Source of the DNA: Promethearchaeota archaeon
Lineage (GTDB): Archaea > Asgardarchaeota > Lokiarchaeia > Sigyniarchaeales > Promethearchaeaceae
Length of the DNA stretch: 32,000 nucleotides
Direction of reading: 5' to 3'
NCBI GenBank assembly: GCA_016933055.1
Contig: JAFGBS010000033.1
Location: forward strand, 30,001 to 62,000
Shown here one piece after another: positions 1 to 32,000 of this stretch (positions are counted from its first letter, which is position 1; each line of letters opens with the position of its first letter). The position numbers were made by a program, and so were the translations under genes. Below the pieces are notes generated by a model that saw nothing but the letters and a program-made list of their open reading frames with translations, had not been told where the DNA came from and did not search any database.

Positions 1-48
1 AGAGTCTTTCTCCATCGCAGAAAGCAATTTTACATCAATATGATCCAT
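1..48 (-). CDS. 5' end of a probable Lrp/AsnC-type winged-HTH transcriptional regulator (runs off window)
   Basis: The minus strand from the ATG at 48 reads MDHIDVKLLSAMEKDS, matching the MDxxDxxIL..L..D start of Lrp/AsnC regulators, and is preceded by a purine-rich GAAGGGTG. Only 16 codons are visible. Confidence 0.45.
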   Translation of the reverse strand, partial: MDHIDVKLLSAMEKDS

Positions 49-253
49 TTACGTACACACACCCTTCTTTTTTGTTTGGTGGCAATGGACCCAATGAGAG
101 GATCCTTGCCGTTGGTTTTGGTTGGGAAATTTTACTTTTTAAATATTTGGGGAAATATTACATACCGGTAAGAAACCCAAATTTCTTTACGGAAGTATTG
201 GTTGCGGAGTATATTTTCGATTTTCCGATGAAAATCGTGAATTACATTATATC

Positions 254-277
254 GTCGATTTAAGTCGCAAATTGTCG
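254..277. repeat. Three GTCG boxes at exact 10-bp periodicity
   Basis: The 10-mers ATCGTCGATT / TAAGTCGCAA / ATTGTCGATG place GTCG at 254, 264 and 274. Confidence 0.5.
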
Positions 278-626
278 ATGATTGTAAGATTTGATAGATT
301 TCTTCAATATATATTACTGTATTCTTGTAAATATTCCAAGAAGTATTACAATTATTACTATTGATATAGGGTGTTGCTATGGAGATAATATCCAGATATT
401 GCTAAGTGTATTTTTGAATACTTAGGTTGAGAATTGTGGAGAAAACTTTTGTGTCATTATCGATCGCATAAGATAGATGAATATTTTGAAAATTCTCTCT
501 AAATGTTGCTAAATTTAGTTAGCTACAATCTAAATTGGATCAAACTTGTGCTATGATCTAAGGTTTCCTCGAGTTTTCATCATTTATCTCGATAACAACT
601 TATTTCAAATTCATAAAATACAAATT

Positions 627-636
627 AAAAAAAAAA
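627..636 (-). terminator. Oligo-T (T10) archaeal terminator for the MFS gene
   Basis: A10 run on + strand, 14 bp downstream of the stop of the 651..2150 minus-strand gene. Confidence 0.5.
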
Positions 637-650
637 TGAAAATATTGTGG

Positions 651-2150
651 TTATTCTCGTCGTAACTTTTTGTAGGTAGGACTAACCTTCCCTTCTTTAG
701 CTAATTCTTCAATATAGGCTTGTTCTTTTTCCAGATGAATCTGATTTAATTTGGTTTTTTTCTCTTCCCATTTCGGTCCATGTAATTTATAAAAGATCAT
801 AAAGAATAGAACAAAGAGTAGGGCAGCGGCAGGGATCACAGTATAAGCCAAACGAATCCCAAATATCGCCGATTCGGGCTGAATTGGATTCGGAATTAAC
901 TCAGTGGGCTCAATAAATCCAAAAAATCCAACTACCCAAAAGAATAACGCATTAGCAGCGCTAATAGCAGGCTTAGTGAACAATGCATTCATACCAGCAT
1001 ATGTGGTCTCTCGTCTTTTTCCAGTCAATAGTTCATCCATATCAATGATTTCGAAATATAACGGAGCATTTAGCAGTGCAGCGGGTGCGTAAGTTATCCC
1101 CAAGAGCGTCATGACAATCAAAGCAAAAAATGAATCTTTTCCGCTCATGATAAATAACTCAATGAATAGAACAATGCTTAAGCTTAATGCTACCATGTAA
1201 GTCCTCTTATTTCCCCATTTTCGTGCTAAACGACTAGCAGGGAATGTGAAAATAAATACCATCAGAAAAATTGCCAGCAGAGGAATAGTAGCCCAAATTC
1301 CTTCATAACCTAAAACGTATCCTACAAATGGGGCCATTAATCCTGTTAATACTACCCACGCAATCTGATAGAAGAAATTACCAAACTCATAAATCAGAAA
1401 TTGAGTGTTTTTAAAGGTTTGAACTATTGATTGGAAAAATCCTAATTTTTCCTCTCTCACAGCATATTCATTTTCAATTAGATTAAAGCTAGGAATAAAC
1501 ACCATCAAAGAACCAACGAATGCAGTTATAATCATCGTCGGTCTAAACCAAGGGCTTATCGCTGATGAAGTACCTGACAAAAACACGGTCGTGAGTATCA
1601 TTGAGCCCAGCATGCCTATTGCTCCTAAATATACCGAGTAGACTTGGACATTTGCACGTCCTTTACCCGTGATGCACATCTCTGATGGTAAAGAGTAAGT
1701 AATCAATCCGATAATGGTAAATATCGTATCAAACAGGAATAGAGCAAGTAAAAAGTTCGCAAATAGAGCCCATTGTCTATTGGCAAAAATCAGATCTAGA
1801 AACGGATACCAGCAAAAAATGAATAAAATTCCGAATACTGGTGCACCATAGCGCAAATATGGAATACGTCTTCCCAACTTAGACTGAGTTTTGTCTTCTA
1901 ATATCCCGAATAAGGGATCATTCAGAGCGTTCCAGATTGCGAAAATTAACATAGCAAGTGCTACTTTTTCAGTGGTTAATCCCAATTTAAACGTGTAGAA
2001 TACCGAAAGAGGCCCATTTATAATGCCGGAGAGTAAACTCACTCCAGCACCTGCAATACCAAAACTCACTTTCTGTCCTACAGTAACCCGTTCATCCAGA
2101 AAAACCACTTCATTCGAATTTTTCTCAGACATAAAAATCTTTTCGTCCAT
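651..2150 (-). CDS. MFS transporter, glycoside-pentoside-hexuronide (GPH/MelB-like) family
   Basis: About 12 hydrophobic helices. GPH motifs WNALNDPLFG, DKTQSKLGRRIPY and D.DEL.TGKRRE..Y.G. Confidence 0.93.
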   Translation of the reverse strand: MDEKIFMSEKNSNEVVFLDERVTVGQKVSFGIAGAGVSLLSGIINGPLSVFYTFKLGLTTEKVALAMLIFAIWNALNDPLFGILEDKTQSKLGRRIPYLRYGAPVFGILFIFCWYPFLDLIFANRQWALFANFLLALFLFDTIFTIIGLITYSLPSEMCITGKGRANVQVYSVYLGAIGMLGSMILTTVFLSGTSSAISPWFRPTMIITAFVGSLMVFIPSFNLIENEYAVREEKLGFFQSIVQTFKNTQFLIYEFGNFFYQIAWVVLTGLMAPFVGYVLGYEGIWATIPLLAIFLMVFIFTFPASRLARKWGNKRTYMVALSLSIVLFIELFIMSGKDSFFALIVMTLLGITYAPAALLNAPLYFEIIDMDELLTGKRRETTYAGMNALFTKPAISAANALFFWVVGFFGFIEPTELIPNPIQPESAIFGIRLAYTVIPAAALLFVLFFMIFYKLHGPKWEEKKTKLNQIHLEKEQAYIEELAKEGKVSPTYKKLRRE

Positions 2151-2256
2151 TATGTTTAAAAAAGTATCTAACGATTCAAAGATAATAAAAACACCTTTAG
2201 ATTTTGTAGAAAATCAAATTGGTATGAAAATTTTAGTATATCGAACGTGATTCCAA

Positions 2257-3156
2257 ATGAAAAACACCCCATCGATAATACAAAAACTCGGATTTAATGC
2301 AGATGATAAAGTAGTAATTTTACATATTGATGATATAGGCTCCTCTCATTCATCAAATGTGGCATCTTTCGAATGTTTGGATTATCGAATCGCGAGTTGT
2401 GGTTCGATAATTGTTCCCGCTCCTTGGTTTTTAGAGGCCGTCGCGTTTTATAAGAAATTTCCAAAATATGACATGGGGGTACACCTCACCTTAACATGCG
2501 AGTATAATCTTTACCGGTGGCGTGCATTAAGCAGTGTTGATCCATGTACGGGACTCTTGGATTCAGAAGGTTGTCTTTGGAGAACCACTGAAGAAGCAAT
2601 TACTAATGTAACGACTATAGCAGCAGAGACAGAGCTACGAAAACAAATTCAGACAGCTTTAGATAACGGGATCGACGTAACACATATTGATACTCATATG
2701 GGAACGGTCATGGACCCAAAATTTCTTCCCATTTACTTGAAACTAGCTCGAGAATTTAAAATTCCTGCATTTTTACCTAAGGTCACAAGACCATTATTAC
2801 TTGAGAGAGGATTCGGGAAAAGTGCAGATTTTGTGTTGGAGATGTTCCAAAAATTAGAAACCTCAGGAGTTCCCATGTTAGATCATATCATTATTGATAC
2901 TGGAGGGGGATATGAAGATAAAACTGCGTATTATTATAAACTAATCTCCGAGATTGAAGCAGGTTTAACCCATCTGTTATTTCACGCTGCCAAGATTAGC
3001 CCTGAATTATGCGCAATCGACGCAGATTCAGCGGAGTGGCGTAATCAAGACTATGAAGCGTTCATTAATCCCCGATTAAAAGAATGTATCAAGGACAATG
3101 ATATAAAAATAATAGGATATAGAGAAATACGGGACTATCTTCGAACAAACGATTGA
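2257..3156 (+). CDS. YdjC/ChbG-family carbohydrate deacetylase
   Basis: Motifs HIDDIG, GVHLTL, THIDTHM, a C-terminal L.FH and WR..DY are typical of the YdjC family. Confidence 0.9.
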   Translation: MKNTPSIIQKLGFNADDKVVILHIDDIGSSHSSNVASFECLDYRIASCGSIIVPAPWFLEAVAFYKKFPKYDMGVHLTLTCEYNLYRWRALSSVDPCTGLLDSEGCLWRTTEEAITNVTTIAAETELRKQIQTALDNGIDVTHIDTHMGTVMDPKFLPIYLKLAREFKIPAFLPKVTRPLLLERGFGKSADFVLEMFQKLETSGVPMLDHIIIDTGGGYEDKTAYYYKLISEIEAGLTHLLFHAAKISPELCAIDADSAEWRNQDYEAFINPRLKECIKDNDIKIIGYREIRDYLRTND

Positions 3157-4134
3157 TCATCTTTTAATTTTAGATGGTAAATAAAAATCATATCGTTTTC
3201 CAAATATTTTCTTTGTTGCTCTATCCATTTTTCGAAATGCTTGAAATACCCGCCACATGTTTGCATCGCTTCTATAATATTTTTTTATTTCTTTCAGGTT
3301 AAGAGGTGTAAGACCAAACTCGCTCGCTTCTTTCTCAAAAAAATCGTTTACAATTTGAATCAACCTAGGTATTAGTTCGGGTCGCTGTTCTTTATAAAAA
3401 TTTGCGATTAAATCGGTTGTAACGAGTCGCATATCGTAATAACGATTCACCGTATCCTCTAAGAAAAGTGCTTTTAAGACCCATCTGAGAGATTTAGGTG
3501 CACTTTTCAGAAATAAGACCGCTTCCATCGCTTCGTTTCCATCCACTCGGTAAAGGGGCGTACTGGTGTCACAATACCAAAACTTACTTGTATCATAAAC
3601 ACGGACAGAAGCTTCATAATCTTCTAATATCCAATTAGAGATCTGTCCATCAATTCCTATTTCGTATTGTGTTTGAGAATAGTTAAATTTCCATACTTTA
3701 TGAAGTTCCCTCATCAATAATTGGACTAAGACCTCTATTTCTGATTCACTTAATTGGTGAATTAAGTGGTGTGCTACTGATTTTGGATCAAATTTTTTTT
3801 GAATACAATATAATGCAATAGGATTCTTTTCTTTTTTTCTTAAATCGGTATATACCCACTCTGTTCCAAAATCAGGTATGTTTAAACCTACTTTTTCCCG
3901 TAAAAGATTGTTATATTCGTTGTACGCTTTAATATGGCGTTCCACTTGTTCAACGGTGTCAAATATAGGGACTCGCTTTAACGCTAATCCTTTCCAATCC
4001 TCATGCAAGATCTCTATTACAATACTAATTTCACCAAATCCCAACATTTTAACAGGGGAGTCTCCCTTATCGGGATGGGTGGTATCCAGTTCCAATTCAA
4101 ACTTTTGTAAGAAATCTTTATCAACTTTGATCAT
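3157..4134 (-). CDS. DUF6206-like protein with protein-kinase-like (small-molecule phosphotransferase) motifs
   Basis: LGFGEIS (Gly-rich loop), ALKR (VAIK-like Lys), IDGQISNW (catalytic-loop-like D....N) and DTS (DFG-like). The DUF name is recalled from family resemblance. Confidence 0.6.
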   Translation of the reverse strand: MIKVDKDFLQKFELELDTTHPDKGDSPVKMLGFGEISIVIEILHEDWKGLALKRVPIFDTVEQVERHIKAYNEYNNLLREKVGLNIPDFGTEWVYTDLRKKEKNPIALYCIQKKFDPKSVAHHLIHQLSESEIEVLVQLLMRELHKVWKFNYSQTQYEIGIDGQISNWILEDYEASVRVYDTSKFWYCDTSTPLYRVDGNEAMEAVLFLKSAPKSLRWVLKALFLEDTVNRYYDMRLVTTDLIANFYKEQRPELIPRLIQIVNDFFEKEASEFGLTPLNLKEIKKYYRSDANMWRVFQAFRKMDRATKKIFGKRYDFYLPSKIKR

Positions 4135-5448
4135 TTACTTTTCCTCTTTGTTTGGTTTAGGGAGCGATAATAATGCTTTTTCAAGACGATGCATTATGTT
4201 TGAAACATCTTCTGAATTGAGTATCAAAGGTGGCATTAATTTTATAGTATCTTCCTTATTTCCGCAATAGTCAGCGAAGATACCATTTTCTATCATTCGG
4301 AGTGTCATGCCCACCCCGTAACGATGATTTGGAAATTCCATCCCCCACATTAATCCTCTTCCACGCACATCTACAATAATATCTTGAAGTAAGGGATTAT
4401 TCTTAAATTCTAAAAGCCCTTTTTCAAATTCTTTACTAATTTTTCTGACATGCTCTAAAAATTCTGGTGCTGAGATAATATCTAGCATTGTACGAGTTAC
4501 ATAGCATCCTAATTCGCTACCTCCCGTAGTACTAATATGGATAAATGGATCTTGTTCAAAAACTTCTCCGATGAATGATTTATAACTACATGTAGCAATC
4601 GGATATACACTAGAACTCATTCCTTTTGCTAGTACAATAATATCGGGAACTATTTTTTCATGAGGATAAAGTCCTCCATAAATCCCCCATAATTCTCCAG
4701 TTCGTCCTAATCCTGTTTGAACTTCATCCGCAATCATGATTACTCCTAGTTCATCACATAATTCTCGTATTCGAGTAAAATATCCTTCTTCTGGGATCAA
4801 AATGCCACCAGTCGCAGGAATCGTTTCCAAGATCACACAAGCCGTTTCTTCATCAATAACTTTCTCAAATTCTTCAATATCTCCAAAGGTTACTTGCTGA
4901 TAATCGGGTAAGTTCCACATGAAAGCATCCTTAAAACGCGCATTTCCAGCACCTAACGCTACTCCTGTCACTCCGTGATATCCTGTTTTAGCAGAAAGGA
5001 TCTTTTTTCGTTTTGTTGTGCTTCTTGAAAGTTTGATTGCTAAATCGATTGCTTCACCCCCTCCAACACAGAATTGGGTATTAGTAATGCCTCCAGGCAT
5101 CAATTCTGCGAGATTCTTAGCGAGAAGGGCTCTTTGTTCACTCAAGAGATGGTGATCTCCGATATCAAGACCAGCTTCAATTCCCCTCTTTAAGGCTTCT
5201 ATAATTTTTGGATAACCATGACCGAGATTAAACACCCCCCCACTGGTTCGGCAGTCGATCAATTGCATTGGTGGTGTATTTTTTCGAATCCCCTCCAACA
5301 TATGGATATAAATCCCCTCTCTTTTTCCTTGAATAGCCCCTAATCCCAGACTCTTAAAAAATTCAGCCTTCGGTTTAGAAATATATTTTGAATATAATTT
5401 TACCAGTTCCTTTTGTGATAGAGAACCAATGATTTTGTGTTCAGTCAT
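4135..5448 (-). CDS. Class III PLP-dependent aminotransferase (putrescine/acetylornithine aminotransferase-like)
   Basis: GGVFNLGH, GGGEAID.AIKL, YHG.T, DEVQTGLGRTG, LAKG (PLP lysine), RGRGLMWG and LMPPL. Confidence 0.93.
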   Translation of the reverse strand: MTEHKIIGSLSQKELVKLYSKYISKPKAEFFKSLGLGAIQGKREGIYIHMLEGIRKNTPPMQLIDCRTSGGVFNLGHGYPKIIEALKRGIEAGLDIGDHHLLSEQRALLAKNLAELMPGGITNTQFCVGGGEAIDLAIKLSRSTTKRKKILSAKTGYHGVTGVALGAGNARFKDAFMWNLPDYQQVTFGDIEEFEKVIDEETACVILETIPATGGILIPEEGYFTRIRELCDELGVIMIADEVQTGLGRTGELWGIYGGLYPHEKIVPDIIVLAKGMSSSVYPIATCSYKSFIGEVFEQDPFIHISTTGGSELGCYVTRTMLDIISAPEFLEHVRKISKEFEKGLLEFKNNPLLQDIIVDVRGRGLMWGMEFPNHRYGVGMTLRMIENGIFADYCGNKEDTIKLMPPLILNSEDVSNIMHRLEKALLSLPKPNKEEK

Positions 5449-5539
5449 TCAATATAACACTCAGAAAATCTTTCGTTAGCCTATCTTTTTGTAGTTCAGT
5501 AAATTAAAGGTTTTGAAAAGAAAGGAGAATAAAAAGTAT

Positions 5540-6844
5540 CTACTCCACCGCTGTTAAATCCGTACCCTTGGTTTCCTTAAGAAAAATGTGGATTAATGGT
5601 ATGTTTAAGAGTACTGGAATACCGAAAATGAGAAATGTAATACCTAATCCGATATGTTGAGTCGAAAATGCCCCAATAAAAAAACCTAAAGTAATTCCTA
5701 AGGACTGTACGAATGCACGAAATCCACTCCCCGTACCTCTACGATCAGTAGGTAAAATTTCAACTATGATGATTCTAAATAGAATCTGTAACCCATTATG
5801 ACCTATGTAACCCATGGTCATACCCATACTTATCAACAAAAATTCATTTGATCCCAATTTTCCCCCAAGATAAAGTAGAACACTTCCGATGGGAAGCATT
5901 GCGGAAAAGATGTAGAGTAAAAATTTGCGTCCAATTTTATCCGATAAGAACGCGATGACTAAATAAGCAATAATTATAGAAACTGCAATTATCATAATTA
6001 TATTACTGATTGCATCTTCCGTTAAACTGGTGTTACTTGCTGCAAAGGATTCAGCCATTTGAAGCAATAGATAATTTAAACCTAAAGTAAAACTCATAAA
6101 AGCAAGAACGAGAACTTCGGCTTTCCGCGTAGATTTAAACAACAATTTCAGATTTTTGTTGAATTTTGGTTTAAGTTCACTCTTAATTTTAATCGCATCT
6201 TTTTTCATCAATTCGAATTTAGATGATTCTTTAATTGTGAAGATCATTAACATTCCAAGGGGAAATGCTAAAGCTATTGGAAAATACGTCATTCCCCTCC
6301 ACGATCCAATCTCAGATCCCTCCGGTATGAAAATGTTACGAAATAACGGAATGAAAATGGGACCTAGAATCCCTAAAGCCATTACAATATTCGTGTAAAG
6401 GCCTCTATGTTTGGCATCTGATTCTTCCGTAATGTATATTAACCACATATCAGAACTGACAAACATATACGTGAACACTAAAAAAATTGTATAGGTTTGA
6501 ATGTTTACAGAGAAATTAAGCAGTAAAGCCGCTAAACCCATACCAAATGTTGTTAGTATTAACATCAGTTTTCGTCCAAATCGATCAGAAATACCTTGAC
6601 TGAAAAATACAAAATACATACCGAGTGTAGCTAAGCCAATTGAGAGATTCATGATGGAATCTGCTTTATTTTGAGAATATCCACTAAGAAATTCTTCAAT
6701 TATTTTCGAAGGAAATGATCCCGTGTAGGAAGCACTGTAAGAATCTAATAATTGAACAAAAACTAAGATTATCAATAAATAAATGAAATATCCCTTTTTT
6801 CTTTTTACGGTAGTGGCTCCTTTTTCATCAATCACATTAGACAT
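5540..6844 (-). CDS. MFS transporter
   Basis: 12 TM pattern with motif A twice (SDRFGRK, SDKIGRK), E..PTDRRG.G.G and a terminal KETKG. Confidence 0.92.
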   Translation of the reverse strand: MSNVIDEKGATTVKRKKGYFIYLLIILVFVQLLDSYSASYTGSFPSKIIEEFLSGYSQNKADSIMNLSIGLATLGMYFVFFSQGISDRFGRKLMLILTTFGMGLAALLLNFSVNIQTYTIFLVFTYMFVSSDMWLIYITEESDAKHRGLYTNIVMALGILGPIFIPLFRNIFIPEGSEIGSWRGMTYFPIALAFPLGMLMIFTIKESSKFELMKKDAIKIKSELKPKFNKNLKLLFKSTRKAEVLVLAFMSFTLGLNYLLLQMAESFAASNTSLTEDAISNIIMIIAVSIIIAYLVIAFLSDKIGRKFLLYIFSAMLPIGSVLLYLGGKLGSNEFLLISMGMTMGYIGHNGLQILFRIIIVEILPTDRRGTGSGFRAFVQSLGITLGFFIGAFSTQHIGLGITFLIFGIPVLLNIPLIHIFLKETKGTDLTAVE

Positions 6845-6961
6845 AGAATCCTTTCGACCAATTGTTGTATTAAAATGTTTTCTTCTCTAAGACTTGCATT
6901 TCTTAACATTTAATAACTTTATAACTGAATTATATTCCATTTAGAAACGAGTTGGATCCAC

Positions 6962-8335
6962 ATGACTGAAACACCGAAAAAACATAAAGGGACAAATCGA
7001 CAGAAAATTGCATTTGCGTTTGGAAATATCGGAGGTTTAGCTATCGCACAATCATCAATATTGCTATTATTCTCACATTACTATTCAAACCTTTCTATTC
7101 CACTTTCTGGATTAGGTATAGGTTTAATTTTAGTAATTTATGGAATATGGGATGCCATCAATGAACCATTATTAGGGCATATTTCCGACCTAACTCGTTC
7201 AAAATGGGGTAGACGCAAACCATTCATTATTATCGGATGTATTCCTCTAATAGTTTTTTCCGTCTTAATTTATACAGTACCCAATCTTAGTAAAATTTGG
7301 ACGTGGATCTATCTTTTGGTAGTACTAATCGGATATGAATCATTTGTAACCATGGTTGTGACTAGTTGGTATTCTCTGTACGCAGAAATGAGTTTGAATG
7401 AAAAAGAACGAGTCGACACTTCTAAGTTCATGCAAATGTTTGGGATTGTAGGTTTAGTCATTGGATTAGGGGTTGCACCTTTAATTGCTGGTTCCTTTTA
7501 TCCTAATCACATCCTTGGATATGGGGTTATGGGATTTGTATTAGCGATAATAACTGTTTGCGCAATGCTCCCGACTATTCTAATAGTGAAAGAAAATCCT
7601 GCCTACCAAATTCAAAAAGAAGAAAGATATCAATTTTTTGAATCCATGAAAACCTCATTTAAAAATAAGTCGTTTGTATTTTATGTGTTAGTTCAATTTC
7701 TGTTACAATTAGCTTATGCTGTGGTAGTTTCAAGCCTACCTTTGTTCTTTAAAGGGATTTTAAATTTGGGAGACCTTGAATATTCTTTAATATTATTAGC
7801 TGCTTTCATTACAGTCATCCCCTCGTTATTTCTTTGGATGAAAGTTGCAGAGAAAAAAGGAAGTAAATTCGCTTTAATAGCTTCAATGATTTGCTTTGGA
7901 ATAGTGTTTCCGTTTGTCTTCTTGATGAAAACAGTACCTATTGCCGTTATTATATTGTTATTAGCTGGGGTAGGCTTGTCCGGTTTAATGATGTTTCCTA
8001 CCGTGCTATTGGGAGACGTAATAGATGAAGATCAAACTATAACAATGAAAAGGAGAGAAGGTTATTATGCGGGGGTTTCGGGGGTTCTGATTAAATTATC
8101 TAGTGCACTTAGTTGGGGTATTATTGCGATATTTGTGACTTTTTTTAAAGTCCCTCGTGAAAATTTAGAGAGTATTACATTAACCGGGTTGCCTCGCCTT
8201 GGATTACAAATACTAGTCGGAGTGTTACCAGTAATAATTATAATTATTGGATTGCTATGCTTATGGAAATATCCTTTAACAGGCGACAGACTGAAATTAG
8301 TGAAAGAAAAAGTCGAGGAACTAAATAAATCTTAA
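6962..8335 (+). CDS. MFS transporter, GPH/MelB-like family
   Basis: WDAINEPLLGHISD.TRSKWGRRKPF, DVIDEDQ..T.KRREG.Y.G and about 12 TM segments. Confidence 0.93.
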   Translation: MTETPKKHKGTNRQKIAFAFGNIGGLAIAQSSILLLFSHYYSNLSIPLSGLGIGLILVIYGIWDAINEPLLGHISDLTRSKWGRRKPFIIIGCIPLIVFSVLIYTVPNLSKIWTWIYLLVVLIGYESFVTMVVTSWYSLYAEMSLNEKERVDTSKFMQMFGIVGLVIGLGVAPLIAGSFYPNHILGYGVMGFVLAIITVCAMLPTILIVKENPAYQIQKEERYQFFESMKTSFKNKSFVFYVLVQFLLQLAYAVVVSSLPLFFKGILNLGDLEYSLILLAAFITVIPSLFLWMKVAEKKGSKFALIASMICFGIVFPFVFLMKTVPIAVIILLLAGVGLSGLMMFPTVLLGDVIDEDQTITMKRREGYYAGVSGVLIKLSSALSWGIIAIFVTFFKVPRENLESITLTGLPRLGLQILVGVLPVIIIIIGLLCLWKYPLTGDRLKLVKEKVEELNKS

Positions 8336-8364
8336 TTACTCTCTAATTTAGGCGGTTAAAATCC

Positions 8365-10419
8365 ATGGAACAAGAAAATCCCAAAAATAAACCTGATTCT
8401 TTTTGGGAATTCTTTTTAAATCAACTTGCAAAAAAAACTCGTAGTAGATTGGGAAAATCAAGAAAATTAACACGAGCAATTTTTGGTGTACAAGAACGAC
8501 CTAAAGTATACATTACTCTGGGAGTACATGGTAATATTTTATATTCCGACATCGGATATTGTGAATTTGATTCTCCTGAGCGTGTATGGAAATTCATTCA
8601 AAAATGGGCTGATATGGCTCCTGTTCTTCCTATCGGTTTCGAGATAGGGATTTGTTCTTTAGAAAATTTAGCCAAATTTTATCCCATCTGGAAATTATTT
8701 CAAAAGAAGAATGTAGAAATTATAAATCCTTTGTACAGTCAACCGTATTTACGTCACCTTGGTGAAGAATCTAATATTCGTCAGTTGAAGTTTGGTTTGG
8801 AGATTCTTAAGCAAAATGACATTTCGTGTGGAGTTTATTCATCCTCCGAACATACTCTACATCCTCAATTACCTCAATTGCTCTATGGTTTTAGGATAAA
8901 AAACGTTTACGCGACAACAAGATTAGGAGGAGGAGCTCCTACTAGTTATCTGCCAAAACTCTATTGGAAGGGATTGGATGGCACTACCATTAAATGCATT
9001 GTAAACCAATCAGGTATTCCTAATGGACAGGTATGGCACGGAAAATTCTTCCAAGAACTCGCAAGTTTGCTATTTTTAGCATTTTCTCGACCTGATTTAT
9101 CATGGGTATTATACGAGAATATTGAGGATGTAGCTTATGATTTTCCAGAAATTCAGGAGATTTATGATCACATAGAGGAATTTGAGCATTCTAATATTCA
9201 TTTTAGAAGATTTGGAGATATTTTTTCTAATCAATGTCCATTTTCTCGTATAATATCATGGAAAATTGAAGATTTTCCGCTACAATTTATGTATTCCCAA
9301 GTGATTTCGGAAGTACGAAAACTGGAGGATTACCTAATCAATCAAGAAGCCATCTCTTCCTTACTCTCATTATTGGATTTTGAAATCCCTTCCCCATCGT
9401 TTGAGGAAATTTGGAAAAGACTGCTTACGGCTCAAAATCATGATGCGTATATTGTTCCCTACGTAACTCACGGATTGTATCTCTTGTCTCAAGGATTATC
9501 TGAGATTAATCCTTCAGGATTGACTATTGAAGAAAAATCTCTGCAAATTTTAAATCAGGCTAAAACAGAAATAGATGAGAAAACCAAATTTACTCCATCC
9601 TTAAACCAATCATATGAAGAAGCATATATCAATTGGTTGTGGAGTAGAGAGATCCTTGATGGTGATCATCTTATTTCGTTACCATCATGCGGTTATGCAA
9701 AAACACATTCTGCATCCTATAAGTCCAAAACCTATCCCTCCAAAGGAAATCGTTCTCTGAATAATCTTCTCGCTTGGATAGAATCCCCAGTATTAGATGG
9801 TCTTAATACATCCAAATATATTAGATTAGAGGATTATTCGGTAGAACTTGAAGACCATTATATATATCAGAAACTTAGAATCTGTTCAAAAAAAGACTTT
9901 GAACTCATTATATCTAATTGTGAGGAATTGTATATCACCTATCCATTTGGAGCACAAAAAACAACAGAGACCTATGGACATTCTCATCGATTCTATTGGA
10001 TTAACAAAAAACTTGTCATTGTTCACTTTGGATGCCCTTATTTCACTTGTAATGGAGAAAAACTTAGGATTAAAGTATCTAGAGGTGACCACCTCTTCGG
10101 GTTGGGATTAGCTTCTACCTTGAAAATGGCATATCATCTAGCGTGGGATTTCTTTTTTCCACCTCAGAAGGTAATGATTCCCATTTCATCCAAAGATTCC
10201 CAATCCCTTTTACGCATCAAATTTAATGATTTTATCCCTACATCCATACGTAAAAGGGGATCAGAAACAATATTACGCGGATTTTGTGTTGGTAAGTCTT
10301 CTCCAAAGGTAGAAAATGGCACTTTTCTCGATTTAAACGATATTAGACAAGACGGGAAAATCAAGCAAACAAACAAATCCTCTAAATGGAAGATCCTATC
10401 CTATTTAGTAAACGACTGA
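8365..10419 (+). CDS. Divergent GH38 (alpha-mannosidase)/GH57-like glycoside hydrolase
   Basis: YSQP....GEESNIRQL..G, LPQLL, YWKGLDGT and WKRLLTAQNHD resemble GH38 N-terminal and middle domain motifs. Confidence 0.7.
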   Translation: MEQENPKNKPDSFWEFFLNQLAKKTRSRLGKSRKLTRAIFGVQERPKVYITLGVHGNILYSDIGYCEFDSPERVWKFIQKWADMAPVLPIGFEIGICSLENLAKFYPIWKLFQKKNVEIINPLYSQPYLRHLGEESNIRQLKFGLEILKQNDISCGVYSSSEHTLHPQLPQLLYGFRIKNVYATTRLGGGAPTSYLPKLYWKGLDGTTIKCIVNQSGIPNGQVWHGKFFQELASLLFLAFSRPDLSWVLYENIEDVAYDFPEIQEIYDHIEEFEHSNIHFRRFGDIFSNQCPFSRIISWKIEDFPLQFMYSQVISEVRKLEDYLINQEAISSLLSLLDFEIPSPSFEEIWKRLLTAQNHDAYIVPYVTHGLYLLSQGLSEINPSGLTIEEKSLQILNQAKTEIDEKTKFTPSLNQSYEEAYINWLWSREILDGDHLISLPSCGYAKTHSASYKSKTYPSKGNRSLNNLLAWIESPVLDGLNTSKYIRLEDYSVELEDHYIYQKLRICSKKDFELIISNCEELYITYPFGAQKTTETYGHSHRFYWINKKLVIVHFGCPYFTCNGEKLRIKVSRGDHLFGLGLASTLKMAYHLAWDFFFPPQKVMIPISSKDSQSLLRIKFNDFIPTSIRKRGSETILRGFCVGKSSPKVENGTFLDLNDIRQDGKIKQTNKSSKWKILSYLVND

Positions 10420-10459
10420 ATAGAAAATTTATATCTAACTTAGGCAGTAAAGTAATTTT

Positions 10460-11137
10460 ATGGAGTTAAAAAGAAAAGAACTAAAAAAAATTATAACAGA
10501 CTATAACTCTCTTTACTCATGTGCGGTATCTGATGCAATAGACGAATTAGGATTGGAACCTGGATTTTTACCACACGATTTTCGTCCCATTTGGCCGGGA
10601 GCACGAATAATTGGATTTGCAGGTATAATAAAAATGATTCCTTCCGAAGAACCTCTAGATGATAACGTTATAGCAAAATTGGGAACATATTTTGGTCAGA
10701 TGCCCAAATTTCCCATATTTTGTGTAGATATGGACGGTAAAATGCTTGCAGCGGGATTGGGTCAAGGAACAAGTCGAATCTTACGGGGATTTGGATTCAA
10801 AGGCGGACTAGTGAATGGTCCTGTAAGAGATATCCCGCAAGTTACTGCACAAGGATTTCCAATTTTTGCTCGAGGAATCATATGTTCCTCAATTCGAGGT
10901 AGAATGAACATAGATTTCGACGCTGTGAATAAACCCTTTAACATTGGAGATCGAACCATTCATCCAGGTGATCTTATCTTTGGAGATATAAATGGAGTAG
11001 TAGTTGTACATCAAGAGAATTTGCTAGAAGTTCTCGAAAAAGCTAAAGAAATTGCATCCACAGACGAATGGTGGTATAAGCAATTAGAAAATGGTCGAGA
11101 TCCCTCTGATATTGAGAAAGAACGTCCACTACCGTGA
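10460..11137 (+). CDS. RraA-family protein (class II pyruvate-dependent HMG/CHA-type aldolase-like)
   Basis: AVSDA, G.AG, G..V.G.VRD, FPIFARG and I.PGDLIFGD.NGVVVV. Confidence 0.85.
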   Translation: MELKRKELKKIITDYNSLYSCAVSDAIDELGLEPGFLPHDFRPIWPGARIIGFAGIIKMIPSEEPLDDNVIAKLGTYFGQMPKFPIFCVDMDGKMLAAGLGQGTSRILRGFGFKGGLVNGPVRDIPQVTAQGFPIFARGIICSSIRGRMNIDFDAVNKPFNIGDRTIHPGDLIFGDINGVVVVHQENLLEVLEKAKEIASTDEWWYKQLENGRDPSDIEKERPLP

Positions 11138-11149
11138 GGAGGATTATAT

Positions 11150-12130
11150 ATGAAAATTTTAATCACAGGTAGCGCGGGGTACTTAGGAAAAAATCTAGTT
11201 ACTAAATCACTAGAACGAAATATGGATGTAGTTGGGATTGATATTAAACCCAACAACATATTGAATACTCAGTATATTGAAGAAATCTGTGACATAGTGT
11301 ATAAGGATTTAGTGCATGATGTTTTTAATCGCCATAAGCCTGATGTAGTCGTACATTGTGCTGGTGCCCTTGCACAGTTCGTTTCTGATGAAGAAAAAAT
11401 GCACGAGATAAATGTTGAGGGAACCCGCATCCTATTGGATGAATCTTGGAACCAGAGAGAATCAGTAAAGAAGTTCATTTTTCTATCCTCGGTTGAAGTA
11501 TATGGAATCGATATTCCAATTCCCTGCCCTGAAACAGCTCCGATGAATCCTGTCTGCCAATATGGAGAGGATAAAGCAGAATGTGAAGAATTATGTGATA
11601 AATATTCAGAAAAAGGATTGAAAATCACAATATTTCGTCCTCCTACAATTACTGGTCCAGGTCAAAACGAACCTACATTACTCGGACAAATAAAAAATGC
11701 ATATAAAGGTAGAAGAGCATTTTTACCAGGAGGAGGATATACAAAACTTCAAATGGTAAATGTGTTTGATGTTTGTGAAGCGATCTTCCTTGCAATCGAT
11801 AATCCTAAATCGAACGGGGAAATTTTCAATCTTGGAAGTGATAATATTCCCACTCTTCGTGAAATGGTAGTTGCACTCTATGAATATGCAGGCAAAACCC
11901 CAAAATTCTTTGCATTGGGAGCGGGGATCCTCCGTTTTATTGTAAAAATTCTGAGTTTTTTACACATATCCCCAATAGAACCCCAACATTTGGAGATAGC
12001 TCTTAAAGATTATACCTTTGATACAACGAAAATTAAAAAAATCTTGGATTGGAAACCAACAAGAACAGATTCCGAATCCGCTTGTGATACTTATGATTGG
12101 TATATAAATTCACTCCAAAAACAACAATAA
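11150..12130 (+). CDS. Extended SDR: NAD-dependent epimerase/dehydratase/dehydrogenase
   Basis: TGSAGYLG NAD-binding motif, VHCA, N..GT, SS.EVYG, YGEDK (YxxxK) and RP..I.GPG. Confidence 0.9.
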   Translation: MKILITGSAGYLGKNLVTKSLERNMDVVGIDIKPNNILNTQYIEEICDIVYKDLVHDVFNRHKPDVVVHCAGALAQFVSDEEKMHEINVEGTRILLDESWNQRESVKKFIFLSSVEVYGIDIPIPCPETAPMNPVCQYGEDKAECEELCDKYSEKGLKITIFRPPTITGPGQNEPTLLGQIKNAYKGRRAFLPGGGYTKLQMVNVFDVCEAIFLAIDNPKSNGEIFNLGSDNIPTLREMVVALYEYAGKTPKFFALGAGILRFIVKILSFLHISPIEPQHLEIALKDYTFDTTKIKKILDWKPTRTDSESACDTYDWYINSLQKQQ

Positions 12131-12151
12131 TATGAAAATAGGAGAAGAAGA

Positions 12152-12955
12152 ATGTTAAAAACGGAAAAATACGAGGATCTGACTATTATTACAACTGGTC
12201 GGGGTTTTCTCGGTGCATATATTTATCCGGTTTATAGTTATTTATTGGATGATTTACTTATTGACACGGGAACAACAATATGTAGGAATCAATTACTGGA
12301 TTTTCTAGATGATAAAGTAATCAAAATAATCGTAAATACACATGCTCATGAAGATCATGTTGGAAATAATGCAATTTTAAACGAAAGAAGAGATATTACA
12401 CTTTATGCGCATAGGGAAGCAATTAAACGGATTGAAAATCCCGCTCTTCTTGATCTGCGTAGATATCAAAAATTTACGTGGGGAGTTCCTCAATCCTCAA
12501 AACCAAGTGAAATTCCCTCTGAAATCAAAACCAAATCCCATTTACTAGAAGTGATCCATACTCCTGGACATTGTCCGGGGCATATTTGCCTATATGAACC
12601 TACGAAGAAATGGCTTTTTTCAGGAGATCTTCATGTTGGTAAATTATCTCTTGAGGTACAACCTTTCGAAAATTTGTTACAAATCATGACCTCACTGGAA
12701 ATATTAACTAATTATGAGGTGAAAGAGATTTTTTGTGCACATCTTGGCCATATTCCAAATGGAAATATGGTCCTTCAAAACAAACTTGCTTTTTTAAAAA
12801 ATGCAAAGGAACACGCAGAGAAATTATATTCAGAACATTTATCCTTAAAAGAAATTACCAATCAAATTGCGGGTAAAGAAACAATTATGAAAGTAATTAC
12901 AAAGGGACATATGTCGAAACTAAATGGAATAAAAAGTCTTTTACAAATGCAATAG
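12152..12955 (+). CDS. Metallo-beta-lactamase-fold hydrolase (possible lactonase)
   Basis: LIDTG, THAHEDHVG (HxHxDH), HTPGH, FSGD and a terminal AH metal ligand. Confidence 0.9.
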   Translation: MLKTEKYEDLTIITTGRGFLGAYIYPVYSYLLDDLLIDTGTTICRNQLLDFLDDKVIKIIVNTHAHEDHVGNNAILNERRDITLYAHREAIKRIENPALLDLRRYQKFTWGVPQSSKPSEIPSEIKTKSHLLEVIHTPGHCPGHICLYEPTKKWLFSGDLHVGKLSLEVQPFENLLQIMTSLEILTNYEVKEIFCAHLGHIPNGNMVLQNKLAFLKNAKEHAEKLYSEHLSLKEITNQIAGKETIMKVITKGHMSKLNGIKSLLQMQ

Positions 12956-12964
12956 GTAAACAGA

Positions 12965-14647
12965 ATGAATAAATCTCAACAGGAATCCGATCCCAAAGCT
13001 AGGAGTAAAGAAATATTTAGTTTAATTAAAAACACCCCGTTTTACTATGTCACGACTGGAATAATGAAGGGCATTGGTCTTGAAGCAAAAGAGATTGAGC
13101 GTAAACCCTTAATTGGGGTAGTCAATACATGGAATGAGTTAAATCCCGGTCATAAACATTTACGATATCTTGCAGAAGGTGTAAAATGGGGAGTATTAGA
13201 ATCAGGAGGAATTCCTCTTGAATTCAATACAATTGCTCCATGTGATGGATGGGCGAATGGAAATGATGGAATGCGATATATTCTTCCTCAGCGGGAAATA
13301 ATTGCGGACTCTATTGAATGTATGATACAAGCCCATCGTCTGGATGCAATGGTAACACTCTCGAGCTGTGACAAAATCAATCCTGCGGTATTAATGGCAG
13401 CGATACGTTTAGATATTCCAACCATTTGCGTTCCTGGAGGTCCTAGTTTATACGACATTCATTGGATCCCGCAAAATGAATACAAAGGTATTGAGCAAGA
13501 GAATTATGAGAATTTTGATACAAAAGTAAATTGTATATCCTGTGGAACATGTGGTGCATGTGAACAAATGGGTACTGCAAATACTTTTCAATGTTTAATG
13601 GAAGCTTTTGGAATGACTTTGCCAAATGCCGCCACAATCCCAGCAGTGACCCAACAGAAATATATTATTGCAAAACAATCCGGGAAACAAATTTTAACCC
13701 TACTCGAGAAGAACATAATTCCATCGAAAATTATGACACAGAAATCCTTAGAGAATGTTATAAAAGTCGATCTAGCCATAGGAGGTTCCACTAATTCTGC
13801 AATTCATTTACCGGCAATCGCCCATGAAATGGGAATTGATTTTAATCTAGATTGGTTTAATGATTATAGCAAAATAATTCCTACAATTGTGAATGTCTCT
13901 CCTACTGGAAGTTATGGAATTTCGGATTTATATAAAGCAGGGGGGATTTCGGCAGTATTAAAGCGTTTGGAATCCCATCTTAATTTGGATTGTTTAACCG
14001 TATCGGGAAAAACTCTAAAAAAAGTCATCAAAAAAGTAGAAATTTTGGATCCTAATGTAATACATCCTCTAGAAAATCCTGTATTTCCTGAGGGGGGGAC
14101 GGTGATCTTGAAAGGCAATTTAGCCCCTGAAGGTGCCGTTATTAAGCAGAGTGCAATTAGAAAAACAAATTTACTGAAATTTTCTGGAAAAGCGATAGTA
14201 TTTAATTCAGAAAAAGATGCCATAGAAGCACTACTCCAAGATAAAATCAAAAATGGGAATGTTGTAGTGATTCGCTATGAAGGTCCTAAAGGAGGACCGG
14301 GAATGCCCGAGCTGCTTGCTTTCACTGCTTCCTTAATGCTCTATAAGGGTTTACAGGATATTGCACTGATTTCTGACGGGCGATTTTCTGGTGCAACATG
14401 GGGTCCATGTATTGGACATGTATGTCCCGAAGCGTATGAGGGGGGTCTGATCGCAGTGGTTCAAGAAGGGGATCCAATTGATATTGACATACCCAAACGG
14501 AAACTCCATTTAAATGTGTCTGAAAGAGAAATTGAGAATCGATTCAATGATTGGAAAAGAATAGAACGGGATATTAAGAGTAGTACCCTTTTAAAATATC
14601 GAAAATTGGTCTCTTCAGCTAGCGAAGGTGCGGTGTTGAGATTTTAG
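12965..14647 (+). CDS. ilvD: IlvD/Edd-family dihydroxy-acid / sugar-acid dehydratase
   Basis: NPGH, PCDG, CDK, C..MGTANT, GGSTN..IHL, GNLAPEGAVIK, YEGPKGGPGMPE, DGRFSG and GHV.PEA. Confidence 0.92.
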   Translation: MNKSQQESDPKARSKEIFSLIKNTPFYYVTTGIMKGIGLEAKEIERKPLIGVVNTWNELNPGHKHLRYLAEGVKWGVLESGGIPLEFNTIAPCDGWANGNDGMRYILPQREIIADSIECMIQAHRLDAMVTLSSCDKINPAVLMAAIRLDIPTICVPGGPSLYDIHWIPQNEYKGIEQENYENFDTKVNCISCGTCGACEQMGTANTFQCLMEAFGMTLPNAATIPAVTQQKYIIAKQSGKQILTLLEKNIIPSKIMTQKSLENVIKVDLAIGGSTNSAIHLPAIAHEMGIDFNLDWFNDYSKIIPTIVNVSPTGSYGISDLYKAGGISAVLKRLESHLNLDCLTVSGKTLKKVIKKVEILDPNVIHPLENPVFPEGGTVILKGNLAPEGAVIKQSAIRKTNLLKFSGKAIVFNSEKDAIEALLQDKIKNGNVVVIRYEGPKGGPGMPELLAFTASLMLYKGLQDIALISDGRFSGATWGPCIGHVCPEAYEGGLIAVVQEGDPIDIDIPKRKLHLNVSEREIENRFNDWKRIERDIKSSTLLKYRKLVSSASEGAVLRF

Positions 14648-14650
14648 CGA

Positions 14651-15931
14651 GTGAACACTATTATGAATTCACACAGTATTAAATCAATTCAAATTCCTTG
14701 GGGGGCATGGTATCTCCAACCCGAATCTCTCACTATCAATTTTCCAGAACAATGGACGATTCAATCTTTTTCAACAAAAAATTCCCGTTCCATTCAAAAT
14801 GACCTAAATAAAATTAAGACCTCTATACTTCACCCCTTTGGAACGCACCCCCTAGCTGAGATAGCCCAAAGGAAGAATTCGGTCGCAATTGTCATCGAAG
14901 ATATATCAAGACCCTCTAAATTGGATACTATCATGGATATTGTGCTAGAAGAATTAGAAAAAACCGGAGTCTCACGAGACCAAATCACAATTATTGGTGC
15001 ATTAGGTGCCCATCGACCTATGACAAGGATGGATTATATTAAGAAGCTATCGAAAGAAATATGTCAATCTATAAATATCGAAAACCATCATCCGTATGAA
15101 AATTTGGAATACCTTGGGGAATCCAAAACGGGAACTCCTATCTATGTGAACAAAACCTATTTTAATGCAGATTTAAAAATCGCTATAGGAACAGTCATTC
15201 CCCATCCACTAGCAGGATTTGGAGGAGGAGCCAAACTCATTCTTCCGGGCGTTTCAGGAATTGAGACATTGCTTGGGAACCATCAAGCGGGTGTTAGGGG
15301 GGTGGGAATTGGACTTGGAGTTATAACTGAATTACGAGAGGATATTGAAGATGTGTGTAAAACGGTCGGTTTAGATTTCTCCATCAATCTTGTTTCTAAT
15401 CCAAAACGGGAAATATCGGGTATATTTGCAGGAGATTTCGTTCAGGCACATCGCCAAGCCATAGAGTTCGCGAAAAATGCATATTCTTTTTTTCTTCCAA
15501 GACTTAAAAGAGAGGATAAATTTGATATTGCATTTTTTAATCTGTATCCAGAAGATTTGGAGTTTACACAATCCATAAAGTGGATTAATTTATTTTTGTC
15601 ATGTGCATCTTTATTAAAAAGGAAAGCACCATGTGTAATTATGACTGCTTCGCCCGAGGGGAGAGGATTTCACAGTCTTTCGGGGGAAACAGGCTCAAAA
15701 ATGTTTCAGAATTGGTCGGAAAATCCCGTTGTAGGACCGTTATTGGAAAAACGGAAAATAATCGTGTTCTCACCAAACCTTTCAAAATTCGATGTATTTC
15801 ACTCATATTCAAAAAACACCTTATTGTTCCATGAATTTTCTGATATAATTTCCAATATACGAGGAGATATACCAGAGGATGCAAAAGTGGCATTATTTCC
15901 CAATAGTTTGAGTTTGCCTATCACAAAATAG
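14651..15931 (+). CDS. larA: LarA-family nickel-pincer-nucleotide-dependent racemase/epimerase
   Basis: D..RP, A.GAHR, NH and PH..AGFGGGAKLILPG with the conserved Lys, followed by the downstream NH His. GTG start (alternative ATG at 14663). Confidence 0.85.
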   Translation: MNTIMNSHSIKSIQIPWGAWYLQPESLTINFPEQWTIQSFSTKNSRSIQNDLNKIKTSILHPFGTHPLAEIAQRKNSVAIVIEDISRPSKLDTIMDIVLEELEKTGVSRDQITIIGALGAHRPMTRMDYIKKLSKEICQSINIENHHPYENLEYLGESKTGTPIYVNKTYFNADLKIAIGTVIPHPLAGFGGGAKLILPGVSGIETLLGNHQAGVRGVGIGLGVITELREDIEDVCKTVGLDFSINLVSNPKREISGIFAGDFVQAHRQAIEFAKNAYSFFLPRLKREDKFDIAFFNLYPEDLEFTQSIKWINLFLSCASLLKRKAPCVIMTASPEGRGFHSLSGETGSKMFQNWSENPVVGPLLEKRKIIVFSPNLSKFDVFHSYSKNTLLFHEFSDIISNIRGDIPEDAKVALFPNSLSLPITK

Positions 15932-16196
15932 AAAAAAAAGTAGAGATTATCCGTGATGAAGGATATGATATTACTGAAATAGGTGGATTTTAGATAAGAT
16001 TCCACATGTTCTCTACCGCTATAGCGATCAGTAATTGACGAAATGATGACGAATATCTCTATTGTTTCTTTATAAGATATCATTATCATTCTCTGTATCG
16101 ATATACTATAAAATTTCACTCATTTAACTGAGGATCTTTACAGATTTTAAGAGGATATGGAATTTCTAAGACGACGAGCTTCACAGTGCGATATAT

Positions 16197-16205
16197 AAAA
16201 AAAAA
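16197..16205 (-). terminator. Oligo-T (T9) terminator
   Basis: A9 on + strand about 45 bp downstream of the 16251 stop. Confidence 0.35.
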
Positions 16206-16250
16206 GAAGGCATAACGGTTTCTGTTTAGAGTTAATTAATTATCTTATAT

Positions 16251-17147
16251 CTATCTTCCAGCTTGTACTGGTTTCGGCTTAAAAGTGTTTGCTAAAACAT
16301 TTTTCTTCCAACCAGCTGGAACTGAACCAGTATCTGCGTATACGAACAATGCTGTATTATATACCATATTAGCGACATTAAATACCAAATTCAGAAGGAT
16401 TAAATAAATCACTCCTAGAATTGCAAAAGTAATGCCTAGCCACATTACTGGAACCCAAATGAAGAATAAGAGGGATAGTCCACCAAAAACAATTAATCCA
16501 ATCAATCCAAATAAGAAACGCATTAATCCCATTCCAAAATACCGAATAATGCTCTCCCCCCAAGTCTTTTTAAGTGTTTCGACCGATTTTTTGATGGCTG
16601 CTTTGGGACCTAGATCGTAATATGTAATAGCTGGAACTACAAAAATGGTTGCAATATTCCACATGAAGCTCATGGCGCCTCTGAGCAATTGAATAATAAC
16701 TTTTCCGACTGTACCTAATCTATTAGCTATATTTTGTAGAACCGCCATTAGAACACCCCACAATCCGCTTATAGCACCCCAAGCCACTACACTTCCAAAT
16801 CTCTTAAATCCGTACTTGATACTCTGCCCTAGCGTAGCGTCACCACCTTCAAATCTGGTCTTCGCCGTATAACACGTACATACCCCGAAGAAGGTCGAAA
16901 TTACTGCTAATCCAAAGTATACTAAAAAAAGCCATAAATAGTATATAGCGTTCCATGTGAAATCATTAACGCTGCCTTGAAATAATTGGATAAGGATGGT
17001 AGGGAACAGAACTGCAATTGAGAACAAAGCAGAAAAAATTGAACTCAAAATCGGAAACCACAAGAGTTCTTTATCCGCTCTGATCACTGAAAAACTCAGA
17101 CGCATTACTTCACGTGATCGTTGAAATGCATTTGTCATATTAAACAC
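16251..17147 (-). CDS. Conserved membrane protein (DUF6159-like)
   Basis: S..V.R.DKELL.FP, multiple TM helices, W...T.FVVP.I, A.K.S...LKKTWGE and LF.YA.TG..P.G. The start may be the ATG at 17138. Confidence 0.7.
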   Translation of the reverse strand: MFNMTNAFQRSREVMRLSFSVIRADKELLWFPILSSIFSALFSIAVLFPTILIQLFQGSVNDFTWNAIYYLWLFLVYFGLAVISTFFGVCTCYTAKTRFEGGDATLGQSIKYGFKRFGSVVAWGAISGLWGVLMAVLQNIANRLGTVGKVIIQLLRGAMSFMWNIATIFVVPAITYYDLGPKAAIKKSVETLKKTWGESIIRYFGMGLMRFLFGLIGLIVFGGLSLLFFIWVPVMWLGITFAILGVIYLILLNLVFNVANMVYNTALFVYADTGSVPAGWKKNVLANTFKPKPVQAGR

Positions 17148-17162
17148 TAATTTTAAGATTAT

Positions 17163-17182
17163 ATGAACAAAAATTTGTTCAT
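17163..17182. promoter_or_regulatory. Perfect 20-bp palindromic operator candidate ATGAACAAA-AA-TTTGTTCAT
   Basis: 9-bp perfect arms with a 2-bp spacer, 16-25 bp upstream of the DUF6159-like start. Confidence 0.55.
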
Positions 17183-17246
17183 TAAGATGATTGTCTTATG
17201 CACTTAAGTAGTTAATCTTGTCAAGTAACCGTTATAAATCCATGAT

Positions 17247-17999
17247 TTATTGAAATTGAATGGGATTACTTTTTTTATAGTAACCAGAAAACATCAGATT
17301 ACATATGGGAGGAGCTTGTTTGCCAAGTTTAATTTTAACCAGTCGAAGAAGTTGATTAAGACCCATAATCACCAAACGATCTACATCATATATCCAAAAT
17401 CTATCCAATTTATTCGATGTAATTGTAAAAGATGTTGGTTTTGATCTTATATTATATTCAATTTTCAAACCAGGAAAAGGTTGAAAATCAAAATAGGACA
17501 GCAATTCTTCATCGATAGAAATATTTTCCCAATTGATCGTTCTTTCAATCATTGCTTTATCGAGTAACGGGGATGGAGTTTCCGAATAAATATCTTGAGG
17601 AAATTGTCTTTTAAGGATAGTGGATGTATAATTCAACAGTATTTCGCACAAATGACACAAGTCCTCTCCCGAAAGCCAGTGTACCTGCTTTCCCGAAAAT
17701 AGAAATTGCAGTTCATAGGGTTCCGTACTCAATCCTTCGTCATCAAATTGAAGTAATACATGTATCTTTATTTTAGGGAAATATACTTTTGTGATCGTCC
17801 ATAACTCACCAAATCCTATATTTTCTATTTCGATACCTAAACTTTCAGAAAGTGGTATTAAATCCTCAACCTTTAAATTTTGAAATGTAGATATATATTT
17901 GGTTCCCAGATCCTTAAGATCTCGATAATGGGGCGTTATTATACCCTTAACTGCATCAATTTGCTGAATTGTATAGAATTGAGATGAACTTGAACTCAT
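17247..17999 (-). CDS. DUF3786-like protein
   Basis: The FPKI.....DDE......FLF......GEDL pattern resembles DUF3786 (recalled, not searched). Confidence 0.5.
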   Translation of the reverse strand: MSSSSSQFYTIQQIDAVKGIITPHYRDLKDLGTKYISTFQNLKVEDLIPLSESLGIEIENIGFGELWTITKVYFPKIKIHVLLQFDDEGLSTEPYELQFLFSGKQVHWLSGEDLCHLCEILLNYTSTILKRQFPQDIYSETPSPLLDKAMIERTINWENISIDEELLSYFDFQPFPGLKIEYNIRSKPTSFTITSNKLDRFWIYDVDRLVIMGLNQLLRLVKIKLGKQAPPICNLMFSGYYKKSNPIQFQ

Positions 18000-18019
18000 A
18001 AGGAAAAATTAAAATCACT

Positions 18020-18028
18020 AAAAAAAAA
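18020..18028 (-). terminator. Oligo-T (T9) terminator candidate
   Basis: A9 on + strand 24 bp downstream of the 18052 stop. Confidence 0.3.
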
Positions 18029-18051
18029 TACTTCTGATCACTCTTTTGGAA

Positions 18052-18606
18052 CTACAAACAATATGGTTCTGATGTTTGGTAAGGTAATATTTGTTTGACT
18101 TCTGCATCTTCCACCGAGATAATGCCTGCTATATCATTCATTAACATATGCCATGCCTTCAAAACCGTTTTAATATCCTCACCCATAGAGAGTTTCTGCT
18201 TTAAATCTTCTGCAATCTCTTCAATGTCAATCGGTAGAACTCCTATTGTATTAATGGGAAGAAATAATAGTAATGCATAACGTTGGATTCCCCCTCTTGC
18301 TTTGGAATCGAGAACCGAAATTTTCTTGATGTGAATAATATACTTCACACCTTTACTATCGGTTAGAAATAAGGCTAATTCATCAGAGCGTGAAGAAATT
18401 GAATCCTGTAAAATATTATATTGAGTTAAGGAACTAAAAGTGGAAAAATCATAAGAAACCCCGATAAATTGAGGTCCTAATTTGTGATCATAATGAGAAC
18501 ACGCTATGCCAATTTCACTTGGGTAATTTACGCTTTCTTCTTGATCACTTTCCGATCTTGAGGGTTTAATTTGAGTGATGAAATCCTCAAGTAGATTTTG
18601 ATCCAT
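18052..18606 (-). CDS. uDENN/longin-like domain protein (folliculin/SMCR8-type)
   Basis: IACSHYDHKLGPQF and DSKARGGIQRYALLL match the two hallmark motifs of uDENN-longin domains (F/YxxxxGP and D..ARG...R). Confidence 0.7.
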   Translation of the reverse strand: MDQNLLEDFITQIKPSRSESDQEESVNYPSEIGIACSHYDHKLGPQFIGVSYDFSTFSSLTQYNILQDSISSRSDELALFLTDSKGVKYIIHIKKISVLDSKARGGIQRYALLLFLPINTIGVLPIDIEEIAEDLKQKLSMGEDIKTVLKAWHMLMNDIAGIISVEDAEVKQILPYQTSEPYCL

Positions 18607-18950
18607 TTTTATTCGCTTCTTCTTGATTGAGTCTATACTTAAAACAGTAGATCAGATTAGAACAGATAAATATACAGTTTTAAAAATATTTTAAAAAAAT
18701 TTCAACTGATCCCAATTTTTTCAGAACCAAATATCTCAAAAAAATTCAAATAATTAACATCTATACAGGGCAATCTACAAATTAAATTATCCCAATACCT
18801 AAGGCTATCAGGAAACTGAATTAAACATATAAATCCAAGTCTTTTTAGGAACTTAGAGTAATTTGGTTCCCGAATAATAGAAATAGAGAGATTTTCTTAC
18901 ATATTGTTTGAGGAAATACGTAAAGGTGAATGTGTAACATGAACCTAGTT

Positions 18951-18990
18951 AAAAAAATGAAAAAAACTTAGAAATTGGGTGCAATTTCTA
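18951..18990 (-). terminator. Hairpin plus T-tracts downstream of the Fic gene
   Basis: Perfect 9-bp stem TAGAAATTG-GGTG-CAATTTCTA (18969-18990), followed on the minus strand by two T7 runs. Confidence 0.55.
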
Positions 18991-19072
18991 TCCTATATTT
19001 GGGTGAAAATTAAAGAAAAAACTCGAATATTCATAGATTTAATATTAATATCAATCTTCAAAATTTTCTAGA

Positions 19073-19981
19073 TTATTTAGGGATTCTCAAACTCCTGATT
19101 GATTTTAAATAATTTTTAAAGAACCAGCCGACAAAGCTCATCTCATCTTCTTTTAGATTTGCCTTTTCTAATGAATTATAATAGGATTTCCTAATGTTAG
19201 CAGGGATATCAAACATAGGATATCTGTTTTGAAATAGAATGAAATTCATTAGTAATCTTGCCATTCTGCCATTACCATCATCAAAGGGGTGAATTGATAC
19301 AAAACGAAGATGCATTAAACAAGATAGAAGCACGGGATGAATCTTTCTAGGGTTTTCTTCATACCAGATAAATAATTGATCCAATAAATCTTCACAATCG
19401 AAACCCCCTGGAGGAGGTACATAGTTACTTCCACTGATGTATATTTGCCCTTTTCTTATCAAACCAGCAAAGTTAGTCCTATTTGGGTGGAGATTAAAAA
19501 TGGATTTATGCCATTTAAGAATCACACCCATACTTAAATCTGTAGTATCAATTGAATTTACCATATTTTCGTAAATTTTCATATGGAGTTTTGCTTCAAC
19601 GATATGATCGGTCGATTTATTTATTGGAACTTCTGGTTCATTTATAACCAATTCTACATCCCGTAAAGTCAATGTTGATCCTTCAATTTTGTTTGTATTA
19701 TGGGTAAATCTTATCCCGAAATCCTTTAGATGCTCTGCTCTTAGTAGACTGGGAATAGATTCTAATTTTTTATTGTAATCATTCTTTATTTCTTCGATCT
19801 CTGCTATCCATCGTTTATCCACGATTGTTTGAATAAATTCTTCCTTAATTTCTTCCATATTCTCCGGCAATTCCTTACCAATTTCTTTATCGATGGTTTT
19901 AACTTGATGTTCTTCTCGATAATTATAGATAAGGTAATAATATTCATACCCTAGAACGGATTTTTTTTTCACTGTAACCAT
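19073..19981 (-). CDS. Fic-domain protein (class II, N-terminal autoinhibitory motif) with an extra N-terminal beta-rich domain
   Basis: Canonical HPFDDGNGRMAR motif, inhibitory TNKIEG motif and an N-terminal KKSVLGYEYYYLIYNYRE...EIG segment. Confidence 0.93.
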   Translation of the reverse strand: MVTVKKKSVLGYEYYYLIYNYREEHQVKTIDKEIGKELPENMEEIKEEFIQTIVDKRWIAEIEEIKNDYNKKLESIPSLLRAEHLKDFGIRFTHNTNKIEGSTLTLRDVELVINEPEVPINKSTDHIVEAKLHMKIYENMVNSIDTTDLSMGVILKWHKSIFNLHPNRTNFAGLIRKGQIYISGSNYVPPPGGFDCEDLLDQLFIWYEENPRKIHPVLLSCLMHLRFVSIHPFDDGNGRMARLLMNFILFQNRYPMFDIPANIRKSYYNSLEKANLKEDEMSFVGWFFKNYLKSIRSLRIPK

Positions 19982-19989
19982 ACTTATAT

Positions 19990-20041
19990 TTACCCATACA
20001 AATAATTAAATTTTGCGAATGTTATGAAAATGTAGGGGTAA
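19990..20041. promoter_or_regulatory. Inverted-repeat site 1: TTACCCATACA-N30-TGTAGGGGTAA
   Basis: 11-bp arms (1 mismatch) at 19990-20000 and 20031-20041, starting 9 bp upstream of the Fic start. The spacer holds a minus-strand BRE/TATA-like CGCAAAATTTAATTA. Confidence 0.7.
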
Positions 20042-20053
20042 GAACAAATAATT

Positions 20054-20077
20054 TTCAATACTAGCGCTATAATTGAA
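20054..20077. repeat. 24-bp imperfect palindrome TTCAATAC-TAGCGCTA-TAATTGAA
   Basis: 10 of 12 symmetric pairs. Confidence 0.55.
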
Positions 20078-20163
20078 CGCTGCCGAAGAAATATTTTCGT
20101 TAAAAATGACTATTTTGCTGCGATATACATTTAAATCGATCGTGCAAGATAATAAAAATTAAT

Positions 20164-20215
20164 TTACCCCTACAAAATATCTTAATATATAATAATTTTT
20201 ATATTGTAGGGGTAA
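20164..20215. promoter_or_regulatory. Inverted-repeat site 2: TTACCCCTACA-N30-TGTAGGGGTAA
   Basis: Perfect 11-bp arms at 20164-20174 and 20205-20215. The spacer is exactly 30 bp, as in site 1, and contains TATA-like TTAATATATAAT. Confidence 0.75.
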
Positions 20216-20260
20216 AAAATTTCTTTGCATCAATATAAGTTATTTAATTGATTAATCAAC

Positions 20261-20585
20261 ACCTATTCTGCTCTTTTGAGGGAGTAGGTAAAAGATTAAA
20301 CGTAAAACTATTATAACAATGCTCCTAACGTCAAGATCAGAAACCCATTAGGGTTCTTATGAGTTTTAGAAACGTCTATGCTACAACTTATGTAGTTGTT
20401 CGGTTGAATTACAGAATAGGCTTGTAGCGTAGTTGTAGAAGGGAAAATTCCAAATACACCGTGAAAGCCCATAGCATGCTTTTTGAGTAATAAAGATAAT
20501 TTATGCTTGTGAATAGTACAATTGATAAGAGCTCGTACCTATACCATCAATCACCTATCCGGATGAATAGGGTAATTATTAGGTA
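20261..20585. other. ORF-free, hairpin-rich region (candidate structured RNA)
   Basis: Hairpins at 20261-20289, 20342-20355, 20383-20399 and 20536-20585. Long-range complements CCTATTCTG/CAGAATAGG and CTACAACT/AGTTGTAG. Confidence 0.3.
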
Positions 20586-20608
20586 TCTCCGCATAGTTTT
20601 ACCTTAGT

Positions 20609-20989
20609 TCAGCTTTCTGATAGCACTGTTTTCGAAAAATCACGCCAATCTGCCAAGGAAGAAAGGATAAGCAACTTCTCCCCAGGAATACCAAATTCAG
20701 TCAAAGAGATATCCCCGATAATAATGTTTCTTCCTCGAGCTCCAATAACCTTGAAAGAAGATTCTGTTTGAGATATTTTTTCTAGAATTTTGATATTCAC
20801 AATCTCATCTAAACTCACTGCACCCTCGTATCCTTCGTATTCTTTTTCAAAATAATATTTGGCAGTATTATCCTCCCATTTCATCACCAATTGCTTTACA
20901 TTTTCGGGAGGTTTGGTGATCAACTCCCGCCATTTGAACCGAAATCTGTGCACCCCCCTTTTGTCGGAAGGATTTTCATTTTTACTCAT
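20609..20989 (-). CDS. Hypothetical protein
   Basis: 126-aa ORF with an ATG start, 26 bp downstream of the co-oriented dehydrogenase gene. No recognised motif. Confidence 0.65.
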   Translation of the reverse strand: MSKNENPSDKRGVHRFRFKWRELITKPPENVKQLVMKWEDNTAKYYFEKEYEGYEGAVSLDEIVNIKILEKISQTESSFKVIGARGRNIIIGDISLTEFGIPGEKLLILSSLADWRDFSKTVLSES

Positions 20990-21015
20990 AAGGATTCTCT
21001 CTGTGCAAGGTAGTT

Positions 21016-22416
21016 TTACGTGGGTGCATAATTTCGAGATGTAGAAAAACCAATTCCCTTGAATATTACACCCATATTTTCGAATAGATTTGGATCAAAA
21101 ATCCGTCTTCCATCAATAATAATAGCTTTTTTCATAGATCGTTTAAAATCATTGGGTTTTATTTGAGAGAATTCGTCCCATTCTGTAACGATCAATACTC
21201 CTTCAGTATCCCTTATTGCTTCTAATGCAGAATCACAATACGTTATTGGGGCATCTACCGCAATTCCCGATTCTTTCCTAAAGTTTTCTTTAGCAACTGG
21301 ATCATACACACGCAGTATTGCACCTATATCCAGCAATTTTTTTGCTATCTTAATAGAAGGAGCAAATCTCACGTCATCGGTATTGGGTTTAAATGACAAT
21401 CCAAGTAGTCCAATAAGTTTTCCTTGCAGATCCCCGAGTTCTTCTTTTAACATAGTAATGGGATAATACGGCTGGTTTTCATTTACTTGCAATGTAGCAT
21501 CTAATATTTTTGAAATGTAACCTGCTTCCTTACCGGCATTGTATAGCGCTTTCACATCTTTAGGGAAACAAGAACCCCCAAATCCCAAACCCGCATTTAG
21601 ATACTCCTTGCTAATCCGATTATCCATACCTAATGCTTTTGAGACAATTTTTATATCTACTCCAAATAAGGCAGAGATATTAGCCATCTCGTTGATAAAT
21701 GATACCTTAGTTGCCAGAAACGAATTGTTCGCATATTTTATCATCTCCGCTGTGCGTAAATCACATCGTAAGAATACATTTTTTCCGATTTTCTGTTCAT
21801 GGAAATCTTGAAAGACTTCGTAAAATTCTTGATAAGACCTATCATCGATAGCACCAATAATTATCTTATCAGGATTTAAAAAATCATAAATAGCAGCCCC
21901 TTCTCGGAGGAATTCAGGGGTCATACACACTCCAAAATTCTTTCCTGCTTTTTTACCCGATTCTCTTTCAATGATCGGTATAACATGAGAATCCGTTGTT
22001 CCAGGAATAACTGTGCTCTTCACCGAAATTGCATGGTAGGTAGATTTTTTCTTCAGAACTTTCCCAATGTTCTTAGATGCGGTATGAATTTGGCTAAGAT
22101 CAATATACCCCATATCCGAAGTTGGAGTTCCTACGCAAATAAATGTAATATCTGAATTTAATACTGCTTGTTCCGTATCGACTGTTGCAGAGATAATACC
22201 ATCCTCAACACCCATTTGGAGAAATTCTGGTAATTGATCTTCATGAATGGGTGAAATTCCCGATTTAATCTGTTCGATTCTTTTCTTATCAACATCCACG
22301 CAAATAACGGGAGTATTTAATTTCGCTAGACATGCAGAAAGGCATAATCCTACATAGCCCATTCCAACAACGGATACAGTTTTCCTCTTAATATCACTCA
22401 TCGTATTCAATCTCAT
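21016..22416 (-). CDS. ugd: UDP-glucose/GDP-mannose 6-dehydrogenase family
   Basis: GMGYVG, FICVGTP, KSTVIPGT, PEFLREG, AEMIKYANN.FLA.K.SF.NE, GFGGSCFPKD (catalytic Cys) and LGLSFKPNTDD.R. The start may be the ATG at 22401. Confidence 0.95.
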   Translation of the reverse strand: MRLNTMSDIKRKTVSVVGMGYVGLCLSACLAKLNTPVICVDVDKKRIEQIKSGISPIHEDQLPEFLQMGVEDGIISATVDTEQAVLNSDITFICVGTPTSDMGYIDLSQIHTASKNIGKVLKKKSTYHAISVKSTVIPGTTDSHVIPIIERESGKKAGKNFGVCMTPEFLREGAAIYDFLNPDKIIIGAIDDRSYQEFYEVFQDFHEQKIGKNVFLRCDLRTAEMIKYANNSFLATKVSFINEMANISALFGVDIKIVSKALGMDNRISKEYLNAGLGFGGSCFPKDVKALYNAGKEAGYISKILDATLQVNENQPYYPITMLKEELGDLQGKLIGLLGLSFKPNTDDVRFAPSIKIAKKLLDIGAILRVYDPVAKENFRKESGIAVDAPITYCDSALEAIRDTEGVLIVTEWDEFSQIKPNDFKRSMKKAIIIDGRRIFDPNLFENMGVIFKGIGFSTSRNYAPT

Positions 22417-22754
22417 AACCTATACATATTTGTATGGAAAGAGCTTTATCAAATTTCTGTACAAGTAGGGAAAAAAAAATTGAATTCTCGCAAATTCTGA
22501 ATCATGGTATTTTGGAATAGACATAATTTTTTAAATGAAATGAATTATTTTTTGAATCGATTATTCCATCAACATCTGGGAACGAATACCATGTCCCAAA
22601 AATGTACGAGGATTTCTAATCCGTTCAGTGGCCATTATAACGGTTAAAATTCCATGTTCTAATCCAATTGGGTAAAATTACTTACTAGAAAGATGTATAC
22701 GCAGTATTTTGCTAATAGGTAAATTTATTCCTATAAACCTCTATAGTTTCCTTT

Positions 22755-23618
22755 TCATTGACCAATCTCAATTTTTATTTTTATTTCCGGGTAATTCTTG
22801 TTTTTCAGAAGCCTGTGTTTGATTTTGGGAACTATTTTTAGATAAATCCAGAAACTAAAAAAAAATGAGCCGATAAGGAAGATCGGTTCAAAAATTAAAA
22901 TAATCCCTAGTTCCAAGGAGTTTTGAAAAATTCTTTCTTGTATAAATAGCAGTATATATAGAATTGGTGTTGTTATGCCTGCAAATCCCTTGATAATAGA
23001 AACAAAATAACAACCTACTCCCCGTACATCCAAGGAATTCGTCAAAACTTTATCTGATAGCAAATCTTCCAGATTCTCTTTTTTCATGAAAATAATGCCC
23101 GAATCTTCCAAAAACCATGCTGGAAATATAATAAGAATACTAATTGGGGTTAATACTAAAGACATTGCAGCTGAAGAGAATGCTAGTGATCCATTTATAA
23201 ATTCAATTCCTAAATCGAAAAGTAGCTTATTTAAGCTTAAACTCAAGGTGATTGCTAGAAGTGTCGAATAAAATCCCCGTGATACAAACTCTAGGAAGGT
23301 ATAATTTTTCTCAATTTTCTTCACTCCCATGGGGTATTTCCCTAGTTTCATTAGCTTAGCGATTTGAATGAATAAAGGAGTAATCCCCATGGCAATAAAA
23401 ACGGTGACCAATTGGATTATTACAGGAATAATAAACATAATTACTAAATCTACAATTAATCCCCCAGGTATAACTAAAGAAATTCCGGATGAAGAACTAG
23501 TTCTTGTAATGATGAAATAAATTAAAATTGTTATATATACGATGAACAGAATAAAAAATATTACTGCTCCCACCAGAAATGTATTTCGCTTATTGCGAGT
23601 TTTGATTTCTTTTACCAT
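22755..23618 (-). CDS. Hypothetical multi-pass membrane protein
   Basis: 287 aa with about 6 hydrophobic segments and a W.LEDSG motif. No recognised family. Confidence 0.8.
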   Translation of the reverse strand: MVKEIKTRNKRNTFLVGAVIFFILFIVYITILIYFIITRTSSSSGISLVIPGGLIVDLVIMFIIPVIIQLVTVFIAMGITPLFIQIAKLMKLGKYPMGVKKIEKNYTFLEFVSRGFYSTLLAITLSLSLNKLLFDLGIEFINGSLAFSSAAMSLVLTPISILIIFPAWFLEDSGIIFMKKENLEDLLSDKVLTNSLDVRGVGCYFVSIIKGFAGITTPILYILLFIQERIFQNSLELGIILIFEPIFLIGSFFFSFWIYLKIVPKIKHRLLKNKNYPEIKIKIEIGQ

Positions 23619-23655
23619 ATAATAAACGTGAAAAAACCTCTATAATAAAATTCTC

Positions 23656-23682
23656 TGATCTCTAGTCATGGTGATCTCTAGT
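23656..23682. repeat. 11-bp direct repeat TGATCTCTAGT x2 in a divergent promoter region
   Basis: Perfect copies at 23656-23666 and 23672-23682. Confidence 0.6.
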
Positions 23683-23720
23683 TAAGGATTTTTATACACC
23701 ATTAGATAATTAGTAAGTCA

Positions 23721-23954
23721 ATGGTTGGGAAGAAAAAAACACTGTTTCCGCAATGCCCACGCTGTAATTTAAAAATGCGGATAGAAATTAATACTGAAGT
23801 GATTGAAGTCGAACCAGGTAGTTTTTATTTAATCGTTCATGCCCATGGAGATTTAGACGTCGACGCTCATGCGGTAATCATTGAAGTTGATAATAATTTT
23901 GGAATTCGCGGTATACGGGTGTCAGATATATTTGAATATACCTATGATATCTAA
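23721..23954 (+). CDS. Small putative Zn-binding protein (CxxC...HxH...H)
   Basis: CPRC, HAHG, H..IIEVD...IRG. ATG start, and the ORF fills the gap between neighbours. Confidence 0.75.
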   Translation: MVGKKKTLFPQCPRCNLKMRIEINTEVIEVEPGSFYLIVHAHGDLDVDAHAVIIEVDNNFGIRGIRVSDIFEYTYDI

Positions 23955-23969
23955 GCCCAAACCCTCTTA

Positions 23970-24755
23970 TCATTGATTTTGAATCGATTGCTCGTAGGTA
24001 ATCAATGCAGCACCCAACGCTCCGGTTATTTGGGGGTTCTCGGGAACAAAAATAGGGAAGCCAATTTCTTCTTCTAGTGCTTTTCTTACTGCCACATTCC
24101 AAGCCACTCCTCCACAAAAAACTAGCGGAGATTCAACATTAATTCGTTTTGCCATTGCTCCTACTCTTTTCGCAATAGAGATGTGGATTCCCATGGCAAT
24201 ATCCTCCTTTTTTTTACCTTGAGAAAACAAGCCAATGACTTCGCTTTCTGCAAACACCGTACAAGTGGAAGAGACTTTTTCGGGTGAGTTCGACTTTAAA
24301 GCCAGATTCCCTAAATCTTGTAAGGGTATATCCAATGCCTGAGCCATTACTTCAAGGAATCTACCCGTTCCTGCAGCACATTTGTCATTCATTTGAAAAT
24401 CAACTATTTTTCCCGAATTTTTCTCTATTTTGATGACCTTAGAGTCCTGACCACCAATATCAATTATTGATAATGCATTCGGAAAATAAAATTGTACACC
24501 GCGCGCGTGAGCAGAAATTTCTGTAATTCTTTGATCAGCAATATCTAAAGAATGTCTTCCATATCCAGTACTCATGATGTGAGAAATCTGTTCTTTTTTG
24601 AGACGATTCTTTGTCAATATCTGATTGAAAAGCGAGTTTCCAACTTCATTATATTGGTATGAGGATCGATCGATGAGGAAGTCTTGAAGCTTATCATTAT
24701 TTAACAGAACTATCTTAGTTACCAAACTTCCTATGTCGATACCTACATTATACAT
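23970..24755 (-). CDS. Acyl-CoA dehydratase activase (HgdC/BadG-type ASKHA ATPase, [4Fe-4S])
   Basis: GIDIGS..TK, TGYGR, EISAHARG, DIGGQDSK, MNDKCAAGTGRFLE, SSTCTVFAESE, GGVA.N and GALGAA. Confidence 0.95.
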   Translation of the reverse strand: MYNVGIDIGSLVTKIVLLNNDKLQDFLIDRSSYQYNEVGNSLFNQILTKNRLKKEQISHIMSTGYGRHSLDIADQRITEISAHARGVQFYFPNALSIIDIGGQDSKVIKIEKNSGKIVDFQMNDKCAAGTGRFLEVMAQALDIPLQDLGNLALKSNSPEKVSSTCTVFAESEVIGLFSQGKKKEDIAMGIHISIAKRVGAMAKRINVESPLVFCGGVAWNVAVRKALEEEIGFPIFVPENPQITGALGAALITYEQSIQNQ

Positions 24756-24907
24756 CTTGCATTTACATAGAACAGAACGAACAAAAATTTTGTGAAATCA
24801 GTATCATTTCGTTAATTTTTAAGCAGAGCATACACATTAATCATCAAACAACACAAAATTTCTACCTTAAGCTACAAACACAAACAGAACTTCGTGGGTT
24901 CTTACTA

Positions 24908-25867
24908 ATGGAAAAACAACTAAATCAACTTATTAAAAATTTTATTGATGCTATAGAAAATGTTGATATGATCGCACTTATTGATCGTGATGGTTTGGTT
25001 CTGATGTCTATGCTAAAAGAAACTGAAGATGCTATATTAGGTGCGATCACTGCAGCATTTGACATGTTTATAGAGCGATTGAAACAAGAATTCATGGGTT
25101 CCGAGTTTATTAACATAATGACACTGGGAAAACGAAAGTTCTTTTTCGCAAGTGTTGGAGATAATGCAATATTAACTGTAGTTGCAAATGAAAAAGGTAT
25201 CGAAAGTGAAATCCGAGTGTATAGTGAGTTAGCATTGGGGAGAGTAAACCGAATTCTGTCAGGTGAGGAAAACGTTTCTCTAGAAATCCCGGGTATCATA
25301 AAAATTATGAGTAAAATGAAAGTTTTTTCGCGATTTAAGGACGGAAAACTTCCAAAAGGGATCTTTACTATTAAAGTAATTTTATGTGGGGATTATCGTG
25401 TAGGAAAAACTTCTCTAATCCGACGCTTTGTAAACGACTCCTTCGAACAAAGCTATGTAGCTACCATCGGTGTTGATATATCTCGTAGAGAAATGCGGTT
25501 TGATGAGAACTGTACGTTGAATTTTCTTATCTGGGATATCGGGGGACAGTTGCATCAAATGGCTCCTTACCGGAAGCGATTTTATAATGGTGCTCATGCA
25601 GCATTTTTAATATTTGATAAAACACGTAGAGACAGTTTTCTAAATATTAAAAAATGGACAGAAGATATTGATCGTCGCAATCCTCAAGGTATTCCAAAAA
25701 TTCTGATCGGAAACAAAACTGACTTAACTTTCGATATCGAAGTGACGGATGAGGAAATTATGGAATTATCGGAAAAATTGGGATTTGAATACATAGAAAC
25801 ATCGGCAAAAACCGGAGAGAATGTCGATTTAGCATTCAAATATATTGCTCTTCAATCTATTTCCTAA
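24908..25867 (+). CDS. Roadblock/LC7 domain fused to a Rab-like small GTPase
   Basis: N-terminal roadblock pattern (IALIDRDGLVL...AITAA). C-terminal G1 GDYRVGKTS, G2 TIG, G3 WDIGGQ, G4 NKTD and G5 TSAK. Confidence 0.92.
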   Translation: MEKQLNQLIKNFIDAIENVDMIALIDRDGLVLMSMLKETEDAILGAITAAFDMFIERLKQEFMGSEFINIMTLGKRKFFFASVGDNAILTVVANEKGIESEIRVYSELALGRVNRILSGEENVSLEIPGIIKIMSKMKVFSRFKDGKLPKGIFTIKVILCGDYRVGKTSLIRRFVNDSFEQSYVATIGVDISRREMRFDENCTLNFLIWDIGGQLHQMAPYRKRFYNGAHAAFLIFDKTRRDSFLNIKKWTEDIDRRNPQGIPKILIGNKTDLTFDIEVTDEEIMELSEKLGFEYIETSAKTGENVDLAFKYIALQSIS

Positions 25868-25870
25868 AAT

Positions 25871-26287
25871 CTACGAAAAGGTTTCTAATATTTCTTCAAT
25901 TGCGGTCCGTATTTTTTCGGTTGGTTGATGTAACAATGATTGGATCAATACCTCTTTATCATTGGAACAAATGCTCCCAAAATAACCAAATAGTTTCTCT
26001 AAGTAACGTTTTCTTTCTATTAGGTCATTAGGAATGTTTAAAAGTATTGATTTAATAAATTGAACTGTGTTTTTCGGTTCGTTAGGAATTAAAGTTTCAG
26101 CTTTTTGAATTTGGTATTCACTTTTTATTATGTCATATTTTTGAAGACGCTTGAAATAATCCCTATTTATCATTGTAATTCTATTGGGGATCGAATCTTT
26201 TGATATAAGTCGTAATAATGATAATATCTCGGACTCGATCTTTTTTATCTGCAACTCTATTTCTTCCAAGTCAAAATTTTCTAGCAT
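25871..26287 (-). CDS. Hypothetical alpha-helical protein
   Basis: 138-aa ORF with an ATG start, convergent on the GTPase gene with a 3-bp gap. Confidence 0.6.
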   Translation of the reverse strand: MLENFDLEEIELQIKKIESEILSLLRLISKDSIPNRITMINRDYFKRLQKYDIIKSEYQIQKAETLIPNEPKNTVQFIKSILLNIPNDLIERKRYLEKLFGYFGSICSNDKEVLIQSLLHQPTEKIRTAIEEILETFS

Positions 26288-26402
26288 GAGTAGGAATTTA
26301 GTATAAACTCAAAAATAAATGCTTTTTGCACTAATGAATGATTTACTGCATTATCTTACTAAAAAACAGCTAAAAAGAGGAAAAGATGAAGATGTGTTAT
26401 GT

Positions 26403-27008
26403 TTAATATACTAATTCAAAATCATAGATTTGCTGGATTAAGTTTTTCAAAGAGTTTTCAAGATGCTCTACTGAACGGATTCCTAAACAAATAATTTTGG
26501 AATTCGAGAATAATAAGAACGCACCACCTTCTTCCAAATCTCGGATGATGGCTGCGGGAAACTGCTCAGGTTCATATATGCAATTCATTAAAGTAAGGCA
26601 AGCCATTTCTAAATTAATTCTTTTATTTAAATTAGTCATAGCAACAAAATTTTGGATGGATATTGCGAATTCAGTATATTTAATCCGTGCTTTAGTAAGT
26701 ACTTTCTCGATTTGCTGCTTTATCTCAGGAATTTGGTCTTCACGTTTCAATCCAGTTATAATCATTTTCCCATTTTTGAAAATTATTACAGACACATCAC
26801 CAACTTTAAATAACACACATGGGAAACGATTGAGAGATCGAACATCAATGACGGCTTCAATTTTTGTAAAATCAATATCTTCTTGCTTATTTTCTAATTC
26901 GAGAATACCAAGCGCTACAATATTAGTAATGCGATAAGTAAACTCAATTTCCTGAGAAAGCTCGGAATTTTCCACGTAAAGTGTTGTATATTCGGAATAT
27001 TGCTCCAT
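26403..27008 (-). CDS. tbp: Divergent TATA-box-binding protein (TBP) paralog
   Basis: Two TBP repeats: ITNIVA...RFP...IIFKNGKMIITG and IQNFVA...YEPEQFPA...LLFSNSKIICLG. The start is likely the ATG at 27008 (ORF track uses TTG at 27023). Confidence 0.88.
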   Translation of the reverse strand: MEQYSEYTTLYVENSELSQEIEFTYRITNIVALGILELENKQEDIDFTKIEAVIDVRSLNRFPCVLFKVGDVSVIIFKNGKMIITGLKREDQIPEIKQQIEKVLTKARIKYTEFAISIQNFVAMTNLNKRINLEMACLTLMNCIYEPEQFPAAIIRDLEEGGAFLLFSNSKIICLGIRSVEHLENSLKNLIQQIYDFELVY

Positions 27009-27244
27009 TATTTTACCCTTCAATTTGGTTTAAGTCAATTCATCTAATTTTGTCGATAATTTGAAACACATAATTTTACTCTTATTACTTATTATGAGCA
27101 TTTTTGTTAGAAACATTACAATGCTTTTTCTGATAACATTTTAAAGTCCATTGATCTTCTATTTCTGTTGATCTTATAAAGATCTTTGAACACCATTTAT
27201 TTCGATATTTTTTTATATTGGATATTATCTGGATAATACATTTT

Positions 27245-27289
27245 GTCGCATTTAATTCTTCTTTAGTCGACTTTTGCCGAGTAAAGTCG
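27245..27289. repeat. Phased GTCG/GCCG boxes (10-bp period) with an embedded inverted repeat
   Basis: GTCG at 27245, 27266 and 27286, GCCG at 27276. Inverted repeat CGACTTT-N8-AAAGTCG at 27268-27289. Confidence 0.45.
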
Positions 27290-27441
27290 CCGATTATACG
27301 GTCATTCAAACACAAGAAAAATCGTCGAATCAGTGAATCTAAGCCAATTTTTTAATGTTGTTATATGATCTCATATATTTAAATGCCACTACTAATCAGA
27401 AATCATTAGGTTAATATCTAAACGTTAATTCGATTAAGAGA

Positions 27442-28764
27442 ATGTCACCCGATCGACAAAAGAGAATATTATTCCAAAATCCGATATGGGGATTAGGATC
27501 TTTTCAAGCACTTGCGATGTTTAGGCGTGGACTCTTTTATACTTTTTTATCGATCTACTTGCGCAACTTCTTGGGTTTAACTGTCACAGCGACATCGCTC
27601 TATGCTACTATTCCAATGATTCTCAGTGTTATTGGACAGAATCTTATATGGGGACCTCTTTCAGATCGATTTCAAAGAAGGAGAACATTGATTATTACGG
27701 GAGAAGTTATTGCGGGGATAATGTTAATTCTTGTTTGGTATCTTCATACTATCCCAACTTCCCAAATCATCGCTGGATACATCATCATTATCGGATTGAC
27801 TGCTACCGAATTGTTTTGGTCTATGTCGAATATTGGGTGGTCTGCATTAATAAGTGATCTATATCCATCCAAGAAAAGGACGAGAATAATGGGATGGTTA
27901 AACAGTATTGGAGGAATTGGTCGAATCATTGGCGCAACATTGGGGGGATTTTTTTATGACTTAAATGGTCAACAATACGAAGGATGGGGATTTGAACAGG
28001 GGCTATTATTTTTTGTCGCCTCAGGGATTATGTTTTTATCCATAATTCCCATGAGTTTTACACCTGAAGGGGGAAAATCTTCATCTACCCCAGAACAAAT
28101 TCCACAAGAAGAGCCAGTATTAAATCTGGATCCCCTTTTAATTCGCAAAATTTATCTCATCTTTGTCATATCTCTCATTTTCATTAATTTTGGAAGAAAT
28201 TCCATTACTACCATCCAATCTCAGTATCTTACCTTAGATTCTGGATTTGATGTCACATCTCGAATCCTAGGTAGAATTGCTAATATGCGCTCCATTGCAA
28301 TGATTATATTGGGTTTAGTAACAGGTTGGATATGTAAAAAAATTGGTGAGGATATTGCTGTTATTTTTGGAGCCCTAATTGGTATTATTTCCTTACTACT
28401 ATTTGCATCACCAGTGGGTATTAACTCTATCTATGGTGCTAGTGTCGGTTTAGGTGTTTCAGATCTGGTAGTCTCTGCTGCTTCCTATACTTATGCATCC
28501 AAACTAATTCCTTATGAGAAACGGGCTCGTTTGTTCGCTGTATATAATGCTACGTTCTTCTTGTCGTGGGGGCTTTCGGGAACCTTATTCTTAGCTCCTA
28601 TTGTCGATCTATTGCTAGTTCGAGGGTATTCAGAAATATTTGCTTATCGTGTAAGTTTTCTTATAGCGGCAGGTATTACATTAATAGGATTTGGTATCTT
28701 CCTGGGTCTAGTAATTTTCACTAAAAAAAAGCAATACCGAAAAGAAATAATAAATCTGTTTTAA
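27442..28764 (+). CDS. MFS transporter
   Basis: WGPLSDRFQRRR motif A, SALISDLYP..KR, about 12 TM segments and P.EKRARLF.VYN. Confidence 0.92.
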   Translation: MSPDRQKRILFQNPIWGLGSFQALAMFRRGLFYTFLSIYLRNFLGLTVTATSLYATIPMILSVIGQNLIWGPLSDRFQRRRTLIITGEVIAGIMLILVWYLHTIPTSQIIAGYIIIIGLTATELFWSMSNIGWSALISDLYPSKKRTRIMGWLNSIGGIGRIIGATLGGFFYDLNGQQYEGWGFEQGLLFFVASGIMFLSIIPMSFTPEGGKSSSTPEQIPQEEPVLNLDPLLIRKIYLIFVISLIFINFGRNSITTIQSQYLTLDSGFDVTSRILGRIANMRSIAMIILGLVTGWICKKIGEDIAVIFGALIGIISLLLFASPVGINSIYGASVGLGVSDLVVSAASYTYASKLIPYEKRARLFAVYNATFFLSWGLSGTLFLAPIVDLLLVRGYSEIFAYRVSFLIAAGITLIGFGIFLGLVIFTKKKQYRKEIINLF

Positions 28765-30566
28765 TCTACTTTTTTATTTAATAAACCGTGATTGCTTCCT
28801 TCGTAAATTACAGAACCTTTTACAGATTTCATATCGCTAAATGAAGTTACTTCTGCAGTAATTTTTTGGTTTGGATCAGAATTCATGTACACAATTTTAT
28901 CAAAATATGGCAATTCGATTGTGATTTTTGTTCCTAATAGTAATTCGGGTAAGTGTGGCTCCAAAGTTATTTCATTTTTTTGGAAATGAATACCTAAAAC
29001 ATCTTCGATTAGCATCGTATTCGATAATCCCGTCCACCCAACAAAATTTTTCACGGGTTTTCCTCCGATGGTGATTTGTTTATATAAATTTCCCTTCTTT
29101 CGAGTTAATTCATTTATCCTATATGCATCCGAATCATAAAACTCATAAATAGATCCCTCATTTCTGTAGGTTTGGGCAATCCCATTCACTAATTTAAAAG
29201 CCAATTCTCCCGCGAGTTTGTTTTCTCCATATTTTTCAAGACTTTTCACTCCTACATATGCCGTATTTATCCAAACTGCTCCCCTCCAACAATCTTTCAT
29301 AAAATCGGGATAATTCCGAGCAACAGAGGGAAATGGAATCACTGTGTTAAATGTGTATTCATCCTTGATATGTGCAATTAATTTCCTTGCTTGTTCTTCA
29401 TCAGGTATTTCAGCAAACATAGGAAAGATTGATGCAATTGTGGGGATTTTGCTAAGTTCTTTTTTTAGGTAATCATAATCATAATACAAACCAGTTTTTT
29501 CATCCCAGAGATATTTATTAATTAAATGTTTGAGTTTCTCTCTTTGGTCGACAAAATATTTTGAATCTTCTATATAACCGAGTTTCTCCGCTATTTTCGC
29601 TAGACAATCATTTTGTAAAACCATCCATGTATTAAAGTCCACTGCCCAGAGATGATCGATATTGTACTTTAATTTCTCAGAGCGGTCGGTAAAGCGGGGG
29701 CTATTATCAATACCCGATTCATATGAATGTTTCCATACAAACAAGCCGTTTTTTCGGCGATACTCATATAAAAAGCGATGGAAGCGAGTTAATTTGGGGT
29801 ATAGTTCTTCCAAAACCTGAAACTCATCATCCATTTCCGCTGCTTTTAGTAAAGCCCAAGCGAGAAGGGGGGGATTTGTGATTACATAGTAGGGGCGTTT
29901 TCCATAGGTTATATTTTGGGGACACTGGCCTTCTTCGGATTGTAAGTCTAAGAATACTCTTAAGATTTCTCTGGCGATTTTTGGATCCCAAACTCTCCAA
30001 ATTCCGCTAATAAAAGCCGAATCCCATAAATATGGATGGCCATACGGACCTCCAGGAATGCTAAATACATTGTTTATCTTTCCAAAGGGATGGATTAGGT
30101 TTATGTCCAATAATTCATAGATTTTATCAAATGTAGAAACCAATGCTGAATATTCTTCAATATTATCTCCATTTTTGATGGATAGTTTTGGAGGATTTAC
30201 AGGCTCTCTAAATGGTTTTGGCAAGATGGATACATATTTCCATATTTTAGTGGAAATAAATCCACATACCGCAATTATCACTAATTCCATCAAAATTAAT
30301 AACACACGAATTCCCATATTAGCGGGGATCCATGAATACAGTACAAGCAATATATACAGTGTAATATTAATACCTAGAATTGTAGCAAAAACGAGAAACG
30401 GTGCATATCCAAAAATACGAATCAGTGTGAATAATTTAGATTCCTTTAATTGTGCGAGCGCTTTGTTTCTAAACCGTTGCTTCACTTTAAGGAGCATTAA
30501 ATTAATAATACCGATAAATACTCCAATGACCAAACTAAGAACGAGTATTAAACCTATATTATCCAT
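28761..30566 (-). CDS. GH63-like (alpha/alpha)6 glycoside hydrolase with three N-terminal TM helices
   Basis: YLWDSAF, NPPLLAW, ESGIDNSPRF (acid Asp), WRGAVW, IYEFY (base Glu) and GWT. The first 100 aa or so form three hydrophobic helices. Confidence 0.85.
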   Translation of the reverse strand: MDNIGLILVLSLVIGVFIGIINLMLLKVKQRFRNKALAQLKESKLFTLIRIFGYAPFLVFATILGINITLYILLVLYSWIPANMGIRVLLILMELVIIAVCGFISTKIWKYVSILPKPFREPVNPPKLSIKNGDNIEEYSALVSTFDKIYELLDINLIHPFGKINNVFSIPGGPYGHPYLWDSAFISGIWRVWDPKIAREILRVFLDLQSEEGQCPQNITYGKRPYYVITNPPLLAWALLKAAEMDDEFQVLEELYPKLTRFHRFLYEYRRKNGLFVWKHSYESGIDNSPRFTDRSEKLKYNIDHLWAVDFNTWMVLQNDCLAKIAEKLGYIEDSKYFVDQREKLKHLINKYLWDEKTGLYYDYDYLKKELSKIPTIASIFPMFAEIPDEEQARKLIAHIKDEYTFNTVIPFPSVARNYPDFMKDCWRGAVWINTAYVGVKSLEKYGENKLAGELAFKLVNGIAQTYRNEGSIYEFYDSDAYRINELTRKKGNLYKQITIGGKPVKNFVGWTGLSNTMLIEDVLGIHFQKNEITLEPHLPELLLGTKITIELPYFDKIVYMNSDPNQKITAEVTSFSDMKSVKGSVIYEGSNHGLLNKKVD

Positions 30567-30652
30567 GTGGTTGTTTTAATAACACATTAAAAAAAATGTT
30601 AGTGTTATACTAATTGGAAGAGTTTTTTTAGGGATAAGGATTTTCCTTATGT

Positions 30653-31015
30653 ATGTTCCGAAAACGAATCAAACAGATATTTGAGCCCTATATGGGAATA
30701 CCCATCGTAAAATATGCTCCAAATGTAAATTTTTTCGGGCAAGAATCTAAGGGATTGGGACAAGTGCGGGGAAATGGAAGTTTAATCTTAACGGATTCTG
30801 AACTCTATTTTGAGATGTGGTGGCCTAATCGAAGCTTACGAATCCCTCGACAGATTATTACCAAAATTGAAACTCCAAAATGGCACTTGAAAAAAACAAA
30901 GGGCACACCCCTATTAAAGGTATACTTTATCAATAATCAAGGAAAGCAGGATTCTGCTGCTTGGATTGTACCAGATTTGCAAAATTGGGTTAGCATCTTA
31001 ATTGGAAAATTCTAG
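30653..31015 (+). CDS. Hypothetical protein, PH/GRAM-like fold candidate
   Basis: G.L.LTD..LYF.......L.IP...I..IE beta pattern and a C-terminal W...L helix. Confidence 0.7.
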   Translation: MFRKRIKQIFEPYMGIPIVKYAPNVNFFGQESKGLGQVRGNGSLILTDSELYFEMWWPNRSLRIPRQIITKIETPKWHLKKTKGTPLLKVYFINNQGKQDSAAWIVPDLQNWVSILIGKF

Positions 31016-31018
31016 ATT

Positions 31019-32000
31019 TTATTTATGTTTTTTCAATCGTAATAAAGCTCTACTTTTATCTCGTATTGCAGCGGCGAGTTGAACTGTTTCCGAGACAGTA
31101 GCTGATAGCGGAATATGAAATAATTCTAATGACTCTCGGATTAAATCATATTTTTCAATATATGGCACGAAACAAACTAATGGTTTAGTTGGATATTTCC
31201 GAGCTGTAATCGCTATTCTTCTTCCTATTTGCACACTAATCTGAGGAGGATAGGGCACCACGATGCATAGAACGATTTCGACTTTCTCTAATTGCATTAA
31301 ATAATCGAGAACGCCGATGATGTCTGCATCCGTACCTGCTCCTGTGATATCAATGGGATTACTAAAACCCCCAATATCAGCTACAGTTGATGTTACACGT
31401 GCTCGCATCTCTTCTTGCTCATGTTCAGTGAATTGGACTAATTCTAAGTCGTATTTGTGTAATAAATCAGAACATACAACACCATGACCTCCTGAAACTG
31501 ATAGAATAGCAACTTTTCCAGATAGACGTTTGTCCAAACGAATCGGCTTCTTGGAAGAAGCGAGAACAGAATAGGTTTTTATGTAATTCAGCACTTCCAT
31601 TTCAGTAATAGGTTGGAGAATTCCATACTGTTTAAAAGCAGATCTAGCCACCTCGAAATTTGTTGCAATACTAGCCGTATGGGATTGAATGGCAGACTTG
31701 CTTGCTTCGGTGGTCCCTCCCGAATAAATAACGATGTCTTTCTTCGTTTTTTTTGACGATTCTAAAAATTGTCTCCCTTCACCCGGTCCAAAACCCTCTA
31801 AATAAAACGAGATTACATCTGTTTCCTTGTCCTCCGCATAATATTCCAGCATATGTACTTCATTGATCACTGCTTTATTTCCGACAGAGACCGCAGAAGA
31901 AACTCCAATTTCCCGAGATTTGAACGCAAGAAAGAATTGATCTAGTAAGATCCCTCCACTTTGAGATACTATACTGACATTACCTTTCGGGGGAAAAACT
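31019..32000 (-). CDS. ADP-forming acyl-CoA synthetase alpha-type subunit (5' part outside window)
   Basis: The frame stays open to the window end (VFPPKGNVSIVSQSGG...VSVGNKAV). It also has FYLEG, SHTASIA (phospho-His), SGGHGVV..D and NPIDITG. Confidence 0.9.
   Translation of the reverse strand, partial: VFPPKGNVSIVSQSGGILLDQFFLAFKSREIGVSSAVSVGNKAVINEVHMLEYYAEDKETDVISFYLEGFGPGEGRQFLESSKKTKKDIVIYSGGTTEASKSAIQSHTASIATNFEVARSAFKQYGILQPITEMEVLNYIKTYSVLASSKKPIRLDKRLSGKVAILSVSGGHGVVCSDLLHKYDLELVQFTEHEQEEMRARVTSTVADIGGFSNPIDITGAGTDADIIGVLDYLMQLEKVEIVLCIVVPYPPQISVQIGRRIAITARKYPTKPLVCFVPYIEKYDLIRESLELFHIPLSATVSETVQLAAAIRDKSRALLRLKKHK

What the first reader, a model, noticed from the sequence alone, without database searches (positions are those of the whole stretch)
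6962..15931. Seven-gene operon that could encode a complete novel oxidative sugar-acid pathway using a nickel-pincer epimerase
Seen: seven co-directional genes with gaps of 29, 40, 12, 21, 9 and 3 bp (GPH transporter, GH38-like hydrolase, RraA aldolase, SDR, MBL hydrolase, IlvD/Edd dehydratase, LarA). Known: GPH carriers import glycosides and GH38 releases mannose. MBL-fold enzymes include lactonases. A LarA homolog acts as D-gluconate/D-mannonate 2-epimerase. IlvD/Edd members dehydrate aldonates to 2-keto-3-deoxy acids, and RraA-like class II aldolases cleave 4-hydroxy-2-keto acids to pyruvate plus an aldehyde. Inferred route: glycoside -> aldose -> lactone -> aldonate -> C2 epimer -> 2-keto-3-deoxy acid -> pyruvate + aldehyde. 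This would be a non-phosphorylative Entner-Doudoroff-like route in a probable Asgard archaeon with an unusual enzyme set.
Basis: partly seen in the sequence, partly recalled or inferred. Interest (0 to 1): 0.8.

Follow-up and report, generated by a model that had tools for sequence, protein, structure and literature searches.

The report
Conserved Asgard sugar-acid breakdown gene cluster
Seven tightly packed genes in an Asgard archaeon form a conserved, modular cluster that most likely imports a glycoside and breaks its sugar down through a sugar acid to pyruvate with an unusual set of enzymes, but which sugar it handles is still unknown.

Summary
In detail: seven co-directional ORFs lie at 6962-15931 with gaps of 29, 40, 12, 21, 9 and 3 bp, and all seven family calls hold.

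The cluster is real and conserved. The same genes recur in shuffled order in other Asgard contigs. One relative has the SDR and MBL genes fused in frame.

Across 34 loci the constant core is the GH38-like protein, the RraA-like protein and a specialised IlvD. That IlvD forms its own clade (100/100 support), apart from the housekeeping-type paralogue found in the same genomes. The transporter and LarA are frequent additions.

SDR+MBL is replaced by a tungsten-type aldehyde:ferredoxin oxidoreductase (AOR) in 19 of 29 variant loci, and genomes of each type lack orthologues of the other module. In one further locus a DHDPS-family enzyme stands where RraA would be.

LarA keeps every catalytic and cofactor-binding residue, and the genome encodes LarB, LarC and LarE.

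A non-phosphorylative, Entner-Doudoroff-like sugar-acid route is therefore the best reading. The specific mannose/mannonate story is not shown. The GH38-like protein has the fold, but Glu replaces the nucleophile Asp and the HxD metal motif is missing. LarA is not a GntE-type gluconate epimerase.

The parts
6845..6961 (.). 117-bp divergent intergenic region ahead of the first gene, with A/T-rich TATA-like elements (TTTATAA at 6918-6924, TTATATT at 6930-6936). Candidate archaeal promoter, unverified.
   Evidence: Sequence read directly. The bacterial-type promoter scan is not informative for an archaeon (31 sites found against 36.7 expected).
6962..8335 (+). GPH/MFS_2 family cation symporter (457 aa). 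Probable importer of the glycoside substrate.
   Evidence: PF13347 192 bits. TIGR00792 gph scores 176.9, below its cut-off of 231. Orthologues at 50-80% identity sit in related clusters.
8365..10419 (+). Divergent GH38-fold protein (684 aa). Probable cytoplasmic glycosidase of unknown specificity. Glu162 sits at the GH38 nucleophile position and the His359-Asp360 'QNHD' motif is conserved. Only one His (H55) remains of the HxD metal motif.
   Evidence: AF2 model with pLDDT 85.9. Foldseek against PDB and Swiss-Prot gives GH38. Profile alignment to Ams1 and family alignment blocks. The family is Asgard-only among named hits.
10460..11137 (+). RraA/HMG-CHA-aldolase-fold protein (225 aa). Proposed class II (metal-dependent) pyruvate aldolase that splits the 2-keto-3-deoxy acid.
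   Evidence: PF03737 75.7 bits. PDB hit to 4-carboxy-4-hydroxy-2-oxoadipate aldolase 3noj. A V-R-D motif lies at 122-124. Orthologues at 61-85% identity lie beside cluster-type IlvD in 27 of 33 related loci. A DHDPS-family gene takes its place in L157.
11150..12130 (+). Extended SDR (326 aa) with the GxxGxxG and Y138xxxK142 motifs. Proposed NAD(P)-dependent oxidation of a cyclic hemiacetal (sugar C1) to a lactone.
   Evidence: PF01370 134.9 bits, and no NCBIfam equivalog passed (galE 81 against 262). Motifs read. Fused in frame to the MBL in L008.
12152..12955 (+). Metallo-beta-lactamase-fold hydrolase (267 aa) with an intact H64xH66xD68H69 motif. Proposed lactonase.
   Evidence: PF00753 84.3 bits. 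Motif read. Fusion partner of the SDR in L008. It always co-occurs with the SDR in the complete loci.
12965..14647 (+). Specialised IlvD/Edd-family dehydratase paralogue (560 aa). Proposed sugar-acid (2,3-dihydroxy acid) dehydratase.
   Evidence: PF00920 and PF24877. A second, housekeeping-type IlvD lies next to an ALS-like TPP enzyme on contig C22. The cluster copy forms its own clade at 100/100. It is shifted towards L-arabinonate and galactonate dehydratases in PDB and NCBIfam scores.
14651..15931 (+). LarA-superfamily nickel-pincer (NPN) 2-hydroxyacid racemase/epimerase (426 aa from GTG 14651, probably 422 aa from ATG 14663). It belongs to an undescribed, Asgard-restricted subgroup.
   Evidence: Lar_N 183.6 bits. 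Catalytic and cofactor residues are conserved. No NCBIfam equivalog is passed. Close homologues are all Asgard. LarB, LarC and LarE are in the genome.

Best explanation
This is one version of a modular catabolic locus restricted to Asgard archaea, which turns a glycoside into pyruvate through a non-phosphorylated sugar acid. All enzymatic steps below are inferred from families, motifs and gene context. None is shown biochemically, and the sugar is unknown. The proposed flow is as follows. The GPH symporter imports a small glycoside. The cytoplasmic GH38-fold enzyme hydrolyses it. The released sugar is oxidised at C1 by the extended SDR to a lactone. The MBL-fold hydrolase opens the lactone to an aldonic (or, from a uronate, aldaric) acid. 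The NPN-dependent LarA inverts C2 when the acid has the wrong configuration for the dehydratase. The specialised [Fe-S] IlvD paralogue removes water across C2-C3 to give a 2-keto-3-deoxy acid. The RraA-fold class II aldolase splits that into pyruvate and an aldehyde. In sister lineages the SDR+MBL pair is absent and a dedicated aldehyde:ferredoxin oxidoreductase is present instead.
For: The gene order and gaps are confirmed. The same seven genes recur in a different order in a Lokiarchaeia contig, where the GH38-like protein is only 39% identical. They also recur in three or four further variant-A loci. SDR and MBL are fused in frame in L008, as expected for consecutive steps. Across 34 loci the GH38-like, RraA and IlvD genes are nearly always together. 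The cluster IlvD is a separate clade (100/100, branch 0.82) that coexists with housekeeping-type IlvD in the same genomes. It scores higher on sugar-acid dehydratases and lower on DHAD than its paralogue. AOR, which oxidises aldehydes, is in 19 of 29 variant-B loci. A DHDPS-family protein (the family of archaeal KDG aldolases and of KdgD) replaces RraA beside a cluster-type IlvD, AOR, a transporter and a GH172-like gene in L157. Cluster-type LarA pairs with cluster-type IlvD in three separate loci of one genome. LarA keeps D72, R75, H108, H174, K184, H200, Q295 and K298 equivalents, and LarB, LarC and LarE are encoded. RraA keeps an R-D motif, the SDR keeps YxxxK and the MBL keeps HxHxDH.
Against: No enzyme was assayed, and no member of these exact subfamilies has been characterised. 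SDR and MBL are missing from 29 of 34 loci and their orthologues are missing from five nearly complete variant-B genomes. Sugar oxidation is therefore either not essential to the core or is done there by something else. The IlvD still passes the ilvD equivalog cut-off (627 against 618). The closest PDB relatives of the SDR are nucleotide-sugar epimerases. The MBL's best named relatives are glyoxalase II enzymes. RraA-fold aldolases are known for aromatic-pathway dicarboxylates, not for sugar acids, and no paper linking RraA to sugar-acid routes was found. Kin are not independent: the A and B patterns rest on few lineages.
Confidence: 0.55

Rival explanations
1. The first reader's exact route, a special case of the best explanation: alpha-mannoside, then mannose, mannonolactone, D-mannonate, D-gluconate (made by LarA), KDG, and finally pyruvate plus glyceraldehyde.
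For: The fold is that of GH38 alpha-mannosidases, including E. coli mannosylglycerate hydrolase. The GH38 His-Asp 'QxHD' motif is kept. A C2 epimerase makes chemical sense for a manno-configured acid feeding a DHAD-type dehydratase. LarA homologues with mannonate/gluconate epimerase activity exist, including a convergent one, LarAH10 (PMC7583248, PMC11770544). A GH63/MGH1-like hydrolase lies 13 kb away in the window.
Against: The GH38-like protein has Glu, not Asp, at the nucleophile position. It lacks the HxD metal motif, is about 10-13% identical to GH38s and gets no GH38N Pfam hit. LarA scores 37 against 500 bits on the hexonate-epimerase model, and positions 175/176 are P-L, not E-V. According to PMC11770544, GntEs are known only from bacteria and some eukaryotes.
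Confidence: 0.2
2. Acid-aglycone, downstream-oxidation model. The imported glycoside already carries a 2,3-dihydroxy acid (a glycosyl-aldonate or glycosyl-glycerate type compound). The GH38-like enzyme frees that acid, and IlvD and RraA degrade it. SDR+MBL in this window, or AOR in the sister lineages, oxidise the aldehyde released by the aldolase. LarA racemises either the acid substrate or the 2-hydroxy acid made from the aldehyde.
For: The core found in 29 variant-B loci needs no sugar oxidation step. SDR+MBL and AOR exclude each other at genome level, as expected if both carry out the same aldehyde-to-acid step. LarA is directly adjacent to and co-directional with AOR in all ten variant-B loci that carry it. 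An AOR-RraA-LarA triad recurs with distant homologues next to a GH94-like gene in G002. GH38 includes a mannosylglycerate hydrolase. LarA homologues that racemise glycerate are known (PMC11770544 abstract).
Against: A dehydrogenase plus a lactonase implies a cyclic hemiacetal substrate, that is a sugar of at least four carbons. The C2-C3 aldehydes expected from hexonate or pentonate cleavage do not fit that. For glycerate itself no aldolase would be needed. No natural glycosyl-aldonate is known to me as a common substrate in anoxic sediments (own knowledge).
Confidence: 0.17
3. Uronate/aldarate version. A hexuronide is imported and hydrolysed. The SDR acts as a uronate dehydrogenase and the MBL opens the aldarolactone. 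LarA epimerises the aldarate, IlvD dehydrates it to 5-keto-4-deoxy-aldarate, and the RraA-fold aldolase gives pyruvate plus tartronate semialdehyde.
For: GPH carriers include hexuronide transporters. The nearest characterised LarA relatives act on dicarboxylates (malate racemase: LarAH6 model 235 bits, Mar2 175 bits). PMC7583248 itself proposes aldarate epimerisation for some LarAHs. Characterised RraA-fold aldolases prefer dicarboxylic 4-hydroxy-2-oxo acids (own knowledge). L157 combines cluster-type IlvD and LarA with a galactarate/altronate-dehydratase-family gene, a DHDPS-family (KdgD-like) gene and an AOR. L017 places a GH38-like gene next to PfkB, Eda and a classical SDR, as in uronate-to-KDG routes.
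Against: No uronate dehydrogenase structure appears among the SDR's PDB hits at E below 1e-10. No IlvD-family aldarate dehydratase is known to me. No GH38 is known to act on uronides.
Confidence: 0.15
4. There is no dedicated pathway. The genes are neighbours with ordinary separate roles: DHAD for branched-chain amino acids, a nucleotide-sugar epimerase, an RNase regulator and a lactate racemase.
For: IlvD passes the ilvD equivalog threshold by 9 bits. The SDR resembles GalE-type enzymes most. Public annotations call the neighbours 'RraA family protein' and 'lactate racemase'.
Against: Linkage is conserved across at least 34 loci with rearranged order. A separate housekeeping-type IlvD exists in the same genomes. 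LarA fails the lactate racemase equivalog (185 against 460) and lacks F175/F176. SDR and MBL are fused in a relative. To my knowledge RNase E, the target of RraA, is bacterial.
Confidence: 0.03

Closest known systems
Non-phosphorylative Entner-Doudoroff, Dahms and related oxidative sugar pathways (Sulfolobus/Thermoplasma npED; Caulobacter and Rhizobium pentose routes with IlvD/Edd-family aldonate dehydratases)
   Same: The chemistry runs in the same order: sugar, lactone, aldonate, 2-keto-3-deoxy acid, then pyruvate plus aldehyde. The aldehyde is oxidised by an oxidoreductase (AOR in the sister loci). An IlvD/Edd-family dehydratase is used, as in the bacterial xylonate and arabinonate routes (PMC9795676).
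   Different: The aldolase has an RraA/HMG-CHA fold rather than the class I DHDPS/NAL or KDPG type, or the HpaI type. The lactonase has an MBL fold rather than SMP30 or amidohydrolase. The dehydrogenase is an extended SDR. An NPN-dependent LarA epimerase is built in. The archaeal aldopentonate dehydratases characterised so far belong to the enolase superfamily. The route is coupled to a novel GH38-like protein.
GH38 alpha-mannosidases and mannosylglycerate hydrolase (e.g. S. pombe Ams1 6lz1/7vqo, S. pyogenes 2wyh, E. coli MngB)
   Same: The full-length fold matches (TM by query 0.6-0.72). The 'ES.IRQ', 'HPQLPQ-like' and 'Q.HD' motifs are aligned.
   Different: Identity is about 10-13%. Glu replaces the nucleophile Asp. 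'G(I/V)HGN' replaces the HxD metal-binding motif. The protein is shorter (684 aa). No GH38N Pfam hit is found. The family is Asgard-only.
LarA superfamily: malate racemase Mar2 (6d6z), broad-spectrum LarA (9eia), L. plantarum LarA (5huq), GntE D-gluconate 2-epimerases
   Same: The protein has the Lar_N domain, both catalytic histidines, the Lys that tethers NPN, the His Ni ligand, and the Arg/Gln/Lys that hold the carboxylate. Cofactor biosynthesis genes are present.
   Different: It is below every NCBIfam subgroup cut-off (best 235 against 500). Specificity positions 175/176 are P-L. The C-terminal part (after about residue 340) is not alignable with confidence and carries its own invariant EGRGFHSL..ETG motif. 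Its genomic partners (IlvD, RraA, AOR) were not found described in the papers searched.
HMG/CHA aldolase of protocatechuate degradation (RraA fold, P. putida 3noj)
   Same: It has the same fold family and a conserved Arg-Asp motif. The expected chemistry is retro-aldol release of pyruvate from a 4-hydroxy-2-oxo acid.
   Different: It scores only 64.5 bits against a cut-off of 179 on the equivalog model. Its context is carbohydrate, not aromatic, catabolism.

Membership tests
GH38 (class II alpha-mannosidase family) | Overall multi-domain GH38 fold | tested here: met
   AF2 model with pLDDT 85.9. Foldseek against PDB gives E 5e-21 to Ams1 and 2e-20 to SpGH38. Swiss-Prot MAN2C1 gives TM by query 0.71.
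GH38 (class II alpha-mannosidase family) | Significant match to the catalytic GH38 N-terminal domain model (PF01074) | tested here: not met
   Only Alpha-mann_mid at 23.9 bits, below its cut-off of 31.1. There is no PF01074 hit and no PDB hit by phmmer.
GH38 (class II alpha-mannosidase family) | Catalytic nucleophile Asp in the '(W)xxDxFG' motif | tested here: not met
   The profile alignment to Ams1 puts the invariant Glu162 opposite the Asp of 'WLPDTFG'. Glu is invariant in the 22-member family.
GH38 (class II alpha-mannosidase family) | Metal site formed by HxD at strand 1 plus His of 'QHHD' | tested here: inconclusive
   H359-D360 ('QNHD') is conserved and aligned with 'QFHD'. Strand 1 carries G(I/V)H55-G-N57, so one His is kept and the Asp is replaced. 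The extra invariant E67-F68-D69 loop has an unknown role. No residue-level structural superposition was available.
LarA / NPN-dependent 2-hydroxyacid racemase-epimerase superfamily | Lar_N domain with catalytic His108 and His174, NPN-binding Lys184, His200 and Arg75, and carboxylate-binding Gln295 and Lys298 (L. plantarum numbering) | tested here: met
   PF09861 183.6 bits. H121, H185, K195, H211, R87, Q307 and K310 are aligned to 5huq and invariant in seven orthologues.
LarA / NPN-dependent 2-hydroxyacid racemase-epimerase superfamily | Cofactor biosynthesis genes larB, larC and larE present in the genome | tested here: met
   LarB 247 bits (cut-off 175), LarE 213.8 (cut-off 150) and LarC/Ni_insertion 311.5 bits.
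GntE (D-gluconate/D-mannonate 2-epimerase, LarAH18-20) | Membership of the GntE branch, with the E-V/S signature at positions 175/176 | tested here: not met
   NF052594 scores 37 bits against a cut-off of 500. Positions 175/176 are P186-L187. The signature is taken from PMC11770544 and PMC7583248.
Lactate racemase proper (NF033504) | Equivalog score and F175/F176 | tested here: not met
   184.7 bits against a cut-off of 460. P-L stands in place of F-F.
Dihydroxy-acid dehydratase IlvD (TIGR00110 equivalog) | Score over the cut-off and a role as the genome's branched-chain DHAD | tested here: inconclusive
   627.2 bits against 618.15, a marginal pass. The genome has a second IlvD scoring 654 next to an ALS-like TPP enzyme. 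The cluster copy forms a separate 100/100 clade.
L-arabinonate / sugar-acid dehydratases of the IlvD/Edd family | Equivalog score (NF009559) or closest similarity to solved sugar-acid dehydratases | tested here: not met
   448.6 bits against a cut-off of 882. PDB scores are ArDHT 345 and DHAD 394. The copy is shifted towards ArDHT relative to the paralogue (299 and 438).
HMG/CHA aldolase (RraA fold) | RraA-like domain with the catalytic Arg-Asp pair, and the equivalog score | tested here: inconclusive
   PF03737 75.7 bits. The V122-R123-D124 motif is present (its identity with the catalytic pair is from memory, not from a displayed alignment). Equivalog NF006731 scores 64.5 against 179.
UDP-glucose 4-epimerase / nucleotide-sugar SDRs | galE or dTDP-glucose dehydratase equivalog score | tested here: not met
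   galE scores 81 against 262 and the dTDP-glucose 4,6-dehydratase model 89 against 365. The general extended-SDR motifs are present.
Non-phosphorylative ED-like pathway (as a system) | [quoted passage not shown] | not testable with these tools
   Only gene families, synteny, a fusion and module swaps are available.

The most novel reading that the evidence does not exclude
Asgard archaea possess their own widespread, modular, non-phosphorylative sugar-acid pathway built from enzyme recruitments not described elsewhere. [quoted passage not shown] In addition, an NAD(P)-dependent SDR+lactonase module and a ferredoxin-dependent tungsten AOR would be interchangeable for the same aldehyde-to-acid step. 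That could mean an AOR that oxidises a free aldose.
Probability: 0.3. Interest if true: 0.8.

Novelty: new variant of a known kind. Interest (0 to 1): 0.6.

Why it matters
Asgard archaea are the closest known prokaryotic relatives of eukaryotes, and their carbon metabolism is inferred almost wholly from genomes.

This locus type occurs in dozens of species-level genomes and hundreds of metagenomic contigs. It would define a common carbohydrate-use trait of the group.

It also offers four enzymes with probable new specificities:
- a GH38-like family with an altered catalytic centre
- an RraA-fold aldolase in sugar catabolism
- an archaeal LarA subgroup
- a DHAD-derived sugar-acid dehydratase

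The exclusive swap between an NAD(P)-linked SDR+MBL module and a ferredoxin-linked AOR is a clean natural experiment. It shows how anaerobes rewire the redox carrier of one pathway step.

All four enzymes are directly testable by expression and assay.

Tried and rejected
- The bacterial sigma-70 and intrinsic-terminator scan gave counts at or below shuffle expectation and does not apply to an archaeon.
- phmmer of the 684-aa protein against PDB found nothing relevant. Only the fold search and a family profile reached GH38.
- Protein-atlas look-ups of the SDR and MBL returned only generic family names.
- tblastn of the SDR against plasmids gave roughly 27-30% identical 'epimerase/dehydratase' genes. 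The one neighbourhood inspected (Halostagnicola) is a cell-envelope context, not sugar oxidation.
- I tried to place the LarA specificity residues equivalent to W358 and T359. The alignment there is weak and the columns vary among orthologues, so no call was made.
- I considered a tartrate route: LarA epimerase, IlvD as tartrate dehydratase giving oxaloacetate, and RraA as oxaloacetate decarboxylase. I set it aside because it leaves the transporter, the GH38-like protein, SDR+MBL and AOR unexplained. A DHDPS-family enzyme, which is not a decarboxylase of oxaloacetate, also replaces RraA in L157.
- I considered 2-keto-3-deoxy nonulosonic or octulosonic acids (KDN, KDO, sialic acids) as substrates. 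I rejected this because they need no IlvD dehydration.
- Extra neighbours in variant-B loci are not consistently present. They include DUF3604, a GlcD/CCG-type oxidoreductase, URO-D/B12 proteins and M28 peptidases.
- No phylogeny with biochemically characterised IlvD, LarA or SDR sequences was built, because no tool supplied those sequences.

Full report
**Observation**

The ORF list shows seven + strand ORFs at 6962-8335, 8365-10419, 10460-11137, 11150-12130, 12152-12955, 12965-14647 and 14651-15931. They are separated by 29, 40, 12, 21, 9 and 3 bp, exactly as reported.

Pfam and NCBIfam give these families:
- MFS_2/GPH
- a sub-threshold Alpha-mann_mid hit for the second gene
- RraA-like
- extended SDR (Epimerase family)
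- metallo-beta-lactamase
- ILVD_EDD N and C domains
- Lar_N

The public collection calls LarA from the ATG at 14663 (422 aa), and orthologues start there too. The last gap may therefore be 15 bp.

The window is from an Asgard archaeon. Close homologues are named Promethearchaeota, Lokiarchaeota, Helarchaeota or Sigynarchaeota. The window also carries a Roadblock-Ras fusion and a TBP gene.

**The GH38-like protein**

Sequence searches against PDB find nothing for this protein. Its relatives are hypothetical proteins from Asgard MAGs.

An AlphaFold2 model built on 22 homologues is confident (pLDDT 85.9, pTM 0.89). It matches GH38 alpha-mannosidases over its whole length. Examples are Ams1, the S. 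pyogenes and E. faecalis GH38s, Golgi mannosidase II, MAN2C1 and E. coli mannosylglycerate hydrolase. Foldseek E-values go down to 5e-24 and TM by query is 0.55-0.72, at 9-13% identity.

A family profile aligned to S. pombe Ams1 shows three things:
- The 'GES.IRQF' and 'Q.HD' motifs are shared. H359-D360 lies opposite the GH38 metal-binding His.
- The invariant Glu162 lies opposite the nucleophile Asp of 'WLPDTFG'.
- Strand 1 carries G(I/V)H55-G-N57 in place of the HxD metal motif.

'GH38-like' is therefore right for the fold. The catalytic centre is altered, and mannosidase activity cannot be assumed.

Full-length orthologues are rare, found in 5 of 400 species genomes of the phylum. A related form of about 830 aa (35-40% identical over residues 33-400) is in 44 of 135 genomes of a sister family.

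**Conservation of the cluster**

A relative at 59% identity (L008) has the same order, with SDR and MBL fused into one 596-aa reading frame without a stop.

A Lokiarchaeia contig has all seven genes in a different order: GH38-like, LarA, GPH, RraA, SDR, MBL, IlvD. There the GH38-like protein is only 39% identical. Another contig has MFS_2, RraA, SDR, MBL and IlvD, with the GH38-like gene 5 kb away. Genome G281 has RraA, SDR, MBL, LarA and IlvD.

I then fetched about 20 kb around RraA orthologues in 29 more genomes and mapped all components by tblastn. In these 'variant B' loci:
- the GH38-like gene (830-aa form) is present in 27 loci
- cluster-type IlvD is present in 25
- an aldehyde:ferredoxin oxidoreductase (identified) is present in 19
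- LarA is present in 10
- SDR and MBL are present in none

Many of the absences coincide with contig ends.

**A module swap**

Five variant-B genomes that are 92-100% complete have no SDR orthologue (best 27-32% identity, against 59-79% for true orthologues) and no MBL orthologue (best 30-34%).

Conversely, the variant-A genomes G000, G131 and G281 have many AOR paralogues. None is closer than 39% to the cluster AOR, whose orthologues are 59-91% identical to one another.

SDR+MBL and AOR therefore exclude each other. Both carry out a net aldehyde (or hemiacetal) to carboxylate oxidation. The two patterns rest on few lineages, so this is a pattern and not a statistic.

**IlvD**

The genome has two IlvD genes. 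The other copy lies on contig C22, divergent from an acetolactate-synthase-like TPP enzyme.

| Model or structure | C22 paralogue | Cluster copy |
|---|---|---|
| ilvD model TIGR00110 (cut-off 618) | 654 | 627 |
| DHAD 6nte | 438 | 394 |
| L-arabinonate dehydratase model NF009559 | 403 | 449 |
| L-arabinonate dehydratase structure | 299 | 345 |
| Galactonate dehydratase structure | 222 | 248 |

(Scores in bits.)

Relatives carry two to five IlvD genes. In a maximum-likelihood tree the cluster-linked copies form one clade (100/100, stem 0.82). The housekeeping-type copies from the same genomes are separate. Cluster copies are 62-86% identical to the window's copy, while the paralogues are 36-47% identical.

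The cluster copy is therefore a dedicated paralogue. It comes from the DHAD-like branch, whose members are known to accept sugar acids.

**LarA**

Alignment of seven orthologues to L. plantarum LarA (5huq) shows conservation of these residues (window residue first, L. plantarum equivalent in brackets):
- D84 (D72)
- R87 (R75)
- H121 (H108)
- H185 (H174)
- K195 (K184)
- H211 (H200)
- Q307 (Q295)
- K310 (K298)

The genome encodes LarB, LarC and LarE above their cut-offs, so an active NPN enzyme is expected.

LarA passes no NCBIfam subgroup model. Its scores are LarAH6 malate racemase 235 against 500, lactate racemase 185 against 460, and hexonate epimerase 37 against 500.

The specificity positions defined in PMC11770544 are F-F in lactate racemases and E-V in GntEs. 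Here they are P186-L187. The equivalents of W358 and T359 could not be placed.

The subgroup has its own invariant 'EGRGFHSL..ETG' motif, and all named close homologues are from Asgard archaea. The two other LarA paralogues in the genome are only 26% identical.

In genome G169, cluster-type LarA and cluster-type IlvD co-occur in three separate loci. This favours LarA acting on the IlvD substrate. In variant B, however, LarA always lies directly next to AOR, which keeps a downstream role possible.

**RraA, SDR and MBL**

The RraA-like protein keeps a V-R-D motif at 122-124. The SDR has GxxGxxG and Y138xxxK142. The MBL has H64xH66xD68H69.

The RraA clade is large and Asgard-specific among named hits.

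The strongest clue to its role is locus L157 of G169. There an AOR-like gene, a DHDPS-family gene, cluster-type IlvD, an MFS carrier and a DUF2961 (GH172-like) gene lie in a row. LarA, an esterase and a galactarate/altronate-dehydratase-family gene sit nearby. The DHDPS family contains the archaeal KDG aldolases and 5-keto-4-deoxyglucarate dehydratase (own knowledge). A DHDPS-family enzyme thus occupies the place of RraA next to the dehydratase. In another contig the GH38-like gene follows PfkB, a KDPG-aldolase-family gene, BKACE and a classical SDR.

No paper in the searchable library links RraA-fold proteins to sugar-acid routes, or links LarA with IlvD in Asgard archaea.

**Interpretation**

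The data support a dedicated route with these steps: glycoside import, hydrolysis, a sugar acid, C2 epimerisation, alpha,beta-dehydration, retro-aldol cleavage to pyruvate plus an aldehyde, and one aldehyde-to-acid oxidation. That oxidation is done by SDR+MBL here and by AOR elsewhere.

The fusion of a dehydrogenase with a hydrolase, and the need for a hydrolase at all, point to a cyclic hemiacetal, that is a sugar, as the SDR substrate.

The evidence does not fix three things:
- the sugar, which could be manno-configured hexose, 6-deoxyhexose, pentose or uronate
- whether the acid is aldonic or aldaric
- whether the oxidation module acts before the dehydratase or on the aldolase product

The specific mannoside/mannonate/gluconate proposal remains possible (about 0.2). 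It has lost its two main props: a canonical GH38 active site and a GntE-type LarA.

**Limits**

No activity, transcript or structure-based residue superposition was available. Characterised reference sequences for IlvD, LarA and sugar-active SDRs could not be brought into a tree. Related genomes are not independent samples.

Noticed in passing
window 651-6844: A divergent upstream module holds MFS_2 (651-2150, -), YdjC-like (2257-3156, +), DUF6206 (3157-4134, -), a class III aminotransferase (4135-5448, -) and an MFS (5540-6844, -). The MFS_2, DUF6206, aminotransferase and MFS genes are conserved next to the seven-gene cluster in the close relative L008 at 72-82% identity; YdjC was not found there. 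The module may belong to the same regulon or handle an amino-sugar part of the same substrate.
   Followed up: partly
window 27442-30566: An MFS transporter (27442-28764, +) converges on a GH63/MGH1-like hydrolase (28761-30566, -; mannosylglycerate-hydrolase-like domain 177.8 bits). This is a second glycoside-use pair, 12 kb from the cluster.
   Followed up: no
G000 contig C22 (L011 3058-11169): The second, housekeeping-type IlvD overlaps divergently with an ALS-like TPP enzyme. It also lies next to a GFO/IDH/MocA oxidoreductase, an MFS_2 carrier and an AOR, so this locus may also have a sugar-related role.
   Followed up: partly
L157 (G169:C3:23000-42999) 2877-14064: A third architecture: LarA, an esterase and a galactarate/altronate-dehydratase-family gene on one strand. 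On the other strand lie an AOR-like gene, a DHDPS-family gene, cluster-type IlvD, an MFS and DUF2961 (GH172-like). G169 carries three cluster-type IlvD loci in all.
   Followed up: partly
L135 (G002:C1:1951000-1970999) 5439-17501: Distant homologues form an AOR, RraA-like, LarA-like triad (RraA-like 38% and LarA-like 30% identical to the window's proteins). It sits with a thioesterase, DUF3604, an MFS and a GH94-like phosphorylase. GH94 includes cellobionic acid phosphorylases (own knowledge).
   Followed up: no
L017 6589-12097: A 41%-identical GH38-like gene lies at the end of a PfkB, KDPG-aldolase-family (PF01081), BKACE and classical SDR row. This resembles KDG-forming uronate routes.
   Followed up: no
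L080 (G169:C9) 11727-13004: An OrfB_IS605/TnpB-like gene is inserted between RraA and IlvD in one variant-B locus.
   Followed up: no
L009 8962-9960 and L016 6510-7556: An alpha/beta-hydrolase (Abhydrolase_1) gene directly precedes the GH38-like gene in two unrelated contigs. It may be an esterase that prepares an acylated glycoside.
   Followed up: no
L136, L137, L139, L140 (family f31 genomes): A more distant RraA-like clade (36-38% identity) is present in 56 of 89 genomes of another family. In the four loci listed here it lies about 4 kb from a PfkB and KDPG-aldolase pair. In L136 the genes between them are a glycyl-radical enzyme, an aminotransferase and an ATC-hydrolase-like gene.
   Followed up: no

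Follow-up and report, generated by a model that had tools for sequence, protein, structure and literature searches.

A stand-alone Lokiarchaeal longin protein with a GP hairpin and a candidate arginine finger: fold, relatives and putative Rag-like client

The longin gene and its surroundings

The window (the whole 32,000-nt stretch of DNA that was analyzed) carries on its minus strand an intact open reading frame of 184 codons with an ATG start (Table 1). Both motifs quoted in the original prediction are present in its product, IACSHYDHKLGPQF as residues 34 to 47 and DSKARGGIQRYALLL as residues 100 to 114, and both are conserved. A homologue search (E ≤ 1e-3) recovered 51 proteins, the query counted in, that are close to it in length, and all named matches among them are from Promethearchaeota or unclassified archaea. 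They include the orthologue in Promethearchaeum syntrophicum MK-D1 (DSAG12_01735), and “Ca. Lokiarchaeum ossiferum” also has one orthologue. Comparison with an orthologue of 78% identity shows 154 base differences, 101 of them in the third position of a codon, and codon changes are mostly silent (72 synonymous, 40 nonsynonymous). Because of this third-position excess and the 51 matching proteins of similar length, the gene is, on sequence grounds, real and under protein-level selection.

Close orthologues are mostly 155 to 202 amino acids long. Among 40 related genomes searched, 10 of the 13 that belong to the same family gave strong matches (E below 1e-30), against 0 of the 27 that belong to other families. 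The source genome is 3.76 Mb and 91% complete, and a loose form of the two-motif pattern matches four of its ORFs, against 1.2 expected from shuffles. That pattern by itself is weak evidence, and the case stands on conservation and fold. A promoter scan, which relies on a bacterial consensus, gave nothing above chance.

The original prediction also pointed to a roadblock-GTPase fusion about 6 kb away. The fusion exists, its GTPase part is Rab-like, and it lies 6.3 kb from the longin gene, but a functional link between the two was rejected: in the source genome, 589 of 2,673 ORFs (22%) have some GTPase-like ORF (a set of 62, including a few translation-type GTPases) no more than 6.5 kb away, which places this distance at chance level, and a roadblock-Rab gene is found near an orthologue at just one other locus, in a close relative.

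Several other features of the window were recorded. Of 81 genomes from the order, 8 encode a conserved 126-aa protein, whose gene immediately precedes that of the longin in two relatives. Its model is confident (pLDDT 80.8); a PH-domain identity was unsupported, the fold search giving a best Z of 3.5 and no clear match. A segment of about 2 kb is missing from a close relative and includes a Fic-domain gene with an intact HPFxDGNGRxxR motif. The same segment holds a repeat of about 250 nt, of which the genome contains nine further partial copies (69 to 83% identity), possibly a mobile-element remnant. The TBP gene and a 138-aa gene travel together and lie 2 to 8 kb from the longin gene in five loci.

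Table 1. Locations of the features discussed (positions refer to the window unless prefixed by a contig or locus handle)
Feature	Location	Strand	Remarks
Stand-alone longin gene, 184 aa	18052..18606	−	Ordered domain ~30-160; N- and C-terminal tails flexible
GP hairpin, codons 39-45 (Y39 to G44-P45)	18472..18492	−	Strand 1-strand 2
Candidate arginine-finger loop, codons 100-106 (DSKARGG)	18289..18309	−	With Arg104
Roadblock + Rab-like GTPase fusion	24908..25867	+	Real; membership in longin system not supported
Conserved 126-aa protein	20609..20989	−	
Segment missing from relative L014	18630..20630		
Fic-domain gene	19073..19981		
Repeat of ~250 nt	near 20240..20490		
TBP gene and 138-aa gene	25871..27023	−	
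Stand-alone paralogue, arginine loop lost	C27:68629-69081 (L002:1471-1923)		
Roadblock-longin protein	C22:47027-47920 (L051:7028-7921)		
GP/ARGG longin with extra C-terminal domain	C5:69220-70104		
Rab-like GTPase	C5:70177-70740		Same strand as preceding longin
Rag-like GTPase, 530 aa	C2:213592-215184		
Longin-Rag-roadblock protein	C10:21030-22361 (L052:7031-8362)	−	
Apparent two-gene operon of the sister family	L074:5277-6866		13 similar loci: L077, L081, L082, L085, L086, L087, L090, L093, L097, L102, L103, L104, L106

Fold and conserved motifs

The AlphaFold2 model has a pLDDT of 78.5 overall and of ~90 for residues 31 to 160. Its strands (33-40, 44-51, 76-82, 88-99 and 107-117) and helices (59-71, 128-140 and 145-159) follow each other as strand-strand-helix-strand-strand-strand-helix-helix, which is the longin order, and the 184-aa protein is thus predicted to adopt the five-stranded longin fold. 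In a Foldseek search of the PDB, the top three matches were all chains of folliculin complexes (E 7.8e-5 to 5.6e-4), the best being 8dhb_J (E 7.8e-5). In a VIA-align search, which is independent of Foldseek, chains of SEA and GATOR1 ranked first; judging by entry and length, we take these to be Npr2/NPRL2. They gave Z values of 10.3 to 10.5 (one with Z 10.4, rmsd 3.5 and 127 aligned residues, a second with Z 10.3, rmsd 3.2 and 125 aligned), followed by the Lokiarchaeal longin 8yqg (Z 10.0, rmsd 3.7, 122 aligned) and the folliculin chains (Z 9.2 to 9.6; 8dhb_J, Z 9.6, rmsd 3.3, 127 aligned). Longins that are not GAPs score near these values (Lst4, Z 9.2 to 9.8; VAMP7, 8.9; DENND1A, 8.6). Atlas searches led to NPR2, Folliculin, SMCR8 and Avl9 clusters.

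At the sequence level, Pfam Folliculin (PF11704) matches residues 79 to 117 with 12.8 bits, below the cut-off of 23.3; 37 of 43 family members match it weakly (best E, 1e-3), and a sister protein of MK-D1 barely exceeds the curated cut-off (23.4 versus 23.3 bits). Together, the model, the fold searches and these weak Pfam matches support the prediction of a longin domain related to the catalytic ones in FLCN, SMCR8 and NPRL2; neither a nonlongin fold nor a set of profile hits devoid of DENN/longin families was found. Profile searches run with three alignments against the sequences in the PDB reached none of FLCN, SMCR8 and NPRL2. The DENN part of the uDENN-longin label did not survive: a DENN/dDENN module is absent, the protein stops about 25 residues past the longin domain, and the gene downstream of the orthologues varies from locus to locus. 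By Pfam score and domain content, the window protein is neither a member of the folliculin family nor a DENN protein.

The possibility of a split or truncated folliculin was rejected. Orthologues are alike in length, and the top longer homologues are longin-Rab fusions (8,000 candidates scored, with a profile that contained one such fusion).

GAP longins have been defined by a GP motif before strand 2 together with an arginine finger, and GP is described in the same account as specific to the GAP longins FLCN, NPRL2, SMCR8 and C9orf72, adaptins, TRAPP and DENND proteins being without it (PMC12290439, section 2.6). In the model, G44-P45 is at the start of strand 2, and R104 belongs to the strand 4-5 loop, which connects strand 88-99 to strand 107-117. 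In an alignment of 43 sequences, D100, A103, R104, G105 and G106 are invariant (R104, 43/43), and Y39, G44 and P45 are conserved in at least 90%. FLCN contacts RagC through F10, H14 and P16, and its F10D substitution abolishes GAP activity (PMC9473554). The aromatic-to-proline spacing of Y39-P45 equals that of F10-P16, the loop that touches RagC, and the structural alignment with 8dhb_J begins at model residue 31 and chain residue 2, so that Y39 would fall on F10 if the first 15 aligned positions are ungapped. The equivalent of FLCN R164 in SMCR8 is R147, also in the strand 4-5 loop (10.1101/2020.04.16.045708). From its topological position, R104 may correspond to both; the match rests on topology rather than on an alignment because the PDB profile searches stopped short of FLCN, SMCR8 and NPRL2.

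The arginine could instead serve binding or loop structure in a noncatalytic GTPase-binding longin, i.e., an adaptor, a scaffold or half of an exchange factor. We consider this improbable. Most longins are GEFs or platforms (PMC10933270), the fold scores of non-GAP longins are nearly as high as those of GAP longins, and other basic residues (K42, R73, K95, R109 and K138) are also at least 95% conserved in the close family. Against it, when 25 selected Asgard longins covering five architectures are compared, the sole invariant columns are GP and RG, and GP is the feature reported in PMC12290439, section 2.6, as particular to GAP longins.

The observation itself is not new, and nothing sets the window copy apart. 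Asgard longins resembling NPRL2 were described in 2020 (Liu et al., 10.1101/2020.10.19.343400), and Asgard longins of FLCN/SMCR8 type with GP and an arginine finger were published in 2025 (PMC12290439, Traffic 2025, section 2.6, Fig. 5D), which removes the novelty of the original prediction. That section deals with 15 sequences and a heimdallarchaeial reference protein and proposes GAP action on Rag or Arf-related GTPases. With its Asgard origin, predicted longin fold and arrangement of GP and arginine, the window protein belongs, by sequence and model, to the class described there; its stand-alone family is Lokiarchaeal, the reference heimdallarchaeial.

Among eukaryotic proteins, the longin domain of folliculin and Lst7 (PF11704; PDB 8DHB, 6NZD and 6ULG), which forms the catalytic half of the RagC/D (Gtr2) GAP, shares with the window protein the fold, the aromatic-x4-GP spacing and, by topology, an arginine at the strand 4-5 loop; Lst7, too, consists of a longin domain only. 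Unlike folliculin, to which it is 13 to 16% identical and whose Pfam cut-off it does not reach, the window protein has no DENN module and no identified FNIP/Lst4 partner. The presumed NPRL2/Npr2 longin of GATOR1/SEACIT gives the highest VIA-align Z, and the SMCR8 longin of C9orf72-SMCR8-WDR41 has a GP and an arginine loop as in the window protein; identity to these proteins is ~10 to 13%, and the window protein lacks their C-terminal domains and an identified NPRL3 or C9orf72 partner. The Lokiarchaeal roadblock-longin 8YQG, for which no published description was found in the literature, matches the broad Asgard profile (E 4e-5) and the fold and keeps GP. It crystallized as a longin dimer, so the class is able to dimerize, but it differs in its roadblock fusion and in the absence of the arginine-glycine loop. 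The source genome encodes a roadblock-longin homologue of 8YQG and 8YQK that retains GARGG, which the crystallized homologue has lost.

The wider longin class

Seven GP-type longins were detected in the source genome, six of which keep the arginine-glycine loop; they are stand-alone, follow a roadblock domain or are fused to an Arf/Rag-like GTPase. Many further longin-like proteins are encoded, and gene order fixes no partner. The class profile matches 121 of 251 Asgard genomes, usually 4 to 10 times per genome of the same order, and, as it was built mainly from Lokiarchaeia, misses do not equal absences. In 83 proteins the longin domain is fused to HisKA-like helices.

In a domain tree (midpoint-rooted, with sequences above ~72% similarity thinned), the stand-alone family, the HisKA-like fusions and an arginine-less paralogue form one supported group (100/98), and GTPase fusions, including the Rab-fused longins, are apart from the stand-alone family. 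Long branches, the midpoint root and the lack of eukaryotic rows make this tree unable to order stand-alone and fused forms. Since close stand-alone orthologues are confined to one family among the genomes searched and the tree holds no eukaryotic sequences, the “minimal ancestral” status originally proposed is unproven. One-family orthologues and the grouping within a large Lokiarchaeal class, often fused to GTPases, indicate that the stand-alone form is one branch, restricted to its lineage, within an expanded class; none of the results marks it as ancestral.

The arginine-less paralogue is stand-alone, keeps GP and comes after a receiver-domain gene; it is possibly a noncatalytic partner. 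Elsewhere in the source genome, a longin with GP, ARGG and an extra C-terminal domain is followed, 73 nt downstream, by a Rab-like GTPase gene.

An arginine-finger GAP for Rab-like GTPases, such as the roadblock-Rab fusion in the window, would agree with the occurrence of the same longin class in 107 fusions to Rab-like GTPases with GP and RxG kept, with some Rab GAP activity in human C9orf72-SMCR8 and with the paralogue located 73 nt upstream of a Rab-like gene. This reading is very unlikely, given that the Rab-fused longins form a clade separate from the stand-alone family and that the 6-kb distance is at chance level and conserved in one close relative only.

Gene neighborhoods and proposed role

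Orthologues share no conserved operon; their commonest neighbors are malic enzyme (9/16 loci) and a glycerol-3-phosphate dehydrogenase-like cluster (9/16). In MK-D1, the next gene after the orthologue encodes a Rag-like GTPase of ~490 aa, and a Rag-like protein of the same size lies 2 kb from the orthologue in one other genome. A longin-Rag-roadblock protein is encoded 0.8 to 13 kb from the orthologue in five other loci; in the source genome this protein is 26 kb off, and the other Rag candidate is on a different contig. The sister family combines the longin with kinase-like helices, and at 14 of its 26 loci the gene is immediately followed, on the same strand and after a gap of <50 nt, by one for a Rag-like GTPase of ~293 aa. 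As the genomes are related, these counts show conservation, not statistical significance. The ~293-aa GTPase has RagA and Gtr2 as best PDB matches and aligns as a shortened version of the ~490- to 530-aa family; its best match in the source genome is a 530-aa protein whose G domain is N-terminal. The Rag-like GTPases retain the switch II glutamine (DxxGQE). The Rag neighborhood of the sister family, of which no description was found in PMC12290439, is added here and suggests, from gene order, a named candidate client GTPase.

The kinase-like helices raise the alternative of a two-component input module, in which the longin would be a PAS-like sensor or adaptor addressing histidine kinases rather than GTPases directly. 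The nearest relatives are the HisKA-like fusions (clade 100/98; HHalign 96.9%; weak Pfam HisKA), which on sequence inspection occur in islands with large kinase-like and small receiver-like proteins; the arginine-less paralogue follows a receiver-domain gene; and fusions of NPRL2-like longins to two-component domains have been described (Liu et al., 10.1101/2020.10.19.343400). However, the 184-aa protein is without kinase-like helices, none of these genes adjoins the orthologues examined, sister-family genes mostly have that of a Rag-like GTPase as their direct neighbor, and the HisKA-like part appears, from its consensus, to lack the phosphorylatable histidine. We regard such a module as quite unlikely.

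Sequence, model and analogy with eukaryotic complexes slightly favor a GAP subunit that acts in trans, through an arginine finger, on a Rag-like GTPase. Fusions of the same domain to Rab-like GTPases and, in the source genome, to an Arf/Rag-like GTPase also speak for it. The protein is predicted, from model and fold search, to be a five-stranded longin, with the GP hairpin and Arg104 occupying the FLCN/SMCR8/NPRL2 positions suggested by alignment and model. By analogy with eukaryotic complexes, the longin may pair with itself or with a noncatalytic longin to form a GTPase platform, the GP hairpin would touch the GTPase, and Arg104 would enter the nucleotide pocket and speed up GTP hydrolysis. 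Gene neighborhoods make the Rag-like family with the N-terminal G domain, represented by the 530-aa protein, the likeliest client, and the longin-Rag-roadblock protein is a second candidate. The cited section of PMC12290439 puts forward a GAP role of Asgard longins only as a possibility, and no report of such activity was found in the literature searched. Counting against a GAP, the solved relative 8YQG and the arginine-less paralogue are both without the arginine, and the eukaryotic SMCR8 longin by itself has no GAP activity. A complex prediction of longin residues 27 to 166 with the longin and G domains of the longin-Rag-roadblock protein, GTP and Mg (score 0.01, mark 0.32) is evidence neither way.

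A broader proposal, which we hold tentatively and think doubtful as a whole, is that the protein acts, as a free subunit, as an arginine-dependent GAP on the Lokiarchaeal Rag-like GTPases encoded beside it and its sister family. If true, Asgard archaea would already possess a working longin-Rag switch of the folliculin/NPRL2 type built on a single small chain, and the sister form would link it to two-component signaling via its kinase-like helices. Whether the longin arginine-finger switch acting on Rag GTPases and mTORC1 is older than eukaryotes has already been asked in print, and the question becomes easier to test because this family offers a small, soluble, single-domain protein with an orthologue (DSAG12_01735) adjoining a Rag-like GTPase gene in the cultured MK-D1.

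Two further observations concern the Rag-associated longins. The N-terminal WDxxxG of the longin-Rag-roadblock protein resembles W33-D34 of C9orf72, and about ten source-genome proteins match the profile of its N-terminal longin. The apparent sister-family operons, in which a GP/arginine longin-HisKA-like gene precedes that of the ~293-aa Rag-like GTPase, often form part of islands that also hold kinase-like and receiver-like genes and additional Rag-like ones, and such an operon may lend itself better to testing than the window gene does.

Follow-up and report, generated by a model that had tools for sequence, protein, structure and literature searches.

The Fic locus and its twin inverted repeats

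The window, i.e. the whole stretch of 32,000 nt that was analysed, is part of a Promethearchaeota genome (G000) of 3.76 Mb, assembled in 36 contigs and with a GC content of 35%, the relatives of which include Promethearchaeum syntrophicum (G010; protein P0021). It carries a gene for a Fic family protein, the nearest ORFs in the window being 466 and 627 bp away. The ORF at 627 bp is the next one upstream (20609-20989, same strand), and no family match was found for it. Two long-spaced inverted repeats lie between the two genes, and the features of the locus are as follows:

19073..19981, minus strand: Fic gene, encoding P0001 (302 aa); PF02661 match and translation
19862..19981, minus strand: region coding for the N-terminal domain (residues 1-40), a candidate DNA-binding domain; AlphaFold2 model
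19990-20000: proximal arm of site 1, TTACCCATACA on the forward strand and TGTATGGGTAA in gene orientation; sequence, one mismatch
20003..20010, minus strand: TATA box, TTTAATTA in gene orientation; sequence and a conserved box in relatives
20011..20017, minus strand: putative BRE-like purine-rich stretch CGCAAAA, directly upstream of the TATA box; sequence and an A-rich consensus in relatives
20031-20041: distal arm of site 1, TTACCCCTACA in gene orientation, at about -60 to -50; exact
20042..20163: unique stretch of 122 bp between site 1 and site 2; matches only itself in the genome, absent in relatives
20163-20175 and 20204-20216: site 2, perfect 13-bp arms TTTACCCCTACAA and TTGTAGGGGTAAA; candidate second (auxiliary) operator

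A reading of the sequence alone had described the motif TTACCC(A/C)TACA-N30-TGTAGGGGTAA as occurring twice, 174 bp apart, with three perfect arms, one arm with a single mismatch and spacers of equal length. This description was confirmed. Site 1 spans 19990-20041 and site 2 spans 20164-20215 (core 11-bp arms at 20164-20174 and 20205-20215, both exact), which gives a start-to-start distance of 174 bp; both spacers measure 30 nt and the mismatch is located in the arm at 19990-20000. That arm is separated by 8 nt from the Fic ATG, which puts it at about -19 to -9, and it takes the same position in the relatives.

The twin inverted repeats are genuine and exceed chance expectation by a wide margin. 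When one mismatch is allowed, the arm motif has five matches in the window against 0.48 expected, a number that was reached in none of 100 shuffles. The exact 11-mer is found only four times in the 3.76-Mb genome, and three of these copies are at the Fic locus. The fourth, on contig C17, is located inside a coding ORF and has no partner at N30, for which reasons it was set aside as a chance match. In a scan of the whole genome for paired arms (at most two mismatches per arm, spacer of 0-100), convergent pairs at N30 were recovered at the Fic locus only, the remaining pairs having two mismatches per arm or a different spacing or orientation.

Promoter architecture

The sequence-only reading had placed the BRE and TATA elements of the Fic gene in the spacer of site 1, and this placement is supported. 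In gene orientation the spacer ends with CGCAAAA-TTTAATTA-TT, that is, a BRE-like stretch followed by a TATA box. When the promoters of 31 relatives were aligned, with the proximal arm as anchor, a ATTTATATAT box (TTTATATA-type) was conserved 2-3 nt before the proximal arm, with an A-rich stretch in front of it and with the ATG 8-9 nt behind the arm. In the window, 25.5 nt separate the center of the TATA box from the A of the ATG downstream, and in the relatives this distance is about 26-27 nt (26.5 nt in most). The canonical distance between TATA box and transcription start in archaea is about 26-27 nt. The start of the Fic transcript is therefore predicted to coincide with the ATG, i.e. the mRNA would be leaderless, and the distal arm would consequently not be transcribed.

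The situation is probably somewhat different in the Promethearchaeum clade, where the proximal arm includes a Shine-Dalgarno-like GGGTGA located 5-6 nt before a GTG or TTG start codon. In this clade the transcription start probably lies within the arm, so that the arm would be transcribed as part of a short leader. The single RNA run that was found covers the Promethearchaeum Fic locus L013 and consists of long assembled contigs of even depth, from which starts, ends and strands are absent. The window genome encodes four TBP paralogs, one of them in the window itself (26403-27023) and the others on contigs C15 and C17.

Conservation of the palindrome across archaea

Fic orthologs were gathered from 41 and then from 161 genomes of the same class (about 600 Mb), and homologues were added from DPANN contigs and from a scan in which each prokaryotic species was represented by one genome. 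After removal of duplicates, 51 loci encoding a Fic protein with the same N-terminal motif were retained. An inverted repeat (9-nt arms with at most one mismatch, a spacer of 22-36, located within -75 to +15) is present at 41 of these 51 loci, compared to 7.7% of 2635 other ORF starts in the window genome and 7.8% of shuffles, where it should be kept in mind that the 51 relatives are not independent, even though they cover five or more phyla. The loci span relatives within the Lokiarchaeia, the Woese-, Aenigm-, Pace-, Nano- and Micrarchaeota, the Thermoplasmata, and the genera Nitrosopumilus and Nitrosotenuis of the Nitrososphaeria.

The general form of the site, TTAnnnnnACA-N30/31-TGTnnnnnTAA at -62 to -9, ending 8-9 nt before the ATG, is shared by about 27 loci of the Asgard class. 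Outside this class the arms of a Woesearchaeote and an Aenigmarchaeote Fic gene are nearly the same as those in the window (TTACCCCTACA and TACCCCCTACA), the GC-rich Thermoplasmata have arms of the form TTGCCCCTACA, and the same arrangement is found at the Fic genes of Nitrosotenuis and Nitrosopumilus; the spacers are shorter in the palindromes of the Pace-, Nano- and Micrarchaeota. At its five central bases the arm differs from lineage to lineage (CCCCT, TCTCT, CAACT, TAACT, CCAAC, CCCTT and others) and even among the Fic paralogs of a single genome (G006, G010), yet changes are always mirrored in both arms and the outer TTA and ACA are retained. The two genes of G006 have the cores CCAAC and CCCTT, and Promethearchaeum syntrophicum MK-D1, which is in culture, carries three Fic genes of this kind. 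The recurrence of one architecture with different, symmetric arms supports the earlier proposal of half-sites about four helical turns apart over that of a simple duplication.

The palindrome follows the N-terminal domain of the Fic protein. Strong palindromes (10-nt arms, at most one mismatch) precede 37 of the 51 Fic genes that encode the N-domain and only 4 of 63 Fic genes that do not, the latter being mostly bacterial, with start codons taken from the longest ORF. The co-occurrence check that had been suggested along with the original observation came out positive, in that exact palindromes adjoin Fic orthologs and lie almost nowhere else in the 161 genomes. Copies of the exact CCCCT palindrome are restricted to the immediate vicinity of the Fic genes in the window genome and in G001. 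The exact TCTCT palindrome occurs at twelve places, ten of which are immediately upstream of a full Fic gene. An eleventh adjoins an N-domain ORF that is truncated by the end of its contig, and the twelfth is an intergenic orphan in G077.

This orphan (L141; contig C70, 439-489) is a perfect GTTATCTCTACA-N31-TGTAGAGATAAC palindrome that has no Fic gene nearby and lies about 160 nt upstream of an ORF for a metallophosphoesterase-like protein of 360 aa. The Fic gene of G077, on another contig, has the same operator. The orphan may be another target of the regulator, or else the relic of a lost cassette. Long-spacer palindromes, e.g. GTTATACCGT-N30-ACGGTATAA, were also seen just upstream of a few bacterial Fic genes that lack the archaeal N-domain (L089, L128 and L074).

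The genomic surroundings of the Fic gene are not conserved. Within about 1.5 kb to either side of the gene, Fic was the only family common to the 17 ortholog loci that were examined first, and the nearest upstream ORFs at 47 Fic loci vary in identity, distance and orientation. Throughout one genus (g9; L030-L044) a divergent AAA_18 gene (adenylate-kinase/Fap7-like) is found 143-242 nt upstream of Fic, where a gap of 143 nt holds one operator site and gaps of more than 200 nt hold two; this is local synteny only. The Fic gene itself is sporadic (36 of the 161 genomes), multi-copy and non-syntenic, a distribution that would fit an accessory, toxin-like or defence-like role.

The second site and the adjacent DNA

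In at least 14 relatives (within L026-L040) a second palindrome abuts the first with a period of 53 bp, i.e. five helical turns, and two abutting sites are also present at the Fic gene of G001, a genome of the same genus. The locus L029 (G122) has three tandem palindromic sites with the same 53-bp period, from -168 to -9 relative to the Fic start. The cassette shared by the window genome and G001 consists of the gene and site 1 only, and the homology ends exactly at 20041/20042. Site 2 of the window can best be read as the usual second operator, displaced by 122 bp through inserted or replaced DNA.

These findings bear on the proposal that one regulator clamps two divergent promoters, that of Fic and that of a non-coding RNA transcribed from a TATA box in spacer 2 along the plus strand into hairpin-rich DNA. 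This proposal lacks support. At least 14 relatives have the two sites side by side, no TATA box at a fixed place is shared by the distal-site spacers of the relatives, and the DNA described as rich in hairpins belongs to a dispersed repeat. The ORF-free DNA that follows site 2 (about 20248-20489) represents a single copy of a repeat of about 240 nt, of which at least 15 partial copies (68-83% identity) occur on at least nine other contigs of the window genome. The copies share the 5' end TTAATCAACACCTATTC as well as internal self-complementary blocks, and the family could represent a MITE or a family of small-RNA genes. Rfam gave no credible family, either for the window or for 19900-20700, and a search for tRNAs found none. 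Across the relatives there is thus no support for a conserved second divergent promoter dedicated to an RNA, although one confined to this genome might exist.

The Fic protein and its N-terminal domain

P0001 belongs to the Fic family (PF02661, E-value 2.7e-16, 60.6 bits against a cut-off of 24) and, judged by its motifs, it is a class II FICD-like AMP-transferase. The active-site motif HxFx(D/E)GNGRxxR is found as HPFDDGNGRMAR at residues 231-242, of which F233, G236, N237 and R242 are invariant across 47 Fic homologues. The inhibitory-helix motif of class II, (S/T)xxxE(G/N), is found as TNKIEG at residues 96-101, in the same chain and N-terminal to the core; E100 and G101 are conserved and a helix is modeled at 78-99. 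The closest relatives of solved structure are the eukaryotic FICD and Fic-1 proteins (26-28% identity; E-value 2.8e-22; Z 29.4), behind which the bacterial class II proteins rank, but given the rampant transfer of Fic genes this closeness alone says nothing about ancestry. The core also matches the SoFic defence model of PADLOC (E-value 3.3e-30), over profile positions 54-258 of 361 only.

The structure of P0001 was modeled with AlphaFold2 on an alignment of 47 homologues (pLDDT 96.2); a single-sequence AlphaFold run reached a pLDDT of 35 and was uninformative. In the model, the N-terminal domain forms a three-stranded antiparallel beta sheet (strands 2-9, 12-23 and 26-35) followed by a helix (42-75), and this beta(3)+helix unit is modeled with a pLDDT of about 95. 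Its consensus reads MVxxxKxxxxGxxYYYLxxSxRxxGKxxxxxKYLG. Neither sequence nor profile searches with the domain against Pfam, NCBIfam and the PDB gave a match above chance level. The topology was compared to the beta(3)-alpha DNA-binding fold of AP2/ERF domains and of the N-domains of the Tn916 and lambda integrases. Structural look-alikes of residues 1-48 in the ESM Atlas are the N-termini of DDE transposases and nucleotidyltransferases, and the best solved look-alike that binds DNA is the AP2 domain of PfSIP2 (6sy0_A; Z 4.5, tied with unrelated folds); none of the matches to solved DNA-binding domains was significant. The Atlas matches had also pointed to DUF6788, a lead that was dropped, as none of 21 relatives had a member of this family above the cut-off and no paper was found. 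A search for helix-turn-helix families in P0001 found none, and the chain ends at residue 302, just after the Fic core (helix 281-296). We infer DNA binding by the N-domain from its co-occurrence with the palindrome and from its modeled topology; homology to a known DNA-binding domain is not demonstrated.

The 5' end of the gene contains a run of nine A's (19961-19969), corresponding to codons 5-7 (KKK in strand beta-1). Such runs of A9-A10, which are slippage-prone, recur at the same place of the Fic genes in relatives. In the Fic ortholog of G005 (L051), the A-run is directly preceded by an in-frame stop, and a canonical start is lacking there.

Proposed autorepression and its alternatives

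We consider it fairly probable, on the comparative evidence given above, that the palindromes are operators through which the Fic gene is repressed by its own product, by way of the N-terminal domain. The three-stranded beta-sheet domain would contact the half-sites, and the protein would probably act as a dimer, the two DNA-reading heads of which are placed about 41 bp apart (41-42 bp; four helical turns) on the same face of the helix. With the proximal arm located between the TATA box and the predicted start, its occupancy would block the recruitment of RNA polymerase or the opening of the promoter, and a second site, abutting or nearby, would add cooperativity. Negative autoregulation of this kind would hold a potentially toxic AMP-transferase at a low and buffered level. 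The Fic N-domain had been named as a possible regulator in the sequence-only reading, and it is indeed the best candidate for the binder, since the palindrome tracks the domain (37 of 51 genes with it against 4 of 63 without).

A separate host transcription factor, encoded in trans, could bind the same operators in place of Fic. Such a factor would accommodate the missing homology between the N-domain and known DNA-binding domains, as well as the orphan TCTCT palindrome of G077, which is located away from any Fic gene and could be explained by a general factor. It would also agree with the way in which the operators diverge, because the N-domain tracks this divergence no better than the rest of the protein does. 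In a Mantel-type test the operator distance correlated with the distance between Fic cores (rho 0.42) and with that between N-domains (rho 0.29), and the N-domain had no partial effect that reached significance (p 0.37), so that a specific co-evolution of protein and DNA is not demonstrated. Two further results do not favor the main reading either: one and the same operator core, CCCCT, goes together with N-domains that are just 28-40% identical, and the residues that separate the CCCC-type from other operators are scattered over the whole Fic protein. Two of the six most discriminating columns are nevertheless positions 5 and 29 of the N-domain, with K or R in most CCCC-type proteins and rarely elsewhere.

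Several observations nevertheless make a trans-encoded factor rather unlikely in our view. The paralogs of one genome carry different arms, each of which would need its own factor, and this factor would have to be duplicated along with each gene. No neighboring gene is conserved that could encode it, the cassette keeps its architecture in unrelated contexts across five or more phyla, and the palindrome accompanies the N-domain and not the Fic cores that lack it.

If Fic does bind the sites itself, it might do so as an activator or an architectural factor, for instance by clamping the DNA around TBP/TFB, which would amount to positive autoregulation. The arms flank the TATA box and do not cover it. 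A point against the main reading is that two 35-kDa subunits could hardly span 41 bp of straight DNA as a dimer; the bend induced by TBP would bring the arms closer together, in a manner that would suit a dimer of limited reach. The idea that the protein acts as a ruler was abandoned: sites of N30-33 go with linkers of 61-67 residues and five sites of N19-26 with linkers of 68-90, which is too few and inconsistent. Archaeal repressors, e.g. MDR1, LrpA and Phr, typically block the recruitment of RNA polymerase around -19 to -9, and this is where the proximal arm lies. Since, in addition, the one characterized Fic autoregulator, CccR, is a repressor, and since positive feedback is hard to rationalize for a potentially toxic enzyme, activation seems very unlikely.

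Finally, it is highly improbable that the inverted repeats work as nucleic-acid hairpins (a stem-loop in a 5'-UTR or an antisense RNA, a terminator, or a recombination or mobile-element end). The conserved TATA box in the "loop", at a distance of 26-27 nt from the ATG, speaks for a function as DNA, and it places the distal arm in front of the predicted start. The loops of 30 nt are AT-rich and unstructured, the stem of site 1 is no more stable than shuffles (z -0.5), the Rfam search gave no match, and in the sense strand 61 of the 83 arm mismatches would not allow wobble pairing. In favor of hairpins, base pairing, too, would preserve symmetric arm changes, G:U-compatible mismatches (22) are in modest excess over A:C mismatches (10), and the proximal arm of the Promethearchaeum clade contains the Shine-Dalgarno-like word. 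Site 2 also gives a stable RNA fold (-19.3 kcal/mol, z -4.2), which follows from its perfect arms. The more specific reading as a mobile element, an attachment site or the end of a MITE or IS was rejected because the arms lie only upstream of the gene, so that they do not flank it, and are not repeated in the genome.

Comparison with known Fic systems

Self-repression of a Fic gene by its product has a characterized precedent in CccR of Yersinia pseudotuberculosis, a Fic enzyme whose dimer represses the promoter of its own gene through AGATAATCAT-N26-ATGATAATCT, i.e. two 10-bp inverted repeats with a 26-bp spacer that overlap the core promoter elements (PMC9755527). The archaeal locus resembles this system in that a long-spacer inverted repeat (here with 11-bp arms and N30, around BRE and TATA box) overlaps the core promoter of its own gene, in that no separate antitoxin gene is used for regulation, and in that the DNA-reading heads of the dimer are widely spaced in CccR and are proposed to be so here. 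The two differ in the protein as well as in the promoter. The C-terminal helix-turn-helix of the CccR type is lacking in P0001, which has the N-terminal beta domain instead; the CccR promoter has sigma-70 -35/-10 elements, whereas the archaeal one has BRE and TATA elements and is probably leaderless; the spacer is 26 nt there and 30-31 nt here, where tandem sites are common; and CccR is a secreted T6SS effector, whereas nothing suggests secretion of the archaeal Fic protein. The palindromes in front of the bacterial genes L089, L128 and L074 hint that CccR-like self-repression may be more widespread among Fic genes.

P0001 can also be compared to the class II Fic enzymes that are fused to a DNA-binding domain, such as CbFic2 and proteins of the SoFic type, its own such domain being a candidate. 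The binding of DNA drives the dimerisation of CbFic2 of Coxiella burnetii and switches the enzyme from AMPylation to deAMPylation (PMC10628234). These proteins have a C-terminal winged helix where P0001 has its candidate N-terminal beta domain, CbFic2 binds DNA with no known specific operator, and the C-terminal part of the SoFic model is missing in P0001. The analogy suggests that DNA could control the activity of the archaeal enzyme as well. Taken one step further, the operator might, besides serving repression, scaffold the FICD-like enzyme as an inactive or deAMPylating dimer, much as CbFic2 is affected by DNA and FICD by dimerisation, so that release, e.g. upon virus infection or stress, would at once unleash AMPylation and de-repress the gene. 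The N-domain would in that case be a new and easily re-programmed DNA-reading domain that provides each Fic paralog with a private operator. We regard this extension as unlikely.

With FICD/HYPE the archaeal protein shares the class II architecture, including the inhibitory glutamate helix with the (S/T)xxxE(G/N) motif, but FICD has a membrane anchor and TPR domains where P0001 has the beta-sheet domain. Neither DNA binding nor control of its own gene is known for FICD.

The pairs Phd/Doc and AbrB-Fic, finally, are subject to the autoregulation that is typical of type II toxin-antitoxin systems (PMC2701414). Autorepression of the archaeal Fic gene, as proposed here, would likewise hold down an enzyme of the Fic/Doc fold by operator binding at its own promoter, and the distribution is sporadic and mobile in both cases. 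A small co-transcribed antitoxin gene, as in type II systems, was not found at the 17 and 47 Fic loci compared above; there is no separate antitoxin gene, and the inhibitory helix and the putative DNA-binding function reside in one polypeptide.

Implications

Fic enzymes are widespread and potentially toxic modifiers of proteins, and to our knowledge little is known about their control in archaea. Searches of the full-text literature found no description of archaeal Fic autoregulation, of the N-terminal domain or of the operators. The module had been put forward as possibly undescribed, which may hold for the archaeal form, on which no paper was found, and not for the self-repression of a Fic gene via a long-spacer palindrome, which was described for CccR (PMC9755527).

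If the proposed autorepression is correct, the locus would represent a pan-archaeal circuit made of one autoregulated gene, the product of which combines enzyme, intramolecular inhibitor and repressor in one chain. It would imply the existence of a small DNA-binding domain without an annotated family, the specificity of which shifts between paralogs and which would be useful for studies of protein-DNA recognition and as a source of orthogonal archaeal repressor/operator pairs. It would also provide a rare and clear cis-regulatory element for the Asgard archaea, on a promoter with a predicted leaderless start. Were the operator to act as a scaffold of the enzyme as well, then the circuit would be a one-gene toxin-antitoxin or defence switch found across the archaeal domain, including the Asgard relatives of eukaryotic FICD. 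The proposed autorepression would also give the closest prokaryotic relatives of eukaryotic FICD a regulatory context that can be tested.

Follow-up and report, generated by a model that had tools for sequence, protein, structure and literature searches.

A divergent TATA-binding protein paralogue with a rebuilt N-terminal lobe in a family of Loki-type Asgard archaea

Does the gene located at positions 26403..27008 (minus strand) of a Lokiarchaeia DNA stretch code for the ordinary TATA-binding protein (TBP) of its host, or for a paralogue with a task of its own? The window, that is the whole stretch of 32,000 nucleotides that was analysed, corresponds to contig 10:30001-62000 of a 3.76-Mb Promethearchaeota/Lokiarchaeia MAG assembly, 91% complete. 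A first, sequence-only reading had described the product as an asymmetric and specialised TBP paralogue on the basis of a series of short motifs. All these motifs were recovered at the indicated places of the protein, NIVA (29-32), RSLNR (57-61), RFP (61-63), IIF (75-77) and ITG (84-86) in the first repeat and NFVA (120-123), YEPEQ (145-149), QFP (149-151), LLF (165-167) and CLG (174-176) in the second. The open reading frame, referred to below as the D-type TBP gene, codes for 201 residues; it starts at an ATG common to the orthologues and is closed by a TAA stop codon (26403-26405). A TTG situated five codons upstream of this ATG is probably not used as start. The GC content of the gene is 32.5%, that of the window being 35%. 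The upstream regions of two genomes, the source genome and its congener, were compared by eye, and a candidate promoter element of the D-type TBP gene, AAATTATCGACAAAA (27045..27065, minus strand), was noticed about 40-55 nt upstream of the start codon; it is also present in the congener.

Pfam analysis of the product revealed two PF00352 repeats (87.7 bits for a cut-off of 22.9), and in the genome search repeat 2 reached 62.5 bits and repeat 1 29.7 bits. The ten NCBIfam archaeal TBP models (PRK00394 equivalogs and subfamilies) all matched the protein, at 56-109 bits for cut-offs of 181-347; the best score was 108.8 bits vs a cut-off of 270, and 10/10 models remained far under their cut-off. 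From the Pfam repeats and the NCBIfam scores it therefore follows that the gene codes for a TBP, but not for a standard one. The AF2 model, computed with the orthologue alignment as input, has a pLDDT of 91.3 and a pTM of 0.81. When it was submitted to Foldseek, only TBPs were returned, the archaeal ones first: 1mp9, 1ais, 2z8u and 1pcz were superimposed with TM values of 0.72-0.86 and rmsd of 2.0-3.0, 1mp9, 1ais and 1pcz having E values of 1e-17 to 1e-14 and TM values of 0.75-0.86. The TBP of 1AIS, which is a TBP-TFB-DNA complex, is among these best structural matches. The fold is thus predicted with confidence to be the TBP saddle, made of two helix-grip lobes. In the N-terminal extension of the model, a short strand (residues 8-12) is proposed with moderate confidence only (pLDDT 64-73).

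The search of the source genome highlighted four genes for two-repeat TBPs and five TFB genes, so that the D-type TBP is not the sole TBP of its host. TBP-A (contig 15) is canonical-looking, with repeats of 96 and 95 bits; TBP-B (contig 10:20451-20957) and TBP-C (contig 17) are intermediate paralogues, and the D-type TBP is both the weakest Pfam match and the most divergent of the four. It does not match the standard TBP of the lineage, as judged by the NCBIfam scores given above and by the presence of a canonical copy on another contig. These data support the proposal of a specialised TBP paralogue. Among the TFB types of the genome, three occur order-wide. For the fourth (contig 6:29154-30128, L070), the congener alone yielded a strong orthologue (78%) at E<=1e-95, but so strict a cut-off does not allow its distribution to be judged; this TFB may be fast-evolving or lineage-specific and may be a candidate partner of an alternative TBP. 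No TFB paralogue sharing the distribution of the D-type TBP was identified among the four TFB types profiled; the fifth type is canonical-looking.

The residues of the D-type TBP were compared with those of ordinary TBPs in an alignment of 40 D-type sequences with 48 canonical Asgard TBPs. Three parts, all encoded on the minus strand, can be distinguished. The N-terminal extension (residues 1-23, 26940..27008) is found in all D-type orthologues and is absent from the canonical copy. Repeat 1, or N-lobe (residues 24-112, 26673..26939), keeps N29, F62, F77 and T85; its stirrup, RSLNRFPC, is basic and four residues shorter. Repeat 2, or C-lobe (residues 113-201, 26406..26672), keeps N120, F150 and F167 together with an invariant YEPEQFPAAI, and carries a Leu (Leu175) at the place of the Thr and SNSK at the place of SSGK. 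The four phenylalanines and both asparagines that had been described as retained are indeed invariant in the 32-40 orthologues compared, as are T85, E146 and E148. In TBPs, the central minor-groove contacts are made by the Asn of each S1 and the Thr of each S4. Three of these four contacts (N29, N120 and T85) are kept in the D-type TBP and the fourth, the repeat-2 Thr, is replaced: Leu175 occurs in every D-type sequence, in agreement with the CLG motif first noticed, vs Thr in 98% of the canonical clade. This is the sole replacement among the classical DNA-contact residues, and the concave face retains its hydrophobic and basic residues as well. In all, the same residue is present in D-type and canonical TBPs at N29, V31, F62, P63, F77, G80, K81, T85, G86, Q119, N120, V122, Y145, E146, P147, E148, F150, P151, I154, L165, F167 and G176.

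The differences are as regular as the identities. Fifteen positions are conserved within each group and differ between them (canonical to D-type): L47F, Y59L, G64C, R68K, L75I, T79N, V83I, S124M, D132N, G152A, L153A, K161G, G170S, V173I and T175L. In 32-40 orthologues whose identity ranges from 46 to 91%, the motifs LNRFPC, YEPEQFPAAI, FSNSKII.LG and IQN.V.M show no variation or a conservation of 90% or more, and other residues are conserved in the canonical Asgard clade at the same columns. Because they are conserved in so many orthologues while the canonical clade has fixed other residues, the D-specific states are not due to chance. The replacement of an acidic first stirrup by a basic one (RSLNR, 57-61) was verified at the level of the clade, the median charge at the base of stirrup 1 being +2 in the D clade vs -2 in canonical TBPs. 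The Gly that follows FP has disappeared from both repeats (FPG to FPC at C64, and FPAA at A152), and the tip of stirrup 2 has changed from PK to GG. G170S, S124M, the N-terminal extension of about 23 residues and the shortening of stirrup 1 by four residues are further features, which, like the two Gly losses and the GG tip, the sequence-only reading had not listed. The acidic insertion that it reported does exist, as about three residues (N40-Q42) of repeat 1, but its sequence varies across the clade. As to the second stirrup, two C-lobe Glu, C.L3.2 and C.L3.4, contact TFB/TFIIB directly (PMC7221094). They correspond to E146 and E148 of the D-type TBP, which are 100% invariant inside YEPEQ, in good agreement with a retained TFB contact.

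The two repeats have also drifted apart. Their median identity is 26% in the D clade (BLOSUM62 score 48) vs 40% in canonical TBP-A (score 147), the values being 39% (score 105) for TBP-B and 34% (score 112) for TBP-C. From these median repeat identities, the asymmetry first suspected in a single protein is therefore a property of the entire D clade, in which it is fixed.

The reading that we prefer, and hold to be reasonably probable, is that the D-type TBP is a working alternative TBP that binds TATA-like DNA and TFB and whose changed N-lobe gives it another partner or promoter preference; it would probably act as a specialised transcription starter. The protein would sit on the minor groove of TATA-like DNA like an ordinary TBP, because its concave face is kept, bar one central Thr replaced by Leu, and TFB would probably be recruited via the unchanged acidic second stirrup. 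The rebuilt N-lobe, with its short basic stirrup, changed S1-H1 region and N-terminal extension, would, together with the altered tip of stirrup 2, lead the protein to different partners, shift its preference among TFBs or restrict it to part of the promoters. The binding of TATA may be weakened or altered, since with Thr175Leu only three of the four central minor-groove H-bond donors remain, and DNA bending could be modified by the loss of the Gly that follow FP and of that in SSGK; due to the PK to GG change at the tip of stirrup 2, TFB docking may differ too.

The same pattern could be read in an opposite sense: the D-type TBP would be a competitor or decoy that retains its TFB-binding stirrup, its DNA face or the two together, but does not initiate and whose dead-end complexes lower or redirect transcription. 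A TFB-contact motif that is 100% invariant while the central DNA-contact Thr and several structural Gly are replaced would fit such a role, as would, judging from the pattern only, the rebuilding of the N-lobe and of the stirrup-2 tip. However, retention of the four Phe, of both Asn and of the basic and hydrophobic concave-face residues is what a working DNA binder would show, and no feature of the sequence points specifically to inhibition; we regard this alternative as unlikely.

The working alternative TBP that we favour can be compared with known proteins. Like the canonical archaeal TBPs of Pyrococcus woesei (1PCZ/1AIS/1D3U) and Sulfolobus acidocaldarius (1MP9), the D-type TBP has two repeats, a predicted saddle, the four Phe, both Asn and the repeat-1 Thr, and its YEPEQ stirrup is identical to that of P. 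woesei TBP in the alignment. Unlike them, to which it is about 30% identical, it has a basic stirrup 1 shortened by four residues, the repeat-2 Leu, two losses of the FP Gly, the GG tip and the N-terminal extension. TRF2/TLF has lost the intercalating Phe and is not known to bind TATA, and the D-type TBP, which retains these Phe, differs from it in this respect. It resembles eukaryotic TBP/TRF (PMC7221094, PMC3142196) by an N-lobe that has diverged and become more basic, by a C-lobe that keeps the TFB/TFIIB-binding Glu and by its coexistence, as a paralogue, with a general TBP. The resemblance to eukaryotic TBP asymmetry should be taken as an analogy only. Among the genomes searched, only one Loki-type family has the clade, so that the likeness would be convergent at most.

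The distribution of the D-type TBP was followed at three scales. The source GTDB family includes 13 other genomes, 12 of which possess clear orthologues (E 1e-54 to 1e-113, 48-89% identity); elsewhere in the order, the best matches stay at cross-paralogue level (~1e-29). In sister-family genomes, open frames of 420-435 aa match part of TBP weakly (e.g. G025:C100:5649-5936 and G040:C133:24487-24921). Only five of 251 sampled Asgard genomes reach E 1e-35, all belonging to the source family and including the source genome, and none of the 246 genomes outside this family does so. The homologues bear the database names Promethearchaeota or Lokiarchaeia. The family that possesses the D-type TBP contains both cultured Loki-type archaea, and exact look-up gave named orthologues in Lokiarchaeum ossiferum B-35 (NEF87_004172), Promethearchaeum syntrophicum MK-D1 (DSAG12_01749) and Harpocratesius repetitus, all three labelled 'hypothetical protein' by NCBI. 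One family member, G002, is an 80% complete MAG in which the helical-protein, Zn-ribbon and GDPD genes described below are present and the TBP is absent from the locus; no TBP was found anywhere in this 80% complete genome. At the widest scale, 1.84 billion cluster representatives were searched with a profile, which yielded 21 proteins at E<=1e-30. Those standing above the general TBP continuum were a D-type representative of full length, two fragments of the D type and a single distant relative, P0048 (1e-43). P0048 is 35% identical to the D-type TBP and shares the signatures MNRFPS, YEPEQFPAAI and FSNSKIICLG. The D-type TBP may be older or wider than a single family. This distant D-type TBP, P0048/P0243, stems from a metagenome lineage in Logan assemblies, P0243 being encoded on a 108-kb contig, and has the short basic stirrup 1, FPAA, SNSK and the Thr to Leu replacement; no relative was found in 400 Asgard species genomes, nor in genome or metagenome contig collections.

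In a maximum-likelihood tree of 85 sequences, the D clade is monophyletic (100*), with a very long stem and an inner branching by genus, which fits vertical inheritance. In the free tree it joins divergent C-like paralogues of the sister family f3, with long-branch warnings, and an alternative tree that joins it to the canonical TBPs of the order is unrejected and slightly better (p-AU 0.66); the deeper placement of the clade is, on these alignments, unreliable. These tree tests are compatible with a duplication that took place locally and was followed by rapid change. The D-type TBP would date, by origin or by fixation, from the ancestor of a single Loki-type Asgard family, with vertical inheritance ever since.

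A quite different origin, from a virus or mobile element or as a direct relative of eukaryotic TBP/TRF, could be imagined, as the contrast between a basic and an acidic stirrup recalls eukaryotic TBP. However, the gene lies in a stable chromosomal neighbourhood, its tree follows the genera, its GC is near that of the window, and the tree joining it to the canonical TBPs of the order is the unrejected one just mentioned. In a phmmer search against the PDB, archaeal TBPs were matched by the D-type TBP at 82-104 bits vs at most 68 bits for eukaryotic ones; by these sequence scores it is closer to archaeal than to eukaryotic TBPs. We judge such an origin very improbable.

The selection acting on the gene was assessed between the two species of the genus, the source organism and its congener. 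As dS was saturated (pS ~0.72), only dN values were compared: they amount to 0.035 for A, 0.075 for D and 0.127 for both B and C. The lower dN thus places the D-type TBP under tighter constraint than TBP-B and TBP-C, and its reading frame is intact in all orthologues. Judged from these comparisons, the D-type TBP is evolving under purifying selection. The idea of a redundant or decaying duplicate devoid of a function of its own could invoke the scores far under the curated TBP cut-offs and the very long stem branch; it does not agree with the intact frames, with clade-specific residues that stay invariant over 46-91% identity, with a dN under that of its two sister paralogues or with a fold predicted with confidence, and we give it hardly any credit.

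The neighbourhood of the gene bears on the possible partners of the protein. Downstream of the D-type TBP gene, after a gap of 115 nt, the window contains a gene for a 138-aa all-helical protein (25871..26287, minus strand), as characterised by synteny, homology alignments and AF2. A homologue of 134-153 aa stands beside the D-type TBP in 12/12 family loci examined, directly downstream and on the same strand in 11 of them, the gaps being 21-122 nt in the five loci read. In MK-D1, the D-type TBP is inverted relative to its neighbours, so that the helical-protein gene is on the opposite strand. At this MK-D1 locus (L013, chromosome 1295596-1299144), a 140-aa gene separates the two, unlike in the other family members. 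The helical proteins are homologous, yet only 17-23% identical outside the genus. The AF2 model (pLDDT 74) consists of a helical hairpin and a four-helix bundle with a disordered linker between them; no Pfam match was obtained for the 138-aa protein, and Foldseek against the PDB gave nothing at E<=0.001 with this model. Three assignments of the helical protein were tried and set aside or weakened. A relationship with the CtsR C-terminal bundle rested on a best Z of 6.6 (VIA wide search), which lies within the noise for helical models. An acidic/aromatic TBP-binding segment in the linker was inconsistent across orthologues. An exclusive partnership with the D-type TBP is weakened by homologues in the sister families f2 and f3, which do not have the D-type TBP; in the f3 loci read, a distinct 127-aa gene fills the slot between the helical-protein and Zn-ribbon genes. 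The two genes have therefore stayed adjacent in the family, yet the helical protein is not tied exclusively to the D-type TBP.

The next gene codes, in most genera, for a 557-630-aa protein devoid of Pfam domains; in L. ossiferum this is followed by a cupin gene. Upstream of the D-type TBP there is often a gene for a small RPB9/TFS-type Zn-ribbon protein, followed by a glycerophosphodiesterase gene. In the source genome this ancestral block is split, the Zn-ribbon and phosphodiesterase genes and TBP-B being located 36 kb away on the same contig. The Zn-ribbon protein (81-108 aa) comprises only an RPB9/TFS-type N-terminal zinc ribbon (PF02150, just over the cut-off) and a Lys-rich tail; its gene is found at contig 10:18735-18980 (minus strand; L111 4735-4980), L109 6304-6582 and L112 5397-5660, adjoins the glycerophosphodiesterase gene order-wide and lies directly upstream of the D-type TBP in several genera. 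A transcription-related role of this protein could be envisaged. TBP-B is directly downstream of the genes for a 443-450-aa Gtr1/RagA-like GTPase and a small Ras-like GTPase in the source genome (L111 6404-9163, contig 10) and in L. ossiferum (L109 36-2815), and the same GTPase pair, without TBP-B, is present near the D-type TBP in H. repetitus (L110 6790-8732). A 553-aa GvpD/KaiC-like P-loop ATPase gene (contig 10:23176-24837, minus strand; L111 9176-10837) adjoins this GTPase/TBP-B block. On the plus strand of the window, convergent with the D-type TBP operon, positions 24908-25867 code for a 319-aa fusion of an N-terminal Roadblock/LC7 domain with a Ras/Rab-like GTPase (Pfam Ras 7e-40, Robl_LC7 7e-07).

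The conserved pair of genes leads to a further alternative, in which the D-type TBP would be one half of a dedicated module, its basic N-lobe docking the presumably co-transcribed 138-aa helical protein in the manner of the eukaryotic TBP N-lobe with TFIIA, NC2, Mot1 and TAF1. The two genes are adjacent in all 12 family loci examined and ordered on one strand in 11, the charge of the N-lobe is inverted at the base of the stirrup, and there is a eukaryotic precedent, as the basic N-lobe cluster of eukaryotic TBP is a regulator-binding face (PMC7221094). Against it, the helical family also exists in sister families without D-type TBP, where the 127-aa gene occupies the slot in the loci read, the linker is not consistently acidic/aromatic, and no fold match was obtained. 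We consider such a module doubtful. With the same reserve, one may imagine that the TBP paralogue of this cultured-Asgard family has independently evolved a eukaryote-like division of labour, with the C-lobe for TFB and the N-lobe for a dedicated cofactor, most plausibly the 138-aa protein; this too appears improbable on present evidence.

The preferred reading, a specialised but working TBP, can be set beside the archaea in which several TBPs are known. Halobacterium possesses six TBPs and seven TFBs, and Methanosarcina several TBPs and one TFB (PMC5501381). The source genome resembles them in having several TBPs and TFBs (here 4 and 5) and in retaining the extra copy lineage-wide (12/13 family genomes), and the idea of transcription partitioned among TBPs and TFBs would be common to all. 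Unlike them, it belongs to an Asgard lineage, with an independent origin of the copies, and the D-type TBP exceeds its sister paralogues by far in divergence and asymmetry. No paper on Asgard TBP paralogues or mentioning the D-type locus tags was found in the literature searched.

Extra TBPs are known in few archaea, where their roles are mostly unclear, and the literature searched yielded no description of one in Asgard archaea. The D-type TBP, conserved in both cultured Loki-type species yet labelled 'hypothetical protein', flags an annotation gap in the Asgard basal transcription machinery. It also presents a clean split, the DNA- and TFB-contact residues being almost all kept and the N-lobe rebuilt. 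Because of this split and of the cultured hosts, the D-type TBP is a tractable case for how TBP surfaces gain partners, a process thought to underlie eukaryotic TBP asymmetry. If the reading of an N-lobe devoted to a cofactor were true, the family would possess an archaeal counterpart of TBP-TFIIA/NC2/TAF-type regulation.
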